This document shows positions 1 to 64,000 of a DNA stretch of 64,000 bases, in pieces. The stretch lies in sequence record PZ386971.1. One strand, 5' to 3'. The translations under genes were made by a program, and so were the position numbers. The notes below the pieces were generated by a model that did not search any database, was not told the DNA's origin, and saw only the letters and a list, made by a program, of their open reading frames with translations. The first letter of the stretch is position 1. Each line of letters starts with the position of its first letter. The DNA is from a phage.

Positions 1-592
1 AAGAACGGCTCGCCATATAATCAATAGATCGCAGCACAGGCCAGAGCGGGGTGGCGAACCGCTCTTGAATTCCATACGACGGGTCGATGTCTTCGAACTT
101 GGTGCGCGACTCCAACTGATTGAAGATTGCCTTCGCCATGTCAGAATACGAACCGTCGAGACCGAGGGAGCATCGGATCATGCTGTCCTTATAGGCATCG
201 GTGGTCACCATGTGCAACCAGAATGCTTTCTTGGACGAGCTGTTGGACTCATCAGCTACGCGCCCAACACGCGCTACGCGCAGGGAGAGAGTGGTGTATT
301 CCGAGGCCGCCGGACTCTTGAATGACACCACAACTTCTTCACCACCCAAGATAGGCATTGTGTCAAGAATGTCCCACCCTTCTTTTATCAAGACATTGGC
401 TGTAAGTGATGGAGATGACTTCCCTTCAAGACCCAGATCCTGGAAGACGTTGAACTCCTCAAACAACGCCGTCAGGTCATATGGCGTTGGTGATCCGCCC
501 TGGGGTGTATGAGGGAGTATCGCCATATACTTCAGGTCAAATGTTGTTGACGGTGTTACAATACCGTCTTGGGTCTCTCTGTTTTCGATCAT
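1..592 (-). CDS. hypothetical protein, partial (N-terminal part; gene continues beyond window start)
   Basis: Minus-strand frame open from ATG at 592-590 to position 1 with no stop; ATG overlaps TGA stop of upstream gene (ATGA coupling). Not in ORF track because no stop lies in the window. Confidence 0.45.
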   Translation of the reverse strand, partial: MIENRETQDGIVTPSTTFDLKYMAILPHTPQGGSPTPYDLTALFEEFNVFQDLGLEGKSSPSLTANVLIKEGWDILDTMPILGGEEVVVSFKSPAASEYTTLSLRVARVGRVADESNSSSKKAFWLHMVTTDAYKDSMIRCSLGLDGSYSDMAKAIFNQLESRTKFEDIDPSYGIQERFATPLWPVLRSIDYMASRS

Positions 593-1143
593 TTCGCCAA
601 CTCCTGCTCCAGCTGATTGACAAACGAAGACACATAATCTGGGTCGAGTACTTGGATGTTCCGTTTGGCTTCATTCTTACTGATTGCATCATCATGGTAT
701 GAAACTGCCGTCAGACCATAGTTAGCAATTATGGACGGCTCATCTAGGTCTAGGTTATATGCAAATTTGATAGCACGGGCGTCGGTCACATTGTTGAACT
801 GGTCGACATAATAGGCTGTATCCCACATACCATCGATGCCGTAATCTGCAGTCAGTTCTTCAACAATACGGCGTTCCGGTTTCGGCCAGTCCTTATTGAT
901 GTCCATGATGCCGTTTATCAGACAAGGTATCCAAAACAACTCGAAGGATCCGTAAACGCGTTCTGCGAAAGACCTTGGGGTTTCCCCATCTTGGATCGTA
1001 TACGGCAGGAGAAGTCCTTCGATGTCCTTAATTTTCTGTAAGATCATCACCCGGCGCGTTAAGTTCTGTAACAGCACCTGATCATTCTCTTGGACATCTT
1101 GCAATTGATGCCAAACAAGTGGAAACTTCTCAAAATATTTCAT
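589..1143 (-). CDS. hypothetical protein
   Basis: 184-aa ORF packed 11 nt downstream of the 1155-2123 gene on the same strand. Confidence 0.55.
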   Translation of the reverse strand: MKYFEKFPLVWHQLQDVQENDQVLLQNLTRRVMILQKIKDIEGLLLPYTIQDGETPRSFAERVYGSFELFWIPCLINGIMDINKDWPKPERRIVEELTADYGIDGMWDTAYYVDQFNNVTDARAIKFAYNLDLDEPSIIANYGLTAVSYHDDAISKNEAKRNIQVLDPDYVSSFVNQLEQELAK

Positions 1144-1154
1144 GGCATCCTCTC

Positions 1155-2123
1155 TTAGAAGCTATCGCCTTCGGTTTCAAAGCGCCCTTTGTGTAGAGGC
1201 TCCAGTTCGATGAAGGTCATGTCAACCTGCGTGGACACGATACCATCATCTTTGTGAACCGCGTATGAACTGTCCGGCGTCTCGTTGACGAACATGTTGG
1301 AAAGTACACAAGTGGAGATGCGGTGCAGCCACTGGTTACGCTCCCCATTGACCATGAACGTAATGTCGAATGTTGAAGGATGCAAGTAAAACGCGCTGGA
1401 ATTCTTGTTGTACTTGTACTCTGGGTACATATGCATCTTGAACATGCGGATGATCTCACGGACCATCTTGGCTTCCTTCTGAGATCGCGGCGTGAATTTG
1501 AATGTAAATGGAATCTCACGGTTGCGAACACCCTGGAAGATCATCTCCACATATGGGTTGGTCATGGTGCCTGTGAACAACTCAAGGGTGTCATGAGCGT
1601 TAATGCTCGGCAGGAATGGAATAGCCTCCGACGCAGATTGGATAGCCTTGGTGGCAGCGAATCGCCCCATCTCCTTCCCGACGTTGAGCGCATCACCCAG
1701 TTTAAACTGAGTCATGTCTTGGGCGGCGCGGGAAAGGAACTGTGCCCCCATACCAGCCAGCCCCAGCTCGCTACCGTTCCAGCCAACACCATAGTTGGTT
1801 GTAATGTACTCCGGCATACACAGAACAATAGATTCGTTCGAACGAACGTGACGCGCCCATGCATATTTGGTGATGGAACCAGACTTGGACCCATAGACCA
1901 CAGGAGTATTCCCCAGAGGGTTCTGTATTGGGTTCTCGATAGTCTGAGTAGCCGTGTTGCCATAAGATGAACCGGAGATGCGGTTGATGTTGAATAGGAC
2001 ATAGTGTCCCAAGGTCTTACCCCCAGTAACGTCTAGGGGATAAGACAATTGCTTCTGAGCCTGGGACAATCCCTTCGTGTTCAGAACCTTGATCTTATCG
2101 ATTGTCTTCTTGAAGTCGGCCAT
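1155..2123 (-). CDS. putative late/structural protein (possibly baseplate tail-tube initiator/cap-like; weak)
   Basis: 322-aa ORF; CTAAATAg late-promoter-like motif about 33 nt upstream on the minus strand; size similar to T4 gp54/gp48 but no motif verified. Confidence 0.5.
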   Translation of the reverse strand: MADFKKTIDKIKVLNTKGLSQAQKQLSYPLDVTGGKTLGHYVLFNINRISGSSYGNTATQTIENPIQNPLGNTPVVYGSKSGSITKYAWARHVRSNESIVLCMPEYITTNYGVGWNGSELGLAGMGAQFLSRAAQDMTQFKLGDALNVGKEMGRFAATKAIQSASEAIPFLPSINAHDTLELFTGTMTNPYVEMIFQGVRNREIPFTFKFTPRSQKEAKMVREIIRMFKMHMYPEYKYNKNSSAFYLHPSTFDITFMVNGERNQWLHRISTCVLSNMFVNETPDSSYAVHKDDGIVSTQVDMTFIELEPLHKGRFETEGDSF

Positions 2124-2156
2124 GGTCTCAGCCCTTAAATAGATAGAGTGTTATGG

Positions 2157-2165
2157 CTATTTAGG
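2157..2165 (-). promoter_or_regulatory. candidate late promoter (CTAAATAg) for 1155-2123
   Basis: Minus strand reads cctaaatag, matching the CTAAATAc motif upstream of plus-strand structural genes. Confidence 0.3.
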
Positions 2166-2173
2166 ACTAGATT

Positions 2174-2788
2174 ATGAGCAACTATCTTCAGGGGAAGTAC
2201 ACCCCGGTTAATCCCAAGAAGTATCAGGGGAATGTGAATAACATCATCTTCCGCTCTTCGCTGGAGTTGGTGGCTTTCAAGTTCTGTGATATGAACTCCG
2301 CGATAGTGAAGTGGTCTAGTGAGGAGACCGTAATCCCTTACATTTCCCCAGTCGACGGGCGCACCCATCGTTACTTCATGGACCTCAAGGTCTGGACGCG
2401 CCGTGAAGGGCAAGAGGAACTACAGGTCACCCTCATTGAGATCAAGCCCAAAGACCAGATCAAGCAGCCGAAGAAGACTCCGAACATGAAGGAGTCGACA
2501 TTCAACAATGCGATGCGAACCTGGTTGGTCAATTCTGCCAAGTGGGAGGCCACCCGCGAACTGTGTGCCAAGAAGAACTGGAAGTTCATTATCTGGACCG
2601 AAGAGCATCTTGTTCCAGGTGAAGATCCGGATGTTCGTAAACAGTTTGAGCTGAAGTCGAAAAAGAAACGGGATATGGAGATGCAAGATCGCCGACATGC
2701 CGAACGTGTCAGGGTGCTGAAGGAACAGATGCGGAAGGAGATTAAACCCGCCCCAACGGAGCGGGATGATGGACTTCTATTACCTTAA
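2174..2788 (+). CDS. putative PD-(D/E)XK-type nuclease (lone plus-strand gene in minus-strand block)
   Basis: 204-aa ORF; D...EIK arrangement (MDLKVW...TLIEIKPK) resembles PD-(D/E)XK core; basic Lys/Arg-rich C-terminus. Confidence 0.4.
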   Translation: MSNYLQGKYTPVNPKKYQGNVNNIIFRSSLELVAFKFCDMNSAIVKWSSEETVIPYISPVDGRTHRYFMDLKVWTRREGQEELQVTLIEIKPKDQIKQPKKTPNMKESTFNNAMRTWLVNSAKWEATRELCAKKNWKFIIWTEEHLVPGEDPDVRKQFELKSKKKRDMEMQDRRHAERVRVLKEQMRKEIKPAPTERDDGLLLP

Positions 2789-2793
2789 CTACC

Positions 2794-3006
2794 TTAACTT
2801 CTTTTGTGGCCAGGGGCGTAGCAGGTATGCCTGTCGCGCCCGATTTGCCAGCCGTCTGCTCGCGCCTGTTTGACACAATCACCCCAAGTCTCACCAGTGT
2901 ATTGTTTGAACCCGCACTTGGGGTGATGCTCTTCCCAAGCCCAACTGCATGCCTTGCAATCTGAGCATTCACAATAAAGATCGATGGTGTAACCTGAAAT
3001 GATCAT
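2794..3006 (-). CDS. small Cys-rich putative zinc-binding protein
   Basis: 70 aa with CxC..CxxC plus further Cys/His (CECSDCKAC...HHPKC...HTC). Confidence 0.45.
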   Translation of the reverse strand: MIISGYTIDLYCECSDCKACSWAWEEHHPKCGFKQYTGETWGDCVKQARADGWQIGRDRHTCYAPGHKRS

Positions 3007-3008
3007 AA

Positions 3009-3416
3009 TCAGTCTTCTAGGTGATCGTAGATCTTCTGACGGAACGCATTACCACCAGCACAACCCTTGGCCAGCAGGTGGGTGCCGCCCGTACCGATCA
3101 CGCTGATTGTTGAGAAGCCCAAGATACGGCCTGTGATGGACTGATCAACCTTCACTGTCTCCACCTTACCGATGCGCAACTCATCAGCATCACGACGGAT
3201 GAAACCACGTTTGACGATGACACGCTTATTAGTCACAGCGAATTCAGTTGTCAATACATTTAAAATTGTTGGTATCAGAAATAACAAGCTGAATCCAAAT
3301 GTTGGGATAAACGTTAAAATAACCAGAACGTAAATCCAAAAACCGCTCCACCAGGTCGGGCGGGTGAAGGCAATAACGTGCTCGTCTTTGCCGAGCATAC
3401 GATCTACATAACGCAT
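3009..3416 (-). CDS. membrane protein (bacterial PH-domain-like)
   Basis: 135 aa; two hydrophobic helices followed by a soluble domain. Confidence 0.5.
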   Translation of the reverse strand: MRYVDRMLGKDEHVIAFTRPTWWSGFWIYVLVILTFIPTFGFSLLFLIPTILNVLTTEFAVTNKRVIVKRGFIRRDADELRIGKVETVKVDQSITGRILGFSTISVIGTGGTHLLAKGCAGGNAFRQKIYDHLED

Positions 3417-3426
3417 GATAAATTCC

Positions 3427-3936
3427 TTATTTGTCAGGGTTCACTAAAACAGGGGTGGATACCAGTTCGCCGTTCTTCACAGAATGCTGGACTACAACAA
3501 ACTGATCGACCATGCGATATACTTCAATTCCAGCAGCCAGCATGTCAATAATGCCGTCTATGATACGATATGGTCGGTCATAGAACACTTTAGCGATCTT
3601 GCCACTGTCGATAATACGACGGGTGCACTCTGGGCATGGACTATGAGTGACAAACATCACTAGGCCACAACAGTCTTCAGTGTGCTGGGGGAGTTTGCTC
3701 AGAGCATTCTCCTCGGCGTGGATAACACCCACCGATACCAGTTGACCGTCTACTTCCTTCTCACAGACATTAGGAGCGCCAGGAGCAGTCCCGTTCCAAC
3801 CGATAGACAGGGGCTGGTCAACACGCGGGTCAACGATAACACAGCCGACCTTCAGGCGCTGGGCATAGCTGGACAGGGCGTATGCATGAGCCGAGCGCAT
3901 ATGCGCAAATAACATACGGGGTTTGATAGCCATCAC
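3427..3936 (-). CDS. cd: dCMP deaminase
   Basis: Zinc-binding deaminase motifs HAEENA and PCPEC present in the 169-aa ORF. Confidence 0.85.
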   Translation of the reverse strand: MMAIKPRMLFAHMRSAHAYALSSYAQRLKVGCVIVDPRVDQPLSIGWNGTAPGAPNVCEKEVDGQLVSVGVIHAEENALSKLPQHTEDCCGLVMFVTHSPCPECTRRIIDSGKIAKVFYDRPYRIIDGIIDMLAAGIEVYRMVDQFVVVQHSVKNGELVSTPVLVNPDK

Positions 3937-4247
3937 ATCACCAGTTTCTTTTCAAGGAGGAAGATCATGTCGTCTTGGTCTGCACGACCAAAGATCTGAC
4001 CCATGGCGACCATCTGGTGGACTTCCCTGACAATGATTTCTTTACCAGGAGTAACTTCATCCAGGTCCATGATAGTGCTGACGCGGTCTACCATGCGCGG
4101 CGGGTGATTAATGTAGCGCTGCAGGTACTTCTCGCGAGTGGCAATCAGGTTGTTCAGCTCGGAGATTTCAGACTCTTCTTCTGAGAAGCGCTTTTCCTTC
4201 GCCTGCAGTTCAGCCAGGCGCTCATACATTTCTTTTAATGGGGTCAT
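3933..4247 (-). CDS. hypothetical protein
   Basis: 104-aa ORF; its stop overlaps the start of cd. Confidence 0.5.
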   Translation of the reverse strand: MTPLKEMYERLAELQAKEKRFSEEESEISELNNLIATREKYLQRYINHPPRMVDRVSTIMDLDEVTPGKEIIVREVHQMVAMGQIFGRADQDDMIFLLEKKLVM

Positions 4248-4316
4248 TTCCGGTTCCTCTTAATAAACGAAGGGAAGTATATACTCCCCCTTCTTCAATA
4301 ACCGCTGAATCTTTAT

Positions 4317-4646
4317 TCAGAGATAAGATTTACCGAGTTCGGTCAGGCGATAGAACGTCACCTCAGTGTTCGGCCAGTTCACGTAAGAACCGTCATGAAC
4401 CATTGAGCCAGCTGGTTCGATCAACCCCTTGGCGAGCAGGGAAGCCCCAGTGCGGGGGTTGCCTTTGACGGAGGTGAAACCACCAGCGTTCGGGCATACC
4501 TGGAACGTCCAGACGGTGTTGCCCTTGTCATTGGTCCAGGATTTGGGATGAAAGTACCATTCACCATAACGGTAATGACCTTTCTCAAAGTTCAACATTC
4601 CTAAAAGGACGCAGAGTTGATGTCCTGTGATGCGCGGCTTTTTCAT
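4317..4646 (-). CDS. hypothetical protein
   Basis: Start refined to the MKKPRI methionine, which forms an ATGA overlap with the stop of the upstream gene. Confidence 0.45.
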   Translation of the reverse strand: MKKPRITGHQLCVLLGMLNFEKGHYRYGEWYFHPKSWTNDKGNTVWTFQVCPNAGGFTSVKGNPRTGASLLAKGLIEPAGSMVHDGSYVNWPNTEVTFYRLTELGKSYL

Positions 4647-4960
4647 GACAATACTCCTTTCAGAGCTAAAACGGAAAGCACACCAATAATCAACCATGTC
4701 GGGATAATTGGCTTGCAGTTCATGTGGGTTTCTCCACCTTCGATGTTCGGGCTTCCTTGTATAAGAACGTGTTCACAGGAAGCTCTGAACGTCATTACAC
4801 AGCCCATCAACACAATTGGCCTGATATAATAACCCGTTTTAGTTTGCTTCACGATACATGGAGAGGAGAAGCGCAGATATGGATCCCCTTTCCGGTAGCC
4901 TGTGATTGTGACCTTCTGCACTTCAGAAGGCACTTTTTGGCCAGGAAAATAAATTTTCAT
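4643..4960 (-). CDS. hypothetical protein with C-terminal transmembrane helix
   Basis: 105-aa ORF; hydrophobic C-terminal segment [15 protein letters not shown]. Confidence 0.45.
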
Positions 4961-5517
4961 ATTTCAATCCCCAGATTGGTGTATAACAACTCAGACAGGG
5001 TTACAGGACGCTTGAATTGTTCCCAGCTGCAGTTCAGGTATTCGCGCTCTTCACGCATTTCACCGTGAAGATGGCCATGGATATTATACGCCCAGCGGTC
5101 TAATTGATAAGGAACGTGAGTGGTCAGCACACGACCAACCGGAGTATCACGCTCATACATCGCACCAAAGGAGCTAATCCATCCCTCTTGATACAGCTGC
5201 ATCAACATCTTGAATTTGTCATGGTTGCCTTGCGCCACCCTGATGATAAAGTTCGGTCGCCAGTCATCAGGGACGGGGCGGCGCTTGAACTCATCAATAT
5301 TCCGCTTGGCAACCTCGCGCATCAGGCGAATGAACCCCTCAGCCCCGATGAAGCAGATGTCCCCAGCCAGTTCAAGGACGTCTCGGGACTTCAGCCCCTG
5401 AAAGATACTGTCGATAACTGCAGCATCATGTGCCTCTTGGGTATCGAACCCACGGGGCTTGAAGATCTTCTTGTGTCCGAGGTGAGTGTCGCCCAGATAC
5501 TTTACAATTCCTGCCAT
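4957..5517 (-). CDS. metallophosphoesterase (calcineurin-like phosphatase)
   Basis: Motifs GDTHLG, GNHD and GHLHG; start placed at internal ATG 5517 preceded by GAGGAG and overlapping upstream TAA. Confidence 0.7.
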
Positions 5518-5945
5518 TATGGTCTCCTCAACCATTCTAAAATCGGTACGTTCACAAACCCTTTATGCCAGCGATGGGGTTTATGGCCTCTGTTGTGTTC
5601 GAGCAAACACGTATCCGGTGGGACACTGAAGTGGATGCCTTCGATGTCGTAGTAATGCCCATCAATCAGAGTATACACATGACCTTCGGTCTGACTGTAA
5701 TGGATCTCTGCTTGGGGATACACGTGCTTCAGAAGTAGAGCAACCTGGTAACACTTCCCGTTCTTCCCCACGTACTCGACATCCACCTGTTGTGGAAACA
5801 CATCTTTGATAAGGTTTATCAATCTCGTGATGTCATTTACGACAACCGAACGTTTCATATCACCTCTCCCGAGGATTCGTTGGTGAACCAATGATACTCT
5901 ATCCCGGATATAGAAAAGCCCCTCACGGGGCTTGATCGTCTTCAT
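5517..5945 (-). CDS. hypothetical protein (His-rich)
   Basis: 142-aa ORF in same-strand array. Confidence 0.5.
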
Positions 5946-6225
5946 CAGGGAATATACGCCATCGACCTATTCCATACCACTCACCGATAGAGTTCCATGT
6001 CCTTTCCCCAGGCCAGCCGCCGACCGAGTAGTAATGCGCCACCAGCCGCCAGTAAGGAAGAGAGGCCGTGTTCACGCCGCCGTCGGCCTTTAGGCAGGCC
6101 AAGTACCAATTCGTGAGACTGAACGCCTGAAATAACGGATGAAGGAACATGAAGTACAGGTAGCCCAATATGGCTGTGAATACCCCAGCTGTTACGATCA
6201 CACCGATGACAGTGAATACAATCAT
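5923..6225 (-). CDS. membrane protein
   Basis: 100 aa with N-terminal hydrophobic helices. Confidence 0.45.
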   Translation of the reverse strand: MIVFTVIGVIVTAGVFTAILGYLYFMFLHPLFQAFSLTNWYLACLKADGGVNTASLPYWRLVAHYYSVGGWPGERTWNSIGEWYGIGRWRIFPDEDDQAP

Positions 6226-6854
6226 CCCACAACCTCCAGACCCATCAGATCTTCCATGGTCTTCTGAATACGCAGCCAGTCAAGCGCAGCGTCATAACGA
6301 GGGTCATGATAGACCATACCTTCCAGTTCCCACGCCTTGATACCAGCATACCGATCCTGCTGTCCAACACCCTTCAGCCAACTCACGATGTCGAAGGTGT
6401 GGTGGTAGTCCCAAGGCTCGTTGGAGTCCTGCTTACATGTCACCTCAATGATGTGCTGAGCCTTGCGCAGATCAAACAGGTTGCGATCACACCAGTCGAC
6501 CGAGCGCGGGTCTACCCCAAGACGATGACAACCCTTGCGGATTTCATCGGCCAATTGGAAGATAGAGATGTCATCTTCCTTGGGGTACAGACTGACTGCG
6601 CGAGCCGCATCACACGGGTTACGTTTACCCGCCCCCAACCACCATTCTACCGTCCCAGCGTCCTTCACGCGACCAAGTTCGAGCTGCTCTTTGACATTCA
6701 GCTTAATGAACGTCGTGCGCTCCTCAACCAGCTGCTGAAGAGTATAACGCTTGGTCAGGTCGGCGATGGTGTGCGCCCAAGACAGCATGACTGCATCATC
6801 CCAGCGCCCCAAGGTTTCACTGTCGGCCACAGCCAAAAAATTTGATTTATACAT
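6222..6854 (-). CDS. DEDDh-type 3'-5' exonuclease (DnaQ-like)
   Basis: Exo I motif LAVADSETLG near N-terminus and Exo III-like HDPRYDAALD near C-terminus. Confidence 0.6.
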   Translation of the reverse strand: MYKSNFLAVADSETLGRWDDAVMLSWAHTIADLTKRYTLQQLVEERTTFIKLNVKEQLELGRVKDAGTVEWWLGAGKRNPCDAARAVSLYPKEDDISIFQLADEIRKGCHRLGVDPRSVDWCDRNLFDLRKAQHIIEVTCKQDSNEPWDYHHTFDIVSWLKGVGQQDRYAGIKAWELEGMVYHDPRYDAALDWLRIQKTMEDLMGLEVVG

Positions 6855-7098
6855 GTTTATTCTCCCAACACTTTATTTTGGCTTTTACTGTATAATAATT
6901 TTCATCAATGAACTTTTTGTTGACGCGCTTAATTTCTATCTCTGGGCAAAGTAACCCTATAGTTTCCCTCAAAATCTGGCTCACCCTGGCCTGTGAAATA
7001 CAATAAATTTCTGATACTTCTTTCGAACTAGTTCCAGACATGACAAGTTTTAGAATATTGACCTTTTTATAAAATTCTTGATCAAACGCACATATCAT
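6847..7098 (-). CDS. small sigma-70 region-4-like HTH protein (putative transcription regulator)
   Basis: 83 aa; SKEVSEIYCISQARVSQILRET resembles sigma region 4 helix-turn-helix. Confidence 0.45.
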   Translation of the reverse strand: MICAFDQEFYKKVNILKLVMSGTSSKEVSEIYCISQARVSQILRETIGLLCPEIEIKRVNKKFIDENYYTVKAKIKCWENKHV

Positions 7099-7101
7099 TA
7101 T

Positions 7102-7716
7102 TCACCCCTCCTCGTCGATGATTTCTTGCTCATCTTCGACAATCATGATACCTTCTGCGTCCAGATGAGAAAGTTCCATCAGATCATTATCGAATCCGTC
7201 TCCTTCCCTGATATAGAAGACTGGGACGACACGACGGCGGGTCTCTTCATACACGCTTTCAGAGATTCGATTGATATGGCGTACTACACTGTAGAGGTTC
7301 AGGCCACCAATACCACAGCCGATAGCAGGCAGGCCGACATAGACAGTTTCGTCTTTAGTTGCTTCCACAATTTCATGCACCTGCTCAAACAGGGTCTGAA
7401 CAGAACTGATGACAGACGGCATGCGAGCGTTCGGGCCTGGATAAAACTGAGTGTAGAGGTTCGCGCCCCAAACGCCCTTGCTGTGGTCAAATGCATAGGA
7501 CATACCACCCAGGCGTTGCTCTGGACCACGAGGGTCGTTCGCATCGACTTCGCGCAGCGCTGGGAAGTTGTTGCCGATGTGCAGAGCAATGCCCGCACCC
7601 ATGGTAGACCAGCAGTTGGCACCGTGGGCAAAGATGTCGATCAGATTGAAGCTACAGGCGGCTTTCAGTAGATCGCCGCCATTGATTACATATGTGGTCA
7701 TGCGTACTGTCTCCAT
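7102..7716 (-). CDS. macro-domain protein (ADP-ribose binding/hydrolase-like) with acidic C-terminal tail
   Basis: HGANCWSTMGAGIALHI and GLPAIGCGIGGLN resemble the two conserved macrodomain loops (NAAN...GGGV and P-x-I-x-T-G-x-x-G). Confidence 0.6.
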   Translation of the reverse strand: METVRMTTYVINGGDLLKAACSFNLIDIFAHGANCWSTMGAGIALHIGNNFPALREVDANDPRGPEQRLGGMSYAFDHSKGVWGANLYTQFYPGPNARMPSVISSVQTLFEQVHEIVEATKDETVYVGLPAIGCGIGGLNLYSVVRHINRISESVYEETRRRVVPVFYIREGDGFDNDLMELSHLDAEGIMIVEDEQEIIDEEG

Positions 7717-7940
7717 TCAATAATGCTGTTGTCAACACATGACACCTGGATGATGCCTGTGCGGTGGTGATAATCAGTCATCTGCATGATAAAGTTGTTC
7801 CCATTGCGGATAATGGTGTTGACAACGATACCCTTGGCAGCAAGGCGTATTACAATGGCAGTGCAAAGACGGTCCATGTAACCGGACACAGAACCTGGTT
7901 CGAAGCATCGCTCGAACAGATTTTCAAATTCTGGGCTCAT
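7698..7940 (-). CDS. hypothetical protein
   Basis: 80-aa ORF in same-strand array. Confidence 0.4.
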   Translation of the reverse strand: MSPEFENLFERCFEPGSVSGYMDRLCTAIVIRLAAKGIVVNTIIRNGNNFIMQMTDYHHRTGIIQVSCVDNSIIEWRQYA

Positions 7941-7990
7941 TTGATGTTACCAAACAAGAGGTCGAGGCGGTAATAATACCGCCTTTTTCT

Positions 7991-8401
7991 TCAATAGAGG
8001 TCTTCGGAAAAGAGTTCGCGGAATGGGGTTGTCTTCAGGCGCACCTGATTGATCTGTCCAGCTTCACGGGCTACGATGCATGCCTCTTCACGAGTAAGGA
8101 AGTTGCCCTGGTTGTCGATGAATCCCTGTTCGCGGGTATGGGTGGATTTAATGACGCCTGCCTCTTTCAGGATCTTGAGCTGGTTGTTCATGAATCGGCT
8201 GTGGTGACGGTCAGCAACGACGATTACATCACCATATTTGTTGGCGGCAGCGACCACACGACGCTCCCAGGCACCTTCGGCAGGAAGTTCACGAGTGTAC
8301 AGGGGAATCATCGTATCACCGATGTCATCCCCCTTCACCTGTGAGAACAACTTGCCTTCAGTTCCCGTTGGGAGTTCACGAAAATATCCCAGTAATTTCA
8401 T
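7991..8401 (-). CDS. hypothetical protein
   Basis: 136-aa ORF. Confidence 0.5.
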   Translation of the reverse strand: MKLLGYFRELPTGTEGKLFSQVKGDDIGDTMIPLYTRELPAEGAWERRVVAAANKYGDVIVVADRHHSRFMNNQLKILKEAGVIKSTHTREQGFIDNQGNFLTREEACIVAREAGQINQVRLKTTPFRELFSEDLY

Positions 8402-8452
8402 AATCTATTCAATCCAAATTTCAGGTTCAGAGATGTCGACCATATCCACTGT

Positions 8453-8683
8453 CTAGTTCTTCAGATCATGGAAACAGTCGCCGAGGAATTGTATTTTGCC
8501 GTCGGTCAGGAATAGATGGCAAAATGATGCTGGATCAGTTGCATTCACCAGCAGGCTCGGTGTGAACGTAGGCTCAATAACATTGTTGTTCCACGACCAC
8601 ATCGGACCTTGGGTTTCGCCCTTAATGTGATATAGATGAAGCATATCACACCCAGGACAATGAAAATACAAGGAATCATCCAT
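8453..8683 (-). CDS. small Cys/His-containing hypothetical protein
   Basis: 76 aa with CPGC and further Cys/His. Confidence 0.4.
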   Translation of the reverse strand: MDDSLYFHCPGCDMLHLYHIKGETQGPMWSWNNNVIEPTFTPSLLVNATDPASFCHLFLTDGKIQFLGDCFHDLKN

Positions 8684-8718
8684 AGACAGAAGTTTAGGGC
8701 TCAGAAGCTATGTTATGA

Positions 8719-9006
8719 TCAACCATCTACAGTGGCTTCAGGATCGTAGGGGCGCAGTTCACCAACCAGTTTCGGAAAGAGTGCAATCCCGAACAGGTTG
8801 AAAGAACGCATAGTGCCGACCATTGCAACATCTTCCCCTTCCTCGATATCTTTCAGGGCGCACATTGGGTAATATTCATCGACCTCTGGGTCTTCCGTCT
8901 CACCATAGAGACCAAACGCTACCTCTTCTTTGATAAAGCGAGGAACCAAGATATCAAATAGGATAATGATGAATACCATAGGTGCTGCAGAACGGAGATA
9001 GAACAT
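8719..9006 (-). CDS. hypothetical protein
   Basis: 95-aa ORF. Confidence 0.4.
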   Translation of the reverse strand: MFYLRSAAPMVFIIILFDILVPRFIKEEVAFGLYGETEDPEVDEYYPMCALKDIEEGEDVAMVGTMRSFNLFGIALFPKLVGELRPYDPEATVDG

Positions 9007-9047
9007 AGCACAACCCTCCAGGTGAGGAGGGGCGAACCCCTCCGATG

Positions 9048-10379
9048 TTATAGGCCAAGAGCCTTTTCAAGGTCATCAAGGTCTTCAGTGTAAAGATCGA
9101 TGTCCTCTTTCTTACTTAATTCCTTGTGCTGTGCTTCAAGGTTCTCAATCTGCTTGAGTAGGCGCTCACGGGCATCCAGAGTAATAGACGACAGAGGCAT
9201 CTTGAACAACTCGTCAAGATCACCACCAAAGTCCGGGTAGTCCTGCATGAACAGAGACTTCAGCACGTCAATCTTTTGGCGGAGATCAACACGCGTCGCC
9301 CATTCAATGAACACCGCCCGGTCACCCAGCTTGCGGATCCTGTCTGCCATGTCCTTCAACAGATACTGGCGACGGTCTTCATACCGTGACAGGCGATAAT
9401 TGAAGAACGGCAGCAACATGTCCCGCCAACCAGAATAACGATGAATGACCCCGTCTTCATCCCAGGCCGTCCAAACAGGCTTGTTGGCTGAATACAACTT
9501 GAACATCTGCTCAACCTGATTATCATCCAGCTTGGACAGTTCGCCGCGCTTAAACACAACCGTGATATCCCAGCCATCTTCCGTCGTGTCGTTGGCGTAC
9601 TCGGTGAGGATACCTGCCTTGTACAGAGGCAGCAACACCTTGGTCTCATAGGTCTTGGCAAACCAACCCACTGGGACTTCGGTGATATGCAGGGTCGTGG
9701 CATTGACGCGACGGAAGATGCCGCGACTGTATGCTCTTCCTTCCTCAGTATAGCCTGTCTCTCCTTTGAAGCCGTTCCAGTACGGTTTTAAGTCTTTCGG
9801 GTCTTCGCCACGGAGAAGCGCTCTCAGGGCATTCAGCACGGACTTAACGCAATGACACGGGGTGTCGGTGGAATATCCGGTGCCGATACCATTGATCCCA
9901 TTCACCAGGAACATGGGTAGGATGGGCAGAAAGAACTTCGGCTCCAGTCTTTCTTCACCAAGGTAGTTGTATTCCAAAATACCCTCATCCTCCTTGCGGA
10001 AGATCTTGCGGATAACGTCAGATACAGCGACGGATATGTATCGGGCAGATGAAGCATCACGCCCCATGATAGAACCAAACTGGCCATCGCGGTCAAAGTA
10101 CGGGATGTTGTTCGTGCCTGGGAACCCCTGAGCCATGTTCACGATAGTGCCGCTCATGTTCTCACCACCAGACTTGTAGTTGGTGCGAGCGGCGGCGAAC
10201 ATACCAAGGCGGTCAACAATCTCCTCCTTGTTGTACTCAAGAGCAGCGAAAAGGATCTTGCGCTGGCTTGGCTTGAGGCTGTCGATCAGCTGAGGGATTT
10301 GACGGATGCTGTTGACCACAGAAAACTGCTTATGGTCAGTGTTGACAAAGTCCGTTACAGTAATGCTCTTAGCAACCAT
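9048..10379 (-). CDS. DNA topoisomerase II medium subunit (GyrA-like; T4 gp52-like)
   Basis: YKSGGENMSGTIVNMAQ resembles GyrA active-site region; start set at ATG 10379, 1 nt after the large-subunit stop, giving 443 aa. Confidence 0.75.
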   Translation of the reverse strand: MVAKSITVTDFVNTDHKQFSVVNSIRQIPQLIDSLKPSQRKILFAALEYNKEEIVDRLGMFAAARTNYKSGGENMSGTIVNMAQGFPGTNNIPYFDRDGQFGSIMGRDASSARYISVAVSDVIRKIFRKEDEGILEYNYLGEERLEPKFFLPILPMFLVNGINGIGTGYSTDTPCHCVKSVLNALRALLRGEDPKDLKPYWNGFKGETGYTEEGRAYSRGIFRRVNATTLHITEVPVGWFAKTYETKVLLPLYKAGILTEYANDTTEDGWDITVVFKRGELSKLDDNQVEQMFKLYSANKPVWTAWDEDGVIHRYSGWRDMLLPFFNYRLSRYEDRRQYLLKDMADRIRKLGDRAVFIEWATRVDLRQKIDVLKSLFMQDYPDFGGDLDELFKMPLSSITLDARERLLKQIENLEAQHKELSKKEDIDLYTEDLDDLEKALGL

Positions 10380-10380
10380 C

Positions 10381-12291
10381 TTATTCATCCTCAGTTTCAA
10401 ACAGGCAAACATCGCTAAACCAGGTTTTACGGTAATCGGCAGCCTCATCACCGAAGCCATTCTTCAGTGACTGTTGGTAGCCATCGTCCAGCGTGACCGT
10501 CGTAGTATACGCATCTAGGTTGTTTAGAATACGTTTGAAGTCTTCAGTGCTGTTACCACCAAGACCTTTCAGATATTTCTTCTTCGTGATCTTCTTGGCA
10601 TCAGGCGTCTTCAGGAACTCCTCATACTCGGCGTTGTTCATGAACTCATGCATCACCTTACCACACCACACACGCATGTAAGGGGTGCGCAGGAGCTTCA
10701 GCCTGCCCTGACGGACATACTCCGGCCAGTAGGTGCAATACAGGGTGATCAACAACCCACGGATGTGGATGCCGTCATCGTCCGCATCGGTAGCCACAAC
10801 AGTCTGTGGGTAACGGGTGATATCAAGGGGCTGGCCTGGCACTGCGCCGCCATGGATCGTACACAGGTTCTTGAACTCTTCATTGTTCATCACCTTTGAG
10901 CGCGGGGCGTTCAGGCAGTTGATGAACTTACCACGAAGCGGGAACAACCCGATCTTCTTGGTGTCGCGGGCGTTCAGGATAGGATTGGAGGCACTATCAC
11001 CCTCTGTCAGCAACAGGGAGCATCCGCTGCGGTCACCACGGGCGGTCGCCGGGTAATACTTCTCAATCTCACGATAATCCCGCTTGCTGATGTCCTTCTT
11101 GGCCTTTTCAAACTCAGCATCATCCTGCTCATTGCGCAGGGAAGCCAGTTCTTTGCTCAGACCAGCTGTAACGAACTCAAGCGCCTTGCGGATCAGTTTA
11201 TCACTGGGCTTGTACGACGTACCGAACTGGCTGACAGGAGTGGTCATGCGCTCCTTGGTCTGGCTGTCAAAGCGCGGGTTGTTGATGTCGGCAGCGATGA
11301 ACAAGGACATGTGGTTCTTGATCATTGCTGGCTTCAGTTCGGTCTTGAACTTCTTCACCAGCTGGGGACGAATCGCTGCCACGATCTGGTCAGCAACATA
11401 ATCAACGTGAGGACCACCGATGTGGGTGGCAATAGAGTTCACGTATGATGCGTGCATGAACGTACCGGATGAAGGGGCTACAGCAACAGACCAATCCCCG
11501 GTTTCGTCAACAGCCGAACCAGCATGGAAGTAATCAACGAAGTGGCCAAAGCGGTCAATCCGGATTTGCTTCCCGTTGAGAACAATCTTCAGGCGCGGGT
11601 TACACGCAGCCACTTCAAACGCGCGGCGATAGATCATCAGCAGGTTGTTCTGGTCAAGTCCTTTGACGCCCAGACGAGCATAGTCAGGGATCCAGGCGAT
11701 GGATGTGCCAGGACTGTTCACGTTGCTGATGACTGGGTTAGATTTCTTGCTCATGTTGTCTTCAAACGTCTGAGTATAAGACTTCTTGCCGTCATTAGTC
11801 GTGACGCGGAACCATTTGGAGAACACGTTGACGAGGGACGCCCCTTCGCCATTCTGACCACCGGACTTCTGGTTGTTGTACTCTTCGTCTTCGTCGTTGA
11901 AGTTCGATCCCGCATATAGAGAGCCGAACAACATTTCAGGAAGCCACTCGTTGGTGACGCCATGCTTGACCACAGGGATACCCCCGTTGTCAGCAACGAT
12001 GATTTGACCGTTCATCGGGGAAACTGTGACGGTGATTTCCGTCAGGGATTTGCCCTCAGGGGTCTTGCTGTGGTCAACACAGTTGGTGATGATTTCATCA
12101 AACTGTTTGATCAGCGCGGGGGAGTACTCAAAGTTGTCACGGAAGATGACTTTGTCCTTAGTTGGGTCATACACCCACACCGTCCCCACAGACGAACGAA
12201 TACTGCCCAGATGACGCTCTGGGCGGAGTAGGATATGCTCAACGTGAGTGAGCTTCTTGTACTTGCGTTCAATATCAATTTTGTTGGACAT
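10381..12291 (-). CDS. DNA topoisomerase II large subunit (GyrB-like ATPase + TOPRIM; T4 gp39/gp60-like, contiguous)
   Basis: 636-aa ORF; N-terminus KLTHVEHILLRPERHLGS resembles GyrB start; single uninterrupted frame. Confidence 0.8.
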   Translation of the reverse strand: MSNKIDIERKYKKLTHVEHILLRPERHLGSIRSSVGTVWVYDPTKDKVIFRDNFEYSPALIKQFDEIITNCVDHSKTPEGKSLTEITVTVSPMNGQIIVADNGGIPVVKHGVTNEWLPEMLFGSLYAGSNFNDEDEEYNNQKSGGQNGEGASLVNVFSKWFRVTTNDGKKSYTQTFEDNMSKKSNPVISNVNSPGTSIAWIPDYARLGVKGLDQNNLLMIYRRAFEVAACNPRLKIVLNGKQIRIDRFGHFVDYFHAGSAVDETGDWSVAVAPSSGTFMHASYVNSIATHIGGPHVDYVADQIVAAIRPQLVKKFKTELKPAMIKNHMSLFIAADINNPRFDSQTKERMTTPVSQFGTSYKPSDKLIRKALEFVTAGLSKELASLRNEQDDAEFEKAKKDISKRDYREIEKYYPATARGDRSGCSLLLTEGDSASNPILNARDTKKIGLFPLRGKFINCLNAPRSKVMNNEEFKNLCTIHGGAVPGQPLDITRYPQTVVATDADDDGIHIRGLLITLYCTYWPEYVRQGRLKLLRTPYMRVWCGKVMHEFMNNAEYEEFLKTPDAKKITKKKYLKGLGGNSTEDFKRILNNLDAYTTTVTLDDGYQQSLKNGFGDEAADYRKTWFSDVCLFETEDE

Positions 12292-12340
12292 CGGCCTATC
12301 CCGTCAATGGTAAACACACAAGATTATGTATGGGGTCGGC

Positions 12341-12922
12341 TTATAGACCAAATTTGCTACGCCACTTTTCAACCTTGTGTTCAATAGCGTGCTCCACTTT
12401 AATGCGAGTGGCCATCAAAGAGGATCCATGGATCGCCCCTTCCCCACACCCCATGCGCGCAACATGCTTGATTAGGTCATTGACGAGTTGATCCAATCTG
12501 TCTTGACTGCGATAAGGCTGGTTGCACAACCGGATAATCCGGCCATGATAATGATGGATAAGATTCAGATGCTTTTGAGGATCACGATCAATCAGACGGA
12601 ACCAGTCTTCTTCCAACAGATTAGAAGAAATATCGTTCACTGTCGCCATGTGGTTGATGACAGAGTCGATCATTTCGGCCTTGTTCATAGAGCCGCGCAT
12701 TTGGACGTCGTCATAATCCATGACGTACAGAAGGTCAATAGCAGAGATAATGACATCAGCAACTTCGCCATTCAACGGCTCAGAAGATACTATGCCATGA
12801 AACACATCAGACAGTTCACAGATCTCTTCACCTAGTTTGTTCAGAACAAACACAGGCGAGCGGTCTGGGGTATGAGCAGTGCAGTCATAAGAAGCGTCGA
12901 CGATAGTGTGTAGAAATTTCAT
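12341..12922 (-). CDS. hypothetical protein
   Basis: 193-aa ORF. Confidence 0.5.
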   Translation of the reverse strand: MKFLHTIVDASYDCTAHTPDRSPVFVLNKLGEEICELSDVFHGIVSSEPLNGEVADVIISAIDLLYVMDYDDVQMRGSMNKAEMIDSVINHMATVNDISSNLLEEDWFRLIDRDPQKHLNLIHHYHGRIIRLCNQPYRSQDRLDQLVNDLIKHVARMGCGEGAIHGSSLMATRIKVEHAIEHKVEKWRSKFGL

Positions 12923-13422
12923 TTCAAAGTTCCTTGTATGCGGAGACGATTAATGTGGGCAATGATATAGTCCATAGAGTTTTGAAAACTGTATTTCCCG
13001 TTCTGAACGTATGCATGGATCAGGGGTAGGCGACTGTACGCCAATCTGATCTTCAGACGTTCAGGCATTGTCTGGAGTTTCATACTAGTTGCAAATAGGA
13101 TATCGCGCTTGAATTCTTCGGTAGACGGGTCCAGGACAATGACGCGGGAAGCCGCCAATCCCTGTCCATATTGCTTGGCCTCATAACCGTCGAGCAGGCG
13201 CAGGTTGTCATCCCTATACTTCAGCCAATACCAGTACCCCTCCATGGAGTTAAACACACCATGTTCATGGGTAGTCATTGGATGATGGGTAAAATGCGAG
13301 AGGAAGCGCCCGAGTTCCGTCTGGCTCCGGCTGTAGATGTTGAAGTGATTCTTACCCTCTGTTGCAGGGGTCATCTTGTTCTGTGGAACGCTCATTAACA
13401 GCATCATGATGTAGTTTCTCAA
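12919..13422 (-). CDS. NADAR-like (YbiA-like N-glycosidase/ADP-ribose-processing) protein, tentative
   Basis: FNIYSRS...GRFLSHF...FNSMEGYWYWLKY resembles the YbiA/NADAR pattern FYS.S..G.FSNF...SEHYFQA.KF (recalled from memory). Confidence 0.4.
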   Translation of the reverse strand: MRNYIMMLLMSVPQNKMTPATEGKNHFNIYSRSQTELGRFLSHFTHHPMTTHEHGVFNSMEGYWYWLKYRDDNLRLLDGYEAKQYGQGLAASRVIVLDPSTEEFKRDILFATSMKLQTMPERLKIRLAYSRLPLIHAYVQNGKYSFQNSMDYIIAHINRLRIQGTLK

Positions 13423-13449
13423 ATCAAAGTATTGCTGTGTGTAGTCAGT

Positions 13450-13647
13450 TTATTTCTTCACACACCCCAAATAGGAGCAGAGTAAACCGACAACAGAAAA
13501 TATAATGGCAAGAAGGTAACGAGTCACCTGCATTTGTGGTGTTGTAAGCAGGCCGATAACGCTTTCGAGCGCCAGGAACAAACACACCCCAGCGATTACA
13601 CCGAATTTGAACGAATTACGTTCTCTGTTAATTCTGAACTTGTACAT
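13450..13647 (-). CDS. small membrane protein
   Basis: 65 aa, two hydrophobic helices. Confidence 0.4.
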   Translation of the reverse strand: MYKFRINRERNSFKFGVIAGVCLFLALESVIGLLTTPQMQVTRYLLAIIFSVVGLLCSYLGCVKK

Positions 13648-13696
13648 TGCGCACCTCCTGTTAGGGAAATAGGGGAGTTTCCTCCCCTATAACTAT

Positions 13697-14242
13697 CTAG
13701 CCCAGAAACACTACTAAAGTCAAATTAGTGAGGGCGCTGCGGCCTTCCCGCAGCATTTCATGCGCAGATGCAAGGCGCTTGGGGTCATGCAACGTATCAG
13801 AGAACACGATGATGTTTGCTTTATCGATGCCCGTGCCCATGTAATGGGAGATGGTTGTCGTGTGCTGTTTCTTGTCTACATCGGGCAATGATACATCCGC
13901 GCCTGCTCGGGAGCGGAAGAAAGAATCGCGTTCACTAACGCTATGGAAGACACCCATGATGTTGAGGTTGTTCTCTGTCTGGAAATCATAGGACAGAATC
14001 TTCTTCAGCGCGGCGGTGTGCCCAGTCTGGCGCAGCATGCGATAGTACAGTATGTTTCCAGAACAGGTGGGGTCCGTCACACCTCCCCTCGATTGGCGAT
14101 CTTTCTGGATTTCATACGCATCCAGGATAAGTTGTTGGACCATTTCAATATGGGCAGTCAGGGAGATTTCGACTTTACGTTTGACCATGGATTTCATTTG
14201 GTGTATCCTCAGATAGGTTCCGCTCATGGGGAACGGTTCCAT
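13697..14242 (-). CDS. hypothetical protein
   Basis: 181-aa ORF. Confidence 0.5.
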   Translation of the reverse strand: MEPFPMSGTYLRIHQMKSMVKRKVEISLTAHIEMVQQLILDAYEIQKDRQSRGGVTDPTCSGNILYYRMLRQTGHTAALKKILSYDFQTENNLNIMGVFHSVSERDSFFRSRAGADVSLPDVDKKQHTTTISHYMGTGIDKANIIVFSDTLHDPKRLASAHEMLREGRSALTNLTLVVFLG

Positions 14243-14264
14243 TATACACCAAATGCTGGAAATG

Positions 14265-14290
14265 AAAAAGAGGCCGGAGCCTCTTTTGTT
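14265..14290. terminator. intrinsic terminator hairpin (bidirectional)
   Basis: gaggc-cgga-gcctc stem-loop flanked by A-run upstream and TTTTGTT downstream. Confidence 0.5.
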
Positions 14291-14315
14291 AACCCATGAT
14301 CATCGCGTTCATGGC

Positions 14316-14573
14316 TCATTCCTCTTCATATTTGCCTGTCCTGAAGTTCCACTTTCGCGCATTCTTCAGGTCGAGGTCTTTGAAGATGTTTCCAAAGATC
14401 TTTTGGAAGGAGGTCTGCTCTTGTTCTTCCTCAAGATCCTTGGGCTTCTTGACAGGCTCTTTCACCATACCGCCTTCGGGTTTCCCCACATCGGCGGTCG
14501 TGGTTCCAGGGGCTGCTGAGTCTTCAAGGAAGTCCTGGAAGCCTTTCATGATTAGACCGCAGCCATTTCGCAA
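14316..14573 (-). CDS. hypothetical acidic protein
   Basis: 85-aa ORF followed by terminator. Confidence 0.4.
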   Translation of the reverse strand: MRNGCGLIMKGFQDFLEDSAAPGTTTADVGKPEGGMVKEPVKKPKDLEEEQEQTSFQKIFGNIFKDLDLKNARKWNFRTGKYEEE

Positions 14574-15373
14574 CGAGTAGAGGTCACAGAGTGGCCGTCA
14601 GCGTCTTCAACAACACACCAGTACTCACCCTCGTTTTCGGCAGCAACTGCAGTGATAACCAGGCTCGCAGTTGCAGCAGTGGGGTTAGTGCCAGCATCGA
14701 TCACCTCACCTTCACCACCAGGGACATCAGAGAAGTACCAAGTATGTGTGTATGGGGTAGTGCCGCCTGTAGCAGCGATGGTGAAGGTTGCGGATTCACC
14801 TGTTGTTACATCCTGAGAAGCAGCCAGATCGGTAGACAGAGACAGAGCGCCAGCCACTGTGATGACGGTAGAGTCAGTGTGGTCACCTTCGATGGTTACA
14901 CCGTAAACAGTCACTGAACCCGGTGCCAGCAGCTTGAATTTACCACCACCGATGTGCACAGCTTTGGTCAGATCGCCAGAGTACCAGTTGACACCCTGGT
15001 AGGTCGCGTTCTCCGGAGCGACGACCGCCTTCAGTTCAACAACCTGACCGACTTCACCATTAGCAGTTTCAGGGGTGATGGTCAGGCCAGTGGTCAGCAC
15101 AGCGCTTGGGTCGTGGATTTCATAAGACAGCTGGAAGCCAACGGGCTTGGTTGGATCCACTTTGGTGACGCCATCGGCCTGCAAATTGCTCTTGGTCAGC
15201 AGTGCATCCAGACCTTTACACTCAGTCAGGATCTCGTCTGGGTCTTGGTTAAGACTGGTCTTTTCCCAACCACGAGCAGTACCTGTTACAGTGTGAAGAC
15301 GCTCAGTTTCCGGTTTGTTGCGAACAACTTCCGGTGCTACTAATACAGTGATCGTTGGCATGGTTTCCTCCAC
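14552..15373 (-). CDS. Ig-like domain protein (Big_2-like plus I-set-like domain)
   Basis: VAPENATYQGVNWYSGD...VTVYGVTIEGD resembles Big_2; C-terminal GEYWCVVEDADGHS resembles an Ig-fold core. Confidence 0.6.
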   Translation of the reverse strand: MEETMPTITVLVAPEVVRNKPETERLHTVTGTARGWEKTSLNQDPDEILTECKGLDALLTKSNLQADGVTKVDPTKPVGFQLSYEIHDPSAVLTTGLTITPETANGEVGQVVELKAVVAPENATYQGVNWYSGDLTKAVHIGGGKFKLLAPGSVTVYGVTIEGDHTDSTVITVAGALSLSTDLAASQDVTTGESATFTIAATGGTTPYTHTWYFSDVPGGEGEVIDAGTNPTAATASLVITAVAAENEGEYWCVVEDADGHSVTSTRCEMAAV

Positions 15374-15732
15374 TCATCCAAATCGTTGTTCAGAGCCATC
15401 ATCAGCTCATTATCTGGTTCGTATGAACCGGAACATAAATCATCGCGCCATACGCCTAATGTCAACAAAGCAGCCTTGAGGCGTGGCAACTGGGGCTTAT
15501 CCACCTTCAAAACGAGCATACGGCAAGCGGCCTCTGTTTCGAACGTATTGAAGACAGTAATCAATTGATTGAGAATCAACCGAGGACTCTTACCAGGGAC
15601 AAATCTCTTCAATGATTGATTAATTAGCGAAATCCGCTGAATGTCTACCAGCAGTTCATCCCACGAGACAGAATCTACAATATAATGCCTCAGTGCATAA
15701 TCCATCAAGTTGCTTTCGTCAACGATAGGCAT
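15340..15732 (-). CDS. hypothetical protein
   Basis: 130-aa ORF. Confidence 0.45.
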   Translation of the reverse strand: MPIVDESNLMDYALRHYIVDSVSWDELLVDIQRISLINQSLKRFVPGKSPRLILNQLITVFNTFETEAACRMLVLKVDKPQLPRLKAALLTLGVWRDDLCSGSYEPDNELMMALNNDLDEWRKPCQRSLY

Positions 15733-15762
15733 ATTGAATAAGTTCAGCTGTTGTACATCGGC

Positions 15763-16191
15763 TTATTTAATCTGCAATTTTTCGATCAGCTTCGCAATCA
15801 GCTGAATGCGTTCTTCTTCTTCTGTGATACCCAGCGGCGCAGCCAACAACTTGAGATCATCTTCACCCAGCAGGTTCAGAGTCTCGACTGTGATGTTGGT
15901 TTCAATCACAGCCCCGGTTTCAAACGGCTTGCCGAACTTGTCGCGACCATAACGCTTGAGGGTCGCAGCCAGCCCTGGAAGCTCCTGGAGGAGTTCCTTC
16001 GTGCCGTCTTGGTATTCGCACACCCAACCGTACCCGCCAGCGTAGACGACGCCTCCGTCTCCCCCTGGAGGGATGTTATCGATGGCGCGTTGTAGGTAGG
16101 TAGGCAACACACCTTCCTCCTTCGCCTGGATGTCATCGACTGGGGCTTCAGTTTTAATTTCAACTTTCTTGACTTCAGGTTTCTTCGCCAT
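15763..16191 (-). CDS. hypothetical protein
   Basis: 142-aa ORF. Confidence 0.45.
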   Translation of the reverse strand: MAKKPEVKKVEIKTEAPVDDIQAKEEGVLPTYLQRAIDNIPPGGDGGVVYAGGYGWVCEYQDGTKELLQELPGLAATLKRYGRDKFGKPFETGAVIETNITVETLNLLGEDDLKLLAAPLGITEEEERIQLIAKLIEKLQIK

Positions 16192-16373
16192 GTTTGGTTC
16201 TCCTATAGACTGTTACGTATTTACCACAGCAATTGCAGCAGTATACGTGCATCGCGTATCCTTCGTCTGTGAAGTCGCAACCACCACAGCGACAGAACAA
16301 TTTCACGAACTGTTGGTCATGAACTTCACGGGGAGGGAATTGTTTGTGGGAGTATTCCCTGGTCTCGCCTTCG

Positions 16374-16400
16374 AACTGAAAAGGAGGCCGGAGCCTCCTT
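16374..16400 (-). terminator. intrinsic terminator downstream of rIIB-like gene
   Basis: aaggaggc-cgga-gcctcctt hairpin; minus strand continues with TTTT. Confidence 0.5.
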
Positions 16401-16416
16401 GGTGGATGGGGTTTGG

Positions 16417-17982
16417 TTACTTGTACAGGCCTGTCACGTCAATGGACTTGTGCTGGCGGTTGTACTCGGCGGTGTAATCATCCAACACCAGGTATTCACA
16501 GCAGCGGATTTTGCTTGAACCAAAATCATCGGTGACCGACACGATGTCACGCGGGTTCAGCTTACAGCGAACGACACGCTGTCCCACAGAACCGAAACAC
16601 TCCTTCAGGTAGGCCAGGGAGCACACATGCAGACCATATGAACACAGTTCGGAGTTGTTGTCGTTCACGAATGAGCGAGCCATGCGCACGATAGTGCCTG
16701 GGGCGTTGCTGATCGTGTTGCTATGCTTGTCCATGTAGTTGCCGCGCACCGATTTGTAGAGGATGATGTCACCATCTTCGTCAATTTCGATGTCAGAGTA
16801 CGCCATGAACTCGTAGATGCGCCCAGACTGAACCAGAGAAGCTGACGGGTTCTGGAACATTTTGTCCATAAACTTCGCCATGCGGTCCAGGTTGTGGAAG
16901 TCACCCTTCAGCATCAGCGCCAGTACACGCTTGGCGATGGATGTGCCTGTGATGTCATGACCGGACCAGCGGACACGGTTGTCAGACACGTCTACCAGAC
17001 CAGCAGCGTACTTCGCGATGGCTTCACGAGGACGCATCAGCGAGTATGCCAGCTTCACGTCTTTGTCTTTGATCGCCTGTACGATGCGGTCATAGGCCGG
17101 GTGTGAAGTGGTGATCGTTTCCGGCTTGCCGTCAATCGCGATAACAACGCTGTCAGGCAGAATCAGGATCTGGTGTTCGTTCAGGAACACGTCCAGGTCT
17201 TTCGCGCCGAAGTCCTGCTTGGTCTTCTTATCATCAGCCACTTCTTCAACGTCTTTGACAGCGACGGCGAATTCTACAGAAGACAGAGCCAGACGCAGGG
17301 TGCGACCGAGGATGCCATCAAAGTAACCAACACGGCGACGGGCATCCAAGGATCCACGGATAGGATAGGTTTCCCCGTCAACCACAACGCTGATTTCAAC
17401 GTTGCTCGGAACTTTGTCCGCACCTTCTGACAGTGCCACAGAAATTTCTGCCATCTCGCCGATAGCTTCAACATCGAAAGCGCAACTATCACCTTCCACA
17501 GGAGTCAATTCAGACTTTTCAAAGAAAGCCCCTTTGAAATTGCCGTCGTTAGTGAGACACAGATACTTGTTGTGGTTCGGCAGATATGCCCCAACATACC
17601 ATTCTGTGCCATCTTTGTCTTTGGCCGTGCCGCCCGGTTGGACCTCGAATACTTCTTGTTCTTCCGGCTTGATAGGAGAGATCACAGTTACCTTGTTTTT
17701 CTCCTCGGTAATCCGGACCAACAGAGCGCGAGCAATGGTCTTGGCGGACACACCGTACACCTTGGCCAAGAATGCATTGCTGACATTACCTGCCGCCGAA
17801 TCCCTTTGGATATTGGCGATCTGATCTGTTGTCAGGGATTTCAGCGAAGTAGGGTCAACACCAATTTCCGTGTCGGAAACACGTTGTACAGTCGAGCGGG
17901 GTATGCCCAACAGAGTAGCAATTGCGCTCTGGCTTTTGCCTTCCTTCAAATACTTCAGGATCTTTTCGTCAATCTTGTTCAT
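16417..17982 (-). CDS. rIIB-like protein (N-terminal HTH)
   Basis: Directly downstream of the rIIA-like gene; N-terminal HTH-like segments; start set at MNKIDEK methionine, 32 nt after the rIIA stop. Confidence 0.5.
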   Translation of the reverse strand: MNKIDEKILKYLKEGKSQSAIATLLGIPRSTVQRVSDTEIGVDPTSLKSLTTDQIANIQRDSAAGNVSNAFLAKVYGVSAKTIARALLVRITEEKNKVTVISPIKPEEQEVFEVQPGGTAKDKDGTEWYVGAYLPNHNKYLCLTNDGNFKGAFFEKSELTPVEGDSCAFDVEAIGEMAEISVALSEGADKVPSNVEISVVVDGETYPIRGSLDARRRVGYFDGILGRTLRLALSSVEFAVAVKDVEEVADDKKTKQDFGAKDLDVFLNEHQILILPDSVVIAIDGKPETITTSHPAYDRIVQAIKDKDVKLAYSLMRPREAIAKYAAGLVDVSDNRVRWSGHDITGTSIAKRVLALMLKGDFHNLDRMAKFMDKMFQNPSASLVQSGRIYEFMAYSDIEIDEDGDIILYKSVRGNYMDKHSNTISNAPGTIVRMARSFVNDNNSELCSYGLHVCSLAYLKECFGSVGQRVVRCKLNPRDIVSVTDDFGSSKIRCCEYLVLDDYTAEYNRQHKSIDVTGLYK

Positions 17983-18013
17983 CTTGTAGTTCCCACGTTG
18001 GTTAACAGGACTA

Positions 18014-20770
18014 TTATGCCCTGATAATGGAATTTGAAATAACGTCCAAGTAATCCGAAGATTTTTCAATCGGGTTCAGGGCGCTTGGTTTGTAATTCTC
18101 TTTCAAGAACCGGACAACACGATGACGCTCGATGGTCAATCGGTTTTCCCGCCTTGCTTTCAATGACGGAGTCCTCGATATATCAAACGGTGTAAATCCA
18201 TGAAACCGCAACACATCCGAAGCGCATTCAAAGATCTGTAGCATCTGATGTTCTGAACGGAAGATCTTTTCGTCACGCTCGTTGGCGTACAAATTCACGT
18301 TAAGAGAATGTATTGTGTCCTGGAAATGGCTAAATCGACGCTTGTCATTGATTGAAACCGGGGCTTTCGCCAGGCTTTGGTAATGACGTACAGTCTGCTC
18401 ATCCAAGATATCGTCCACAACTTTCATTAACTTGTTGTAACGGCTGACCAATTTGCCATAACGATCGTCTTCAACATCACCAAACGCCTGATGAACCAGA
18501 TGGCTCCCGTATTTTAATCGATCCGCCCCAAGGCGCATGCGGCGGTATGATTCCAGTATGCGCTTGGCGCTATCGCGCTCCATCATAGGCTTCACGTTTT
18601 CCAACATGATCTTCAGGATTTCATCGATCGGTATGAAGACCTCTGGGAACTTCTTCATCATTGGCACGGATTTACGACGAGCCAAGAAGATTCGGTTGTG
18701 AACGTTCAACATATCGCTGATGTACACTGGCTTGCCTTCATCGTCGACACTGACTGCGTGCTCATACAGAGATTTACGAATACCCCGCGCCGCCGCAGTC
18801 GTCAACGTTCTGTCCATCACCTGATGGATACACGCATGGCCAGACACCTCAATATAGACGATGCGCTCGCCCTTGTTGATGATATCTGAGATCTGGTCGC
18901 CCGTTAGTTCTTCATACTGGTATATGTCGAAGTTGCTGCGCGTGAACGGAAACAGGCCGGGGTCTTTGGTGACCGGGGGCGTGACATACGACAGTTCGTT
19001 CATGAACTTGACTTCAGCAGGCTCCAACACCGCACTCAGCCAATCGACGAACTTGTCGGCGAAGCACAGATAATCAACCGTCGTTTCTTCTTTACCAATC
19101 CAAGTTTCAAAGAAATCATAGAGAGCCTGAGAATTCTTGAACGCAGGGTTGTCCTTAGATTGGTTGCGCTTGGTGACATAGGATGTGTTCGGTTTGGCCA
19201 CGATGACTATCGTCCCTGTATCTTTCAGCTGCTTGATCTTCAGGTTACGAGCACGAACACTATCTTCGATCACCACAGTAACATGCTGGCCGCGATCAAT
19301 CCACTTCTGGATTTCTGAAATGGTCAAATTACTGGACTCACCCCAGTCATAGAAGATCTCCATAGAGAACGGTGATGACAGCTCATTGAACGGCGCGGTA
19401 TGGTCATAATCGCGATCAATCTCAACAGGCAGCGGGTAACGGTAATATGAATCATGAAAGCGCTTGTCGGCCGGGTATTCCTTTTCAACCATCTTGCGGA
19501 ACCCACTGCCGAACATTTCACTCAGTTTTACCTTCTCCATATACAGGGCAAGAGGACCACGCTTACACGCCAGCTCCAGGTCACGCATCTTTTCTGTCAA
19601 GATTGCATTGGCGGTGCCCTTAAACTCCTCAGAGAGCGTCTCACGCGTGAATTCGTCATATGAAAGGTCTTCACGCGACGGTGGTACGTTCAGCGATCCA
19701 AGTTCGAAGAACGTATAGGACGATGGAAACTTGCTCATGATGGAAGCAGTGTCCGGGTCCAGCTGGTCCAGGTCAATCGGGTACGACACGCCACCCATTA
19801 CAGCATAATGGGTGTTCCCCTGGCCTTTCGGCTGGATGTACGTGTTGTTGACCTTGAAATCATAACTGATATCTTCCCAGCTGAAGCGGTATGAAGCGTT
19901 CTCAACAATTGGACGTTGTTCAGGGCGCATAACACGACCAAGACGGACCAGTTCATCGGAGAATGCAGAGAAACGAGCGTTCTTCACCGGGATCTTCACC
20001 GTCATACCGTTGAACTCATCGGTGTCTTCCGGTTTAGGATCACGGGTTTCAAGATCTTTGGTGATCAGATCAACAGTCGGGATGCGCTTGGCATTCAGGT
20101 ACATCAGGAAGCGATGGAGTTTACCGTCCATGCGGCTTTCCACAGTGAACGAATCCGATACCGCAAATGGTGATTTGGAGCCAAGACCGAATGCCCCAAT
20201 CTGATCATCATCTTCTTCCTTCGTACTGTGGAAGAGAGTGGTATACAACCCAGGCGTACGAATGATTTCACCATCTTCGCGACGGAACACTAGACCACCA
20301 TTATAGAACGCAGGCACGCCGATGACCTCAGCTGAGTCAGGGATCTCGTCTTCCTTGACCACCATGTTGCCTTCCAGCAGCACTTCATCTTCCTGCGCTG
20401 GGATAGGCTCGCCAATGATCTTCTCGAGTGGTAGACCGATGCCGTAATCACGGATTTCCAGCCATGGCTCAAAGTCATCAGGCAGATGCACAACAACCTG
20501 CTTACCCTTCGGTGCAAGGTATTTGCTATGGCGGGCAGGAGGCGGAGTGAGAGGCGCGTAGTGGGATGCTACCATACGGTGCATACGATCACGCATGCCA
20601 TGGGAGTCGATGGCGTTACAGACGGTTTCGCGCAGGGCTGCAGCCTCTTTGTAACGATACAATGATGAGAACAGAGTCTCAAACATCTTATCGTTCATCT
20701 TCACGTTGAACGCCTGCCCCTGAATGGAAGACGACGAGCGGATAAAGTGCTCGGACTTGCGCATTTTCAT
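18014..20770 (-). CDS. rIIA-like protein (GHKL/Bergerat ATPase domain)
   Basis: GHKL-type motifs ETVCNAIDSHG and GAFGLGSKSPF in N-terminal third of a 918-aa ORF. Confidence 0.6.
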   Translation of the reverse strand: MKMRKSEHFIRSSSSIQGQAFNVKMNDKMFETLFSSLYRYKEAAALRETVCNAIDSHGMRDRMHRMVASHYAPLTPPPARHSKYLAPKGKQVVVHLPDDFEPWLEIRDYGIGLPLEKIIGEPIPAQEDEVLLEGNMVVKEDEIPDSAEVIGVPAFYNGGLVFRREDGEIIRTPGLYTTLFHSTKEEDDDQIGAFGLGSKSPFAVSDSFTVESRMDGKLHRFLMYLNAKRIPTVDLITKDLETRDPKPEDTDEFNGMTVKIPVKNARFSAFSDELVRLGRVMRPEQRPIVENASYRFSWEDISYDFKVNNTYIQPKGQGNTHYAVMGGVSYPIDLDQLDPDTASIMSKFPSSYTFFELGSLNVPPSREDLSYDEFTRETLSEEFKGTANAILTEKMRDLELACKRGPLALYMEKVKLSEMFGSGFRKMVEKEYPADKRFHDSYYRYPLPVEIDRDYDHTAPFNELSSPFSMEIFYDWGESSNLTISEIQKWIDRGQHVTVVIEDSVRARNLKIKQLKDTGTIVIVAKPNTSYVTKRNQSKDNPAFKNSQALYDFFETWIGKEETTVDYLCFADKFVDWLSAVLEPAEVKFMNELSYVTPPVTKDPGLFPFTRSNFDIYQYEELTGDQISDIINKGERIVYIEVSGHACIHQVMDRTLTTAAARGIRKSLYEHAVSVDDEGKPVYISDMLNVHNRIFLARRKSVPMMKKFPEVFIPIDEILKIMLENVKPMMERDSAKRILESYRRMRLGADRLKYGSHLVHQAFGDVEDDRYGKLVSRYNKLMKVVDDILDEQTVRHYQSLAKAPVSINDKRRFSHFQDTIHSLNVNLYANERDEKIFRSEHQMLQIFECASDVLRFHGFTPFDISRTPSLKARRENRLTIERHRVVRFLKENYKPSALNPIEKSSDYLDVISNSIIRA

Positions 20771-20844
20771 AGTATAGAAATCCTATCAAGTCAAAGGGAA
20801 ACATATTGGTTGAGTGGGTATAATACGGTGGGCGTCTTCAATTG

Positions 20845-20872
20845 AAAAAGCCCTCGGCTGAGGGCTTTGTTC
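20845..20872. terminator. intrinsic terminator hairpin (bidirectional)
   Basis: agccctc-ggct-gagggct hairpin with A-run upstream and TTTGTT downstream. Confidence 0.5.
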
Positions 20873-20875
20873 AGA

Positions 20876-21223
20876 TCAATCTTCGGTGGCAAATCGCGCC
20901 TGGAAGTCGAATGTTGGGCGCTGGGCACCAGGTTCCAACTTCTCTTCCAGATAGCCGATGATGGTGCGGGTGACCGACACAGGCTCTTTGCGTGGGTTGA
21001 CTGGAGTAGCCAGCGCGATGATAGAGGACTGCTGCTCTTCTACACGCGTGTATTCCACATTGAAGTGATAGCGAGAACCAAAGGCCGCCACTTCGACTTC
21101 AACGATTTGTAGATCTTTCAGGTCAGTGCTGCTCAGGGTTCCCACGTTCAACTGTGAGCGCAGGTGCTCAACAATGTTGGAGTACACATACTGTGGGGTG
21201 ATCAGCTGTTCAATAGAACTCAT
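20876..21223 (-). CDS. hypothetical protein
   Basis: 115-aa ORF. Confidence 0.45.
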   Translation of the reverse strand: MSSIEQLITPQYVYSNIVEHLRSQLNVGTLSSTDLKDLQIVEVEVAAFGSRYHFNVEYTRVEEQQSSIIALATPVNPRKEPVSVTRTIIGYLEEKLEPGAQRPTFDFQARFATED

Positions 21224-21364
21224 AACATATCCTCTACTTTTTGGGTTCGGTTTTACTTAATCGAGCGACCTCTGCTCGAAGGAAGATTATCTCGTCGGTC
21301 ATCAAACATCACCCATGATCTGGCCAACTTTGGATTGCCTACAGAAAGATCCTTCAGGCGCTCC

Positions 21365-21565
21365 TCACTTACGTTTGCGCTTGTTCTTTCCATAGGTCTT
21401 CGCCTTCTTCTTGCGGGTTACAGATGGACGACCATGTCCCGGTTCGCCGGGTGTGCCACCCTGAGTGTAACGACGCCCCCACATATCATCACCACGATGC
21501 GCGGCGACGATTTCCATTTCTGACAGCGCTAGCATAGCAGCAACAGCCGCAGATGATTTCTTCAT
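21365..21565 (-). CDS. small protein with hydrophobic N-terminal leader and Lys/Arg-rich tail
   Basis: 66 aa; N-terminal MKKSSAAVAAMLALSE; C-terminal RKKKAKTYGKNKRKRK. Confidence 0.4.
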   Translation of the reverse strand: MKKSSAAVAAMLALSEMEIVAAHRGDDMWGRRYTQGGTPGEPGHGRPSVTRKKKAKTYGKNKRKRK

Positions 21566-22017
21566 TTCGTTTCCCCCTTGGCAGCATAGGACAGTGCCTG
21601 AACAATCATTACAGCCAGATCGATCGGCGAGTAGGTGCTGTTCAGATCTTCTCGAACACTCTGCTCGATTTCTTCATCAGACTGGACCACAGGACAGTTC
21701 TTCCCCTGGCGACGGCGTTCTGTGTTGATCATATCACGCAGGAGCAGATCGGTGAAGGAGTACTCGTCAAAGTTCTCCAGGTATTTCTGAATCCCAGTGG
21801 ATACAGGGGTTGGCTCCGGTTCCTGTTCCCCAGGATCTTTCAGGGCAGCAACAGTGGCATCAATATCCCACAGAGGGTTCAGCAGTAACAGAAGATTAAC
21901 TGTTTCTCCTGACTCTGAAGTCGGGTTCTTTCCCAGCACCTTGTACAGATTCTTCAGGGTGCTGTCGAAGGTCAGAACGGTCTGCGCCAGTTCTTCATAA
22001 GTTGGTTTGGTAGTCAT
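21562..22017 (-). CDS. hypothetical protein
   Basis: 151-aa ORF. Confidence 0.45.
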   Translation of the reverse strand: MTTKPTYEELAQTVLTFDSTLKNLYKVLGKNPTSESGETVNLLLLLNPLWDIDATVAALKDPGEQEPEPTPVSTGIQKYLENFDEYSFTDLLLRDMINTERRRQGKNCPVVQSDEEIEQSVREDLNSTYSPIDLAVMIVQALSYAAKGETK

Positions 22018-22080
22018 CAGCGTTTGCTCCGGCGTTTGTTCTTCATCTTTCTTGGCTTGTCTGTCATGTTCCTGTCCACG

Positions 22081-22116
22081 AAAAAGGGATAGAGCAATAA
22101 TACCCTATCCCCTTTT
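22081..22116. terminator. intrinsic terminator hairpin
   Basis: gggatag...ctatccc stem flanked by AAAA and CTTTTATT. Confidence 0.4.
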
Positions 22117-22128
22117 ATTGAAGAACGA

Positions 22129-22542
22129 TTAGTCTTCAGATTCTACTTTGCCGCCTCGTAGATCCCGAACTGGTTTACCGTCCGGTGCCATCACATAAAT
22201 GGTGTTGATTGTCTCAAACCAAGACAGCTGGTCAACACCCTCGGTGTATGGAGTCACCGGAACAGAAGTCTTGACCTCTTTGCCTTTCGTGTTCGGATGT
22301 TCAACCACATCCAAGAACGCACATTTCCCGCTCGGAAGGATAACACCATCAGTAAACAGCACGATCTTCTTGCGAGGGTTGCTGGCCTCACCCAGGCACA
22401 CCACCAGATGATGGATCATCTCGGGGCGGTCAATCAACAAGTCGTCTTTGATAATCCCTTGCTTGATAGCAGAGATCACCACTTCATCCAACAGAGCCTG
22501 CTGTTGGTCCAGTGTCAGGGATTCAGTGAGTTTCACGCTCAT
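22129..22542 (-). CDS. hypothetical protein
   Basis: 137-aa ORF. Confidence 0.45.
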   Translation of the reverse strand: MSVKLTESLTLDQQQALLDEVVISAIKQGIIKDDLLIDRPEMIHHLVVCLGEASNPRKKIVLFTDGVILPSGKCAFLDVVEHPNTKGKEVKTSVPVTPYTEGVDQLSWFETINTIYVMAPDGKPVRDLRGGKVESED

Positions 22543-22546
22543 GACA

Positions 22547-23116
22547 TCAGCCTTTGAAGTTAATCGGTTTCTGAATACCAGCGTCGAACGCGGCCTGGGT
22601 ACGGGTATCGCTCACCACCTGGCAAGTCTTGTCAAGGTCGATGCGCGGGTAGCCGAACATGCCAGCAATCAACGAACCAGGGAACTGAGCCAGCTTGGTT
22701 TCGTATATTGTGCAGATATCCAGCTTCTTGGTCTGGCTGATGCGGAATTCATCACGCCCAGAACTGATCACCACCTGGATCTCTTTGTACAGGCTGGAAT
22801 CGAACTGAATATTCTGCTCCTGGATCCACTGCATGACGGCCTTGGAACCATCAGCGCCATAACGCCCTTCGAACGTGCCTTTGATCACTTCCTTCAGACC
22901 GTCTTTATACATGTCAGGAATCTGCGCCGTCTCCTGAACTTTGAGCGTGTAGTTGCTCAGGTAGTTCTCGGAGTCTTTGTTGAACTTCCTAACCTGCTGC
23001 TCAGTGCGGTTGAAGTCGTTGAAGTAGCTGATGACTGTACCGATGCCGAGAATCACTACACCCAGCAAAGCCAAACCAATTATCCAACCTGTTGCAATAC
23101 CCTTAGATTGAGACAT
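22547..23116 (-). CDS. LemA-family membrane protein
   Basis: N-terminal TM helix then soluble domain ending in FPGSLIAGMFGY, resembling the conserved LemA C-terminal motif. Confidence 0.5.
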   Translation of the reverse strand: MSQSKGIATGWIIGLALLGVVILGIGTVISYFNDFNRTEQQVRKFNKDSENYLSNYTLKVQETAQIPDMYKDGLKEVIKGTFEGRYGADGSKAVMQWIQEQNIQFDSSLYKEIQVVISSGRDEFRISQTKKLDICTIYETKLAQFPGSLIAGMFGYPRIDLDKTCQVVSDTRTQAAFDAGIQKPINFKG

Positions 23117-23134
23117 TCTTACTTCCTCTTTTGA

Positions 23135-24247
23135 TTAAAAATTAAACGGATAACGACGACCACCATTGTACTCCATTCGCTGCAATATGAAAATTGCGGT
23201 GAATGGTAAGCAACCCAGCAGAACAATAACCACAACTTCCCAGGTCTTGAGTTCCCGCCACTTCAGGTACTCCATTTCCTTCATCTCAACGCGGTTGTAG
23301 CCTTTGGTGATGTTAGCGACAACATCAGCCATGACACCGACGCCCATGTCGTGGCCTGTGAGAGTCATGCCATTGCGAGAGTGTAGTTCACGGTTATACA
23401 TACCATCAGCGAACGAAGTGCTCTTACCCCAGTTGATCTTCAGATCTTTGCTGATGTCGGTCACGACGATAACGTCGTTCTTTTTACCACCATCCCAAGC
23501 ATAGACCAAGCCCTGGAAGTATTCAACTGGCTGACCGGATGTCACAACCCAGACGATATTGACCTGACGTGAAGCACCTAATGTTTTCAGAGTATTGTTC
23601 AGATAGTCGTTCCAGTATGTGGTCGGTAACGCCAGGCCGGACACATTCAACACACGAGTGACACGATAGTAGTCATAGACCTCAGGGTACTTGGGAATCT
23701 TGTCTTTGAAGCGCTCAGCAAACTGCTGGTCCGAGCGAGAGAACAGAGAGTCCTTGTTACCCAGCACATAGTTCATGTAGGAATGCTCACGGGCTGCGGG
23801 TTCGCCGATCTGAACCTGCGCCCAGCGCGGCGGTTGACCAAGACCACGGCGATCAATACGGTCAATCGTCAGATTACCGACAGTAGTCAACACATCCCAG
23901 TCCACGTCATATGAATGCTCATAACATGTACTGCAATGGCGAGTGCGGGTACAGGACTTGCTACTGCCGGAGCCAGAGCACGATGTGGTGTAGTAGCAGT
24001 TGCATTCATATGAATGCTCACAGCTCACCTTATTCCGCTCCTTTGCAGTGACGTACCCGTTCAGGATCTCAACATCCCCTGAACTGCCAAGGGAGAACGC
24101 AGCATAAGCCCCCGCCTGAATCAGACAGGATAGCACCACTACAATCGCGGTCGCTATCAGAGTCTCTTTCGGCTCATGGGTCTTGCGGTGGTAGGCCACA
24201 AACAGGATAGCCAGTACCAATGGCACACCAAACAGGAGGTAGATCAT
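23135..24247 (-). CDS. membrane protein with N- and C-terminal TM helices and Cys-rich extracytoplasmic domain
   Basis: 370 aa; hydrophobic helices at both ends; Cys-rich segment CEHSYECNCYYTTSCSGSGSSKSCTRTRHCSTC; adjacent to LemA-like gene. Confidence 0.5.
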   Translation of the reverse strand: MIYLLFGVPLVLAILFVAYHRKTHEPKETLIATAIVVVLSCLIQAGAYAAFSLGSSGDVEILNGYVTAKERNKVSCEHSYECNCYYTTSCSGSGSSKSCTRTRHCSTCYEHSYDVDWDVLTTVGNLTIDRIDRRGLGQPPRWAQVQIGEPAAREHSYMNYVLGNKDSLFSRSDQQFAERFKDKIPKYPEVYDYYRVTRVLNVSGLALPTTYWNDYLNNTLKTLGASRQVNIVWVVTSGQPVEYFQGLVYAWDGGKKNDVIVVTDISKDLKINWGKSTSFADGMYNRELHSRNGMTLTGHDMGVGVMADVVANITKGYNRVEMKEMEYLKWRELKTWEVVVIVLLGCLPFTAIFILQRMEYNGGRRYPFNF

Positions 24248-24630
24248 TTGGATTCACCGACGAGCTGCGCCTTGGTCATCCCAAGGAGTTGATCTTTATG
24301 CTCAGGATTGGCACCGTTCTTTAACAACAAATCCCAACGCTCTTCATGGTACTGTGGGTCCAGTGCTTCATCAAATGTGATGTGGTGGCGGAACATAACA
24401 GTTGCCACTGAATGGACACAATGAGCGGTTGCACGCTTCAGAGTATGCTCTGATGTGATGTGCTTTTGGTATTCAATCCCCATCAAATCCAGTTCTCTGA
24501 AAAGACAAGATAATGACAGGACACCCTGCGAATGCAACGCGACGATAGTGTCTTTCTTAGGGTGCAGCATACCATCTGTTTCTTTCATGAACAGATCATA
24601 CAGATACTGCTTGTATTCAGACTGTGTCAT
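24244..24630 (-). CDS. hypothetical protein
   Basis: 128-aa ORF. Confidence 0.45.
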   Translation of the reverse strand: MTQSEYKQYLYDLFMKETDGMLHPKKDTIVALHSQGVLSLSCLFRELDLMGIEYQKHITSEHTLKRATAHCVHSVATVMFRHHITFDEALDPQYHEERWDLLLKNGANPEHKDQLLGMTKAQLVGESK

Positions 24631-24700
24631 TTAGATTCTCCCATGACGAGTAGAGACATATCTTCAATTCGTTGTATTGCCATGATGTAGATCCTTGCAA

Positions 24701-24743
24701 AAAGAAAGGGGAACGGGCTAATATTAACCCATTCCCCTTTATT
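24701..24743. terminator. intrinsic terminator hairpin
   Basis: ggggaacggg...cccattcccc stem flanked by A-rich and T-rich runs. Confidence 0.4.
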
Positions 24744-24970
24744 GAAGAACGCAATCCGCAGTCAGATTACTTTTTCTTCAGCTCTTCCAGCTTGGCTTCA
24801 ATTTGGTCCAGAATCTCTTTACCTTTCTGGACGATGGCTTCACCATCTTGCGCGTGTTTACGGAAGACCAAAGCACCAGCGATGAAGCCGACAACCGCGC
24901 CAGGAAGCGCATAAACCAGCAGATCTTGTAACATGATAATATCCTCGCTTTATAGGCGAGGATATTTATA

Positions 24971-26206
24971 TCAGCGTTTCAAGAGTGCCATGAGGTTGAC
25001 GCTGCTGGACTTCGGCTTGTCCTCAACCTTGCGCACAGGCATCTTCAGGTTCGTACATACCTCGGATGGCTCCCAGCGCGTACCCTTTTGCAGGTGCCAG
25101 ATATGCAGAGGAACACCAGTCTCAAAGAACACAGGCATCTTCCACTTCTGGACGCCTGGAACGTGCCCTGCAGGAGCCTTTTCGCACAACAGGGTATCTG
25201 GCAGCCAGAGCGAACGGGCTTCCCAGAGCGCTGCGCAGGAGTATTCAGGCCAGACGCGTTCCATGTAGTCTATTTCATCCCAGGTACGCTCTGCGTCCCA
25301 CCCGATGTAACGGGTATTCTTCAGTCGGAAGAATTTCTTCAGCCAACAAGCACCGGAGGTTTCAAAGTTCAGACGGTTGATGAACGTCAGGTGTCCGAAC
25401 TCAGCCACACAATCCTGGAACGCCTGCTCAAGGTCGGCCTCAAGGATGTCACACTCTTCATCCGTGATAGGGCAACCGTTGATCTTTTTCTTCCCGTGTT
25501 TAGTCACCCAATCGTCACGGTTGGACAAGAACGCCGCGCCATTACGGTTGGACTCGCTTCCATCACGATCACGCAGCATGAAGCCAGGGACGTCAATGGT
25601 GTATTCGTTCCCGAAGACCATGTTCAGGGCTTCCAGGAAGTTCCAGGCGCTCAGGCGACCGAAGTATTTCCAGGACATCGCCGTGTCCCACAGCTGGGTG
25701 AATTGTTCTGTCTTATCGATGCACACCAACATCCCACGGAAAGCGTCATATTGAGTACGGCCAGCCAGCCAGTCAATATAGGACTGAACACACGGAATCA
25801 TCTTGGACTTGCGGTAGCGGCAATCGGTATCGAATCGCATGCGATCAAAGTTCAGATTATACCAATCAGAGAAGCGCTGCATCTCTTCCTTAGACTGAGG
25901 CGGCACAGGGAACTCACTGTAGATCGTCCACGGCCCGACGGCGTTATAGCAACAACCCCACAGGAATGCCATCCAGATCTTGCGCTCGACTTTCTGTTCG
26001 AGGCTGATGCCTTCAGTGACTTCGATCGCATAGTCCATCAGACGCATCTGCTGGTTGTGCTCTTCTGTGTAGGACAGCGCCTCCACCCAAGCCTTGAGCA
26101 GGTACATGCGATTCTCAGGCTTGCGATAATCAACAGCCAGGTCAATCGGGTACTTCCATTCAGCCGGAGGTGTATAGCCCGTCGGCATTTTAGATAAATG
26201 ATGCAT
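24971..26206 (-). CDS. putative alpha-glutamyl/putrescinyl-thymine pyrophosphorylase-like protein (function tentative)
   Basis: 411-aa Trp/Tyr-rich ORF with protein-like composition; the antisense ORF is Arg/Leu-rich; function inferred from neighbourhood. Confidence 0.4.
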   Translation of the reverse strand: MHHLSKMPTGYTPPAEWKYPIDLAVDYRKPENRMYLLKAWVEALSYTEEHNQQMRLMDYAIEVTEGISLEQKVERKIWMAFLWGCCYNAVGPWTIYSEFPVPPQSKEEMQRFSDWYNLNFDRMRFDTDCRYRKSKMIPCVQSYIDWLAGRTQYDAFRGMLVCIDKTEQFTQLWDTAMSWKYFGRLSAWNFLEALNMVFGNEYTIDVPGFMLRDRDGSESNRNGAAFLSNRDDWVTKHGKKKINGCPITDEECDILEADLEQAFQDCVAEFGHLTFINRLNFETSGACWLKKFFRLKNTRYIGWDAERTWDEIDYMERVWPEYSCAALWEARSLWLPDTLLCEKAPAGHVPGVQKWKMPVFFETGVPLHIWHLQKGTRWEPSEVCTNLKMPVRKVEDKPKSSSVNLMALLKR

Positions 26207-26567
26207 CTTTCGCTTCCTCTTCAGGAGCCACAGCTTCAGGCTCGGGAGCCAACTGAATGTCTTCTGGTTTCACAAACCCCATCGGACGTTCCCACATATC
26301 GATGAAGCGGCGGTCGGCGGTCACAAACCAAAGACGGGCTGCAGTGTGGGTCTTACCCGAGATGAACATCTGGGCATTCGTCTGGGTACGGAACGGAGCC
26401 GCCTGCAACCACTTACCGAAGTCTTTGGACGACGGATTGGCATTCAGCTGGAACTGAGGGATGACGCAGTTCTTTTCAGGAATAAGGCGCACGGCAGTAA
26501 TGTGCTTGGCGTTTCCGGTGTAGTCAATCGCAACAGCCACAGCATCGCGAGGGATTTGAATTTTCAT
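26190..26567 (-). CDS. hypothetical protein
   Basis: 125-aa ORF. Confidence 0.45.
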   Translation of the reverse strand: MKIQIPRDAVAVAIDYTGNAKHITAVRLIPEKNCVIPQFQLNANPSSKDFGKWLQAAPFRTQTNAQMFISGKTHTAARLWFVTADRRFIDMWERPMGFVKPEDIQLAPEPEAVAPEEEAKDASFI

Positions 26568-26767
26568 TTTGGTTCCTTGAATATTTTATAGCCAGCAGCG
26601 CCGATAGCCATAATCGCGCCGATACAATACAACATGGTCAGGTTCATCTTCTCTGAGGTTGTTAAGTCCAGAGGGGTGAAATGATAGGCTAGGGCAGTAC
26701 ACATTGAAACGGCTGCCATAACCAGACCAATGAACAACAGATAATTAGACAACCGTTTCATGATCAC
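26564..26767 (-). CDS. small membrane protein
   Basis: 67 aa, two hydrophobic helices. Confidence 0.4.
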   Translation of the reverse strand: MIMKRLSNYLLFIGLVMAAVSMCTALAYHFTPLDLTTSEKMNLTMLYCIGAIMAIGAAGYKIFKEPK

Positions 26768-27681
26768 CCCTTCTTCATCAGGTCAAGGAGAGAGCGCGAC
26801 GCTGCCTTCGTTGCTTCTGGCTGGGCGCTCGCCTTGGTTTTAGTTTTGGATGCCTTCTGCGGCTTCTCAGGGACTCTGTGCGCCAAAGGATCCTGGCCGC
26901 CGATTTCACGAGTCATCGGATTGGTTTCACAGTAGGCGTAGAAGTCTTTGGTGTCCATGTTAACTTCACGCAGTTCGGACCGTATCTGATGACAAATCGC
27001 ATTACCCACAACCCACAGCGGGGCGTCGTATGGGAGCACCGCCAACTCGGACTGCTGTTTGGTCGTGAACTCCTGGGTGTTGGTCTCTGGCGCTTTATAC
27101 AGGATATCCTGTCCGCTGTAATCATCAACAGCCACAGTGAAGCCCAGCGCCAGCATTTCGGCCTTCGACTTCTCAAACTCCTTGGAGTAAGATTCGTTGC
27201 GTGACCAGCCGGAGTTCCCTGCTTCTTTACCAGATCGACCACGGATACGAGCATCGTACTGATAGCGGTCGGGGTACGCAAAGTACAGCAGCGCCAATGA
27301 TTCAATCGGATAGTTCTTGAACATCCATTCAGGACGCCATTTGTCCGACAGCATGAGGGGTTCACCCTCACACACCAGAGTGTATCCCTGAACCAACCAG
27401 CACTTGATTAGATCACGAGCAATATCGCCTGAGCCTGTAGCAGCATGGATTGCATCCATTGAAGTCCAGGAAGCCAGGCCGGATTTGTTAGACACGGTGT
27501 ACTGTCCAACGAAGATTAACTTCAGCTCTCCGAACTTCAGGCCAAACGGGCGAGTCTTGTCACCAACGGTGTAGGTCAGTTCGGTAGGCTCCAGCTTCGT
27601 ACGGAGCCATTCGATGAACTGGACCACTCTCGTACCCTTGCCCGTGGCCGAGGTGCCTTTCACTACGATAATTTTTGCCAT
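26764..27681 (-). CDS. P-loop kinase (candidate 5-hydroxymethyl-dU DNA kinase)
   Basis: Walker A GTSATGKGT at N-terminus; 305 aa. Confidence 0.55.
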   Translation of the reverse strand: MAKIIVVKGTSATGKGTRVVQFIEWLRTKLEPTELTYTVGDKTRPFGLKFGELKLIFVGQYTVSNKSGLASWTSMDAIHAATGSGDIARDLIKCWLVQGYTLVCEGEPLMLSDKWRPEWMFKNYPIESLALLYFAYPDRYQYDARIRGRSGKEAGNSGWSRNESYSKEFEKSKAEMLALGFTVAVDDYSGQDILYKAPETNTQEFTTKQQSELAVLPYDAPLWVVGNAICHQIRSELREVNMDTKDFYAYCETNPMTREIGGQDPLAHRVPEKPQKASKTKTKASAQPEATKAASRSLLDLMKKG

Positions 27682-27986
27682 TACACAGCATCCTCAATAC
27701 GCCAGCTCACGCCGCCCAGCCAAGGTGCCCAGAACACAGCAACCTGCGGACGACCGTTTTCTTCAAACTTAACTTTATACTGGTCGTCGAAGTTATAGAA
27801 GATTTCATCCGATTCAGAGCGCTGGCCGATCTTCACCAGTACATCATGAAGAGCCTTGGCTGCGCCGATAGGAGTTGGAGTCTCCTGCTGACGAATGAAG
27901 TTGTTCACATGGTTAATCACGCCATCCATGTCGCTGTCACCGGAACGCTTGTCTGGGGTTTCCCCGAACTTATTCTGATCTTGCAC
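27681..27986 (-). CDS. hypothetical protein
   Basis: 101-aa ORF. Confidence 0.45.
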   Translation of the reverse strand: MQDQNKFGETPDKRSGDSDMDGVINHVNNFIRQQETPTPIGAAKALHDVLVKIGQRSESDEIFYNFDDQYKVKFEENGRPQVAVFWAPWLGGVSWRIEDAV

Positions 27987-27995
27987 GATGTCCTC

Positions 27996-28775
27996 CTATC
28001 GGACGTATTGATAATGACTAATCAGGCGGTTCACCACTTCGAAGATATTGTGGTTCAGGAAGTCGAAGTGATTCTGGCCTTCTACTGGTTTAATATAAAG
28101 CATGTCTTCCGAATTCGAAAGATCCAGTTTTTCATAATTGCCCTGAGGAACAAAGATGACAAAGATGTTGTTCAGGCCGCACGGCTCGACATACTTCGGA
28201 TTGTCATCAATCAGGACATCGCCAGCCAGCAGATGCTTTTCGTCGGTACTGACAAACCCGTTGAAGATACCAGGGAACTTATCATAGACAAACTGACGCT
28301 TGCTGCGCTCGTGTTCCGGCTCACACTTGGACACTGCGATGAATTCAACATTGTCGAAATCTTCAAGCAAGATCTCCTTCAGATTTACCAGGAACTCGTA
28401 AGCGCCGGGGAGCGGGTTCATCTTGGCGTACAAGTCAGGGCGACGCCACCAGTCCATAGGATCGTTACCGCTTGGCACACGTTGTTTGTGCATCCCCAAT
28501 TGGACTTCATGGTATAGCCACGCCGGATGCGCACGTTCACGCATCAGAATAGCCAGGTCGCCAGCATGGGACATATAACACTCTTTGGTGATCGGCTGGA
28601 ACTGGTATGACTTATGTTCCCCCGTAGCGATAGCAGCGGCGGCGATGTTCTCTTCGTTAAACCACTGCACCCAAGGGGAGAGGCTGTCGACCAACGTCAG
28701 GTCAACATCCACGAGGACGCGATACAGGCCACCGACCTTTGATTTCATATCATAGATACAAACCAGGTTGTTCAT
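27996..28775 (-). CDS. HAD-superfamily hydrolase (nucleotidase-like)
   Basis: HAD motif I DVDLT and C-terminal GDVLIDDN. Confidence 0.5.
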   Translation of the reverse strand: MNNLVCIYDMKSKVGGLYRVLVDVDLTLVDSLSPWVQWFNEENIAAAAIATGEHKSYQFQPITKECYMSHAGDLAILMRERAHPAWLYHEVQLGMHKQRVPSGNDPMDWWRRPDLYAKMNPLPGAYEFLVNLKEILLEDFDNVEFIAVSKCEPEHERSKRQFVYDKFPGIFNGFVSTDEKHLLAGDVLIDDNPKYVEPCGLNNIFVIFVPQGNYEKLDLSNSEDMLYIKPVEGQNHFDFLNHNIFEVVNRLISHYQYVR

Positions 28776-29122
28776 TTGTCTTCCTCAACTTTATCGTAGC
28801 CTGTAGCAACACACTGTTCTTCGGTACAATCTGCATACAGAACGACGGAGGCCTGCTTCACGTAGGTGATGCAGTGGTAAGTTTCGTCTTCCTGGATGGA
28901 ATCGTCATAGTTGCAGACAGTTTGGAGCGGACCCGGAGTAGTGTTGTCCAGTGCTGCATGCGCCTTGATGGTGTCTTCCATCTTGGACACGGCCTGCTCA
29001 TTGGTGAACGTCGGCGTGTCAAGGTCTACAGTAGAAGCAACGTCCAGAAGGGTGGAACACGCAGTGGTAGAGAAAGCCAGAGCACACACCAGAAGAATCT
29101 TATTGAGTTTCATTTCAATCAC
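28772..29122 (-). CDS. putative lipoprotein (signal peptide with Cys lipobox-like site)
   Basis: N-terminal KILLVCALAFSTTAC followed by polar acidic domain with four further Cys. Confidence 0.45.
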   Translation of the reverse strand: MIEMKLNKILLVCALAFSTTACSTLLDVASTVDLDTPTFTNEQAVSKMEDTIKAHAALDNTTPGPLQTVCNYDDSIQEDETYHCITYVKQASVVLYADCTEEQCVATGYDKVEEDK

Positions 29123-29175
29123 CTGTTTGTCAAAGGGTTAACAGGGGGAATTATATCCCCCTTTGGTTTATTGAA

Positions 29176-32175
29176 TCAACCTTTCTTCTTTTGCATCATG
29201 GCAAGAAGGTTCACACGGCGCTTGTGCGACCAGCCGACCACGTCAAGGATGGACTGAATCGGGTCAATGAAGGACTTCTCAAAGGCCGCCTGATAATCCA
29301 CCCATTTGCCCAGACCAAGCTCCTCAGGGAAGAACTCAGGATATGCGAAGTAATTCTGGCCGAATGGGTTGCCTGGCTTCAACAACACCATCTGTACCTT
29401 ATCACCCGACTCGATCATCGGTAGACCCAGATCTTCGTTCTTCTCAACCAGACGGTTGTAGCCCACACACGCCTTGGCAGCAAAATGAGCACCAGAGATG
29501 AACGATCCGTCAGCAGCCACACACTTCTCTATGTCGGACACGCCGGAAGCCTTGGCGATATCGTCTACAGAGAGTTTCATGTACTCCTCTTTGTACTGGG
29601 AGATGAGCGCCTGTACTTCCTCTTCAGTGCCGAGTAGGATCTTCTCATAGCACTTGACAAGACGCTCACGACACCATTCCGGCGTGGTGGACTTGCGGGC
29701 TTCCAGACCTTTGAACTTGATCTTCGGCTTCTCGTACTTGATACCCTCACTGTCGTACACGGCCATGGCATACATCTTCTTGGCTCGCCAGACAGCGGCT
29801 GACGCAATGACCTCACGCTCCCATACCATGCGCTGTTCAAATCCGTTCATGGTGTTACACAGAAGCTGTGCCCACTCATTGGTCTTCGGCTGGTAGTTGT
29901 CTTTGATCCATTGGTCGATATTATCAACCATAGCATGATGGTCAGTAACATCAGGCCACAACTGCTTGACAAGACGCTCAATGCAGATGTAGTTGGAGTC
30001 GGTATCACCTGCGATGACGAAGTCCTGGCCTGTTGTACCACACAGCTTGTTCAGATAGTCATCAGTGTAACGCTTGTTCCACTTGTTGATCAGCTGACCG
30101 GATGTGGTGATGGCTTCGGCAATGTTGAGGTTGAAGTACTCTTTGAACCAGACGTTCGAGATAGCGCCATAACCTGCGTTCATCAAGATCTTCAGACCTT
30201 GCTGTAGGGTGTCTTGAGCAACGCCCAGATCTTCCCACTTCTTCATCACTTCGGTCAGTGCATCAAGATCAATGTTCTTGTGCTCTTCATACCACTCTGG
30301 GTCATAGTAGCGAGACTTCATGGCAGACTCAAGATGGAAGTCGCCCTTCGACATCTCTTTACACCAGCCAGCCCACTGCTCATACTTCAGACCCTTGGCC
30401 TTCTCTACTTTACGGTCGCTGTAGATACCACGCATGATTTCAGACAGGAACGACATCTTCTCGTTGCTGAAGAATTGAACGTTCGGCGTGAACGACACGT
30501 TGTAGCGGCGCAGGGTTTCAAAGTGGAACTCACCCAGGGCAACCAACTCATCAACAACCTGCAGGCGTTCGTCAACCGCACGCAACAGCTTGTCGTGAAG
30601 GGCTTTCATCAACCGACGTTTGTGCATCGGCGTTGCCATGTTATTCATCTGAGCAGCCAGCTCTTCACACATAGCCTCAATAATCTCGCGGCGCTGGTGT
30701 TTGTCGCCAACGATAGTCTCTGGACCGAGGTTGTACTGCTGAATGATGTGAGGATACAGGGAATTCAAATCTTCCGAGAAGACCCAGAAGTAGATTCCTG
30801 GTGTCACATCCATGACGTATGCACCCTCAAAGTCGGTCGGACCATCGTATACACGCTGGATCTTAGGCACTATCCCCTTCTCGTACAGGCGATAGTAGCA
30901 CATGGCCAGCCACGGAGCCACAGTGCCCAGACCGTCTTCATAGTTGGACTTGGTGCGGTAGGCCAGGACGAACATCAGCTGGAGCAGGCGCAGCTTCTGT
31001 TCAAGTCGCCATACCAGCTTAACGTCTTTGATACCATATCGGGTGTGTTTGCAGTAGTCGTTGAAGTACAGATCAAAGAGCGACTTGCTCTCACTGTAGT
31101 CCATCTTCTTCTCACCCAGCTCACAATACGCAATCCAGTCAAGAGAGTAGCGTTCACGGGTGGTGTACGTGTGTTTCTTGTAGATCTGCATATAATCGAG
31201 CATAGGACAGCCCACGAACTGATACGTCGTGATATCGCCCTTCTTATCGCGAATGATACGCTTCTTAATGATACCCCAAGGACTGAGGCGCGACGTTTCA
31301 GCCTCACCCAGAACCTGATTCATGCGCTCAACAAGATACGGGCTATCGAACGTTTCAATGTTCCAGCCTGTCCAGCCGTCGAACTGACGCTCCGACCAGA
31401 AGTCAAGGAAAGATCGCAGCAGATCTTGTTCGGTGGTGAACTCCTGATAAACAACCTCAAGGCCGCCGATCTCTTTGTCTTCGGTGTCGTATGCGAATTT
31501 GTTACGATCTTTGGCACAGGGCACACCCCAGACCATGAACTTATTGGTCGCCATATCCTGAAGCTGGATCAGGGTAATGGGGAACGCCGCATTCATGTCT
31601 TGGGTGATCTTGCCGTTGCTGTCAATGATAGGGAACTGATCAGTGACGTTGTTGCTGATGAAAGAACCAGGGAAGTGCTCACGGACAAAGTCATGGTTGG
31701 CCAGCACTTGTTTATGGAAGCGGCGAATGCGCGCCTCATTCCCTTTGAACGTCTGCTGCTCAATAGTTGGGTGAGGGAATGGACCTTTGGTCATCTTTCC
31801 GTCTTTCCACCCGGCGGAGAATACTTCGATATCGAGGTTAGCAATATGGATGTTGGAGTAATCCGGCTCAATCTTTCCAGGAAAGCTATGGGCGATGAAC
31901 TGGTATGCATAATCGGTCTGCCCATAAATGGCAGCACCCTGGACTTCCTTGTACTCTTCAAGATAGTTGTCAGCGTCACGCATGGAAGGGAACTGCTTGG
32001 CTACCAGGGGTTCATTGAGAAGGCCGACCTTTTCAACATTTGAATAGTCAGCCGTGGGTAAATAGAGAGTGGGTTCGAATTTCTTTTTCAACAGACGGCG
32101 ATTACCCATGTCATCTGCAATTCGAATCAACAGGTCATTGCCCCTGCGGGCAACGTTCGTATAGAAAACGGTCAT
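29176..32175 (-). CDS. DNA polymerase, family B (T4 gp43-like)
   Basis: 999-aa ORF with exonuclease NLDIEV motif and polymerase motif C (IAGDTDS). Confidence 0.9.
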   Translation of the reverse strand: MTVFYTNVARRGNDLLIRIADDMGNRRLLKKKFEPTLYLPTADYSNVEKVGLLNEPLVAKQFPSMRDADNYLEEYKEVQGAAIYGQTDYAYQFIAHSFPGKIEPDYSNIHIANLDIEVFSAGWKDGKMTKGPFPHPTIEQQTFKGNEARIRRFHKQVLANHDFVREHFPGSFISNNVTDQFPIIDSNGKITQDMNAAFPITLIQLQDMATNKFMVWGVPCAKDRNKFAYDTEDKEIGGLEVVYQEFTTEQDLLRSFLDFWSERQFDGWTGWNIETFDSPYLVERMNQVLGEAETSRLSPWGIIKKRIIRDKKGDITTYQFVGCPMLDYMQIYKKHTYTTRERYSLDWIAYCELGEKKMDYSESKSLFDLYFNDYCKHTRYGIKDVKLVWRLEQKLRLLQLMFVLAYRTKSNYEDGLGTVAPWLAMCYYRLYEKGIVPKIQRVYDGPTDFEGAYVMDVTPGIYFWVFSEDLNSLYPHIIQQYNLGPETIVGDKHQRREIIEAMCEELAAQMNNMATPMHKRRLMKALHDKLLRAVDERLQVVDELVALGEFHFETLRRYNVSFTPNVQFFSNEKMSFLSEIMRGIYSDRKVEKAKGLKYEQWAGWCKEMSKGDFHLESAMKSRYYDPEWYEEHKNIDLDALTEVMKKWEDLGVAQDTLQQGLKILMNAGYGAISNVWFKEYFNLNIAEAITTSGQLINKWNKRYTDDYLNKLCGTTGQDFVIAGDTDSNYICIERLVKQLWPDVTDHHAMVDNIDQWIKDNYQPKTNEWAQLLCNTMNGFEQRMVWEREVIASAAVWRAKKMYAMAVYDSEGIKYEKPKIKFKGLEARKSTTPEWCRERLVKCYEKILLGTEEEVQALISQYKEEYMKLSVDDIAKASGVSDIEKCVAADGSFISGAHFAAKACVGYNRLVEKNEDLGLPMIESGDKVQMVLLKPGNPFGQNYFAYPEFFPEELGLGKWVDYQAAFEKSFIDPIQSILDVVGWSHKRRVNLLAMMQKKKG

Positions 32176-32254
32176 GTAATTCTCCAGGTTATCCGTGCCG
32201 TTAGCACGTGGGCATATTTAACCATAGAGCCATTCATTGACCAAGGAGTTTATT

Positions 32255-32827
32255 ATGGCAATCCCCCTCGTTGGTATGATCCCAGGGGCGCTCAAGCAAC
32301 TCTGGAACCTCGGGACTGATTTGATCCAATATAAGCGGGAAGTTGTACAGGCCAAACACGACGTCAAGCTGGAGGCCATCAAGTCCTCCTCAGATTGGGA
32401 GCTGTCTAAGATTACCGAAGTCGGCGGGTCTTGGAAAGACGAATTCTGGACTATCGTGTTGGCCATACCCGCCATCCTCGTCATGACTGCTCCGGTTGTG
32501 GAACTGATTCTGTTCCCTGGTGAGTATCATAAAGGGGATTTCATCAAAGCAGTAATCGGTGGCCTTCAGGCACTAGATACCGCACCTGAATGGTATACCT
32601 ATTCGTTATTGACAGCAATTAGTGCATCATTCGGTATCAAAGGCTACAATCACTACAAAAGCAACAGGCGAAAAGCCCAAGCTATGGATGCTCTCAAGCA
32701 ATTTGGGGTTCGGGTCGTACAGAAAGATCCCACTGTTGTTACTCAGTCGGGTGCTCCCGATCTTGAGTCTGCTCCCCCAGCTGGGTCTACTGCGACCTCT
32801 GGTGCGTGGCCTGATCTGAAGAAATAA
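32255..32827 (+). CDS. membrane protein
   Basis: Start set at ATG 32255 behind AAGGAG; two or three hydrophobic helices. Confidence 0.5.
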   Translation: MAIPLVGMIPGALKQLWNLGTDLIQYKREVVQAKHDVKLEAIKSSSDWELSKITEVGGSWKDEFWTIVLAIPAILVMTAPVVELILFPGEYHKGDFIKAVIGGLQALDTAPEWYTYSLLTAISASFGIKGYNHYKSNRRKAQAMDALKQFGVRVVQKDPTVVTQSGAPDLESAPPAGSTATSGAWPDLKK

Positions 32828-32869
32828 GTTCAAGGGGAGGAAACTCCCCTTTCTTTTGGTGTTTAGGGA

Positions 32870-33082
32870 ATGAATGTGGTAAACAAGAGATTGCTCGTCA
32901 CCCAAGGCGGGGCGACGATAGTGCGCGGAAGGATCTATGAACAAATACAGCTGGGTGATCACAAGACGCGCCTGACTGTTAAGGCTCCAGATGGTGGTTG
33001 GCCGACAAAGGTAATTGTCCCTGACGGTCTCATAGAACGAGGGTCGGCGGTGTATAAAGGAGCAGAGTTCAAAATTTATTAA
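32870..33082 (+). CDS. small hypothetical protein
   Basis: 70-aa ORF. Confidence 0.35.
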   Translation: MNVVNKRLLVTQGGATIVRGRIYEQIQLGDHKTRLTVKAPDGGWPTKVIVPDGLIERGSAVYKGAEFKIY

Positions 33083-33177
33083 AATATTTATTGAATAAAG
33101 TTTACTTCTTCAATAACTGGCGTATACTTCTAATTGTAGTACGAACAAACAACAATCTGAAGAGAAGGAAATACATC

Positions 33178-33735
33178 ATGGCAATCGAAATTATCGCTCA
33201 ATCCAAATCTGGTAAAACTGTAATGTACGGCACTGAAGAAGGCCGCGCAATCACCACTCTGGGCACAATTGACGGTTCCAACCCAGTGAAAGGCGGTCGC
33301 TACCTGGTTGAATACGGTTCACACCTACTGATGGTAAGCAAAGTCGATGGTCGTGAAATCATGATTCCCCGCAAAGAGTACTTCGACTCGCGCATTGAAG
33401 CCATGAACTTCTTCCTTTTCCAGGAACGTCACGAACTGTTCGTTGAAGCGAAAGACGCAGGCCTGGACGATGCGACTGCCGAACTGATCGCTGAAGGTAA
33501 AATGACTCTTGAGGCTGCTCTGGGTGACATGGATTGCGATGCTGAAGCCCATTACATCGAATATTCCGCTTATCAGAATGAATGCGAAGACGATCCTGAA
33601 GATGACGGCTTCGACCCTGACCTTCACGGTGGCGAGGATGACAACACTCCTTCCCTGGAAGTGATCATGGCAGGCGGTCAGGCCGCTTGGGAGTGGCAGA
33701 ACGAAAAGAACGCCTGGCTGGATTCCCACCTTTAA
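33178..33735 (+). CDS. hypothetical acidic protein
   Basis: Start at ATG 33178 behind GAAGGA; followed by terminator. Confidence 0.5.
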   Translation: MAIEIIAQSKSGKTVMYGTEEGRAITTLGTIDGSNPVKGGRYLVEYGSHLLMVSKVDGREIMIPRKEYFDSRIEAMNFFLFQERHELFVEAKDAGLDDATAELIAEGKMTLEAALGDMDCDAEAHYIEYSAYQNECEDDPEDDGFDPDLHGGEDDNTPSLEVIMAGGQAAWEWQNEKNAWLDSHL

Positions 33736-33748
33736 TGTGAAGAAATAA

Positions 33749-33778
33749 AGAAAGGGGCTTAACGCCCCTTTTCTTATT
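33749..33778. terminator. bidirectional intrinsic terminator between convergent genes
   Basis: ggggc-ttaac-gcccc hairpin with AAA upstream and TTTTCTTATT downstream. Confidence 0.55.
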
Positions 33779-34232
33779 CTTCCCAGAAGTCTTCGTCGTC
33801 CCCGACAGCAGCCAGTTCCGTGTCCAGTTCTTCATCGGTAAACGGTGGCAGCACCCCGTTCTGAATCAGATAATCCATCTCATCATCTTCCAGCTGCAGG
33901 TCGGTGGCAATATACAGCGCTCCGCTGCCCTCTTCGTCCGTCTCGATACTGTACGAAGTGTATGGCACCCCATTCACTGTAATGATGATAGACGTTGGAT
34001 CCTTGGGATCTACGTGCGCCTCGAACGGCACACCATCAATCGGTGCATCTTCTAGGAAGGTAGCAAGTGCTACGGCGGCGCGGACAACATCAGTGCCTTC
34101 AACGCCCGCATAGATCTCTTCCGCGCCTGTCTCTTCACGATCAAACAGCTCAATCGTGATACCGTCTTGAACACCAGTCCATACAGGGATGTCATTGGTG
34201 TATTCTGATTCAAACAATTTGGAGGTTGGCAT
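33774..34232 (-). CDS. hypothetical highly acidic protein
   Basis: 152-aa ORF rich in D/E. Confidence 0.45.
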   Translation of the reverse strand: MPTSKLFESEYTNDIPVWTGVQDGITIELFDREETGAEEIYAGVEGTDVVRAAVALATFLEDAPIDGVPFEAHVDPKDPTSIIITVNGVPYTSYSIETDEEGSGALYIATDLQLEDDEMDYLIQNGVLPPFTDEELDTELAAVGDDEDFWEE

Positions 34233-34376
34233 GTTGGGTTCCTCAGTGGGTTAGCCATATGGGGTATTTAGGCTTCCCGCTTGGCGAGGTCTGGTTTGTA
34301 CAGGACGCCTCTCGGAAATATTGGAGGAAGGTTTTCATAGATACCCCACACGGATTGTATGGGGTATTCAGGAGGG

Positions 34377-35591
34377 TCAGGAAGGGGTGAATTCGTTTAC
34401 AGGAACTGTTTCAGGGATAGCCAGCTCAGGGCATGCTGCCTTCATCGGCTCGATGTATGGCTTGCTACCCACAATCCAGAACAGAGTGTTCTCATTGAGC
34501 AACTCGGGCTTGTGTTGCTGAACCCAGGTCATGACCTTGCCTTCATAGCGAGGATGCAACTCAATATCACCCCACTGATATTCCATCAGGTCATTATAAC
34601 GAACCCAATTAGTGGTATGAAGATCCCAATGGTGTACCTCAAAGCGAGGAAGCACGACCTCTGGCTCTTCCTTCTGCCTGATACCACTTAGGAGGCCAGC
34701 CAGCGAAACGCTCTTAGAGGCATGCTGAAGCTCCTTCTTGCCGTGTACATAGTCTGGGTTGTCGTGATAGCGACGGGTAAAGTCGACAATGTGCGGTAGA
34801 TTGGCATGTTTGCCGATGATGCGCAGACGACTCTCGATAAAGTCCAGGCGGTTCGGACCGATGCCAATCAGATACACACGCTTCAGATTAGGCTTCGGAT
34901 GCATTGCCAGCCCGGTCAGGATGCTTGTGCAAGAGTTGCACGATCCGGCTGGGATGATCAGGTCAGTAATGTGATCAGGAATGTTGGCAACCTGCTCGCC
35001 ACCCAACATATGGAACCCAGCAATGCGCTCAGGGGAGTGGGCTGTATGGTCGAGGGTGATACCATACTCCAGATAATACGCCTTTGGATTCTGTTGTTCG
35101 ATCAACTTCTTACAGCGCGGCTGGATGGTGCTGTTGTAACCCGAGCCGACGAAGTTGAACTCACTACCAAACCAGGCTGACATTGCCACCATTTCATGGT
35201 TCATACAGGTGGTGGGTTTGGTCGCGCCGAGCACAGTAGTTGTCTTGCCGCCGAAGTGCCGAGAGACTGCCGTCGCCATAGGGGACTGCGGACTACCAAC
35301 GACAGTACCATGGATGATGTCAGGGGAGCCTCCGGTCATGAGGTGCTCAACCATCAACCAGATGGCCTGGCGGAGTTTGCTGCCGTTGATGCCCTGCTGG
35401 CCATTTGCATAATTGGACAGCGGCGCAAAATAATCTTCACGCTTGAACCAGACCTGCTGGTTGGTTTCGGGGTTGACGACAAGTTCGCACGGGGTGTGCT
35501 TGTAGAGATAATCTTCCCAATGGACCAGGTTGCGGTCGAGGGAAAGGATATCGAAGATGGTCTTGTTCATTCTATTTTCTCCTGTAGACAT
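34377..35591 (-). CDS. putative PLP-dependent enzyme (fold-type II-like)
   Basis: QGINGSKLRQA resembles the Lys-containing PLP-binding motif of Trp-synthase-beta-like enzymes; Gly-rich loop HGTVVGSPQSP. Confidence 0.45.
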   Translation of the reverse strand: MSTGENRMNKTIFDILSLDRNLVHWEDYLYKHTPCELVVNPETNQQVWFKREDYFAPLSNYANGQQGINGSKLRQAIWLMVEHLMTGGSPDIIHGTVVGSPQSPMATAVSRHFGGKTTTVLGATKPTTCMNHEMVAMSAWFGSEFNFVGSGYNSTIQPRCKKLIEQQNPKAYYLEYGITLDHTAHSPERIAGFHMLGGEQVANIPDHITDLIIPAGSCNSCTSILTGLAMHPKPNLKRVYLIGIGPNRLDFIESRLRIIGKHANLPHIVDFTRRYHDNPDYVHGKKELQHASKSVSLAGLLSGIRQKEEPEVVLPRFEVHHWDLHTTNWVRYNDLMEYQWGDIELHPRYEGKVMTWVQQHKPELLNENTLFWIVGSKPYIEPMKAACPELAIPETVPVNEFTPS

Positions 35592-35640
35592 TGGCTTATC
35601 ATAGTGTATCTACAGGAGTATAGAAAAGGAGAATCTCGGA

Positions 35641-36285
35641 TTACTTCTTGAACAGACGAAGGAACTTCATCATGTTATCCATGAAAGTTGGCTTCTTGGC
35701 CTTTTGTTTTACTGGAGCACCCTGATCATTCAGAACACGACTGGCCGGAGGAGTTGGATTCAAAGATTTAATTGCCTGATTCAAATCGGAATTATCCACG
35801 ACACCCACTTCTTCACCGACCGTAACGCATGGTTTGATTAGAACGGATTTCTTAGACTGCTCATACTGATGAGCGATATCCAGATATTTCTTGCGCTCTG
35901 CGTAGAAATCAACAGACTTGACCTTGCGACGACGCCAATTGGCGCTTTCTTCGCCATAGAAATCATATCCGTTTCTGATCAGCCAGTGTACGGCTTGTTC
36001 AAAAGAACCGAAGACCATAAGTGGAGCACCCTGGCCTTTCTCAGATTGTTCCAGGCTACCATAACCCATCAATACAACCTGGCCTTTGATACTCAAATCA
36101 AACGTCATACCAAGGTTCGGGATGTTTTTATCGCGGCGGAAGAACCCGCCATCACGGTAGACGTAAACAGGCGACAGGAACTCATTCAGAGTACGCTTGA
36201 CACCCTTGTATCGGAAGAGTCTGACAATTGGAGGGGTGTCACGGGAAATCACTTCGTTCAATTCCCAGATAGAAACATTACGCAT
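35641..36285 (-). CDS. hypothetical basic protein
   Basis: 214-aa ORF. Confidence 0.45.
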   Translation of the reverse strand: MRNVSIWELNEVISRDTPPIVRLFRYKGVKRTLNEFLSPVYVYRDGGFFRRDKNIPNLGMTFDLSIKGQVVLMGYGSLEQSEKGQGAPLMVFGSFEQAVHWLIRNGYDFYGEESANWRRRKVKSVDFYAERKKYLDIAHQYEQSKKSVLIKPCVTVGEEVGVVDNSDLNQAIKSLNPTPPASRVLNDQGAPVKQKAKKPTFMDNMMKFLRLFKK

Positions 36286-36407
36286 CGGTGTATCCTCAAA
36301 TCTATGACAGGGGGTTAACGGTTAAATTTTAAACCCCCTTTGTATCATTGAACAAACTATGATAAAGGAGGACATGCTTGGGTCGATAAGAAGATAATAA
36401 GACAGGG

Positions 36408-36437
36408 ATAAAAAGAAAGCCGGATAGGATATCCGGC
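36408..36437 (-). terminator. intrinsic terminator ending the tRNA cluster transcript
   Basis: Perfect 8-bp stem gccggata/tatccggc, 3-nt loop, then TTTCTTTTT on the minus strand. Confidence 0.6.
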
Positions 36438-36655
36438 TATACCACATCGATGGGTTGGGTTGAAAGACTACACGCTTACACTGGTACTACCCTATGGGAG
36501 AGCGCGTCAGGAGTCGAACCTGAAGTCGTCGACGTAGAGAAAGCTATTTGCATTTCACTATCCTCGCCGCGATTTTCTTAACTTCCTAAACACCCCGATT
36601 ACGAGAGAGTCGACATGCACATCTTCTAACTCTTCAGGAAGTCACGCCCGTAATT

Positions 36656-36744
36656 TGGCGGAAGGTGAAGGATTCGAACCTTCGGGGGCTAAAAGCCCCA
36701 CTCGATTAGCAGTCGAGTCCCTTAAACCTCTCGGGCAACCTTCC
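36656..36744 (-). tRNA. tRNA-Ser (anticodon GCU), class II with long variable arm
   Basis: Hand-folded cloverleaf: acceptor GGAAGGT/ACCTTCC, anticodon loop CTGCTAA, T-arm GAAGG-TTCGAAT-CCTTC, encoded CCA. Confidence 0.75.
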
Positions 36745-36964
36745 AATTTGGACGGGCTTCACACCCGATTGAGCATTTGATCTGCTGTAGCCCAACTCCC
36801 CGCGCTTCTCAGCGCCGATTGGTTAACTGGCGACCAGTGCCTTCTGGTTCGATCTCCTGGAACTTTACAGGCTTTGCGCCCGACCATTTCTGGAAGTTGG
36901 GGCATCGTTTCCGATGTGGAGTCACCCCATTTTATACACAGCTGGCTGCAACGCTTACTGTGTT

Positions 36965-37048
36965 TGGTGTGAGTGGATGGATTCGAACCACCGCGCTGTT
37001 ACGGGGAGATTTACAGTCTCCTGCATTCGACCGCTCTGCCACACTCAC
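36965..37048 (-). tRNA. tRNA-Tyr (anticodon GUA), class II
   Basis: Acceptor GTGAGTG/CACTCAC, anticodon loop CTGTAAA, T-loop GGTTCGAATCC, long variable arm, CCA encoded. Confidence 0.7.
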
Positions 37049-37305
37049 ATTTGGTCTGCCGCTGCGTGCTGGGCCACGCTCGAGGACATCGGCCATCCTT
37101 CCTCAGCTAATCCACGCAGCGGTAGATTTGTATCAGAGTGTCCGGTGTAGCAACCCGTGAGGTGCGCACTACTGTAGCCTCTACACTCTGAATTTGGTGG
37201 GCGTTACTATCGTCGTCTTCGGATTCCGTTCGGCTATTGGACAGAGGCTTGGAGCTTGTCGGTCGCGTACTTTATGCCTATTCACTTTCGTTCACACCCA
37301 TTGTC

Positions 37306-37381
37306 TGGCGACGATGGCAGGACTTGAACCTGCGACATACGGTTTAACAGACCGCCGTTCTACCGACTGAACTACATCGTC
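37306..37381 (-). tRNA. tRNA-Asn (anticodon GUU)
   Basis: 76 nt; acceptor GACGATG/CATCGTC, anticodon loop CTGTTAA, T-arm GCAGG-TTCAAGT-CCTGC, CCA encoded. Confidence 0.75.
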
Positions 37382-37552
37382 TTGCAAATCACTATACCAT
37401 ATAAAGTTTATTGAACAAACATTTATTTTACAACAAACTGTATTGGCGGGGTCTGAGGCTTTTCACCTCACCTGCTGGGTTTGGCCGCCCAGCCGTTCTC
37501 TATGAGGATTCACTGTCCGGACAGCTATCCATTAAACTATCGCCCCTCAATA

Positions 37553-37629
37553 TGGTGATCCTGATTGGGTTTGAACCAATGACCAATGAATTATGAGTTC
37601 ACTGCTCTAACCGACTGAGCTACAGGACC
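37553..37629 (-). tRNA. tRNA with CAU anticodon (elongator Met or Ile-lysidine type)
   Basis: 77 nt; acceptor GGTCCTG/CAGGATC with G1-C72 pair, anticodon loop CTCATAA, T-arm ATTGG-TTCAAAC-CCAAT, CCA encoded. Confidence 0.7.
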
Positions 37630-39450
37630 AAATTATTGTGTGACCAACCAAGGACTGTCAACCCTTTATCCCGTTTGTGCATGATCAGTTCATACAGGCC
37701 TCTTTGTGCTGCCTCACGGCATGCGCTTCTGTTGGTCATTGGCTTACACTGTGGCCTCACAACAGGCGTTTATTTTTCCAGGGCTTTCCACTTACAAGTC
37801 TTAACCAGACCGGGATACGGGCTTGTAAGATCGGGTTGGACACAACTTTGAGGACACTGACGACGTATACGAGTCACCCATAACAGATATTCGGATGCCA
37901 GTGTCCTCAAAGTTGCAACCAATGTCGCAACTCGCAGCTTCCATACAGAAGCAACTTGTCCTCTAACGCTCGGACCAAACGAGGCTGGCTGGTTGATTCA
38001 GAGCCGCTGGTTGCTCCAGCAAGCATGGGTTGATAGCCCGGCAACATAGAATCACCCAAAGATGAAGAACATTCATGACTCACATCACACCACGAATGGC
38101 CTGAAAGAGAATCGAACTCTTTAAATACTCTTCATTTTGTGAACTTGAGAATACTACGCCTGTCTCGGGTTTCCCCTTAGTTCGGCCTCCCAGTCCTCGC
38201 CGCGCCGGGTAGCTAACCCTGATGGCTCGTCTGCTACTGAGTTCTTCTTGGTGCCCACCAGTGTCCGGAATGTGTAGACATCGCAATCTGCAAGGCATGG
38301 TCTATTTCACCCAATGCTCTCTCAAGTTCACAAATCGAAGTGCCCTGACTCAACAGTATGGCCCAATATGCTGTTATCGTCCACCGGATTGGCCGCCCAA
38401 TTTGTAGATCAACCTTTGGGTTTAAGATAAATTGTCAAGGCACTTCGATTTGTGTGCCCTTCACCTGCCAGGGATCAGGGCTGATGGCAAGACTTCGCTC
38501 ACATCTTTCAAGATACTCGTGAGAATATCCTCAAAGATGTGGAGCCGTTTTAGGGAGTCGAACCCAAATGCTCGGCCAGCGCTGACCTTACATCCCATCT
38601 GACTTAGGCAACCCACCTCTGCTTACTCAGGAGCTTATCCCCTTTGGACAGTCAGATATAACGGCATTGTCGACGGGAGCTTATTAATCACACCCTCCCG
38701 TCTATTGTTAGTGCGCCGAATTTGTTGATGAGGAATCGGAAGACCTCACTGACTTATAGGCTATTACGCCGCCATCAGAACTTCGGAATCATTAGCAGTT
38801 ATTTGCTTGGTCAGTTTCTAAAACCCGCAAAGTCACGCACAACGAAAACGAAAACCTGTTTGAGTCCTAAACGTACCTGTCTTGGTCTCACAACACTATG
38901 AGTGGCCAGGACTCAAACAGCTTGCCGTTCAGTGGGTTAACTATACTTTGTAACCCGTTATTGATAAAACCTTTTATTTTTGTTGGCGAGGGCGTCACCA
39001 TCGATTTACCGGAACTTACGCATCCGGCCTCGCCTGTTGGTGCTCCTTCGAATCCGGGAAGATTAGTAGGAACTATGAATCAAGTTAATTCGACCAACAG
39101 GAACCTTGTTGCCCTTTGACGCAACATTATGAACCCTCTGTGAAGACTCATAATGTTGTCGGCGTGATGGAGATTAGCGCCCCCGACCTCCCCTTATACG
39201 TTGGTGTCGACTTGCCAACAGGGTGCTCTCTGATTCTGAGCTAATCACGCTACAACAGGGAGTTTCGTTCTCCGACGGTCAGTGCGTCCACCGACACCAG
39301 CGAGGTTGATATTACGCCTCTATTCGTCACGGTGCCCTGAGACTGGGCTTTCCTGGTTTCGGGTTCCAACCCTACTCCCACCGCGCTATTCGCCTCGTGT
39401 TTAATACTTTACTACAGCCCAACTAATTTGAAAAGTCCTCTCCTCTTTGA
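37630..39450. other. ORF-poor, hairpin-rich region with tRNA-like fragments (possible ncRNAs or degenerate tRNAs)
   Basis: About 1.8 kb with only short overlapping ORFs; 12-16 bp perfect inverted repeats at 37848/37899, 38329/38440, 38868/38905; T-loop-like GGGTTCGACTCCC at 38552-38566. Confidence 0.3.
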
Positions 39451-39451
39451 G

Positions 39452-39598
39452 CTACACTGCCCACAGCAGTGCGGACGAACCTGAACTCAAAACCGGATGC
39501 GCCGAAGTGGGCGTCTGTTTACCGGACTGATCGGGTCGACCCAGGAGAGAGCAGGTAATCCCGATCAGAAGGATGAGGAGTAACATCATGTAAAACAT
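39452..39598 (-). CDS. small hydrophobic peptide (48 aa; signal-peptide or TM-like)
   Basis: ATG at 39598 preceded by GGGAGGG; N-terminus MFYMMLLLILLIGITC; below the ORF-track length cutoff. Confidence 0.35.
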   Translation of the reverse strand: MFYMMLLLILLIGITCSLLGRPDQSGKQTPTSAHPVLSSGSSALLWAV

Positions 39599-39655
39599 AG
39601 TGTTCCCTCCCTTCCATGCAAATAACTTTACTGCAATTATTTATTGAATAAAGCG

Positions 39656-40225
39656 TTATTTTAACACTTCTAACTTCACAACACGACGCAGAAGGTAAAC
39701 ATATTCGCCAGCAGCTTCATGCGTCATATAATGGGTAGAAGGTGTGGAATGAGTGTTCTGGGTTTCTTTTAATCCAACGCGTTCAGCCCAACCATTAATA
39801 GAGTTTCCATAGAAACCGATAATCGCGCCAAAATAAATGCGCCCGCTTTCTGGCTCTAAAACGTAGTTGACAGTGAAGCAAATGTCCGAACGAATAGACT
39901 CCAGTTTCATACCAACACGACCTTCAGAGAATTCGTTACGAACATATAAATGACGGAAACGATTACGCCGCGCTTGTGATGATTCTTCCATTTCTTGTCG
40001 AAGCGAAGAAGTTATGTCAATATTAAATGAAAATGTTGGATTTCGTAAATCAGAACGGGCCAACTCTAAGGCAGATTCAATAACGCGACGGAAATTGATA
40101 CTTTTACCTGTCAGGCGTTTCACTTCTTCGGTGATTGTTCCAAAAGGGATTTTCGTGGCGCGTTCCCCTTCGTATTTTGCTAACAAAGGAATAATGTGTT
40201 TCATAATTGCTGTGTTAATGTGCAT
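39656..40225 (-). CDS. hypothetical protein
   Basis: 189-aa ORF, last minus-strand gene before the divergent region. Confidence 0.5.
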   Translation of the reverse strand: MHINTAIMKHIIPLLAKYEGERATKIPFGTITEEVKRLTGKSINFRRVIESALELARSDLRNPTFSFNIDITSSLRQEMEESSQARRNRFRHLYVRNEFSEGRVGMKLESIRSDICFTVNYVLEPESGRIYFGAIIGFYGNSINGWAERVGLKETQNTHSTPSTHYMTHEAAGEYVYLLRRVVKLEVLK

Positions 40226-40543
40226 TCCGGAGCCTCACTCGATTGATTAAATGTCTCCGTTATTATATTGGGAGTATGTTTATTGAATATAAACACAGGA
40301 ATGACCAACAAAATAGGAGCGCGGTTTATTAATAGGTAAAAACTACTTTTCTACAACATCAAGAAACTGTATCCTAACGCAGTGCCCTTCGAGTTGTGAG
40401 TGTCAACGAACAACGAGAAGCAGCCTCCATGGCTGTGGAATGGTGCTGCCCGCATAGGGCGGTGTTACGAGCGAGGGCGTCAGCCCCCTCGCGAGTTATA
40501 TTCGAATAAATTAAACGCGCGCGAGAGTTTTGATTCCCGTTGG

Positions 40544-40552
40544 CTAAATATC
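40544..40552 (+). promoter_or_regulatory. candidate late promoter (CTAAATAtc)
   Basis: Motif about 40 nt upstream of the gp6-like start. Confidence 0.35.
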
Positions 40553-40590
40553 TTCAACACCATATTCAAACTCAGGTGATGGAGATTATC

Positions 40591-42369
40591 ATGGCCACGC
40601 AAACAGTCCCTTCACTCGATGTCAGGGCTTTCGAGTATCTTATCAAGAAGCGCATGAAAGCTGATCCAACTTTCAAGGATTATGACTTTGAAGGTTCTGG
40701 TCTCAGTGCAATCGTGCGTATCTTGGCCTCGGATGCCAACTCTATCGGGTTCATGCAGAACATGCTGAATGGCGAAAGCCATCTTCACTCTGCTCAACAG
40801 CGTTCTAATGTCGGTCTTGCGGCCGGGTTCTTGTCGTACACCCCTCACAACTACCAGGCGGCGTACCTGTACGCAAACGTCACAGTCACTCCATATGACG
40901 CCAGCACGGCTCCGGACACGATTATAATGGATCGCCGCGCGATGTTCATTGGGGCGAAGGATGGCAAATCCTACAACTTCACGGTTGACCAACCTGTGAG
41001 TGCCTCTCTTGTAGACGGCTCTTACAAGTTCGAGAACATCAAACTCGTACAGGGCAACTGGCTATACAAGTCCTATGACGTGGAAGGCAGCGCGATCTCT
41101 ACCTATGTGATCCCATCTTCTTCCGTGGACATCGACCATATGGTGGTGCAGGTGCAGGAATCTGAGACATCTGACGTGCGGTCTACCTTCTCACGATATG
41201 TCAGCCCGTTCGATTTGAGCCAGTATGCGCAACTCTACTTCGTTGAGCTGGGGTTGGACGGGATGTATACGTTCGAATTCGGTGATGGGTATATCTGTAA
41301 GCGAGTAGAAGACGGGAACGTCGTGTACCTCCAGTATCTGGAGACAGCTGGTGCGGACGGCAATGACATCACTGCCTTGTCCTCCGCGTCTTCCATCGGG
41401 GGATTCAACCTTGTAGATGTTGAGCTGGTGTCAGAACGTTCTTCCGGTGGTGCGGACCCGGAGAGCATTGAGGACATCAAGCGCCTTGCTCCGCTGGCTT
41501 ATCAGGCTGAGGGTGCGGCGGTAGCTGAAGTCGATTATGCTGTGTTGACCGAGCGTCTGTTCTCCAACGTCTCCCGCGCCAAAGCATATGGCGGAGACAC
41601 GCTCTCTCCGCCCGACTCCGGATACGTTTACATTGCTGTGGTGCCTTCTGTTGGTGAGACGCTCTCGGACGCCGAGAAGGCAGATATCGTGGCGAAGTTG
41701 GACAAGTACAATGTGGGCACGATCACACCCAAGATTGTCGACGCTGAACTGACTTATGTTGATGTCACCACCCGCGTGTTCTGGGATCCGACTTCCACGA
41801 CTTACACCGAAGAGCAGTTGAAGACAGTCGTGAAGAACGGTGTTGTCAACTGGGGCTTGGGGAACCTAGAAGGATTCGACGAACTGTTCGATAAAGAGCA
41901 GTTGCAGTCGGCCATCACCGACATGGACAGATCGATAGTGTCAAACATCACTTCTGTGAAGTATAAGCGCCATTTCAAGCCAGACTATGGGGTACTGGAC
42001 AGCTTCACATTCGATTATGGGCGCTCGATTGCGTCTGGTTCTGTGCGTATCAGTGGGTTTAAGCCGCTTCCGGCCGAGGTCGAATTCACTTACTACATAC
42101 GCGACGTCAGTGGTGTCCTGAATATGTACAAGGTGAGTACAACAGACACGACCAAGGAATATCTGGTACAAGCTGTTGGAATGGTTGATTATGTGACTGG
42201 CGTTGTTGAACTCCAGCGTATCATAGTATCCAACTACAACACTGAGGGTGTGACAATAATTGTGTCTCCAGACGGTCTTGACCAGAACATACAGGCCACA
42301 CAGAATCAGGTGCTCCGCATCGGTGCTGTAACTGTGGAGCCGGAGGTGCGTTATGTCCAAAGATCTTAA
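40591..42369 (+). CDS. baseplate wedge protein (T4 gp6-like)
   Basis: Start at ATG 40591 behind GGAGA; N-terminal DYDFEGSGLSAIVRIL matches a conserved gp6 N-terminal motif as recalled. Confidence 0.55.
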   Translation: MATQTVPSLDVRAFEYLIKKRMKADPTFKDYDFEGSGLSAIVRILASDANSIGFMQNMLNGESHLHSAQQRSNVGLAAGFLSYTPHNYQAAYLYANVTVTPYDASTAPDTIIMDRRAMFIGAKDGKSYNFTVDQPVSASLVDGSYKFENIKLVQGNWLYKSYDVEGSAISTYVIPSSSVDIDHMVVQVQESETSDVRSTFSRYVSPFDLSQYAQLYFVELGLDGMYTFEFGDGYICKRVEDGNVVYLQYLETAGADGNDITALSSASSIGGFNLVDVELVSERSSGGADPESIEDIKRLAPLAYQAEGAAVAEVDYAVLTERLFSNVSRAKAYGGDTLSPPDSGYVYIAVVPSVGETLSDAEKADIVAKLDKYNVGTITPKIVDAELTYVDVTTRVFWDPTSTTYTEEQLKTVVKNGVVNWGLGNLEGFDELFDKEQLQSAITDMDRSIVSNITSVKYKRHFKPDYGVLDSFTFDYGRSIASGSVRISGFKPLPAEVEFTYYIRDVSGVLNMYKVSTTDTTKEYLVQAVGMVDYVTGVVELQRIIVSNYNTEGVTIIVSPDGLDQNIQATQNQVLRIGAVTVEPEVRYVQRS

Positions 42370-43207
42370 TAACGGACACAATGGGGTGAAATATGAAACC
42401 CCATTGTTTTACCAGAATGAATTCCCAGTATTCATCGAGTTTATGGATACGTTCTTCAACTGGTTGTATCGCCAGCAGGGATTCACCGAAGAGGAGATCT
42501 TGGCGTATCTGGCAGACACTGGTGGCTGGGTGAACCCAAATACGGATCAGTCTCCTATTGAGCAGTTGATTGACATCAAGAAGCGCAAGACGCCAGGTAC
42601 TGAGGCCAAAGACTTCTTGGAAGACAAGTTCCTGACGCGCACGTTTGAGAACATGATGGCGCTAGACTTCGAAGATTTGCTGGACGTGGACGGTCGGCCA
42701 TTAATCTCAATGGAAGACAAGAACGAACGCATCGACGATTGGTATGCTGATTTTGGATTCCAGAGAACGGTTGATAAGTCCTTCCTGGAGTTCGGGAAGT
42801 TTGTGCCAGTTGGTTCGGACAGTTTGGTGACTTCAGACGGAGACACTCTCTCTGTGTATGTCGAGGGAACTGAACGCCGGACACTGGACCATGTACGCTG
42901 GTTGAAGTTACTTAAACACATTTATCGCATTCGCGGGACGAAGAAAGCGATTGAATTGTTCTTCTGGATTTACTTTGGTTGCCCAGTGAGTGTGTATTAT
43001 CCCAAGGAAGAAATTGGTGGCCTGGATGACAACTTTGAATGTGACGGCGCGACAGGAATGCGTGACGATTACTACTATGATGAATTCACGTATGTGATAA
43101 GAGTTCCTGGCAACGTATCTGATTTTGAAGGTGTGTTTGATCGCGTCTTCCGTCAGCATTTCCATCCTGCTGGGTTTACTGTATTCCTAGAAAGTTCAAG
43201 GAGTTAA
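42353..43207 (+). CDS. putative baseplate-associated structural protein
   Basis: 284-aa ORF overlapping the gp6-like gene end and abutting the tail-fiber gene. Confidence 0.45.
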   Translation: MSKDLNNGHNGVKYETPLFYQNEFPVFIEFMDTFFNWLYRQQGFTEEEILAYLADTGGWVNPNTDQSPIEQLIDIKKRKTPGTEAKDFLEDKFLTRTFENMMALDFEDLLDVDGRPLISMEDKNERIDDWYADFGFQRTVDKSFLEFGKFVPVGSDSLVTSDGDTLSVYVEGTERRTLDHVRWLKLLKHIYRIRGTKKAIELFFWIYFGCPVSVYYPKEEIGGLDDNFECDGATGMRDDYYYDEFTYVIRVPGNVSDFEGVFDRVFRQHFHPAGFTVFLESSRS

Positions 43208-43209
43208 AA

Positions 43210-44400
43210 ATGGCCGATTTTCTGAGTCGATACACAGGTCAGCAGATTGATGCAATCCTTTCTTCTGTTGACGATAAAATAAGCAAGACTGATGTTGTCA
43301 ACGATTTCGCTGTTGATGATCCGTTGTTCCCTCCTTCAGCTCATTTGACATACGAGCTGAAGCGTTCTGTGGATAAAATCTACGACACACTGGAAAACAA
43401 AGTGATCCGCACCGACGGTGGTGAACAAACGATCAACGGGAACAAGACCTTTGCTGCGTTATTGACAGCCAACGGCGGCCTGACTGTTCCGGCTGGGAAG
43501 AAACTGTCTATCGCGGATGAGCCTATAGTAGCGACAGATGGTGTTAACCTGAGCATGTTGAGAAAGCATGGTGTCAGTGAAGACACTACCCCGCCTGGTT
43601 CTGGTTTGGCTGGGGAGTTGTTGACATCCGGATATTACAAATTCAATTTGGATTTCACCAGATTGTCTGCGTATACCGGATCAACGTTGCCGACTTCAAT
43701 TCCAGTACAAACAGATTCTGGAGCGCGTTATTGGACAATGACTGCATTTTTTGATGCGTTGTTCGCAGACAACCGATTTAATGGATATGTGACAACGACA
43801 GCGTATGACGCAGATATGCTGAGTCTAGAGTCCCAGATTAATAACATCAACACATCGTTGAACGGGAAAGTCAACACATCGACTTACAACACTAAGATGG
43901 CGTCGTTGGATTTGAGTATCTCCAATATCAATACGTCTCTGGGTAATAAAGTCGAGGTCAGCACGTACAACACGAAGATGACATCTCTGGATAACAGCAT
44001 CAGTTCTCTTTCCAGTGATAAAGTTAATGTATCAACGTATAATGCCAAGATGACCTCTGTCGACAATAGTTTAGGGAACGCCGTTTATCGTACCAAAACG
44101 AATTTGTCTTCTTACACGGTTTCGGCTTCTGGGACGACGGCTCTTCCAGATTTTGATTTGGTGAACCTTTGTCAAATACTGGTGACCGCGCAATGGGGAA
44201 CAGGTAACGTTGTTGATACATATCGAGTAACCATAACTCGCGACGGAACTATCAAATCGGAGTTGTTGGTTCAGAAAAGTACGAGCGGTACAGTGACGTT
44301 CACAGGGGCTGTGGTGGGTGGTAAATTGAGAATTTCCGTTGTTAATGCGAATACAACAACTGCTTGTTCGGTCGATTATTCTATTGTAGCTTCTTTCTAA
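43210..44400 (+). CDS. tail fiber protein with internal tandem repeats
   Basis: N-terminal fiber-like segment (VIRTDGGEQTINGNKTF); three tandem ~21-aa repeats (NINTSLxxKVxxSTYNTKMxSLD). Confidence 0.6.
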   Translation: MADFLSRYTGQQIDAILSSVDDKISKTDVVNDFAVDDPLFPPSAHLTYELKRSVDKIYDTLENKVIRTDGGEQTINGNKTFAALLTANGGLTVPAGKKLSIADEPIVATDGVNLSMLRKHGVSEDTTPPGSGLAGELLTSGYYKFNLDFTRLSAYTGSTLPTSIPVQTDSGARYWTMTAFFDALFADNRFNGYVTTTAYDADMLSLESQINNINTSLNGKVNTSTYNTKMASLDLSISNINTSLGNKVEVSTYNTKMTSLDNSISSLSSDKVNVSTYNAKMTSVDNSLGNAVYRTKTNLSSYTVSASGTTALPDFDLVNLCQILVTAQWGTGNVVDTYRVTITRDGTIKSELLVQKSTSGTVTFTGAVVGGKLRISVVNANTTTACSVDYSIVASF

Positions 44401-44408
44401 AGTGAAAA

Positions 44409-44417
44409 CTAAATACC
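44409..44417 (+). promoter_or_regulatory. candidate late promoter (CTAAATAcc) with downstream leader hairpin
   Basis: Motif followed by perfect inverted repeat tacccta...taggggta just upstream of ATG 44453. Confidence 0.4.
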
Positions 44418-44452
44418 CCTAGATGAAACGAACACATTTAGGGGTATTTGAA

Positions 44453-47400
44453 ATGGCTAATAAACCAACACAGCCTGTTTTCCCTCTCGGTCTGGTGGCT
44501 GAAGAGCAGTCTACTTTGGCTGGTGTCGTCAACAAGGGTACGATTGAGCATGGACCAGATGCTGTCCTGACTTTACCCGAGGGTAATGCCAGCGCAGGAC
44601 TCCCGTCTTCCGTTCGCTACAATGCCGACTCCGACGAATTTGAGGGCTTCTATGAAAATGGTGGATGGTTGCCGCTGGGTGGCGGTGGTATCCGCTGGGA
44701 AGTCCTTCCGCATGCCTCTACGGTAATGCTCACTGAAGGGCGAGGCTATCTCATTAATAATACCACAGGGGCATCTACAGTGGTTCTCCCTTCCCCTACG
44801 CGTATTGGGGATTCCGTTACTATTTGTGATGCTTATGGGAAATTTGCCACTTACCCATTGACCGTGTCTCCTTCTGGAAATAATTTGTATGGCTCCACTG
44901 AAGACATGGCTATAACAACTGATAACGTATCAGCAACGTTCACTTGGTCTGGGCCTGAACAAGGTTGGATTATTACATCCGGCGTCGGTCTTGGCCAAGG
45001 CCGTGTCTACAGTCGTGAAATCTTTACAAAAATTTTGGCGTCTGAAACAAGTACTGTCACTCTCAATACTCCACCAACAATCGTGGACGTGTATGCTGAC
45101 GGAAAACGCCTTGCGGAATCCAAATATTCACTAGATGGGAATGTAATCACTTTCAGTCCTTCTTTGCCAGCCAGCACAGAACTTCAGGTGATTGAATATA
45201 CTCCTATTCAATTGGGTAATGGCGGTGGTTCTAGTTCTTCTACGATTACTTGGGTCTATAATGGGGGTTCAGCGATTGGCGGTGAAACCGAAATCACGTT
45301 GGACGTCGTTGTTGATGATGTTCCGGCCATTGATATAAACGGAAGTCGTCAGTATAAAAATCTGGGATTCACATTCGATCCATTAACCAGTAAAATCACT
45401 CTGGCGCAAGAACTGGAACCAGAAGATGAAGTTGTTGTAATTATCAATGGAACACCAAACATCTATAATCAAATTGATCATACTTTGCGGGAAGTGGCTC
45501 GTGTAACCAATGTTAAAGATACAGAGGTCGTTTATTTTAGTGTTGGTGCTGTGCTAAGCGGGTATAAAGTTATCTATGATAAAGTAACACAGAGATCATA
45601 TTTTATTCCAGAGCTACCGACTGGAACCACGGCAGTCAGCCTTAGTTCTTCGGCTGTACTTGTGCATTCTGCTGGTAGTGTTGATCTGGGCGCATTAGCC
45701 GTATCTCGTGAGGAGTATGTGACCTTACCTGGTTCATTCGATACAGGTGTAACTGTTAATACCAAGAATGAGTTGGTTGTGAGTAACGATATTAAATATC
45801 GTTGGGATGGTTCTGTACCCAAAGTAGTCCCTCCAGAATCTACCCCATTGGGTACAGGAGGTGTTGGTCCAGGGGCATGGCTTGTAGTTGGTGTTGTTGG
45901 ATTAGAGCAACGTTTAGCCTCCTGGAAAGGTTCTTCTCTTATTGATTCCGGTAGTCTGTCTCTTTACAAAAAGAGCGGTGTATTCGGTGATGGTGGGAAT
46001 GTATCCGATAAATATCAGGTTGTTCTACATTCAGATGGGTTCTGGTACAAGTACAATGGGACACTACCTGTTAGTTATGGTGCTGCCCCAGACTCTTCTT
46101 GGACTAACGTTGGTAAGCTAACAGGGTTTAATGAACACTCACCTGAGAATTTTGGTGCAATCCCCAATGACCCTAGTTTTGACTGTTTACCTGCTATAAA
46201 ACTAGCTATAGCCACAGGTACATTAAATCTGAATGGGAATTCTACCTACCACGTAACGGATGAGGTTGTTATACCTTCTTACTTACGTGGGAATCTAAAC
46301 GGGGCAACAATTAAAGCAATTGGCTCCGTATGGCCTACGTTAAAAGCTGTTGTACGCGTTAGTAAATTTCCTGTCGGTACAGCAACAGTGGATGTGGCTA
46401 ATACAGAGAATCAAGTGCGAGGATTACGCTTAATCGGTAGCTTAAACGTAGACTGTGCAGATATTGCATCATATGGTTTTTATGCACGTCTTCTGTGTGC
46501 AGAATCTGAGATGGGTAGCATCTATGCATATAATGCTAATAGATATGGCATTGTAATGTTTGCTTGCTGGTATTTTCAAATGGGCACTCTCCATGCAAAC
46601 AACTGTGCAAGGGGTATGGCATTAGGTTATTCAACAGAAGGTGAGCAAGGGGATACCTATGTGAATGCTACACACTTCCCTCACATTAGTGCATGGGGTA
46701 CTGATAAGTCTACGGGACTAGGTTATGACCCAATCACGGATGATGCGAGTAAATATACAATAGGTGCTGGTATTATCTTAGGTCGTGGTTTGTCTACCAG
46801 TGTTGGTGTGATTTGCTCTGAGAATACGGCAGGTGCTGGGGTAGTAACAATGGACCCTGCTGCGTGGGACATTGGGGTCATGTACTGTGAGGGTAATAGT
46901 AAAGACTTTACTCAAGAGGGTGAACCCAAGGTGTCATTGCTGTCATCCAAGGCCAACAGTGAAAGTCATACGCTTACCATCTCCACACTCCACCTTTCCG
47001 CAGGTTGTGGCATTTTAACCAGAAGCAATCAAGAGCGTGTGCTAATCAGAAGTCTATATCGCTTTGATAACGCAAAAACCTTCCACTCTTACTGCACAGC
47101 AGACACAGTAGAGGTTGGTAGCAGCAACTACTATGTACTTAACGGGCATAATTACAATGCACCTGCTGCACTTATTAAGGAACCGCTCAATGTAGACTTT
47201 GTGCGTTCAGGGTTGACTTTAAGTGAGTGGACATCTACAGTTATCGGTCATTTTGCTGGTAGTACAGCAGAACAACAGCTTTATGTTAAGCTCCCAGCAA
47301 GTCCCAGCGGCCTAGATTTACAGATAGATAGTGAGGATGGGACGGAATATATCACTGTAACTGGTACAGATTTTAAAGTCTCTCTAACTAAGAAAAGATT

Positions 47401-47506
47401 GCCTAGTAAACTGTATGAGATAAGGATTGGTGGGGTGTCTACAGTAGCTGTTACCGATTGTTCTATTCTAGTCAGAAGTAAAAAAGGTGATTGGTATTAC
47501 TGGTAG
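44453..47506 (+). CDS. tailspike protein A (N-terminal anchor region, shared ~130-aa module, beta-helix-like C-terminal part)
   Basis: Start set at MANKPTQ downstream of promoter and leader hairpin; shared module at about aa 375-510. Confidence 0.65.
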   Translation: MANKPTQPVFPLGLVAEEQSTLAGVVNKGTIEHGPDAVLTLPEGNASAGLPSSVRYNADSDEFEGFYENGGWLPLGGGGIRWEVLPHASTVMLTEGRGYLINNTTGASTVVLPSPTRIGDSVTICDAYGKFATYPLTVSPSGNNLYGSTEDMAITTDNVSATFTWSGPEQGWIITSGVGLGQGRVYSREIFTKILASETSTVTLNTPPTIVDVYADGKRLAESKYSLDGNVITFSPSLPASTELQVIEYTPIQLGNGGGSSSSTITWVYNGGSAIGGETEITLDVVVDDVPAIDINGSRQYKNLGFTFDPLTSKITLAQELEPEDEVVVIINGTPNIYNQIDHTLREVARVTNVKDTEVVYFSVGAVLSGYKVIYDKVTQRSYFIPELPTGTTAVSLSSSAVLVHSAGSVDLGALAVSREEYVTLPGSFDTGVTVNTKNELVVSNDIKYRWDGSVPKVVPPESTPLGTGGVGPGAWLVVGVVGLEQRLASWKGSSLIDSGSLSLYKKSGVFGDGGNVSDKYQVVLHSDGFWYKYNGTLPVSYGAAPDSSWTNVGKLTGFNEHSPENFGAIPNDPSFDCLPAIKLAIATGTLNLNGNSTYHVTDEVVIPSYLRGNLNGATIKAIGSVWPTLKAVVRVSKFPVGTATVDVANTENQVRGLRLIGSLNVDCADIASYGFYARLLCAESEMGSIYAYNANRYGIVMFACWYFQMGTLHANNCARGMALGYSTEGEQGDTYVNATHFPHISAWGTDKSTGLGYDPITDDASKYTIGAGIILGRGLSTSVGVICSENTAGAGVVTMDPAAWDIGVMYCEGNSKDFTQEGEPKVSLLSSKANSESHTLTISTLHLSAGCGILTRSNQERVLIRSLYRFDNAKTFHSYCTADTVEVGSSNYYVLNGHNYNAPAALIKEPLNVDFVRSGLTLSEWTSTVIGHFAGSTAEQQLYVKLPASPSGLDLQIDSEDGTEYITVTGTDFKVSLTKKRLPSKLYEIRIGGVSTVAVTDCSILVRSKKGDWYYW

Positions 47507-47513
47507 TATAATA

Positions 47514-47542
47514 AAAAGCCCCCAATTTTGGGGGCTTTTATT
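47514..47542 (+). terminator. intrinsic terminator after tailspike A
   Basis: gccccc-aatttt-gggggc hairpin then TTTTATT. Confidence 0.6.
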
Positions 47543-47570
47543 ATATAGAGTTTACTGTTTTCATTACCCT
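47536..47570. repeat. conserved ~35-bp element downstream of tailspike terminators (copy 1)
   Basis: ttttatatagagtttactgttttcattaccct; near-identical copy at 55206-55240. Confidence 0.5.
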
Positions 47571-47762
47571 GATTGATAATGCTGTTGGCTCTCTCGGGTT
47601 GTCATCAAACGGGTATAAGAACTTTATAGGTGATATCAATGATGGGTCAGCGTATTTTTATTTCGCCAACATAGATGGATCAAGAATATCGGGGTCGTCT
47701 GTTTATGATGGGTGGGGTGATGTTGGTATACATTTTGAAATGTGTCTGGAATAGGAGTGTCA

Positions 47763-47857
47763 AACCCCGCTTTGGCGGGGTTCTTATTATACCTTTGTTC
47801 ATAAATTTGATTAGTTCAGACTAAATACTCCATATTGGTCATCCTTTATGGGGTATT
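47763..47857. repeat. repeated cassette-boundary module (hairpin + late promoter + leader hairpin), copy 1
   Basis: About 95 bp, roughly 85% identical by eye to 50741-50832, immediately upstream of tailspike B. Confidence 0.6.
47821..47829 (+). promoter_or_regulatory. candidate late promoter (CTAAATAct)
   Basis: Within repeated module, 32 nt upstream of ATG 47861. Confidence 0.4.
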
Positions 47858-47860
47858 ATC

Positions 47861-50290
47861 ATGATTTCTCAATTCAATCAACCACGCGGCTCCACTTCCA
47901 TAGAAGTTAACAAACAATCTATCGCTCGAAATTTCGGTGTCAAAGAAGACGAAGTCGTTTATTTCACTGCTGGTATTGATCTCAGTGGATTTAAAGTAAT
48001 TTATAATGAGTCTACCCAACGGGCTTATTCTCTTCCTTCAGGTATTGTTTCAGGAACGACTGCGATAAGTCTGGATAAAAGAGCTATCCTCACTCATTCA
48101 GCGGGTTCTGTTGATCTTGGGGAATTAGCAGTAAGCCGCGAAGAATACGTAACCTTACCTGGTTCATTTGATACTGGTGTAACTGTTAATACTAAGAATG
48201 AATTAGTTGTCTTTACCGATGGTAAGTATCGCTGGGATGGGGCACTGCCTAAAGAAGTGCCTGCTGGTTCAACCCCTACATCAACCGGTGGTGTTGGAAC
48301 AGGTGCATGGGTTAGTGTTGGTGATGCGAGTTTGAGGTCAATAGCTCAATACAGAGCCAATACCATTGAAGATTTAAAATCATTGCCATTTGCGGTTGGA
48401 GATATTGTTAATGTCGCTGGGTATTATGATGTTTTTGATGGGGCACAGCATTACCGAGTGATTAGTGGTACAGATGATGGAACAGGGGTTCAGCTCAATA
48501 ATGGTTTGTGGGCAAATATTATCATTAATGGCGATGCTTGTGTAGATTGGTTTGGCGCTAAAGGTGATGGTGTTGCAGATGACTGGTGGGCAATCAATAA
48601 AGCTATTAACGCCTCGCTCTCTACCGATTATCAGGGTGGTTGGTGGGAGACGTCAAGTAGAAACCCTAAATTTAAAGTTAGACTTAGTAGACGCTCTTAC
48701 AGAATCACTAAACAGATTTTACTACCCCCTTACATAGAGTTTTATGGTATGGGTTCGCGCTGGTATTTTTCGGGTGATAATAATTCTCGCTTAATCCCTG
48801 ATTTTGATAATCCGTTGCAATTCGCTGTGAAATCTGCTAGCTATATTGTTGAAACCGGTGAACTAGCACCTGAGGGGTGGTATTCTGGGGTGGTTTGGGT
48901 TGACCCAAAAAAACTAACGACTTGTCATGGTATTAAAACTTATGGATATAGCATCGAACCAACAAAACAAATTTTAGGCGGTATAAGACTGATAGCGAGT
49001 CCAATTTCTCATGTATACGATATATTCATAACAAATGTTGATTTTGGAGTTTTACTGAATTGTTCATGGGTGAGTAAGGTTGACGTTAAAACTCATCATA
49101 ATAAATGCGGGGTTATGTCTAGTCATGATGGTAATAACACTCACGTGGATGGTTATTTTACAGGGACAGAAATCAAACCGCTTGATGGTAATCCTTACCT
49201 CAACCCAATAGAGTCTTTAGACTCTACAACAGGGCTCCAAGACCAATCTATATCTGACCCAGACAGTAAAATAGGTGTGATTTTTTATTGGTCACAGGGG
49301 TCAACAAGTACGAATATGACGTGTGAGGGTAACACTATTTCGTTGGCTGTGGCTAAGGGTGGTGCTGATGTAAGGTGTTTATACTCAGAACGTAATTCAG
49401 ATTGTACATTTACTGGGTACAGTTCACTAGTTACAATTGGTGAAATAACTGGCATTGGTGACGGTGGAACTTTTGAGCTTGGTGTAAATAATACTATTTC
49501 GTTAGACAAAGACACTCAGTATGGTGTCGCTAAACGATTTAAGTACGTGAGCGAGTGGGGTAATAAGCTGTTTATGCCCTCTAGCTGGAAAGAATACACC
49601 AAAGGTTGTTTAGTTGAAGGGTTTGATTATAGCGAAATTTTTGTAGATGCGATAAATGGAGATGACACCAATGTTGGCTCCAGTCTTCACCCTGTGAAAA
49701 CTTTGGAGAGAGCTCTAACGCTTGTGAATTCAGTGTATACTACATCTGACTTGCTAAGCTCAGTGCCGAGGGATAGAGTAATAAAGTTAGTAGGCTCAGC
49801 AACATACTACCCAGACGGACAGCATAGGTTCGTGGGCGGCTCGTTAAAAATTACAAAAGCTGATAACTCACGACCGACTGTTAATTTATCAAAACCAATC
49901 CGATTTAACGACACATCCCTAGTATTTGAGGAAGTAAATTTAGTGCGACCAACAGATGACCACGGGAATAATGAGAATGGCGCAATTTTCCTTGAGGATG
50001 GGTGTAATGAAGTCAGATTGAAAAACTGCGATCTAAGTCTACAAAAATTCAGCTTCTTATATCCTACTTGGGGCTTTGCTGGAATATGTACCTTGGTGTT
50101 AAACGGGGTTAGTGTTACTGGTGATTCAACAACAAGAATGATACAAACAGCTGATGGATATCATGATTTGCACTTGTTTAATGTAATTAGCTACGAGACA
50201 ACTTACACTGGAGGAATAGAGTCAAGACCAGATAAAGGCTATGATATACCAGCAGATAGACGTGGTCATATATTGGGTGTATCAATATAA
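47861..50290 (+). CDS. tailspike protein B (shared N-terminal module + pectate-lyase-like beta-helix)
   Basis: Shared module at aa 20-150; WFGAKGDGVADDWWAINKAI resembles the beta-helix depolymerase entry motif. Confidence 0.65.
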   Translation: MISQFNQPRGSTSIEVNKQSIARNFGVKEDEVVYFTAGIDLSGFKVIYNESTQRAYSLPSGIVSGTTAISLDKRAILTHSAGSVDLGELAVSREEYVTLPGSFDTGVTVNTKNELVVFTDGKYRWDGALPKEVPAGSTPTSTGGVGTGAWVSVGDASLRSIAQYRANTIEDLKSLPFAVGDIVNVAGYYDVFDGAQHYRVISGTDDGTGVQLNNGLWANIIINGDACVDWFGAKGDGVADDWWAINKAINASLSTDYQGGWWETSSRNPKFKVRLSRRSYRITKQILLPPYIEFYGMGSRWYFSGDNNSRLIPDFDNPLQFAVKSASYIVETGELAPEGWYSGVVWVDPKKLTTCHGIKTYGYSIEPTKQILGGIRLIASPISHVYDIFITNVDFGVLLNCSWVSKVDVKTHHNKCGVMSSHDGNNTHVDGYFTGTEIKPLDGNPYLNPIESLDSTTGLQDQSISDPDSKIGVIFYWSQGSTSTNMTCEGNTISLAVAKGGADVRCLYSERNSDCTFTGYSSLVTIGEITGIGDGGTFELGVNNTISLDKDTQYGVAKRFKYVSEWGNKLFMPSSWKEYTKGCLVEGFDYSEIFVDAINGDDTNVGSSLHPVKTLERALTLVNSVYTTSDLLSSVPRDRVIKLVGSATYYPDGQHRFVGGSLKITKADNSRPTVNLSKPIRFNDTSLVFEEVNLVRPTDDHGNNENGAIFLEDGCNEVRLKNCDLSLQKFSFLYPTWGFAGICTLVLNGVSVTGDSTTRMIQTADGYHDLHLFNVISYETTYTGGIESRPDKGYDIPADRRGHILGVSI

Positions 50291-50740
50291 ATAATTGATA
50301 TTATGCTTCATGGTGATTGTGGGTGATTCACCCACGATTACTTTTAGGTACTACAGTTGATAATTCAGATTGATACATTGGATTGGCAGGTGCGTGTAAT
50401 ACTGCACTTGAATTTTGATACATAAATCCGGCACCCTCCCTCACCCTCAACGCGCCCAATTGCCCCCATAGGAGGCTCATTACCTCCTTGTGGGCTTTGT
50501 TGTTTTTGTGGCTGCTGTTGCTGACTACATTCTATGTATGGATGTATCTCATCATACTAAGCATTATCTAAGAGCCATCCTATGATACGACCCCATTGGG
50601 ATTCCTAACTTCACAACTACGGTAATATTATGAATTAATCAGGTGAACTGCTCCTAGTCAGACTGGAGGAACGATTGAAGACTCTGTTTGATAATCAGGC
50701 AAGGGATAGATAGGATCGTGGTTTTGGAGAGTAAAATCAA

Positions 50741-50832
50741 AACCCCTCTTCGGCGGGTTCTTGTTATACCTTTGTTCATAAATTTATTAGTTCAGACTAA
50801 ATACCCCATATTGGCAAATCCTCTATGGGGTA
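50741..50832. repeat. repeated cassette-boundary module, copy 2
   Basis: Near-duplicate of 47763-47857 immediately upstream of tailspike C. Confidence 0.6.
50797..50805 (+). promoter_or_regulatory. candidate late promoter (CTAAATAcc)
   Basis: Followed by leader hairpin taccccata...tatggggta and ATG 50841. Confidence 0.4.
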
Positions 50833-50840
50833 TCTTCAAA

Positions 50841-53177
50841 ATGACCAGAAACGTCGAGAGCATCTTTGGAGCGGTCGTAACAGCTCCGCACCAGATTCCA
50901 TACACTTACACAGCAACGGGTGGAGAGAAGTTTATCTCCCTCCCTTTCTACCCTGTCACTGGTATAGTCACAATCAACGGTGGCATGCAAGTTCCGTTAG
51001 ACAACTTTGAAATCGATGGAAATACGTTGAATCTCGGACGCGCATTATCCAAAGGTGACGTTGTGTTCTGTCTGTTTGATAAGATTCTGTCTCCAGAAGA
51101 TTATAAAACCGGGGTTCGAATCTATAAGTTTCAGGCTATAGGAGGTGAAACCGAGTTCACTCCTGATTACACATATTATGGAGTCCAATCTCTTTATATC
51201 GGTGGTGAGTACAAAACACCCGAAATTGAATATTCCTATGACAGCACGACAGGGAAAGTGTCTTTACAAACTGCGCTGACTGCAGGCGTTTGGGTAGTCG
51301 CTGAAATGTCTGTTAAACAACCGAATATCAGTCCGTTGTTTGACCGAAGTATTCAAGAAATCGCCCGTTCAACTAATGTAAAAGATTCTGAAGTAATCCT
51401 TAGTACGGATACTTCTCAGGTACTTAATGGTAAGAAAATTATTTACTCTGTTAATGAGCAGAAGTCTTATGGTTTACCGGTATTACCTACTAACGTTTAT
51501 ATTCAGTCTGTTGTTAACGGGAAGCTCACATACAATCCTGGTTCTGTGGTTGTAGATTTACTCTCTGTACCAAGTGAAGCACTTGAAGCAGTTAATTTAA
51601 TTAAAACCAATTTACTTAGTGAATCGGGTGCATCTTTGGTTGGGTATACAAAACCCTATACTGGTGCAGTTAAACGTCTTGCTTCTGATTACTTTAATCA
51701 GGAGATTAACGTTGATGACTTTGGTGCATACGGTGATGCATATCTTCTTAACGGCACTGTAAACCCAAATCGCCATGATGACTCTGCTGCATTCCAGAAG
51801 GCATTGATTGCTGCTTATCGAATTGGTGGTGCTAAGGTTGTAGCTACTCCTTGGAAGAGTTATTACATTGCCAACAAGGTATATGTACTAGCTTCCGAGT
51901 CCGGTTCCGATATTGAAGCACCAGTTTTCCCTAAACGTCGTATCCAGTTAATTGATTTACAGGGTGCTACCATTGTTGGACAGGATGATACATCTAACAC
52001 CAGTAATGTGTTTATGGAGACAGGCTATATTACTAGTACTGGTTCTGTAGCTTCCGTATTTGGTAAAGGTGAGGAAGAGTATTTAACCATTGGTACATGT
52101 GTGCGAAATGCTACGCTGGTAAATTTCTACCAAGGCTTCCGTTTCCGTGACCATGTTTTTGGTTGTGAACTTACCGATATTGTAGGACAAGATGTGCAGC
52201 AGCTTCTTTATACTCGTCGCTGTTTCTACTCGCTGTACCGTAACTTACAATGCAATGGTAGTTTTACTACTGGCTTGCATCGTTATGACATTGGGGATGA
52301 AGTGAATATTCAGCCTCTGATTTCGGTCCATACTGGCGAGTGTGACGTAGGTATTAAGTTCACTGGGGCAGTTGAAGCACTGACTCTCTTTAACTGTGGT
52401 ATTGAAAGTTTCCGCACACATGGAGTATGGATTGCTGGTGCTTACAATATTAAGTTCGATTCTTGTTACTTTGAATCGAATCACCCTAATGTGTACGGTT
52501 GTATCGCTACCAGTGCTAATAACATTACATTGGATAATAACTGGATTTATGGTTCATCTTTTAAGATGTTCGGTGGGTTTGATGACAACACTAATGTCAG
52601 AATGCACCCTAATAACCGTATAGGGGGTGGAGCAGTTTGGTGGGATCTTAATGAAGGCTCCCCTTATAACTTATCTGACTTACACTTCCCTACTGACATA
52701 AAAGCTGGTGGTAATACCTTACCCGTAGTTAGTGCCAAGGAAGCTAGTACTGTAAACCAGACTATTACTTTCTATGACCCTAATTTAGGTTTGTCCTCAA
52801 TAGTTGGTAAAGCAGAGCAAACTAACCGTTTCCACCCACAACGAGTAAATGGTCAGATGAGCATCGGTAGTACTGCATCTTATACAGTTGGTGCATCTAC
52901 AACCACTGAAGTAGTTGGAAATGATACCCGAGTTAAGTGGACTACCCAAATAAGATATTCTGATACACAGTTACTGTATGTAGCACTTAAGGTAGATAAC
53001 AACTTAGGAACCTGGTTCTGGTTAGGCCATGTTGTAGGTGATACAGCTAAAGCCTTACTTACCAGTGATGAAAACAAACCCCCTGTAGTTACTAATGAAA
53101 ATGGTTATGTAACTATAACCAGTCCACTACTTGCTACCCCTATTGCAATTCATGGTGGTGAGATTCGTATACTGTAA
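50841..53177 (+). CDS. tailspike protein C (divergent copy of shared module + beta-helix-like domain)
   Basis: Start set at ATG 50841 downstream of promoter (track ORF began at 50688); DDFGAYGDAY...SAAFQKALIAA motif. Confidence 0.6.
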   Translation: MTRNVESIFGAVVTAPHQIPYTYTATGGEKFISLPFYPVTGIVTINGGMQVPLDNFEIDGNTLNLGRALSKGDVVFCLFDKILSPEDYKTGVRIYKFQAIGGETEFTPDYTYYGVQSLYIGGEYKTPEIEYSYDSTTGKVSLQTALTAGVWVVAEMSVKQPNISPLFDRSIQEIARSTNVKDSEVILSTDTSQVLNGKKIIYSVNEQKSYGLPVLPTNVYIQSVVNGKLTYNPGSVVVDLLSVPSEALEAVNLIKTNLLSESGASLVGYTKPYTGAVKRLASDYFNQEINVDDFGAYGDAYLLNGTVNPNRHDDSAAFQKALIAAYRIGGAKVVATPWKSYYIANKVYVLASESGSDIEAPVFPKRRIQLIDLQGATIVGQDDTSNTSNVFMETGYITSTGSVASVFGKGEEEYLTIGTCVRNATLVNFYQGFRFRDHVFGCELTDIVGQDVQQLLYTRRCFYSLYRNLQCNGSFTTGLHRYDIGDEVNIQPLISVHTGECDVGIKFTGAVEALTLFNCGIESFRTHGVWIAGAYNIKFDSCYFESNHPNVYGCIATSANNITLDNNWIYGSSFKMFGGFDDNTNVRMHPNNRIGGGAVWWDLNEGSPYNLSDLHFPTDIKAGGNTLPVVSAKEASTVNQTITFYDPNLGLSSIVGKAEQTNRFHPQRVNGQMSIGSTASYTVGASTTTEVVGNDTRVKWTTQIRYSDTQLLYVALKVDNNLGTWFWLGHVVGDTAKALLTSDENKPPVVTNENGYVTITSPLLATPIAIHGGEIRIL

Positions 53178-53228
53178 TTACACAGCCCCCTTAACTGGGG
53201 GCTACCATAGAAAAACAATGAGGTTTAT

Positions 53229-55145
53229 ATGAACGAAATGTTCTCACAAGGTGGTAAAGGCTCCACTGGTATTCTTACCAATAAACAAGCCATTGCTCGT
53301 AAGTTTGGTGTTAAGCAGAACGAAGTAGTTTACTTTTCTGTAGGAGTAGACTTGGGTGGATACAAAGTCATTTATGATAAGGCTACTCAACGTGCTTACT
53401 CACTACCTGCAAATATTGCCCCAGGTACTATTGCTACTAGTCTTAGTGCTAATGCTGTACTTGTTCATTCAGCTGGTTCTGTAGATCTTGGGGAATTAGC
53501 CGTATCTCGTGAAGAATACGTTACATTGTCTAGGTCGTTTGACACTGGTGCTACACTTAATGTTAAAAATGAATTGCTTACCCATACAACAGGTAAGTAT
53601 CGCTGGGATGGCGAGTTACCTAAAACCGTTTCTTCTGGCTCAACTCCTGAAAGTGCTGGTGGTACTGGGTTAGGCAAATGGGTTAGTGTTGGTGATGCAG
53701 CCTTGAGAATCAATCTTGCATCTGATGATGGCGCTGGTCTGGTCGGATTTAAGTCACCTCTGGCCAACTCCATTAAGCGAACACTACATGATAAAAATAA
53801 AGACCTGGTGTCAGTCAAGGACTTCGGGGCTGTTGGCGACGGTGTGACCGATGATACCGCCGCGTTTCAGGCAGCAATAGATTCGAAAAAGAGTTTATAC
53901 ATACCGGATGGTATTTATCTTATAAGCTCTACTTTAATCATAACTGCCACTGATAGTCTATGTATTGTTGGTAATAGTTTTGGACATGTTAATGACCAAA
54001 CAACAGGTTCAGTAATTAAGTTTACCGGGTTAGCGTCACCCGCCATTCGGGTTCAAGGTGGTGCGATAGGAGCTAAGATTTCTGGACTTTTTCTGGATAT
54101 CCAGGATTCATCATCTGATGGCTTTGATTTCGGTGGGGCTTGGTATTTAAAACTTCAAGATTGCGTTGTCAGAAACGCTCGATATGGGGTCTATTTACAT
54201 TACGATAGCCCAGACTATTTTTCCGGAGTAGCTGAACTAACTTCATGCTATTTCGCTAAATGTGCAAATGGTGTAAAAACGTCAAAGGTAGATATCAACG
54301 TAGTTAAAGTTGATAATTGTACTTTCTTTGATGGTGTTAACGGTGTTCTTATCGGAGACTCAGGTACTGCAAGTAGTGTACGAAATTTCATAGTCAGAGA
54401 CTCTCTATTTGAAGCAAACACGGGCTATGACGTAGGTGTTGTCGCCGGGGGTGCACAGCAGTTACTGGTAGATGGTAACTACTTTGAAGAGAATACTGCT
54501 TCTTCTTTAGCCAGGGTATATGTTACAGATGATAGTCACTCACCGCGTTCTTCTTCTGTTTCAATAACCAACAACACGTTTAGCAAAGATACGACAGGCG
54601 ATCTTATTTTCCTGTCTGGTATTTCCGGTGTTCTTGTTAAACAAAACTGGTCAGCATTTGGGGGTATAGGTTTTGTAAGGGCTATTAATATCGACAATTA
54701 TGAGATAGATAGATGCTCTACCGTATCTGGAGCAACAGCCTGTAATGTTGTTATAGATAACGTCTTACAAGTACCTGACACTTCTGTTAATAAGATTTAT
54801 ATTAACAAGGCCCAAGAATACGCGTTTATCGGGACTTCCGTCGTAAAAAGGTCGAGTGCATGTACACGGGCAATGATCAATTTTAATGGAATTTCGGGGT
54901 CGTCAGTGTATGCGGATGGAGCAACTGTAACTAAAACCGGGACCGGTAAATATACCGTCAACCTATCTAATACTATGCCCTCCTCTGCTTATGCTGTTTT
55001 ATGCAGTGTTGGCAATACCACTAGCGGAGGGAAATTAGTAATTAATGTCGTAAGTACATCCCCTGACTCTTTTAACTTAGAAGTTTTTGACCTTTCTGGA
55101 TCGTATCAAGATTCAGGATACATATCTGCCGCAGTTGTTATGTAA
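53229..55145 (+). CDS. tailspike protein D (shared N-terminal module + pectate-lyase-like beta-helix)
   Basis: Shared module at aa 20-150; VKDFGAVGDGVTDDTAAFQAAIDS beta-helix entry motif. Confidence 0.65.
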   Translation: MNEMFSQGGKGSTGILTNKQAIARKFGVKQNEVVYFSVGVDLGGYKVIYDKATQRAYSLPANIAPGTIATSLSANAVLVHSAGSVDLGELAVSREEYVTLSRSFDTGATLNVKNELLTHTTGKYRWDGELPKTVSSGSTPESAGGTGLGKWVSVGDAALRINLASDDGAGLVGFKSPLANSIKRTLHDKNKDLVSVKDFGAVGDGVTDDTAAFQAAIDSKKSLYIPDGIYLISSTLIITATDSLCIVGNSFGHVNDQTTGSVIKFTGLASPAIRVQGGAIGAKISGLFLDIQDSSSDGFDFGGAWYLKLQDCVVRNARYGVYLHYDSPDYFSGVAELTSCYFAKCANGVKTSKVDINVVKVDNCTFFDGVNGVLIGDSGTASSVRNFIVRDSLFEANTGYDVGVVAGGAQQLLVDGNYFEENTASSLARVYVTDDSHSPRSSSVSITNNTFSKDTTGDLIFLSGISGVLVKQNWSAFGGIGFVRAINIDNYEIDRCSTVSGATACNVVIDNVLQVPDTSVNKIYINKAQEYAFIGTSVVKRSSACTRAMINFNGISGSSVYADGATVTKTGTGKYTVNLSNTMPSSAYAVLCSVGNTTSGGKLVINVVSTSPDSFNLEVFDLSGSYQDSGYISAAVVM

Positions 55146-55160
55146 GTAATAATCACTTAA

Positions 55161-55195
55161 AAACAACCCCACTTCTATGGGGTTGTTTTTACTTA
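55161..55195 (+). terminator. intrinsic terminator after tailspike D
   Basis: aaacaacccc...ggggttgttt 10-bp stem then TTTTTAC. Confidence 0.6.
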
Positions 55196-55205
55196 TTAAT
55201 AATAC

Positions 55206-55240
55206 TTTTTATATAGAGTTTACTGTTTGCATTACCCTAA
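55206..55240. repeat. conserved ~35-bp element downstream of tailspike terminators (copy 2)
   Basis: tttatatagagtttactgtttgcattaccct, matching 47536-47570. Confidence 0.5.
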
Positions 55241-55404
55241 TCGATACAGCAGTTAAGGTAATAGTCTGACCTGATATATTAAACATACCTAATTGAATAC
55301 CATCTACCATGAATGGCAGAGGTCTCGAATCCATGACCATAACCACAGAAAGATAATCAAAGCCCCTTCGGGCTTATTTCTTTCTATTCCTCGGTTGGTT
55401 GTAT

Positions 55405-55413
55405 ACTAAATAT
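55405..55413 (+). promoter_or_regulatory. candidate late promoter (CTAAATAtc)
   Basis: About 34 nt upstream of ATG 55447. Confidence 0.35.
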
Positions 55414-55446
55414 CTCTATAATGGCACCTATCGATGGAGCATCAAA

Positions 55447-58400
55447 ATGCAAGAAATGAACCTCAACCGCCGCCCATATTGGGATGACTGGAATCCAGAG
55501 AAGCGTTTTTCGCGCATCCTATTCCGTCCGGCACCTATCAAAGTTCAGACGCGTGAACTGAACCAGATGCAGACCATCTTCCAGGATCAACTGGAGAAAC
55601 TTGGCAACCATCTGTTCAAAGACGGTTCAATGGTTATCCCCGGCGGCCTAACGATCACCAACACTGCTGTGTCCATGAAGTTCACTCTGGCTGGTGGTAG
55701 TGAGTTCACTGATCTGGAAGGTATCTCCGAACTCTATGTTCTGGGCAAGGACAACAATGCGAAAGCACGCGTCCTGTCCTTGGAACGTTATCCAGCTGAG
55801 CCGGATACAATGTATGCCATCTTAGAGATGACTGAGAGTGGTAGTTCAGACGGTTTCGAAGCTGGCGACAATCTATATTTCAACACCTATGACGTGAACG
55901 ATAACTTCATCCGTGTCGGCTATGGTGTGGCCGATACTGTTGGTGGTTCGATTGTCGCTCGCATGACAAAGGGTGTTTATTTCGTTCGTGGTATGTTCCT
56001 GGATGTTGAACCAACCACTTTGATCGTAGACAACGCATCGAACTCTACATCTCACCGCATTGGATTCAAAGTTACAGAAACAATCGTGACCGAAGCAGAA
56101 GATGAAAGTCTGTTCTCCAATGCTCAGGGTACTCCGAACTCTAAAGCCCCTGGTGCGCATCGCCTGCGCGTCGACCTCGTGTTGTCTCGCTACGGTTATG
56201 ATGAAGAAGTGGCCGACTTCGTCGAACTAGCGAAGGTGAAAGACGGTCGCATTCAGTCCATGGTCACCCAGTCAACGTACAACATCCTCGAAGACGCCAT
56301 GGCTCAGCGTACCTATGAGACCAACGGGGATTACAACGTCTCTACTCACCAGATCGACCTGCGCGAACATCTGAAAGAGAACAACAACGGCGGCGTTTAC
56401 ACTCCGGCTGAAGGTGGAGATGAAAGCAAATTCGTGGCGGTTATGAAGCCAGGCATTTCCTACGTTCGTGGTCGTCGTATCGAAAACCTCGGCGAAGAGC
56501 TGGTCACAATTGACAAAGCCCGTGACACTGATACCCTGAACAACAACCCTGTGGCTGTTTCGACTGGTAACTATCTGGTGTCCAAGAACTCCAAAGGGGT
56601 TCCGGTTGTCTCCCGCACAATCCGCTACAAGTTCCTGAACGCATCCAGCGATGTACAGGCCACTGCCCTGCTGATTTCGGCAGAGCGCTCCGGTACTGAA
56701 TTCCGTCTGTATATGCGTGACCTGGTTGTGACTGGGGACATGGGCACGGTGACCAAAGTCGCTTATGAAGAAAGTGGTACAACGATGTTCTCTTGCGAAC
56801 TGGAGTCCAATCAGTTCAGCCAGAGTTCAGCAATTGACCTGATCTTCCCTCTGCCTGTATTTGGTGTGAAGACTCTAGCACCTACAGGCACCATCGACAT
56901 CAACTACACTGTCCTACGGTCAAACAAGATCACGTTGAACGCCGCTGGTGCAGGCTCAATCTCCGCTCCTCTGGGTTACAGCTTCAGCCCTGAGTTTTCA
57001 CTGTACTCCGCAGCGAAGGCAGATGGCACTGCAGCTCAGTTTGATATCTCTTCGGGACTGTCCCTGGCTGGTACTCCGGTTGGTTCAGCACTGCAGATTT
57101 CCCTGGGCGCGGGGTACGCCAACCAGTCTATCAACCTGTTGGCATTGATGGTCCGCACCACAGCGACGATCAAGACCAAGACTGTTACCGAAGTCACCGA
57201 GACTGTGACGTTTACTACGGCAGCCAGCGTACAACTTGGGAACCACGACGGATACAAGCTGGTCAGTGTGAAGAACGCAAATGGTGCTGACGTCACCTCG
57301 AACTTCACTCTGGACGGCGGTCAACGCGATGCGGCGTACTACCGTTCTAACCTCGTATCGTCTACTGGAGCCATCTCAGGCGTGTTCACAGTGGTGTACC
57401 AGTACTTCGCTCACAGCTCTGGTGATTTCTTCACAGCGGACTCCTATTCGTCCATCAACTACCCAGACATCCCGAACTATGTTTCATCCAGTTCTGGTAC
57501 TGTGTATGGGTTGGCCGACAGCCTGGACTTCCGTCCCAAGATAACCAACGGAGCGTCTGACACGGACATGGTTCGCCCGAACACCGCGATCATCCTAGAT
57601 GCAGAGTACTATCTGCCTCGTATTGATGCCGTGTATCTGGCAGACAACGGCGTGTTCAACGTTGCTCGCGGTGTGAGTTCCAACAACCTGGCTTCCCCTG
57701 CGATCCCAGACAACGGCATGCGCCTGTATGAATTGATGATCCCACCATACACGGCCAACATCGACGACATCCAGATTCGTACTATCGACAACCGCCGCTA
57801 CACGATGCGCGATATCGGTAAACTGGAGACCCGTATCTCCAATGTCGAATATTACACCTCACTGTCTCAGCTGGAATCCTCGGCGATGTCACAACAGGTG
57901 TTCGATCCAATTACTGGTAACCCGCGCTTCAAGAACGGTATCGCAGCAGACCCGTTCAAAGACTTCCGTCTGATCGACGATTTGTCTGCAGACTGGGTGG
58001 GTTCAATCGACACTGACAATGGTCGCCTACGCCCGTTTGTTCAGCAGAACGCGATTGACCTGACGCCAGTCGGTTGGAACAACGTTCAGGATGGCATGGT
58101 TGTATGCAACTACACCCGTGAGATCTCTGTCCGCCAGGACTATGCAACCACGACCATCAACGTGAACCCGTATGCGGTGTTCAACTGGGAAGGCTTCTTG
58201 AAGCTGAACCCGACTACTGATTACTGGTTTGAGAACTACTATGTCACCCCACGTGTGATCAACGAAACGATCAACACCCGTGGTGCGATCAAAGAAGGTT
58301 CTGTGTATGGCACATGGCGTACTGTGTCTGTGTCTGAGCGTGTGTGGGAACCGCATGGTGCAGGTGGTGTATGGTGGGGCTATCGCTACCGCACGACTGT

Positions 58401-60285
58401 GTCTACCCGTGACGTCACCACGTACACGTACACCGACAAGACGACCACTACCCTGACTGGCGAGCAGATCGTTGAAACGCAGGTAATCCCATACATGCGC
58501 AAAACGAATATCAACTTCGAAGCCACAGGTCTACGTCCGTTCACTCGTGTGTATCCGTTCTTCTCTGGACGTGATGTGAGCGCGTACTGTACCCCAAACG
58601 GTGGTGTACTGGGTGGTGCGTTGAACACTGATGCCAACGGCAACATCAAAGGTGTGTTTGCGGTTCCTCAGAACGAGACTATCAAGTTTAACACGGGCGA
58701 CAACGTCTTCCGTCTGACTGACAGTCCTGTGGATAGCAAGTCTGCTGATGATACCCTGACCAATGCCGAGGCTGTTCATAAGTCCTTCGGCAAGAAACAG
58801 GGCATCCAGAAGACTTATGTCAACACTCGCGTCCTGGGATACACTGCGACCAAGTCTACGGAAAACAAAACAGAGACGGTTGAAGTCGCGAAGTGGAAAG
58901 ATCCTATCGCCCAGTCCTTCATGGTTGCCACCAATATCGGCGGCGAATACATCGAAGGTATTGAAGTGTTCTTCTCTACCAAGTCCCGTGATATCCCGAT
59001 CACTCTGGAAATCCGTGAGATGAGCAATGGTCTGCCAGCGACGACTGTCGTCACTCGTAAGACTCTGAATCCATCAGAAGTTTCCATCTCCACAGACTCT
59101 TCTGTGCCGACGATGTTCAAGTTTGATTATCCTGTGTATCTGCAGGCGCAGACTGAGTTCGCGATTGTTCTCTTGGCCAACACTCAGGACTACAACGCAT
59201 ACATCGCAGAGATGGGTAAGAAGAACTTGCTGACCAACGAGTTCATTGCCAAACAGCCGTACACTGGCGTGTTCTTCACATCTTCAAATGGTACGACCTG
59301 GACTCCAAACCAGACTGCCGATATGAAGTTCCGTGTGTATCGCTGTAACTTCTCCGCTGGTTCAAACATCGTGACCTTCGATGCTAAAGTCGGTCCGAAG
59401 ATCCGCCCTCTGGGTCTGAACACCGTGAAATGTGTCAACGGTTCTTCAACTGTTACTGTGTACGCTCCGGGGCATGGCCTGACTGCGGGTGAAAGTGTTA
59501 CTCTGTCTGGGTTGACGGGTGGTTGCGGTTTCACTCCTGAGCAACTGAACGCTCAACACACTGTGACTGATGCGACGTTCACGACGTTCAAATTCGTTCT
59601 GAGTTCCAACGCCGACTCCGACGGTCAGATTGGTGGTGAAGCGGCTTCTTTCCTAGGCAACTACTTGGTAGACATGTTCTACGCAAGCGTCACCAATTCA
59701 GCCCTAGAAGGATCTGTATTGAAACTGGAATACCGCTATCGCGATGCGACCTCCAACTCATTCTCTGATTGGGTTGAGTTCGAATCCGACACGGACGTGT
59801 CTCTGGAGACAGAAGGTATCTATCGTCAGGTGGGCGACTTCCAGGTTCGTGCAACCATGACTCGCAACGAGAGTAATGTCTACACGGCTCCAATGATCGA
59901 CGGTGATGATTTCACTATCATCTTCAACACCTACGGTGTGGATCCGTTTGAAGATGTGTTCAGCTATGTGACCAAGGATATCGGATTCGATAACCCTTGC
60001 ACCACTCTGAAGCAATACTTCGGCGCGATGCTACCTTCTCAGTCTTCAATGACTGTGCAGGTTAAACTGCTGCGCGCAGGCCAGGAGATGGATAATGTGG
60101 CATGGGAAACTGTGGCACCGACATCCCCTCTGGTCAATGACGGTTCTACATTCTTCGAATATGAGTATGACAAGACTGTAGACAGCACCAATCCTTTCGT
60201 TGGCCTGAAGATCCGCCTGCTGGTCAGAGGCAACCGCATAGCACCGCCGTCATTCAAAGATTTCCGTTTGATTGCTCTGGCATAA
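55447..60285 (+). CDS. large virion structural protein (about 1612 aa)
   Basis: Long uninterrupted frame; start set at MQEMNLNRR downstream of candidate late promoter; Thr/Ser/Gly-rich fibrous composition. Confidence 0.55.
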   Translation: MQEMNLNRRPYWDDWNPEKRFSRILFRPAPIKVQTRELNQMQTIFQDQLEKLGNHLFKDGSMVIPGGLTITNTAVSMKFTLAGGSEFTDLEGISELYVLGKDNNAKARVLSLERYPAEPDTMYAILEMTESGSSDGFEAGDNLYFNTYDVNDNFIRVGYGVADTVGGSIVARMTKGVYFVRGMFLDVEPTTLIVDNASNSTSHRIGFKVTETIVTEAEDESLFSNAQGTPNSKAPGAHRLRVDLVLSRYGYDEEVADFVELAKVKDGRIQSMVTQSTYNILEDAMAQRTYETNGDYNVSTHQIDLREHLKENNNGGVYTPAEGGDESKFVAVMKPGISYVRGRRIENLGEELVTIDKARDTDTLNNNPVAVSTGNYLVSKNSKGVPVVSRTIRYKFLNASSDVQATALLISAERSGTEFRLYMRDLVVTGDMGTVTKVAYEESGTTMFSCELESNQFSQSSAIDLIFPLPVFGVKTLAPTGTIDINYTVLRSNKITLNAAGAGSISAPLGYSFSPEFSLYSAAKADGTAAQFDISSGLSLAGTPVGSALQISLGAGYANQSINLLALMVRTTATIKTKTVTEVTETVTFTTAASVQLGNHDGYKLVSVKNANGADVTSNFTLDGGQRDAAYYRSNLVSSTGAISGVFTVVYQYFAHSSGDFFTADSYSSINYPDIPNYVSSSSGTVYGLADSLDFRPKITNGASDTDMVRPNTAIILDAEYYLPRIDAVYLADNGVFNVARGVSSNNLASPAIPDNGMRLYELMIPPYTANIDDIQIRTIDNRRYTMRDIGKLETRISNVEYYTSLSQLESSAMSQQVFDPITGNPRFKNGIAADPFKDFRLIDDLSADWVGSIDTDNGRLRPFVQQNAIDLTPVGWNNVQDGMVVCNYTREISVRQDYATTTINVNPYAVFNWEGFLKLNPTTDYWFENYYVTPRVINETINTRGAIKEGSVYGTWRTVSVSERVWEPHGAGGVWWGYRYRTTVSTRDVTTYTYTDKTTTTLTGEQIVETQVIPYMRKTNINFEATGLRPFTRVYPFFSGRDVSAYCTPNGGVLGGALNTDANGNIKGVFAVPQNETIKFNTGDNVFRLTDSPVDSKSADDTLTNAEAVHKSFGKKQGIQKTYVNTRVLGYTATKSTENKTETVEVAKWKDPIAQSFMVATNIGGEYIEGIEVFFSTKSRDIPITLEIREMSNGLPATTVVTRKTLNPSEVSISTDSSVPTMFKFDYPVYLQAQTEFAIVLLANTQDYNAYIAEMGKKNLLTNEFIAKQPYTGVFFTSSNGTTWTPNQTADMKFRVYRCNFSAGSNIVTFDAKVGPKIRPLGLNTVKCVNGSSTVTVYAPGHGLTAGESVTLSGLTGGCGFTPEQLNAQHTVTDATFTTFKFVLSSNADSDGQIGGEAASFLGNYLVDMFYASVTNSALEGSVLKLEYRYRDATSNSFSDWVEFESDTDVSLETEGIYRQVGDFQVRATMTRNESNVYTAPMIDGDDFTIIFNTYGVDPFEDVFSYVTKDIGFDNPCTTLKQYFGAMLPSQSSMTVQVKLLRAGQEMDNVAWETVAPTSPLVNDGSTFFEYEYDKTVDSTNPFVGLKIRLLVRGNRIAPPSFKDFRLIALA

Positions 60286-60298
60286 GTAGTATTAACAA

Positions 60299-60315
60299 GG
60301 CGGGGTTGCCCCGCC
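60299..60315 (+). terminator. GC-rich hairpin after large structural gene (weak terminator or stability element)
   Basis: ggcgggg-ttg-ccccgcc perfect stem without a strong T-run. Confidence 0.3.
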
Positions 60316-60334
60316 ATTAACAGAGGATATTATC

Positions 60335-60583
60335 ATGCGTGGTGTAAAAGTACAAGGGCATGCATCGATGATGAGAAGTAGCTCTTGCCCTGGGGCTATC
60401 ATCTGCACAGACAATGCTGCCGGTTTGGCAGCATTGAACGCTCGTCGAAATCAGGAAGAAAAGGACAGAACTATTGCAGCGCAGGCAGCGCAAATAGATC
60501 AACTGACAGCGATGGTACAACTCATGGCAGAACACCTCGGGATTGAACTCCCGTCAGGAGGCCAAGATGGCAACCCAAACTGA
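60335..60583 (+). CDS. hypothetical protein
   Basis: 82-aa ORF behind GAGGAT; an antisense ORF also exists here; plus strand chosen from context. Confidence 0.35.
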   Translation: MRGVKVQGHASMMRSSSCPGAIICTDNAAGLAALNARRNQEEKDRTIAAQAAQIDQLTAMVQLMAEHLGIELPSGGQDGNPN

Positions 60584-60905
60584 CACTGTGATCGATGTGA
60601 AAGCGATCCTCACCGGGGTGCTGACGGCGACGATAGTCTCTGTTGGCTCGGTTGTTTGGATGATGGGTAAATTTGAGAATCGCCTTGATGTGGTTGAGCG
60701 TGACTCCAACAAGGTCGACCTAATCCTCACCAAGGTGAACGATATGAATGAGAAGATTGCTGTGTTAAACACAGACGTCAACTACGTTAAGCAGAACGTT
60801 GCTGAGTTGAAACTCAATAGCAACAGTCTATCTGACGACGTTCGCACTTTACGTATCACCGTCGCTGATATCCAGAGCAACAAGGGGAATGGCAATGGCC
60901 GTTAA
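60567..60905 (+). CDS. membrane-anchored coiled-coil protein
   Basis: Start at ATG 60567 behind AGGAGG; single N-terminal TM helix then heptad-like coiled-coil. Confidence 0.5.
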   Translation: MATQTDTVIDVKAILTGVLTATIVSVGSVVWMMGKFENRLDVVERDSNKVDLILTKVNDMNEKIAVLNTDVNYVKQNVAELKLNSNSLSDDVRTLRITVADIQSNKGNGNGR

Positions 60906-61647
60906 TTCTATTGTTGATCGTAAAGGATTTATGAATTACATTCTCAAGAAATTGGGGGCACCTGTAATTCAGATCAACCTTGACCCAACGCAAGTTTCGG
61001 ATGCTGTAGACGATGCTCTACAGAAGTTTTGGGAGTATCATCGTGATGGCAGTCAGGACGCATTCTTTGTTCACCAGGTGACTGAAGAAACTATCACCAA
61101 CGGTTACATCGAATTCCCCAAAGACATCGACGACGTGGTTGAAGTCATCGTTGGCCCTCCGATTGAATCGATCGGTAACTGGGCAACCCCTCAATGGCAG
61201 ATGGCCCAAGCCATGTTGGTACCAAAGGCCGCCCTCGTTTCCATCCGCTTGGTCGACTATGTTTCAATGCAACAGCGTTTGTCTGACATAACCAGTGTGC
61301 TGAACGTGAAGCGCACCTTCGTTTACAAGAAATTCCAGCGCAAACTCTACCCACAATTCGCCCTGATAAAGGACGAGGTGTTGGCGTTCAAATGCTTCCA
61401 GAACATCGACCCAGAGGTTGAGGGTAATGAAGAAGCATGGAATGATATGTGGCTGAAGGCATATGCAACTGCGTTGGTCAAGCGCCGCTGGGCAGAAGTG
61501 CTCAAGAAGGCAAGAGGCATCCGTCTCCCTGGCGGTATCGAGCTGGATGGCGATAGTATGTTCAGTGAGGCTGAAGCGGAGATCGAGCGTTTAGAGGAAG
61601 AATTGCGTACTGGTCAGCAGTACCCTATCGACTTCTACATGGGATAA
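60889..61647 (+). CDS. putative virion neck/structural protein
   Basis: 252-aa ORF in late module; role inferred from T4-like synteny only. Confidence 0.45.
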   Translation: MAMAVNSIVDRKGFMNYILKKLGAPVIQINLDPTQVSDAVDDALQKFWEYHRDGSQDAFFVHQVTEETITNGYIEFPKDIDDVVEVIVGPPIESIGNWATPQWQMAQAMLVPKAALVSIRLVDYVSMQQRLSDITSVLNVKRTFVYKKFQRKLYPQFALIKDEVLAFKCFQNIDPEVEGNEEAWNDMWLKAYATALVKRRWAEVLKKARGIRLPGGIELDGDSMFSEAEAEIERLEEELRTGQQYPIDFYMG

Positions 61648-61650
61648 GGA

Positions 61651-61678
61651 AAGGCGGGATTACCCGCCCTTCTTTTAG
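61651..61678. terminator. bidirectional intrinsic terminator
   Basis: ggcggg-atta-cccgcc hairpin then CTTCTTTTAG. Confidence 0.5.
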
Positions 61679-61887
61679 ATTTTCAAATCCAGGTTTCCGT
61701 TGCCACTACCACGCAGCAGACCGTCTTCTGTCTTGTCTTTGGAGTTCCACCACTCAATGAAGTCTGTGCCATCTACTTCTTTCACCAGACCGACGATGTC
61801 GTAATCACCACCTCCAATCTTGGCGTCTACACAGATGATTCGGACGCGACGACCGCTGCGAACTTCTTTGATGTCTTCCACTTGCAT
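61675..61887 (-). CDS. small hypothetical protein (opposite strand inside late module)
   Basis: 70-aa ORF between plus-strand structural genes. Confidence 0.35.
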   Translation of the reverse strand: MQVEDIKEVRSGRRVRIICVDAKIGGGDYDIVGLVKEVDGTDFIEWWNSKDKTEDGLLRGSGNGNLDLKI

Positions 61888-61916
61888 GAGCTATTCCTCA
61901 AAAGAATAAACTTCGA

Positions 61917-61925
61917 CTAAATACC
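61917..61925 (+). promoter_or_regulatory. candidate late promoter (CTAAATAcc)
   Basis: 22 nt upstream of ATG 61947, followed by imperfect leader inverted repeat. Confidence 0.4.
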
Positions 61926-61946
61926 TTCAAAATTGAGGGTATCGAT

Positions 61947-62597
61947 ATGGCCACTTCTAAATATTTCAACGCCACCAATCACCAAGGCACACAGAAGCTG
62001 ATTGAAGATTTGGTACAGGAAATGATTGAGTTGCGCGGGATAGACATCAAGTATATACCCCGTTCCATCGTTGAAAAATTTCCTATCACCAACGATGCTA
62101 ACCACAGATTCGACCAGGCGTTCGACATCGAAGCATACATGCAGGATTACCAGGGCTTCAACACCCAGATGTGGGAGAAGTTTGGGGGTATCCAATTGCA
62201 AGACGAAGTGACGTTCTCTATCTCGCGCCGCCGATTTGCTGAGGTGATAGGCAACGGTGTTGGGTTTGAACAACAACCTCAGGAAGGTGACCTGATCTAT
62301 CTACCACTGGCGAACAAGATCTTCAAGGTCAACAACCCGAACAACGATGAAGACTTCATGCAATTTGGCAAATGGTATACGTTCTCTCTACCGTGCACGT
62401 TGTTCCAGTACGGCAACGAAAACTTCGATACGGGCGTTCCGGAGATCGACGATATCGACAAACGTCTGTCCATCTTGGACGAAGAGAACGAACCGGACGT
62501 GTACAAGGATTCTTCTCTACAGACCGACAATGCTTTAGCAGATGTTCTTGAGAAGGGACTTGCAACAGACAAGATGAAGATCGACTTTGGAGAATAA
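61947..62597 (+). CDS. putative virion neck/structural protein
   Basis: 216-aa ORF with late promoter motif upstream; role inferred from synteny. Confidence 0.45.
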   Translation: MATSKYFNATNHQGTQKLIEDLVQEMIELRGIDIKYIPRSIVEKFPITNDANHRFDQAFDIEAYMQDYQGFNTQMWEKFGGIQLQDEVTFSISRRRFAEVIGNGVGFEQQPQEGDLIYLPLANKIFKVNNPNNDEDFMQFGKWYTFSLPCTLFQYGNENFDTGVPEIDDIDKRLSILDEENEPDVYKDSSLQTDNALADVLEKGLATDKMKIDFGE

Positions 62598-62599
62598 TC

Positions 62600-63295
62600 A
62601 TGGCCAGACCATTTGAAAATTACTTCTACCATGATTCATTGATGAAATACATCAATCTGTTTGCCACCATTATGTCTGACCTGAAGGTGAACACAGAGCG
62701 TGGACTTATGGAAGTCCCATTACACATGGCCATCGGGAGACGCAATGACCTCAACAGGAACGTGCCGTCCAACATGCTTCCATTTGCGACTTTCTCTTTT
62801 GGTCAGTTTGAAATCAACAAACAGGTGACGAAGACGTACCACAATCGACAATCGACACCAACAGCAGGGGCGAAGCAGCGAATCCCCCTGATTATCGATT
62901 TTGAGTACAATATCCGAACCAAGAAATTGGTTGAGATGTTACAGGTGCTAGAGCAGGTTTATTCGGTATTCACTCCCTCTCTAGACTGTGGTATCAAGGA
63001 CAACGATACACTACAGCAAGACCAGAAGATCAAGATCCAACTGGTTAGCCACCAGATGTCCGATAACTGGGAAGGGGATGCTTCTGATTCACCACACGTC
63101 GACTGCTCCTTCATGTTCCAGCTGAGTGGCTTCATCTACGGGTATGACTATTGGGTGGACAACGGTGGAGGTGGGGATCCTAACGGGATCAAAGAGATAA
63201 TTATCGAAATGTCTAATGATTTGAAAACACCGTGGACGGAACTGCCAGAGTGGTTCCGTGTTGACAAAGACGGTGTACATCATCCTGGAGATTGA
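62600..63295 (+). CDS. putative tail-completion/neck-associated structural protein
   Basis: 231-aa ORF 2 nt after preceding gene; role inferred from synteny. Confidence 0.45.
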   Translation: MARPFENYFYHDSLMKYINLFATIMSDLKVNTERGLMEVPLHMAIGRRNDLNRNVPSNMLPFATFSFGQFEINKQVTKTYHNRQSTPTAGAKQRIPLIIDFEYNIRTKKLVEMLQVLEQVYSVFTPSLDCGIKDNDTLQQDQKIKIQLVSHQMSDNWEGDASDSPHVDCSFMFQLSGFIYGYDYWVDNGGGGDPNGIKEIIIEMSNDLKTPWTELPEWFRVDKDGVHHPGD

Positions 63296-63297
63296 TT

Positions 63298-64000
63298 ATG
63301 AGTGCTATGTCAGAACGCCTATTATCCACCCTCAGTGCTATCCAAGCGCGAGATGAGGTCGCTCAAGAAGTCATGGAGAAGACCTCGCCTGTGGCTGGAA
63401 AAGATTACGATCCGGATACAGGTGAATGGTTGGGTGAAAAGCCTGCGGGGTATGAGTCTGCGGGGTATGAGCCTGTGGTGTTTCCTCCTTCATTGGACCC
63501 AGAAGAGCTGAAGCCCAAGGAGTCTAAGGTTCCAGACTTCGAAGACACTGATGCCACCACCGACTACAAACGCATCCGTGACACGACTTATGCCATGCAG
63601 GAAGCCACGATGTTCATGATGGGACAGGCAGCCAAACTTGCGACGACGACTGAAGCACCCCGTGCCTTCACAGTCTTTAAAGAGTTGGGTGAACTCATGC
63701 GCGGTCTGAACAAAGACCTGATGGAGAACCAGAAAACTATCAAGGCAGTCACGGGCGACAGAGAGCCACCTCCTGGAGATGAAACAACCGTCGAGGTCAC
63801 CACGTCCCCTGATGGCACAACCACGGTCAACGTCGGTAAACAGGCCAGGTCTTCCCGTGATCTACTGAAGACCATCGAAGACGCCCGTAAACGTGCTGAA
63901 GAACGTGCTGCAGCGAAAGCTGCGTCCAAAGGACCTGATCCCGAAGAAGATGTAATCGACGTTCAGGCCGAGCCGCAGCCGAAGGAAGAAGGTGAAGACA
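63298..64000 (+). CDS. hypothetical protein, partial (possibly small-terminase-position gene)
   Basis: ATG 63298 two nt after preceding stop; frame open to window end (234+ codons); absent from ORF track because no stop lies in window. Confidence 0.45.
   Translation, partial: MSAMSERLLSTLSAIQARDEVAQEVMEKTSPVAGKDYDPDTGEWLGEKPAGYESAGYEPVVFPPSLDPEELKPKESKVPDFEDTDATTDYKRIRDTTYAMQEATMFMMGQAAKLATTTEAPRAFTVFKELGELMRGLNKDLMENQKTIKAVTGDREPPPGDETTVEVTTSPDGTTTVNVGKQARSSRDLLKTIEDARKRAEERAAAKAASKGPDPEEDVIDVQAEPQPKEEGED

Follow-up and report, generated by a model that had tools for sequence, protein, structure and literature searches.

A late promoter located within the 5′ arm of a hairpin that sequesters the ribosome binding site (RBS) has been described for the T4 genes e, soc, I-TevI, I-TevII, I-TevIII, and segB and for mobE of phage Aeh1 (PMC3014915; PMC2988022). 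In the case of T4 gene e, long early transcripts fold over the RBS, and lysozyme synthesis is reduced about 100-fold, while transcripts from late promoters in the 5′ strand are translated well (PMC3014915; PMC2988022). The T4 late promoter TATAAATA occupies positions −13 to −6, and the Aeh1 late consensus is CTAAATA at −12 to −6 (PMC1524935). A passage of the Ackermannviridae literature quotes a longer form, CTAAATAcCcc, among the “two unique regulatory motifs” of these phages (PMC7283392).

The window, that is, the whole 64,000-nt stretch of phage DNA analyzed here (sequence record PZ386971.1), falls by megablast among Ackermannviridae phages and is Agtrevirus/Kuttervirus-like, with 95 to 97% identity to Escherichia phage LHE287 and Enterobacter phage fGh-Ecl02 and ~90% identity to Shigella phage Ag3. 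It has the CTAAATA consensus of Aeh1 and, as published for CTAAATAcCcc in Ackermannviridae, carries that motif in front of the same gene classes. Like the late promoters of T4 and Aeh1, these elements are short, A/T rich, and confined to a −10 region with no −35, they precede late genes, and they belong to phages with gp55, gp33, and gp45. They differ from the T4 late promoter in having C for A at −12, as in Aeh1, and in a frequent pyrimidine-rich extension from −5 to −1. Pyrimidine-rich promoter extensions and purine-rich Shine-Dalgarno (SD) sequences are partly complementary by nature.

The leaders described below resemble the T4 e-type gate in that the late −10 element and the 5′ strand of a hairpin share bases, the 3′ strand of that hairpin being the SD; in that gate long transcripts are folded and silent and late transcripts lack the 5′ strand, and the same is predicted here. 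The differences are that the genes concerned encode virion proteins (tailspikes, baseplate wedge, and neck) and lie among late genes, sometimes just past terminators, whereas in T4 the late gene sits inside early/middle operons, and that the SD is an unusual GGGGU and the stem takes in nearly the whole −10 element. We estimate a probability of about two in three that CTAAATA is a gp55-type late promoter and that the hairpin hides the SD in read-through RNA while leaving the gene's own late transcripts free. Such a gate, which would extend the classic T4 case, is apparently undescribed in the literature searched for the tailspike, baseplate, neck, and endolysin genes of Ackermannviridae.

Placement of CTAAATA and its reading as a late promoter

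CTAAATA occurs nine times in the window, on both strands, as follows.

Plus strand: CTAAATA at 40544, 44409, 47821, 50797, 55406, 61917, and 61957
Minus strand: CTAAATA at 2158-2164 and 34265-34271

Eight of the nine copies lie 30 to 47 nt 5′ of an SD-bearing ATG on the correct strand (binomial P = 1.3e-11, with ~3.3% of strand positions falling 15 to 60 nt before a start of the 92 called genes). The bare TAAATA is likewise concentrated, 12 of its 29 copies being placed 15 to 60 nt before starts (P = 5e-11), and CTAAATAY has 8 matches in the window versus 2.3 expected, a count reached in none of 100 shuffles. The genes preceded by CTAAATA include those for gp6, tailspikes, VriC, gp14, and a gp48-like protein. 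The ninth copy, at 61957, falls inside the gp14 neck gene (codons 4 to 6), probably by chance. An earlier note on this DNA, made from the sequence alone, had placed CTAAATA(c/t) upstream of structural-gene starts, and these counts bear it out; the motif is not equally common inside coding regions. In that note, 55405 and 2157 are each off by one (55406 and 2158-2164), and the copies at 34271(−) and 61957 were overlooked.

That CTAAATA is a T4-type late-promoter −10 element, as the same note had proposed, is well supported by its likeness to the T4 type, its location before late genes, the pattern of conservation, and the late transcription proteins of Ag3. In orthologous leaders of ~20 genomes, the conserved stretch extends from precisely the C of CTAAATA to the ATG, while the flank upstream of the motif is unrelated and can differ entirely between orthologous leaders. 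CTAAATA is common to all sites, and no −35 or other conserved upstream element was found in these orthologous leaders. An onset of conservation at the motif C next to an unrelated flank is what a promoter consisting of a −10 element alone should show. The genes for the late sigma factor gp55 (phrog_234, 7e-52), the coactivator gp33 (PF16805, 1e-18), and the clamp gp45 (phrog_223, 2e-64) lie outside the 64-kb window and were located in Ag3; the identity of Ag3 gp55 came from PHROGs, and its comparison with Pfam and PDB sequences gave no match.

By extrapolation from the T4/Aeh1 rule (PMC1524935), +1 was placed 12 nt after the motif C, which puts the predicted late transcript starts at 44421, 47833, 50809, and 61929; no mapped transcript 5′ ends or transcriptomes for Ackermannviridae were found in the literature searched. 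The sequence CATAAATT, found 22 nt before 47821 and 50797, was considered as a second late promoter that would put the hairpin on the mRNA, and was rejected because it is absent from the orthologous leaders of other genomes.

The promoter half of the earlier proposal is already known in the literature. Adriaenssens et al. (2012) reportedly gave the original description of the ‘Viunalikevirus’ motif CTAAATAcCcc; in the genome papers of Ag3 and CBA120 the late consensus was not yet settled. We found no mention of a paired GGGGTAT/SD arm or of a hairpin in those parts of the Ackermannviridae motif literature that were covered.

Leader stems between the predicted promoter and the ribosome binding site

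The sites and their predicted folds are given below; gene identities were taken from the annotation of relatives.

2121 to 2176, no single strand: face-to-face divergent late promoters between gp48-like and gp4-like genes
2158 to 2164, minus strand: CTAAATA on the side of the gp48-like baseplate gene (ATG 2123)
2135 to 2141, plus strand: TTAAATA on the side of the gp4-like head completion gene (ATG 2174)
34230 to 34271, minus strand: CTAAATAccccatat, predicted late promoter (34265-34271) before a 152-aa ORF (ATG 34232)
40544 to 40593, plus strand: predicted promoter (40544-40550) and 7-bp stem ATCTTCA (40550-40556)/TGGAGAT (40580-40586) burying the SD of the gp6 baseplate wedge gene (ATG 40591); −17.1 kcal/mol, z −2.9
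44409 to 44415, plus strand: CTAAATA, predicted gp55-type −10 element (−12 to −6) of the first tailspike gene (ATG 44453); predicted +1 at 44421
44410 to 44425, plus strand: 5′ arm TAAATACCCCTAGATG of a 16-bp stem, overlapping the promoter and the predicted start site
44435 to 44450, plus strand: 3′ arm CATTTAGGGGTATTTG of the same stem, containing the SD AGGGGT (44440-44445); −21.5 kcal/mol, z −7.6
47763 to 47782, plus strand: intrinsic-terminator-like hairpin, 39 nt upstream of the promoter at 47821
47821 to 47863, plus strand: predicted promoter (47821-47827) and 11-bp stem AATACTCCATA (47824-47834)/TATGGGGTATT (47847-47857) before the second tailspike gene (ATG 47861); −17.9 kcal/mol, z −4.3
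50739 to 50760: terminator-like hairpin, 39 nt upstream of the promoter at 50797
50797 to 50843, plus strand: predicted promoter (50797-50803) and 10-bp stem ATACCCCATA (50801-50810)/TATGGGGTAT (50824-50833) before the third tailspike gene (ATG 50841); −17.7 kcal/mol, z −3.3
55406 to 55449, plus strand: predicted promoter (55406-55412) and weak 6-bp stem CTCTAT (55414-55419)/ATGGAG (55434-55439) before a VriC-like structural gene of 1612 aa (ATG 55447); −7.3 kcal/mol, z 0.1, alone not significant
61917 to 61949, plus strand: predicted promoter (61917-61923) and 8- to 9-bp stem ATACCTTCA (61921-61929)/TGAGGGTAT (61934-61942) before the neck protein gp14 gene (ATG 61947); −11.4 kcal/mol, z −3.5

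In every stem the RBS forms the 3′ arm (AGGGGU, GGGGU, GAGGGU, or GGAG, placed 7 to 8 nt ahead of the ATG and in most cases continued by AU[U]), and the 5′ arm has its first base within TAAATA, at index 1 to 8 from the C, and its last base 12 to 16 nt after the C. Given the T4/Aeh1 start-site rule, the 5′ arm corresponds to promoter positions −11 to about +2. Among 13 different leaders, the partners of the SD zone lie at index 2 to 16 from the C, the predicted +1 being at index 12. Since the 5′ arm is the promoter itself, RNA begun at the predicted +1 should lack it. Folding the leaders of five sites as read-through RNA buried the SD and gave −11.4 to −21.5 kcal/mol (z −2.9 to −7.6); truncated at the predicted +1, these leaders gave −0.9 to −5.9 kcal/mol, with z of at least 0. 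SD pairing probabilities were 0.77 to 1.00 at 44409, 47821, and 50797. Late leaders without a stem also exist: folding of the 34271(−) leader gave no SD-pairing hairpin (z −0.2), and the gp19, gp21, and gp22 leaders of relatives have none.

The inverted repeat that the earlier note had seen after the motif in four cases is real at 44409, 47821, 50797, and 61917 and weaker at 40544 and 55406. The function proposed for it, a stem-loop at the mRNA 5′ end serving stability or shared control, is not supported, given a 5′ arm that begins within the −10 element and a 3′ arm that coincides with the SD. A motif acting as the promoter leaves no room for the stem at the start of the mRNA it produces: no base can serve as −10 element and as transcript 5′ end at once, so that the two claims, taken together, were mutually exclusive, a contradiction that the present analysis corrects. 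None of the leader stems begins downstream of the predicted start with its SD unpaired. In place of the stability hairpin, the most likely reading on this analysis is an SD-sequestering hairpin of the T4 e type in which the promoter is embedded.

Several other assignments were discarded. An intrinsic-terminator reading of the leader stems was rejected because they are followed not by a U-run but by 3 to 7 mixed bases and then the ATG; a terminator scan found separate upstream terminators and none of the stems. The ATG at 44423, which is in frame and with which the ORF listing begins the first tailspike gene, was likewise rejected as not conserved in relatives, since the same frame meets a stop in Kuttervirus relatives and the conserved N terminus MANKPTQP begins at 44453. 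The repeat TAAATAG/CTATTTA at 2164(−) was not retained as a leader hairpin, because it consists of the opposing promoters themselves; face-to-face late promoters are also present at Ag3 gp54/gp2. In an Rfam scan of the window, no family fell on the leaders, and four tRNAs alone reached gathering scores.

We propose that CTAAATA would be read by the host RNA polymerase with phage gp55 as its sigma factor and with gp33 and the gp45 clamp as partners, and that late transcription would begin ~12 nt after the motif C. The hairpin would form solely in RNA begun further upstream, as read-through or polycistronic RNA, and would hide the RBS there, while RNA from the gene's own late promoter would have no 5′ arm and a free RBS. 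Tailspike, baseplate-wedge, and neck proteins would thus be translated efficiently only from their own late transcripts, and the endolysin of relatives would follow the same translation rule; start-site position, late timing, and translational effect are all predictions of this proposal. Long transcripts are plausible at 44409 and at the endolysin and orf174 genes of Ag3, while 47821, 50797, and 61917 follow terminator-like hairpins. Because of the terminators before 47821 and 50797, little read-through RNA to silence may exist there, with the stem perhaps serving as a backup. At 44409, the sole recognizable upstream promoter is the late promoter at 40544, with no terminator between, so that the hairpin would act within late polycistronic RNA; the stop codon of the upstream gene (44398-44400), 10 nt before the stem, might allow translational coupling.

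Covariation of the two arms and competing explanations

A strong SD-occluding fold was found at 13 of 28 starts with the motif ([CT]TAAATA 18 to 55 nt upstream) and at 6 of 286 starts without it, among the 314 called gene starts of the window and the complete Ag3 genome (Fisher P = 2e-11, somewhat inflated because the window and Ag3 share orthologous duplicates). Direction and size of the effect are clear from Ag3-only examples as well. Over all 314 starts, the mean SD pairing probability was 0.74 with the motif and 0.50 without. Covariation was judged by a derangement test and an inner-stem test, because loop lengths are so unequal between gene families that an alignment would simply have followed the assumed structure. 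The duplex of the cognate 5′ arm and SD averaged −6.4 kcal/mol over 20 gene families versus −4.2 ± 0.44 kcal/mol for mismatched partners, and none of 7405 derangements reached the cognate value. The SD changes together with the tract that follows TAAATA, in the combinations CCCCTA/TAGGGG, CTCCATA/TATGGGG (with a G-U pair), CCTTC/GAGGG, TCTTCA/TGGAGA, CTCTAT/ATGGAG, ACCAGTTG/CAACTGGT, and CCTTCGCA/TGCGGAGG. Pairing would explain the odd GGGGUAU ribosome site of these late genes.

That the complementarity is a by-product, the C-rich cCcc extension happening to match any G-rich SD, is barely credible in view of the derangement and inner-stem tests and of SDs that change with their tracts (TCTTCA/TGGAGA, CCTTC/GAGGG, and ACCAGTTG/CAACTGGT among them), even though noncognate pairs still average −4.2 kcal/mol and the 15-mer CTAAATACCCCATAT recurs at unrelated genes, some of which, 34271(−) and Ag3 uvsW, lack a strong stem. 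The stems also outgrow both motifs, outward by ATA/TAT and inward by unique pairs such as CTAGATG/CATTTAG, TTCGCA/TGCGGA, and TGTGT/ACACA. From the recurrence of CTAAATACCCCATAT at stemless leaders it follows that the cCcc tract may be a genuine preference of the promoter or initiation region to which the SD has adapted, and not the reverse.

Of the explanations that accept the pairing in RNA, one makes the hairpin a translational-coupling or stoichiometry device in late polycistronic RNA, with no early/late switch: ribosomes ending the upstream gene would open the stem, or the stem would limit tailspike translation from long messages. The nearby stop codon at 44409, the lack of a terminator back to 40544, and the fact that all neighboring genes are late structural genes fit this idea. 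At 47821, 50797, and 61917, by contrast, the upstream gene is 300 to 550 nt away or on the opposite strand, and given this placement and the terminators between, coupling cannot apply there; moreover, the Ag3 endolysin and orf174 genes lie in long co-directional minus-strand runs, in which many genes are annotated with replication or nucleotide-metabolism functions, matching the logic of T4 gene e. We regard coupling as unlikely. 5′-terminal hairpins are known mRNA stabilizers in bacteria (e.g., the ompA leader), and the strength and conservation of the stems, together with their position in the leader, could suggest decay protection or shared post-transcriptional control of late mRNAs. Stabilizing stem-loops, however, occupy the very 5′ terminus and keep the SD accessible, whereas here the 5′ arm precedes the predicted start, beginning 1 to 8 nt after the motif C, within the −10 element. 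A sigma-type promoter is not transcribed from its own −10 element, no conserved upstream sequence could serve as another promoter, and, the 3′ arm being the SD, a stable 5′ hairpin would shut off translation of the mRNAs it was supposed to protect, which makes this reading very improbable.

Two further proposals look to the DNA. The terminator-promoter-hairpin unit might mainly be a homology patch for recombination that swaps tailspikes, with the pairing secondary: the cassettes at 47760-47838 and 50737-50814 are near-identical repeats, the same leader precedes different tailspike genes across genera with differing upstream flanks, and the tailspike module is mosaic. Recombination needs no SD-complementary arm, though, and pairing is also found at single-copy genes with unrelated stems (gp14, gp6, endolysin, orf174, and Ag3 orf220) and in unrelated metagenomic phages. 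As the main role of the unit this is rather improbable, but the idea is compatible with the late-promoter gate and is no true alternative to it. Alternatively, the repeat might be the site of a dimeric regulator or include a second promoter on the opposite strand; the repeats at 2135/2164 and at Ag3 gp54/gp2 are indeed two opposed late promoters, and the 3′ arm at 44409, read as its reverse complement (CAAATACCCCTAAATG), is similar to the motif. We consider a DNA-level role highly improbable at the leader stems, where loop lengths range between 4 and 13 nt within the window and reach 20 nt elsewhere, unlike a fixed protein site, where G-U pairs (ACTCC/GGGGT at 47821) function in RNA only, and where the SD is in all cases the 3′ arm, at a constant spacing from the ATG; nor is there a minus-strand gene downstream of the tailspike leaders.

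The same design in relatives and in uncultured phages

The leader of the Ag3 endolysin gene, TTAAATAccttcgcattcattgcggaggtattttcttATG, combines TTAAATA with a 13-bp stem over GGAGG (−18.0 kcal/mol; SD pairing probability, 0.99). The gene sits in a long co-directional minus-strand run, and its leader is the direct counterpart of that of T4 gene e.

A scan of IMG/VR for CTAAATACCCC..GGGGTAT retrieved at least 85 unique sequences. An ATG follows 2 to 8 nt downstream in 52 of the 85 matches listed, with ~10% expected, and the remaining ones listed are mostly ordinary terminators with T-runs, which were set apart. The inner stems, which are outside the search pattern, differ between matches yet are complementary; among the matches listed, 15 of 27 distinct inner stems add at least 3 pairs, versus 4.4% of shuffles.

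It is possible, although we hold it to be doubtful, that a terminator, a CTAAATAcCcc promoter, and an SD-complementary arm make up a portable Ackermannviridae cassette, with cCcc partly shaped by pairing, and that the design is widespread in uncultured T4-like phages, including in front of GIY-YIG homing endonuclease genes. If so, the cassette would insulate each tailspike gene transcriptionally and translationally from what lies upstream, and tailspike genes would be swappable between phages without upsetting expression. Ackermannviridae phages are being engineered for host-range changes, reporter, or biocontrol uses. A tailspike transfer would do well to carry the leader from the C of CTAAATA through the ATG, and an upstream promoter that transcribes the full stem would probably give poor tailspike expression.

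Outside Ackermannviridae, the same design was found before a GIY-YIG endonuclease gene (SegE_GIY-YIG, 6e-38) and before genes for a NUMOD3-motif protein, a PD-(D/E)XK nuclease, and a family B DNA polymerase. Its presence before endonuclease genes agrees with the precedents from homing endonucleases.

The promoter-in-hairpin device in other phages and possibly at another promoter class

Among the matches listed from IMG/VR, leaders of the form CTAAATACCCC-stem-GGGGTAT-ATG are present on viral contigs outside the Ackermannviridae (L102, L122, L093, L095, L048, and L084; G+C, 35-50%). The device, a late promoter in the 5' arm of a hairpin whose 3' arm carries the Shine-Dalgarno sequence (SD), therefore seems to be common among those uncultured phages whose late promoters are of the CTAAATA type. 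The gene 3' of the leader encodes a GIY-YIG endonuclease in L102 and a NUMOD3-motif protein in L122, and others in this set of contigs have such a leader 5' of the gene for a family B DNA polymerase or for a PD-(D/E)XK nuclease.

The SD of the gene starting at 35570 (-) in the window is buried by an 11-bp stem (actCCTGTAGA...TCTACAGGagaa), with z-scores of -6.4 in the window and -7.5 in the ~90%-identical Shigella phage Ag3, where the counterpart lies at 140879 (+). Its leader lacks TAAATA and has a -10-like hexamer, TATACT, immediately 5' of the 5' arm of the stem. This gene may share the promoter-in-hairpin logic of the CTAAATA leaders, but with another class of promoter.

Late promoters face to face and a motif copy within a gene

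Two late promoters stand face to face in the 50-nt divergent intergenic region at 2121-2176, a layout also found at gp54/gp2 of Ag3, and the leaders of the two genes would be expected to overlap in antisense.

Late promoters at 2121-2176
2135 (+), TTAAATA, serves the gp4-like (head completion) gene
2164 (-), CTAAATA, serves the gp48-like (baseplate) gene

A further CTAAATAT occurs at 61957-61964 (+), 40 nt 3' of the true promoter of gp14, the neck protein gene, and falls in gp14 codons 4-6 (TSKYF). This copy is probably a coding coincidence, since the Kuttervirus gp14 orthologues keep the TSKYF peptide and encode it without the motif.

Tailspike region and mosaic ancestry

The tailspike genes are flanked by repeated intergenic cassettes of 84-91% identity, which are candidate homology patches for the exchange of tailspike modules.

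Repeats around the tailspike genes
47760-47838 and 50737-50814, repeat pair, in the order terminator, tacctttgttcataaattt, late promoter
47538-47586 and 55206-55254, second repeat, 49 nt, 3' of gene-end terminators

G+C content is 41-42% over the tailspike genes (46000-56000) versus ~50% elsewhere, and the ~450 nt between two of these genes at 50291-50740 hold no convincing open reading frame (ORF). Together, these features suggest receptor-binding modules that were acquired horizontally, the ORF-free stretch possibly being a gene remnant. The leader (53170-53231, +) of the fourth tailspike-like gene (ATG at 53229) lacks CTAAATA and contains a short hairpin (CAGCCCCCTTAACTGGGGGCTA) immediately 3' of the preceding gene. 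Some tailspike genes of relatives carry another conserved leader, "aacaacaggagattc," likewise without CTAAATA.

Judging from sequence identities, the ancestry of the window is mosaic. For the gene preceding the first tailspike (43210-44397), identity is 91-92% with one set of genomes, ~157-161 kb in size, but 65-68% with a second set; in the neck gene (61947-62594) the pattern is reversed (93-99% versus about 80%).

DNA polymerase leader and tRNA cluster

The leader of the DNA polymerase ORF, 29176..32175 (-), contains a small hairpin, CGUGCU-AAC-GGCACG, with UAAC in the loop region, ~20 nt 5' of the SD; the folding energy of the entire leader is -17.1 kcal/mol, with a z-score of -2.2. This hairpin is similar to the gp43 translational operator of T4/RB69, the loop of which is UAAC (PMC3014915), and the site at 32170-32240 (-) could be a conserved DNA polymerase autoregulation site. 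Four tRNA genes are clustered at 36659-37629 (-) (Rfam RF00005, 56-76 bits), matching the annotated Ser/Asn/Tyr/Ser tRNA cluster of Ag3.

What the first reader, a model, noticed from the sequence alone, without database searches (positions are those of the whole stretch)
44453..55145. Four consecutive tailspike genes sharing a ~130-aa module, each with a different beta-helix domain
All four large ORFs contain a recognisably related segment (for example SAGSVDLGELAVSREEYVTLPGSFDTGVTVNTKNELV), conserved even at nucleotide level between genes A, B and D. Each is followed by a different beta-helix-like region with pectate-lyase-type entry motifs. This is the architecture of a branched multi-tailspike receptor-binding complex, implying up to four glycan specificities. 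The nucleotide-level repeats are obvious substrates for module swapping.
Basis: partly seen in the sequence, partly recalled or inferred. Interest (0 to 1): 0.6.

Follow-up and report, generated by a model that had tools for sequence, protein, structure and literature searches.

The report
Agtrevirus four-tailspike gene cluster (TSP4-3-2-1)
This is the well-known four-tailspike host-recognition gene cluster of an Ackermannviridae (Agtrevirus) phage of E. coli; the architecture is ordinary for the family, and only this mix of four borrowed sugar-binding domains is new.

Summary
The four ORFs are real. They are orthologues of the CBA120 tailspikes, in the order TSP4 (44453-47506), TSP3 (47861-50290), TSP2 (50841-53177) and TSP1 (53229-55145). 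They sit between the baseplate-wedge genes and vriC of an Agtrevirus, whose backbone is about 97% identical to phages A221 and fGh-Ecl02.

The shared module is the published D1-D2 (TD1/TD2) "head". TSP4, TSP3 and TSP1 share about 140-165 aa at 56-67% aa identity, with 71-75% nt identity in the best local stretches. TSP2 has only D1 (about 35% aa, no detectable nt similarity) and lacks the quoted SAGSVDLG… segment. This is what the literature reports for TSP2.

The four C-terminal domains are unrelated to each other. The right-handed beta-helix fold is supported for TSP4 (AlphaFold pLDDT 88), TSP2 and TSP1 (profile evidence), and only weakly for TSP3.

Each receptor-binding domain has its closest relative in a different phage lineage: Kuttervirus/Kayfunavirus, Phapecoctavirus, N4-like/P22-like, and Agtrevirus/Phapecoctavirus. 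Local nt identity reaches 97-100%, and the breakpoints fall inside or at the end of the head module.

The branched-complex and module-swap interpretation is therefore supported, but it is already published (Plattner 2019; Sørensen 2021, 2023, 2024). The glycan specificities remain unknown.

Side observation: each tsp4/3/2 promoter motif CTAAATAcCcc forms a hairpin with the ribosome-binding region.

The parts
44409..44419 (+). CTAAATACCCC motif upstream of tsp4. It forms the 5' arm of a 16-bp hairpin (about 44410-44450) whose 3' arm covers the SD-like GGGG before the ATG.
   Evidence: Exact motif found. RNA fold -21 kcal/mol, z -8.6. The motif is described for this phage group in PMC7283392.
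44453..47506 (+). tsp4 (1017 aa). Domains: baseplate anchor AD 44453-44677, XD1 44690-44986, XD2 45017-45199, XD3 45245-45457, head D1-D2 about 45470-45922, receptor-binding domain 45950-47503.
   Evidence: PDB 7REJ/7RFO match residues 1-338 (E 1e-196) and 5W6H matches residues 343-514. Pfam PF18668 hit. Linker positions located. AlphaFold model of residues 500-1017 has pLDDT 88, and its best Foldseek hits are all beta-helix tailspikes.
45482..45898 (+). Shared head module (D1-D2) copy in tsp4.
   Evidence: Alignments. nt similarity to the B and D copies.
47514..47539 (+). Terminator-type hairpin after tsp4 (AAAAGCCCCC-AATTTT-GGGGGCTTTT). It is followed by a 49-nt element (47538-47586) that is repeated after tsp1.
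   Evidence: Read from the sequence. Repeat family D3.
47762..47856 (+). Upstream control cassette of tsp3, copy 1 of a ~95-nt direct repeat. It holds a hairpin plus T-run (47763-47782), the CTAAATACTCC motif (47821-47831) and a 5'-UTR hairpin.
   Evidence: Repeat families D4/D5. Alignment with relatives. Terminator scan. Fold.
47861..50290 (+). tsp3 (809 aa). Head D1-D2 47861-48330; receptor-binding region 48353-50287.
   Evidence: PDB 6NW9/5W6F match residues 1-166 (E 1e-84). Pfam PF18668 at 92 bits and PF12708 at 31 bits. The receptor-binding domain is 96% aa identical to Phapecoctavirus ukendt.
50733..50833 (+). Upstream control cassette of tsp2, copy 2 of the ~95-nt repeat. Motif at 50797-50807.
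50841..53177 (+). tsp2 (778 aa). XD2-XD3 about 50841-51317, a single head domain D1 about 51318-51590, receptor-binding domain 51624-53174.
   Evidence: PDB 6W4Q matches residues 1-257 (E 3e-127). No PF18668 hit. A profile of the receptor-binding-domain family hits beta-helix glycosidases and tailspikes in PDB (3EQN at 7e-19, 7CHU, Sf6 tailspike). Of 40 family members, 19 hit PF12708 and 9 hit PF13229.
53229..55145 (+). tsp1 (638 aa). Head D1-D2 53229-53700; receptor-binding domain 53736-55142. There are only 51 nt after tsp2 and no CTAAATAcCcc motif, so it is probably co-transcribed with tsp2.
   Evidence: PDB 4OJ5 matches residues 1-217 (E 6.5e-86), and residues 167-282 match beta-helix proteins. 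PF12708 at 52-54 bits. 98.5% aa identical to phage YX22. Upstream sequence read.
55158..55191 (.). Bidirectional terminator-like hairpin after tsp1. It is followed by the second copy of the 49-nt element (55206-55254).
55447..60285 (+). vriC-like gene (1612 aa), the conserved right-hand boundary of the tsp cluster. This is context, not part of the complex.
   Evidence: 98% nt identical to vriC of LHE287, YX22 and A221. The same 1612-aa product follows the tsp genes in the Kuttervirus contig L009.

Best explanation
The region is the tail-spike (tsp) cluster of an Agtrevirus (Ackermannviridae) phage of E. coli. It encodes TSP4, TSP3, TSP2 and TSP1 in that order.

Inferred by homology to CBA120:
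- TSP4 trimers anchor to the baseplate through the N-terminal AD domain.
- TSP2 docks on TSP4 through the XD2 domains.
- TSP1 docks through its D1-D2 head on XD3 of TSP4.
- TSP3 joins the TSP4:TSP2 complex.
- The result is a branched spike bundle carrying four different C-terminal receptor-binding domains. Each is presumably a right-handed beta-helix that binds and cleaves a different surface polysaccharide (O-antigen or capsule).

The ~150-aa shared module is the D1-D2 head. It is an old paralogous docking module kept by protein-level selection.

Shown by comparison: because this module, the XD domains and the conserved intergenic promoter and terminator cassettes are shared between phages, they act as homology arms. 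Receptor-binding domains, or whole tsp genes, are exchanged through them. In this genome all four receptor-binding domains are low-GC imports with nearest relatives in different phage lineages.
For: Shown:
- Orthology of all N-terminal assembly domains to solved CBA120 structures.
- Synteny between baseplate wedge genes (PF23786, gp6-like) and vriC.
- Backbone 96-97% nt identical over 93% of 24 kb to the Agtrevirus phages A221 and fGh-Ecl02.
- Head module shared by TSP4, TSP3 and TSP1, with D1 only in TSP2. This is as published (PMC8432352; PMC8825819).
- Beta-helix fold: TSP4, TSP2, TSP1.
- GC content of 0.40-0.43 in the receptor-binding domains against 0.49-0.52 in the backbone.

Breakpoints and relatives:
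- tsp4 is 96-99% identical to Agtrevirus relatives up to about 45550 (inside D1). From there it resembles only a Kuttervirus contig, at 95-100% from 44800 to about 48100, although the baseplate genes of that contig are only about 70-75% identical.
- The tsp3 receptor-binding domain is 95% nt identical to Phapecoctavirus ukendt from 48233 (inside D2) to 213 nt past the stop codon, and 98-100% locally.
- tsp2 from D1 through its receptor-binding domain and into the start of tsp1 is 86% identical to an N4-like 71-kb contig, and 97-99% locally.
- The tsp1 receptor-binding domain is 98.5% aa identical to YX22 and 94% to Phapecoctavirus dw-ec.

Literature:
- Complex topology from AUC and crystal structures (PMC8825819).
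- Four O-antigens recognised by the four TSPs of Agtrevirus AV101 (PMC10791037).
- Experimental swap of receptor-binding domains by recombination between tsp genes (PMC11414711).
Against: - No experiment or structure exists for this phage, so complex assembly and enzymatic activity are inferred.
- The TSP3 receptor-binding domain could not be modelled (pLDDT 50). Its last ~250 aa have no family match.
- None of the four receptor-binding domains matches a tailspike of known specificity, so the number of distinct glycans (and whether they are O-antigen or capsule) is unknown.
- Close relatives LHE287 and A221 have only three tsp genes, so tsp3 is dispensable for the complex.
- Within this genome the paralogous heads are too diverged (exact runs of 21 nt or less) to be efficient recombination substrates for each other.
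Confidence: 0.9

Rival explanations
1. The shared module reflects recent duplication or gene conversion inside this genome. In that case the four genes would be a young tandem family rather than four old, functionally distinct docking partners.
For: Nucleotide-level similarity is detectable between A, B and D.
Against: - Codon-aligned nt identity is only 61-71%.
- 45-52 of about 90 identical-aa codons differ synonymously, and the longest exact run is 17-21 nt.
- Each gene is much closer to its own orthologue in CBA120, other Agtrevirus phages and Kuttervirus than to its paralogues.
- The N-terminal architectures differ: AD-XD1-3 in TSP4, XD2-3 in TSP2, none in TSP1 and TSP3.
Confidence: 0.03
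2. Only some of the four proteins are functional spikes on the virion. For example, tsp3 could be a recently acquired passenger cassette that is not assembled, or one receptor-binding domain could bind without being enzymatic.
For: - tsp3 is absent from the close relatives LHE287 and A221. It is bracketed by ~95-nt direct repeats that are single-copy in those phages.
- In CBA120, TSP3 binds only a pre-formed TSP4:TSP2 complex.
- The TSP3 receptor-binding domain has few homologues and gave a poor model.
Against: - tsp3 is a full-length ORF with an intact D1-D2 head (PF18668 at 92 bits; 6NW9 E 1e-84) and its own promoter motif and UTR.
- YX22 and Kuttervirus phages carry tsp3 at the same position.
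- AV101 uses all four TSPs.
Confidence: 0.1
3. The spikes target capsular (K) polysaccharides rather than O-antigens. They would then be capsule depolymerases.
For: - The closest structural neighbours of the TSP4 receptor-binding-domain model include Klebsiella and Acinetobacter capsule depolymerases.
- Remote homologues of the TSP3 receptor-binding domain are Acinetobacter capsule-specific tailspikes.
- YX22, which shares the TSP1 receptor-binding domain, was isolated on an O2:K1 strain.
Against: - Characterised E. coli and Salmonella Ackermannviridae TSPs (CBA120, AV101, S117) mostly recognise O-antigens.
- The TSP2 receptor-binding domain is 76% identical to P22-like prophage tailspikes of E. 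coli and Salmonella, which are classically O-antigen specific (general knowledge).
Confidence: 0.2

Closest known systems
Kuttervirus CBA120 TSP1-4 branched receptor-binding complex (ORF210-213; PDB 4OJ5, 6W4Q, 6NW9/5W6F, 5W6H, 7REJ)
   Same: - Same four-gene cluster next to the baseplate genes and vriC.
- Same N-terminal domain sets: TSP4 has AD-XD1-XD2-XD3-D1-D2, TSP2 has XD2-XD3-D1, and TSP1 and TSP3 have D1-D2. E-values are 1e-84 to 1e-196, and even the linker positions are identical.
   Different: All four C-terminal receptor-binding domains are unrelated in sequence to those of CBA120; PDB matches stop at the neck. The genome backbone belongs to a different genus (Agtrevirus, about 49% GC).
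Agtrevirus AV101 tsp cluster (OQ973471; TSP1-4 recognise O8, O82, O153, O159)
   Same: Same genus-level backbone and cluster organisation. That paper describes the same small region of nt identity upstream of the beta-helix in tsp1/3/4, and receptor-binding domains shared with prophages and distant virulent phages.
   Different: The receptor-binding domains differ. AV101 TSP4 resembles LPST94, ST31 and Ro121c4YLVW. The window's TSP4 receptor-binding domain resembles Kayfunavirus TM1/EFA-1 and a Kuttervirus contig. No record in the phage collection covers 80% or more of this cluster.
Escherichia phages YX22, A221, LHE287, PC3/PH4 and Enterobacter phage fGh-Ecl02 (closest sequenced genomes)
   Same: The backbone is 95-98% identical. 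The N-terminal parts of tsp4 and tsp2 are 92-99% identical. tsp1 as a whole is 98% identical to YX22.
   Different: The tsp4, tsp3 and tsp2 receptor-binding domains differ from all of them. LHE287 and A221 lack tsp3.
N4-like podophage G7C gp66/gp63.1 two-branched tailspike complex (PDB 4QNL)
   Same: - gp63.1 shares the D1-D2 head (E 1e-47 to 1e-63).
- An N4-like 71-kb contig carries a gp66-like protein whose D1 and receptor-binding domain are 77% aa identical to the window's TSP2 overall, and about 99% identical over the last 236 aa. It is followed by a spike that starts with the TSP1 D1 sequence.
   Different: It is a podovirus with two spikes and a different tail-attachment domain.
Phage T4 gp10 (XD1-XD3) baseplate adaptor
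   Same: The XD domains of TSP4 and TSP2 have the gp10 fold and the same role as docking platforms for trimeric partners (PMC8825819).
   Different: T4 gp10 binds gp11 and gp12 and carries no beta-helix depolymerase. This comparison was not tested here beyond the literature.

Membership tests
Ackermannviridae (CBA120-type) branched TSP complex | Cluster of two to four consecutive tsp genes between the baseplate wedge genes and vriC | tested here: met
   The ORF map shows gp6-like and PF23786 wedge genes upstream and a 1612-aa vriC homologue downstream. The arrangement is the same in LHE287, YX22, A221 and the Kuttervirus contig L009.
Ackermannviridae (CBA120-type) branched TSP complex | TSP4 with the N-terminal baseplate anchor AD followed by XD1, XD2 and XD3 | tested here: met
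   Residues 1-338 match 7REJ/7RFO at E 1e-196. The linkers GGGG76, GLGQGRVYSR179 and TPIQLGNGGG250 are conserved.
Ackermannviridae (CBA120-type) branched TSP complex | TSP2 with XD2-XD3 and a single head domain (D1/TD1 only) | tested here: met
   Residues 1-257 match 6W4Q at E 3e-127. Only the D1 half of the module aligns, and there is no PF18668 hit.
Ackermannviridae (CBA120-type) branched TSP complex | TSP1 and TSP3 start directly with the tandem head D1-D2 | tested here: met
   4OJ5 matches residues 1-217 (E 6.5e-86) and 6NW9 matches residues 1-166 (E 1e-84). PF18668 scores 75-92 bits.
Ackermannviridae (CBA120-type) branched TSP complex | C-terminal right-handed parallel beta-helix receptor-binding/depolymerase domain in each TSP | tested here: inconclusive
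   - TSP4: met. AlphaFold pLDDT 88, and the top 40 Foldseek hits are beta-helix spikes or enzymes.
- TSP2: met by family profile against PDB and Pfam.
- TSP1: PF12708 at 54 bits, plus PDB beta-helix hits for the first ~100 aa.
- TSP3: only PF12708 at 31.7 bits, and the model failed.
Ackermannviridae (CBA120-type) branched TSP complex | Physical assembly: TSP4-TSP2 via XD2, TSP1 on TSP4 XD3, TSP3 on the TSP4:TSP2 complex | not testable with these tools
   Known for CBA120 from AUC (PMC8825819). Here it is inferred from domain conservation only.
Ackermannviridae (CBA120-type) branched TSP complex | Each TSP recognises or cleaves a distinct host polysaccharide | not testable with these tools
   No receptor-binding domain here matches a spike of known specificity. 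The four domains are mutually unrelated, which is consistent with distinct ligands.
Genus Agtrevirus (Aglimvirinae) | High genome-wide nucleotide identity to recognised Agtrevirus genomes | tested here: met
   96-97% identity over 91-93% of a 24-kb flank to A221, fGh-Ecl02 and PC3, and about 91% to Ag3 and SKML-39. Only the window, not a whole genome, could be compared.

The most novel reading that the evidence does not exclude
Each tsp gene may be a self-contained cassette bounded by conserved non-coding arms as well as by the head module. The 5' arm would be a ~95-nt terminator/promoter/UTR unit, and the 3' arm a terminator plus a 49-150-nt element. The 5' arm may also carry a T4-lysozyme-like translational gate. 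The group-specific motif CTAAATAcCcc is the 5' half of a hairpin that sequesters the ribosome-binding site of tsp4, tsp3 and tsp2. Read-through transcripts would then be silent, and only transcripts started at that motif would be translated. Gain or loss of tsp3 would happen by recombination between the duplicated 5' arms.
Probability: 0.3. Interest if true: 0.4.

Novelty: new member of a known kind. Interest (0 to 1): 0.2.

Why it matters
The architecture itself teaches nothing new. It is the textbook Ackermannviridae four-spike complex, and the shared head module and its role in swapping receptor-binding domains are published.

The window does add a previously unrecorded combination of four receptor-binding domains on an Agtrevirus backbone. 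It also gives unusually clear evidence of very recent exchange (97-100% nt locally) with Kuttervirus, Phapecoctavirus and N4-like phages, with junctions inside the D1/D2 head. That is useful for host-range prediction and for engineering chimeric spikes, but it is incremental.

Tried and rejected
- **TSP3 structure.** AlphaFold on the TSP3 C-terminal 645 aa, with the 19 homologues available, gave pLDDT 50. Its Foldseek hits (CBA120 TSP1, GH28) are therefore only suggestive.
- **TSP2 profile built from close homologues (A3).** Searched against PDB, it matched only the P22-type head-binding columns brought in by prophage homologues, so it said nothing about the beta-helix. I replaced it with a profile from diverse representatives (A5), which worked.
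- **hhalign between receptor-binding-domain family profiles.** A3 vs A1 and A3 vs A2 matched only the neck and entry region. This confirms that the bodies are unrelated.
- **Exact look-up of the TSP2 protein in public assemblies.** It is not on record, so the source phage could not be named.
- **Is the window phage AV101?** Its TSP4 relatives differ.
- **Is the window phage ND-4 (PQ374922)?** It shares a 2430-nt tail gene length, but its first tail gene is 3027 nt and YX22-like. This is unresolved but unlikely.
- **T4 late-promoter consensus TATAAATA.** It is not enriched: 2 hits against 1 expected. The sigma-70 and terminator scan of the region found no more sites than in shuffled sequence.
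- **Rfam.** Only four tRNAs elsewhere in the window.
- **Literature search for the hairpin around CTAAATAcCcc.** Only the motif itself was found.

Full report
**1. What is there**

The interval holds four large + strand ORFs. The most likely gene coordinates are:
- A: 44453-47506 (1017 aa)
- B: 47861-50290 (809 aa)
- C: 50841-53177 (778 aa). The mechanical ORF begins at a TTG at 50688, but the conserved protein start MTRNVE… is the ATG at 50841.
- D: 53229-55145 (638 aa)

Upstream lie a gp6-like wedge gene, a PF23786 baseplate-wedge gene and a conserved 396-aa gene. Downstream lies a 1612-aa vriC homologue.

The 24 kb to the left is 96-97% identical over 91-93% of its length to Escherichia phages A221 and PC3 and Enterobacter phage fGh-Ecl02. 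It is about 91% identical to Shigella phage Ag3. The window therefore comes from an Agtrevirus (Ackermannviridae, Aglimvirinae). No record in the phage collection covers 80% or more of the 12-kb tailspike region.

**2. Identity of the four genes**

Sequence searches against solved structures give one-to-one orthology with the CBA120 tailspikes:
- A residues 1-338 match the TSP4 anchor/XD1-XD3 fragment (7REJ/7RFO, E 1e-196). A residues 343-514 match TSP4 5W6H.
- B residues 1-166 match TSP3 (6NW9/5W6F, E 1e-84).
- C residues 1-257 match TSP2 (6W4Q, E 3e-127).
- D residues 1-217 match TSP1 (4OJ5, E 6.5e-86).

The gene order is therefore TSP4-TSP3-TSP2-TSP1. The inter-domain linkers described for CBA120 TSP4 (Gly76-79, GLGQGRVYSR179-188, TPIQLGNGGG from residue 250) sit at the same residue numbers here. 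In all four proteins the PDB matches end at the neck, so the C-terminal domains are not those of CBA120.

**3. The shared module**

- A, B and D share it over about 156-165 aligned residues, at 56-67% identity.
- Pfam Tail_spike_N (PF18668), which corresponds to D2, hits A, B and D but not C.
- C aligns only over D1 (about 96 aa, about 35% identity). It then goes straight to the neck and the beta-helix entry motif. The quoted peptide SAGSVDLGELAVSREEYVT… is absent from C.
- This is what the literature states: all four TSPs have the tandem domains, except TSP2, which has only TD1.

Nucleotide similarity between A, B and D is real: 71-75% in the best local stretches, with E 1e-22 to 1e-57. Codon-aligned over the whole head, however, it is only 61-71%. 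About half of the identical-aa codons differ synonymously, and the longest perfect runs are 17-21 nt. These are therefore ancient paralogues held by protein-level selection, not recently converted repeats.

**4. The C-terminal domains**

The four C-terminal regions show no significant mutual similarity apart from the short FGAxGDG-type entry motif. The evidence for a beta-helix fold differs by gene:
- **TSP4:** An AlphaFold model built on 25 diverse homologues has pLDDT 88. All its significant PDB neighbours are right-handed beta-helix tailspikes or depolymerases, including K2-2 TSP, Kp7 gp52, CBA120 TSP2/3/4, Depo32 and the HK620 tailspike.
- **TSP2:** A profile of 40 diverse family members hits beta-helix enzymes and spikes in PDB (Lam55A at 7e-19, 7CHU, the Sf6 tailspike, mannuronan epimerases, polygalacturonases). 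19 of the 40 members hit PF12708 and 9 of the 40 hit PF13229.
- **TSP1:** PF12708 scores 54 bits, and there are direct PDB hits to beta-helix proteins.
- **TSP3:** Only PF12708 at 31.7 bits. Few homologues exist and the model failed (pLDDT 50). Its last ~250 aa have no family assignment.

**5. Mosaic origin**

GC content falls from 0.49-0.52 in the backbone to 0.40-0.43 in the receptor-binding domains.

*tsp4*
- It is 96-99% identical to Agtrevirus relatives up to about 45550, which is inside D1. Similarity then collapses.
- From 44800 to about 48100 it is 95-100% identical to a 157.6-kb Kuttervirus contig (GCA_026553415.1). That contig's baseplate genes are 99% identical to phages SJ3 and LPST94 but only about 70-75% identical to the window.
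- The AD anchor region (44500-44800) stays lineage-specific at 61-77%.
- The same receptor-binding domain occurs at 87-89% aa identity in Kayfunavirus tail fibres (TM1, EFA-1), fused to a T7-type N-terminus plus PF18668.

*tsp3*
- D1 resembles the Kuttervirus contig.
- From 48233 (inside D2) to 50503 (213 nt beyond the stop codon) it is 95% identical to Phapecoctavirus ukendt, and 98-100% locally.

*tsp2*
- Similarity to Agtrevirus relatives ends at 51511-51545, the end of D1.
- From 51342 (D1) through the stop codon and into the first 220 nt of tsp1 it is 86% identical to an N4-like 71-kb contig, and 97-99% locally. The last 236 aa are about 99% identical.
- About 76% identical receptor-binding domains sit on P22-type head-binding domains in many E. 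coli and Salmonella prophages.

*tsp1*
- It is 98% identical throughout to YX22.
- Its receptor-binding domain is 94% aa identical to Phapecoctavirus dw-ec, with the junction again inside D2 at 53604.

The junctions thus fall in D1 or D2 or at the neck. This supports the idea that the head is the recombination joint. The same was proposed for Kuttervirus, noted for Agtrevirus and reproduced experimentally.

**6. Mechanism**

Shown here: domain content, synteny, fold (three of four genes) and mosaicism.

Inferred from CBA120 biochemistry:
- TSP4 anchors to the baseplate by AD.
- TSP2 binds TSP4 through XD2.
- The TSP1 head binds TSP4 XD3.
- TSP3 joins the TSP4:TSP2 complex.

Inferred from CBA120 and AV101: each spike recognises and cleaves a different polysaccharide. 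Which polysaccharides is unknown. No receptor-binding domain here matches a spike of known specificity.

**7. Regulatory and cassette features noticed**

- The group-specific motif CTAAATAcCcc lies 33-44 nt upstream of the ATG of tsp4, tsp3 and tsp2, but not of tsp1. tsp1 follows tsp2 after 51 nt.
- In each case the motif is the 5' arm of a stable hairpin. The 3' arm (…GGGGTAT) covers the only SD-like sequence. Free energies are -21, -16.6 and -16.3 kcal/mol, with z -8.6, -3.5 and -3.5.
- A fourth instance at 34371 on the minus strand does the same. The stem extensions differ between sites and compensate.
- The arrangement is conserved in Agtrevirus relatives and in the Kuttervirus contig.
- From my own knowledge of T4 (gene e, soc, I-TevI), this resembles gating in which only transcripts started at the late promoter expose the ribosome-binding site. 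This is a hypothesis only.
- tsp3 is bracketed by ~95-nt direct repeats of this control region (47762-47856 and 50733-50833). The three-spike relatives LHE287 and A221 have one copy. This is consistent with cassette gain or loss by recombination between the repeats.

**8. Verdict**

The system is already well described. The novelty is limited to a new combination of receptor-binding domains and to some clean examples of recent cross-lineage exchange.

Noticed in passing
window 44405-44452, 47817-47860, 50793-50840; also 34371-34337 (minus strand): The Ackermannviridae motif CTAAATAcCcc upstream of tsp4, tsp3 and tsp2 (and of one other gene) is the 5' arm of a stable hairpin. The 3' arm (GGGGTAT) covers the SD-like sequence 5-9 nt before the ATG. 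Stem extensions differ between sites but stay complementary. This could be a T4-lysozyme-like gate that allows translation only from transcripts started at the motif.
   Followed up: partly
window 47762-47856 and 50733-50833; L001 6004-6096; L003 3654-3756: About 95-nt direct repeats (terminator-like hairpin, promoter motif and UTR) bracket the tsp3 gene. The three-spike relatives LHE287 and A221 carry a single copy. This is the footprint expected for gain or loss of tsp3 by recombination between the repeats.
   Followed up: partly
window 47538-47586 and 55206-55254; L009 10557-10605; L002 8729-8888: A conserved 49-nt (up to ~150-nt) element follows the terminators of tsp4 and tsp1, and follows other tsp genes in relatives. 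Short minus-strand ORFs over it (47541-47639, 55209-55346) share the C-terminus …SIRVM(K/Q)TVNSI. Its function is unknown; it may be a 3' cassette boundary.
   Followed up: no
L004 (Phapecoctavirus ukendt) 6473-6827; L007 (Phapecoctavirus dw-ec) 5458-5768: Both phapecoctaviruses carry a ~100-aa ORF homologous (79-83% nt) to the 5' end (D1) of Ackermannviridae tsp1, including ~45 nt of its upstream region. It lies directly downstream of their gene that carries the receptor-binding domain. It could be a remnant of transfer from an Ackermannviridae phage or a retained downstream homology arm.
   Followed up: partly
window 43600-44500 versus L009: The 3' two-thirds of the conserved 396-aa gene upstream of tsp4 is 93-98% identical to the Kuttervirus contig. 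Its 5' part and the wedge genes are only 70-85% identical, and the TSP4 anchor domain (44500-44800) is 61-77%. The mosaicism therefore extends beyond the tsp genes, and the anchor stays lineage-specific.
   Followed up: partly
window 50291-50730: There is a 440-nt non-coding gap after tsp3. Its first 213 nt came in together with the ukendt-like receptor-binding domain, including a 10-bp hairpin at about 50316-50338. The rest (50504-50730) has no match in the loci examined and no convincing ORF.
   Followed up: partly
window 49541-50287 (TSP3 residues ~561-809): The last ~250 aa of TSP3 have no Pfam match. The only confidently modelled part of the TSP3 prediction (pLDDT about 80) lies here. It begins with a motif (DAINGDDTNVGSSLHPVKTLERAL) that resembles the N-cap of another beta-helix-type domain, so TSP3 may have a second C-terminal module.
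   Followed up: partly
window 36659-37629 (minus strand): Four tRNA genes lie in a cluster.
   Followed up: no

Follow-up and report, generated by a model that had tools for sequence, protein, structure and literature searches.

The tailspike locus

The 64,000-nt stretch of phage DNA that was analyzed (the window; PZ386971.1) is from an Agtrevirus-like member of the Ackermannviridae and contains four tailspike genes, TSP A to TSP D. The intergenic gaps measure 354, 550 and 301 nt, in agreement with the unusually long gaps of 354, 550 and 300 nt reported in the original prediction, and the gap between TSP C and TSP D is just 51 nt.

TSP A, of the TSP4 type, is preceded by a plus-strand promoter and leader (44409–44450) that consist of a CTAAATACCCC late-promoter motif at 44409–44419 and a 16-bp leader hairpin at 44410–44450 (-21 kcal/mol, z -7.7). 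The true start of this gene is likely ATG 44453. The TSP A terminator is a strong plus-strand hairpin (47514–47540, -23.5 kcal/mol, z -5.6) that looks bidirectional by its A/U-rich flanks. At the other end of the locus, the C–D gap presents a plus-strand hairpin (53184–53203, identified by folding) with neither a T-run nor a promoter motif, and the TSP D leader (53207–53228) is homologous to the Gamaleyavirus orf12–orf13 junction. TSP D is followed by a strong, bidirectional-looking terminator on the plus strand (55158–55191, -19.2 kcal/mol, z -6.6). Next is the junction with a VriC-like gene (55360–55447, plus strand), where scanning, folding and comparison identified a hairpin and T-run at 55360–55375, CTAAATATCTC at 55406–55416, a leader and the start codon of the gene, ATG 55447. 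With it, the tailspike locus has three terminator-to-late-promoter junctions.

A duplicated cassette upstream of tsp3 and tsp2

A near-identical repeat of approximately 95 bp upstream of TSP B (tsp3) and TSP C (tsp2) had been noticed by eye. Alignment places the repeat at 47762–47857 and 50739–50834 with 86 of 98 columns identical (87.8%, 4 gap columns); over 47763–47857 and 50741–50832, as first proposed, the count is 84/96. The repeat is real. The parts of each copy follow the same order: a GC hairpin with a T-run, a conserved 38-nt spacer, a late-promoter motif, and a leader hairpin. Within the spacer, a 22-nt core has exactly two occurrences in the window, where shuffles predict zero.

The cassette B hairpin, AACCCCGC-TTTG-GCGGGGTT (47763–47782, plus strand), has 8 bp with six GC pairs (-15.3 kcal/mol) and is followed by CTTATTAT, providing five T in the 8-base tail window of the scan. 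By sequence, it resembles an intrinsic terminator. The corresponding cassette C hairpin, AACCCCTCTTCGGCGGGTT (50739–50759, plus strand), is degenerate in this phage (-6.6 kcal/mol, z -0.96) and intact in Kuttervirus. The AT-rich cassette B spacer, CTTATTATACCTTTGTTCATAAATTTGATTAGTTCAGA (47783–47820, plus strand), is highly conserved in a comparison across phages and aligns with a cassette C spacer at 50760–50796 (plus strand). Conservation of the 38-nt spacer equals that of the promoter, for which the cassette model gives no reason. TSP A and the VriC-like gene share the promoter-and-leader design of the cassettes without the duplicated spacer, and the stem sequence of the TSP A leader differs. 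The Kuttervirus VriC site has a CCCCGC..GCGGGG hairpin that is the same as that of cassettes B and C.

The cassette was identified in 208 phage records, with two copies in most genomes; all are genomes of ~150–160 kb, an Ackermannviridae size (taxonomy was not checked for every record). Compared to Kuttervirus, the cassette is 93–97% identical and is the best-conserved DNA of the locus, with the flanking coding DNA at 71–88%. In every lineage, a GC hairpin with a T-run is positioned 10–45 nt upstream of the tsp and VriC late promoters and the hairpin sequences differ. Taipeivirus has a duplicated version of its own. The hairpin and spacer are absent from Ag3, fGh-Ecl02, EspM4VN and LIMEstone1, and from tsp3 of bering and Marshall; thus, the left half of the cassette is dispensable. 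Kuttervirus has no long gap, since the stop codon of the upstream gene directly adjoins the cassette hairpin.

The putative late-promoter motif

A CTAAATAc motif had been described in each copy, and CTAAATAC is indeed present in both. The cassette C motif, CTAAATACCCC (50797–50807, plus strand), is an exact match to CTAAATAcCcc, while the cassette B motif, CTAAATACTCC (47821–47831, plus strand), has one mismatch. Five exact CTAAATAC matches are found in the window with 0.92 expected, all of them on the coding strand and 14–45 nt ahead of an ORF start. A promoter scan identified no sigma-70-like site on the plus strand inside either cassette.

As cited in PMC7283392, CTAAATAcCcc has been published as a Viunalikevirus regulatory motif. 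In LIMEstone1 (HE600015; PMC3296691), the TAAATA of the orthologous sites carries the annotation "putative late promoter". Homologues of T4 gp55, gp33 and gp45 are encoded by Ackermannviridae (PMC3184105). CTAAATAcCcc would, by analogy, be an Ackermannviridae late promoter of the T4 type, consisting of a -10 element only and read by a gp55-like late sigma factor. No transcript start or end data for Ackermannviridae were found in the searchable literature, and the promoter, terminator and start-site positions given here are assigned by likeness to T4. The anatomy and the LIMEstone1 annotation fit the original reading of each copy as a terminator, late promoter and leader. The accompanying claim that transcription is reset at every gene does not hold, as a promoter motif is lacking before TSP D, which is probably on one transcript with TSP C.

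Leader hairpins and the ribosome-binding site

The predicted leader inverted repeat folds strongly in both copies. Leader hairpin B (47824–47857, plus strand, -16.6 kcal/mol, z -3.8) has a 5' arm, AUACUCCAUA, that overlaps the promoter motif and a 3' arm, UAUGGGGUAU, that holds a GGGG ribosome-binding site 7 nt before ATG 47861. Leader hairpin C (50801–50834, plus strand, -16.3 kcal/mol, z -4.4) is formed by AUACCCCAUA and UAUGGGGUAU. TSP C starts at ATG 50841, and an earlier ATG, at 50825, lies in a different frame in this phage. The pairing joins a promoter-proximal ATACCCC to the GGGGTAT of the ribosome-binding region, and in phage Maynard, the GGGG is annotated as a ribosome-binding site.

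Over five leaders, the hairpin z scores range from -3.2 to -7.7. Pairing of the promoter-proximal and ribosome-site segments is stronger within a leader (-9.4 kcal/mol) than across leaders (-5.4 ± 0.6 kcal/mol), and none of 20,000 permutations was as low. In a stem alignment built by hand from the predicted stems, four of ten stem pairs are changed on both sides and 95.6% of the cells are paired. Covariation is limited to the inner stem and to paralogous leaders because the 5' arm is also the nearly invariant promoter motif. Late-promoter leaders without a hairpin are those of VriC, a 152-aa gene at 34271, and Taipeivirus tsp1/3.

A documented precedent for a masking leader is found in T4, where the late promoters of gene e (lysozyme), soc and I-TevI each lie within the 5' arm of a hairpin by which the ribosome-binding site is sequestered (PMC3014915). 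With T4 spacing, a transcript from the cassette promoter would start ~6 nt after TAAATA and inside the 5' arm. Such a late transcript, lacking the complete arm, would be unable to form the hairpin and would be translated. RNA reading through from upstream would have the whole hairpin so that its ribosome site would be masked or the RNA attenuated. In folding models, the ribosome site is unpaired ~0–15% of the time in four of five read-through contexts, and ~40–50% in RNAs begun 6 nt after TAAATA. The GC hairpin and its T-rich tail would stop transcripts arriving from the upstream tailspike gene and, from the two devices together, we infer that each tailspike slot may be expressed from its own promoter, whichever cassette lies upstream.

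The leader inverted repeat might also have no role in masking and serve as a second attenuator or terminator of upstream transcription, as a 5' stem-loop that stabilizes the mRNA, or as an element acting at the level of DNA. The first of these roles resembles the promoter-early stem-loop (PeSL), a composite terminator/promoter cassette of T4-like phages (Arbiol et al. 2010, PMC2839356; Comeau et al. 2014, PMC4122927), whose stem-loops may overlap or follow the -10 box and terminate (PMC2839356). The leader hairpins likewise have a GC-rich core followed by U-rich runs (UAUUAUC, UAUUUGAAAU); however, these tails are poor U-tracts and the 3' arm is always positioned over a GGGG or GGAG ribosome site in the five leaders, both of which argue against these alternatives. 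By analogy with T4 (PMC3014915), a start inside the 5' arm would also leave a hairpin that could not cap the 5' end of the mRNA. A leader without ribosome-site masking is therefore considered unlikely.

Foreign DNA in the intergenic gaps

A second conserved element of ~35 bp had been placed after the terminators of TSP A and TSP D. The element is real and is located there, but its length is 49 nt: 47538–47586 and 55206–55254 are identical at 42 of 49 positions (85.7%), each just 3' of a strong terminator hairpin. It is not a terminator-associated regulatory motif but derives from a minus-strand gene of G7C-like podophages (orf14 of Gamaleyavirus), now decayed, of which it is the 3' end. The first copy makes up the first 49 nt of a minus-strand relic region (47541–47651) that ends in ...TVNSI* and matches the 3' end of the orf14-like gene weakly (37% over 38 aa). 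The second copy is contained within a clearer minus-strand relic (55209–55316) of the last 36 codons of an orf14-like gene (89% over 36 aa, E 7e-16). Related phages have longer orf14-like fragments of 61–81 codons.

The remainder of the gap before cassette B (47652–47761) was found by comparison to be common only to phage AV101 (from 47670). A plus-strand ORF at 47599–47754 has its stop 8 nt before the cassette B hairpin and could be the relic of an earlier receptor-binding domain.

The gap between TSP B and TSP C has two foreign contributions. The receptor-binding part of TSP B together with 213 nt of its 3' flank (48233–50503, plus strand) aligns with 95% identity to Phapecoctavirus ukendt gene 238 and its flank, and the flank brings an imported terminator (50312–50342, plus strand, -20.5 kcal/mol). 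A relic of the Gamaleyavirus orf14/orf15 divergent region follows (50532–50720, plus strand, 89% nucleotide identity to Bp4), in which 50630–50719 (plus strand) encodes the first 30 residues of orf15 (N4 gp63-like, 80% over 30 aa). The orf14 and orf15 protein matches are in the correct orientation and adjoin tailspike 3' ends. Since only terminal fragments of orf14 and orf15 are left with no intact ORF, they are relics. From these matches, the long gaps are identified as hitchhiked foreign flanks made up of orf14/orf15 relics and the 213 nt that arrived with the Phapecoctavirus-like receptor-binding domain.

It is highly improbable that the gaps instead hold a functional small gene or non-coding RNA with the second element as its promoter or regulatory site. 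Terminator hairpins do bracket the gaps, a sigma-70-like match (TTTACT-18-GATAAT) is present at 47551–47580, and some records have small ORFs annotated in the gaps. However, the number of promoter-like matches is that expected from shuffles and the small ORFs, which the original prediction had singled out for inspection along with non-coding RNA, are not conserved. No Rfam family reaches threshold in the gaps, and the sub-threshold matches are terminator look-alikes. On the minus strand, the second element also aligns in frame with the C-terminus of Gamaleyavirus orf14, and the fragments of 61–81 codons in relatives have the pattern of a decaying pseudogene.

Recombination at the cassette

Homology blocks shared with other phages begin at 47762, in the case of Kuttervirus, and at 50739–50741, which is the edge of the hairpin in each cassette; in related phages, mosaic breakpoints coincide with the left edge of the cassette. 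The single cassette of LHE287, a phage with three tsp genes and no tsp3, combines a hairpin and loop of type B with a 3' end of type C, and the reciprocal combination is seen in the tsp3 leader of fGh-Ecl02. In YX22, copy B has a C-type hairpin and copy C has a breakpoint just 3' of the hairpin. With hybrid B/C copies in three related phages, recombination within the cassette has happened. These hybrids establish that recombination took place but not that it was selected for. Crossovers are no less likely in the longer coding repeats, namely the TD domain and the N-termini; in phage maane, the crossover is in the TD domain within a 243-nt TD repeat. The original prediction of recombination linkers is supported by the left-edge breakpoints and the hybrids. 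The long gaps are hitchhiked flanks and gene relics and not purpose-built linkers, and exchange also proceeds via coding repeats.

The cassette might be purely regulatory, an old duplication of one promoter region held by purifying selection, with its coincidence with mosaic boundaries only reflecting free variation to the left and the real crossovers occurring in longer coding repeats. The core promoter and leader are conserved in all genera with the hairpin and spacer optional, the maane crossover is outside the cassette, and published work locates exchange to the conserved 5' ends and TD domain (PMC11414711; PMC10791037). Against this, the crossovers in three independent hybrid B/C cassettes lie within the cassette itself, and YX22 copy C has a breakpoint directly after the hairpin. 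It is also hard to attribute 93–97% identity between genera, whose backbone genes are at 71–77%, to selection on a -10-only promoter. On balance, a solely regulatory cassette is doubtful.

The reading that best accommodates the locus, and which is probably correct, is that the ~100-nt repeat is a composite regulatory cassette upstream of the fixed N-terminal anchor parts of tsp3 and tsp2 that doubles as a homology tract, with the long gaps and the second element being passive foreign DNA. In this arrangement, receptor-binding parts and their 3' flanks are often replaced, and the cassette and anchor-coding 5' ends are retained, so that to the right of each variable segment conserved DNA resumes with the cassette. 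The cassette, along with the TD and N-terminal repeats in the coding DNA, provides a homology tract for exchange, deletion and conversion.

A broader proposal is offered tentatively. The "cCcc" half of the family-wide CTAAATAcCcc may be an anti-Shine-Dalgarno arm and not part of the promoter, so that the late promoters of Ackermannviridae would lie within hairpins that mask the ribosome site ahead of the tailspike, baseplate and neck genes, and translation of each gene would be confined to its own late transcript. With the upstream terminator, each tailspike slot might then be an insulated plug-and-play expression unit whose cassette is also a PeSL-like crossover site. If true, this would explain why the cassette is the best-conserved DNA in the locus.

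Implications and comparison with known systems

The host range of Ackermannviridae is engineered by tailspike gene swaps. An apparent terminator, late promoter and leader for each slot suggests which non-coding bases to keep and where homology arms fit. Because tsp3 is flanked by direct repeats, it can be lost by deletion between them, a concern when engineered constructs need to be stable. The relics provide nucleotide-level evidence that Agtreviruses infecting E. coli repeatedly took tailspike DNA and flanks from G7C-like podophages and phapecoctaviruses. As a testable proposal, the leader design would bring late structural genes under the mechanism that is classic for T4 gene e.

In Ackermannviridae, the published motif is the same and is found in the same placement before tsp, gp6 and VriC genes. 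The searchable papers list the motif only; the duplicated ~100-nt cassette and the pairing of "cCcc" with the ribosome site are absent from them, as is any discussion of what the motif might do where tailspike cassettes meet. The word "intergenic" does not occur in the main TSP papers. Receptor-binding domains are known to be exchanged modularly at conserved N-terminal XD/TD domains (PMC8432352, PMC11414711, PMC10791037). This modularity and the kinship with G7C gp63.1/gp66 agree with the present locus with respect to fixed anchors, variable receptor-binding domains, and exchange both inside the family and with other phage families. Beyond these accounts are the non-coding right-hand boundary, the nucleotide-level Gamaleyavirus orf14/orf15 relics in Agtrevirus gaps, and the Phapecoctavirus-like 3' flank.

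The tailspike leaders are predicted to resemble those of T4 gene e, soc and I-TevI in having a hairpin with a late promoter in or at its 5' strand and the ribosome-binding site covered by its 3' strand and, from the folding models, in making only promoter-proximal transcripts translatable. They differ in serving late structural genes that follow other late genes, whereas the T4 genes are embedded in early transcription units. The tailspike leaders also have a putative upstream terminator and are known here from sequence and folding.

The closest known analogue of the tailspike cassette is the PeSL cassette of T4-like phages. Both are short intergenic units that join a stable stem-loop, promoter, Shine-Dalgarno site and start codon, both have one stem-loop that overlaps or follows the -10 element, and both are repeated in one genome beside its most plastic genes. 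Recombination between copies leads to replacements and deletions, a likeness for which the evidence here is comparative, in the form of the LHE287, fGh-Ecl02 and YX22 hybrids and the edge breakpoints. In contrast, PeSLs are sigma-70 early promoters with -35 and -10 boxes and an AT-rich upstream region, while the tailspike promoter is the late, -10-only CTAAATAcCcc. PeSLs number ~50 in hyperplastic regions upstream of ORFans and have mini-circles, none of which are known for the tailspike cassette. The tailspike cassette is present in 2–3 copies, is confined to the tailspike locus, and flanks essential structural genes.

Organization of the tailspike locus

This is the tailspike (tsp) locus of an Agtrevirus-like phage from the family Ackermannviridae, with Escherichia phages LHE287, YX22, and AV101, Enterobacter phage fGh-Ecl02, and Shigella phage Ag3 as the closest overall matches. 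On the plus strand, it encodes TSP A (TSP4 type; true start probably 44453, end 47506), TSP B (TSP3 type, 47861–50290), TSP C (TSP2 type, 50841–53177), TSP D (TSP1 type, 53229–55145), and a VriC-like gene starting at 55447. In some database records, tsp2 is annotated from an ATG within a leader hairpin (MGYLQM..., window 50825). That ATG is not in the TSP C reading frame in the window, which supports the ATG at 50841 (MTRNVE...) as the true start. In TSP A, B, and D, the receptor-binding part is immediately preceded by a TD-domain coding repeat of ~180 nt (45665–45846, 48095–48276, and 53466–53647; 66–77% identical). This repeat is the left-hand homology tract, complementing the duplicated cassette on the right.

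Compared to Kuttervirus, the window is 71–77% identical over 40591–43207 and 55447–57500 (gp6, g284, and VriC) and 87–88% identical over 43210–45480, from the gene of a 396-aa protein through the TSP4 N-terminus. Relative to the backbone, the anchor region as a whole may be the product of a later exchange between genera.

A duplicated cassette upstream of TSP B and TSP C

The near-identical repeat predicted 5′ of TSP B and TSP C was recovered at 47762–47857 and 50739–50834, with 86 of 98 columns matching (87.8%). This cassette is best read as a conserved, predicted insulating expression unit at which crossovers have also taken place. In cassette B, an 8-bp GC hairpin (47763–47782, −15.3 kcal/mol) is followed by CTTATTAT, and a 38-nt spacer leads to the late-promoter motif CTAAATACTCC (47821–47831). 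The leader hairpin (47824–47857, −16.6 kcal/mol, z −3.8) has UAUGGGGUAU as its 3′ arm, and the ATG at 47861 is 4 nt further on. Cassette C has the same layout, but its first hairpin is degenerate in the window phage (−6.6 kcal/mol, z −0.96).

A genome-wide repeat or mobile element was considered and rejected: the window has exactly two occurrences of the 22-nt spacer core, where none is expected by chance, and the cassette is confined to genomes of Ackermannviridae size (~150–160 kb). A sigma-70 promoter was also rejected, as the cassette has no plus-strand site and promoter-like matches overall equal the shuffle expectation. By eye, the minus strand of the spacer contains a perfect TATAAT with no convincing −35 box.

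The cassette was found in 208 phage records, all from genomes of Ackermannviridae size and mostly with two copies per genome; an IMG/VR search for added diversity brought up largely the same set of ~19 genomes. The core segment, which runs from CTAAATACCCC across the leader as far as the ATG, is present 5′ of tsp2 in Kuttervirus, Agtrevirus, Limestonevirus, Taipeivirus, and Bue1. The hairpin-plus-spacer half is found in Kuttervirus and a subset of Agtreviruses (the window, AV101, YX22, and LHE287), and is missing in Ag3, fGh-Ecl02, EspM4VN, CRW-SP2, and LIMEstone1. Kuttervirus has a third CCCCGC-TTYG-GCGGGG hairpin 5′ of the VriC late promoter. GC hairpins with T-runs occupy that site in other lineages too, but their sequences differ, and Taipeivirus has its own duplicated hairpin-plus-promoter unit 5′ of two tsp genes. 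A terminator-like hairpin with the late promoter within 10–45 nt downstream is thus family-wide punctuation of the locus. Against six Kuttervirus genomes, the cassettes are 93–97% identical, the adjoining N-terminal coding parts 83–88%, and backbone gp6, g284, and VriC 71–77%; by this measure, the cassettes are the best-conserved DNA of the locus.

The putative late-promoter motif

For the former Viunalikevirus genus, CTAAATAcCcc has been published as a regulatory motif (PMC7283392). Its TAAATA core is labelled as a putative late promoter in LIMEstone1 at the orthologous sites before gp6, the tsp genes, and VriC (PMC3296691), and the Ackermannviridae encode homologues of the T4 late-transcription proteins gp55, gp33, and gp45 (PMC3184105). 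Transcript-start data for the family were not found in the published literature. In the 64 kb of the window, CTAAATAC has five matches (0.92 expected), all on the coding strand and 14–45 nt 5′ of an ORF start. The promoter-and-leader design is also found at TSP A, the VriC-like gene, the gene of a 216-aa protein at 61917, gp6 at 40545, and a 31-codon ORF at 34371(−). TSP D has no late-promoter motif, and the 51-nt gap upstream contains only a hairpin lacking a T-run. The proposal that transcription is reset for each gene was therefore not upheld, since TSP D has no motif of its own.

Two further regions of the window carry such motifs. On the minus strand at 34200–34400, two late-promoter-like motifs are arranged in tandem: CTGAATACCCC (34371..34361) is followed by an 11-bp leader hairpin (−17.2 kcal/mol) and then the 31-codon ORF from ~34338, and CTAAATACCCC (34271..34261), with no hairpin, is 5′ of a 152-aa ORF (34232..33774). 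At 2130–2175, two palindromic, back-to-back TAAATA sequences between divergent ORFs (2174..2788, plus; 2123..1155, minus) may form a bidirectional late promoter region.

The leader hairpin and the ribosome site

In five leaders, a hairpin begins inside TAAATA and its 3′ arm spans a GGGG or GGAG ribosome site; in phage Maynard, the GGGG is annotated as a ribosome-binding site. Folding energies are −21.0 kcal/mol for TSP A, −16.6 for TSP B, −16.3 for TSP C, −10.2 for the 216-aa gene at 61917, and −17.2 for the 31-codon ORF at 34371(−). Stems vary from gene to gene with complementarity kept (CCCCUAGAUG/CAUUUAGGGG, CCCCAUA/UAUGGGG, CCUUCA/UGAGGG, and CCCCAUAC/GUGUGGGG). Hairpins are absent from the late leaders of VriC, the gene at 34271, and Taipeivirus tsp1/3.

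Among 23 distinct late-promoter leaders, the promoter-proximal 13 nt pair far more strongly with the ribosome-site region of their own leader than with those of other leaders (mean −9.4 versus −5.4 ± 0.6 kcal/mol; 0 of 20,000 permutations as low). A hand-built, arm-only alignment of nine leaders had 95.6% of cells paired, changes on both sides in four of ten pairs, and a covariation score of 0.447 versus 0.189 ± 0.037 for shuffles, a count that is biased towards structure because the arms were taken from predicted stems. Orthologous TSP4 leaders (MAFFT and RNAalifold) were uninformative on covariation, with an invariant 5′ arm and Bue1 misaligned.

If the spacing is that of T4, with the end of the −10 element near −6, the first base of late transcripts would fall within the 5′ arm. 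In the folding model, RNAs started there have −3 to −9 kcal/mol and a ribosome site that is ~40–50% unpaired; in read-through RNAs, the ribosome site is almost fully masked. The same leader design is documented for T4 gene e and I-TevI (PMC3014915), and by analogy the window leaders may mask their ribosome sites in the same manner. A new idea open to testing is that the 'cCcc' in the family motif serves as an anti-Shine-Dalgarno arm.

Recombination at and near the cassette

Homology blocks shared with other genomes begin at 47762 and 50739–50741, the left edge of the hairpin, and extend into the N-terminal coding parts, to ~48327 and 51412–51545. The upstream tsp gene of Kuttervirus ends with its stop codon 0–10 nt 5′ of the hairpin; the variable unit there is exactly the receptor-binding domain up to its stop codon. 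Other breakpoints are 3′ of the hairpin (YX22 copy C) or directly at the promoter (tsp3 of bering and Marshall, fGh-Ecl02, and Ag3).

The copies were told apart by diagnostic sites: the hairpin variant, CTTATTAT versus CTTGTTAT, leader loop TCAT versus CAAAT, CCTTT versus CCTCT, and the final bases preceding the ATG. On this basis, the single cassette of LHE287, which is without tsp3, is B-type as far as the leader loop and C-type at its 3′ end, the fGh-Ecl02 tsp3 leader is the reciprocal hybrid, and YX22 copy B has a C-type hairpin. Hybrids in three relatives demonstrate that copies B and C do recombine. The LHE287 structure, judged from its diagnostic sites, is the expected product of a B × C crossover that would have deleted (or inserted) tsp3.

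The cassette is not the sole crossover site: Salmonella phage maane (6406–9879) used the TD domain, its tsp4 N-terminus being fused to a tsp3 (P22-like) receptor-binding part through a crossover inside a 243-nt TD-domain coding repeat, with cassette B and the tsp3 N-terminus deleted. The literature also places tailspike exchange at the TD domain (PMC11414711; PMC10791037).

Origin of the long intergenic gaps

The unusually long gaps are 354, 550, and 301 nt, as predicted. The conserved element placed after the terminators of TSP A and TSP D is real, each copy being 3′ of a strong terminator hairpin, but is 49 nt in length and not ~35 (47538–47586 and 55206–55254, 85.7% identical). From its similarity to G7C-like podophages (Gamaleyavirus), this second element is the minus-strand 3′ end of orf14, a convergent gene just 3′ of the tailspike gene in those phages. 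The last 36 orf14 residues are encoded at 55316..55209 (minus, 89% identity); a more decayed copy at 47651..47541 (minus) still has the C-terminus TVNSI*. The 50532–50720 segment corresponds to the divergent orf14/orf15 region of Gamaleyavirus phage Bp4 (89% identity), and 50630–50719 still codes for orf15 residues 1–30. The orf14 fragments are longer (61–81 codons) in YX22, LHE287, and fGh-Ecl02, and orf15 fragments are retained in AV101; neither was found in Kuttervirus, Taipeivirus, Ag3, EspM4VN, or CRW-SP2.

At 48233–50503, the TSP B receptor-binding part and 213 nt past its stop codon are 95–96% identical to gene 238 and flank of the Phapecoctavirus Escherichia phage ukendt (MN850565), a flank with its own predicted terminator (50312–50342). 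In ukendt (9001–11947), this shared block is followed ~320 nt further by a fragment of a TSP1-type N-terminal domain (ukendt_239) and the leader found 5′ of TSP D. Evidently, the transfer between phage families carried part of the next gene along with the block. An N4-like metagenomic contig (IMGVR_UViG_3300018472_000003, 9584–14385) has two tailspike genes whose receptor-binding parts match those of TSP D (87.7% nt) and TSP A (82.5% nt); an orf15 homologue follows directly, with no orf14.

Given these foreign flanks and orf14/orf15 relics, the gaps are scars of imports that brought their 3′ flanks along, and both they and the second element are passive relics of cross-family imports. The description of the region as recombination linkers has support at the cassette copies, where hybrids and breakpoints show past recombination, but not at the long gaps. 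Once in place, we infer, the orf14 relic could act as a right-hand homology arm for further G7C-like exchange.

The suggested check of the gaps for small ORFs or ncRNA found no ORF conserved beyond AV101 and, over the locus, no Rfam family at threshold, the gaps giving only sub-threshold terminator look-alikes. Gap DNA at 47587–47761 is common only to the window and AV101 and may be the remnant of a displaced receptor-binding domain; a plus-strand ORF (47599..47754) ends 8 nt 5′ of the cassette hairpin, like tsp stop codons in Kuttervirus. As a candidate relic of a TSP D-like C-terminus, this segment has just a seven-residue match to the C-terminal part of TSP D (ISGSSVY, E 0.2) and no database match.

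Comparison with known systems

Overall, the observation behind the original prediction is confirmed and its interpretation partly supported. The family promoter motif and tailspike domain swapping are already known; the searchable literature on Ackermannviridae tailspikes has no mention of the intergenic regions. The cassette mechanism is ordinary in kind and useful to phage engineering. Among known systems, the nearest in concept is the PeSL cassette of T4-like phages, a short composite terminator/promoter motif that is repeated within a genome, adjoins plastic genes, and mediates modular shuffling (PMC2839356; PMC4122927). The tailspike cassette shares the composite build and recombination signature of PeSLs, but lacks two features that define them: an early promoter of the sigma-70 type and a high copy number in hyperplastic regions. 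Thus, it is treated as a late-promoter variant of the tailspike locus rather than a member of the PeSL family.
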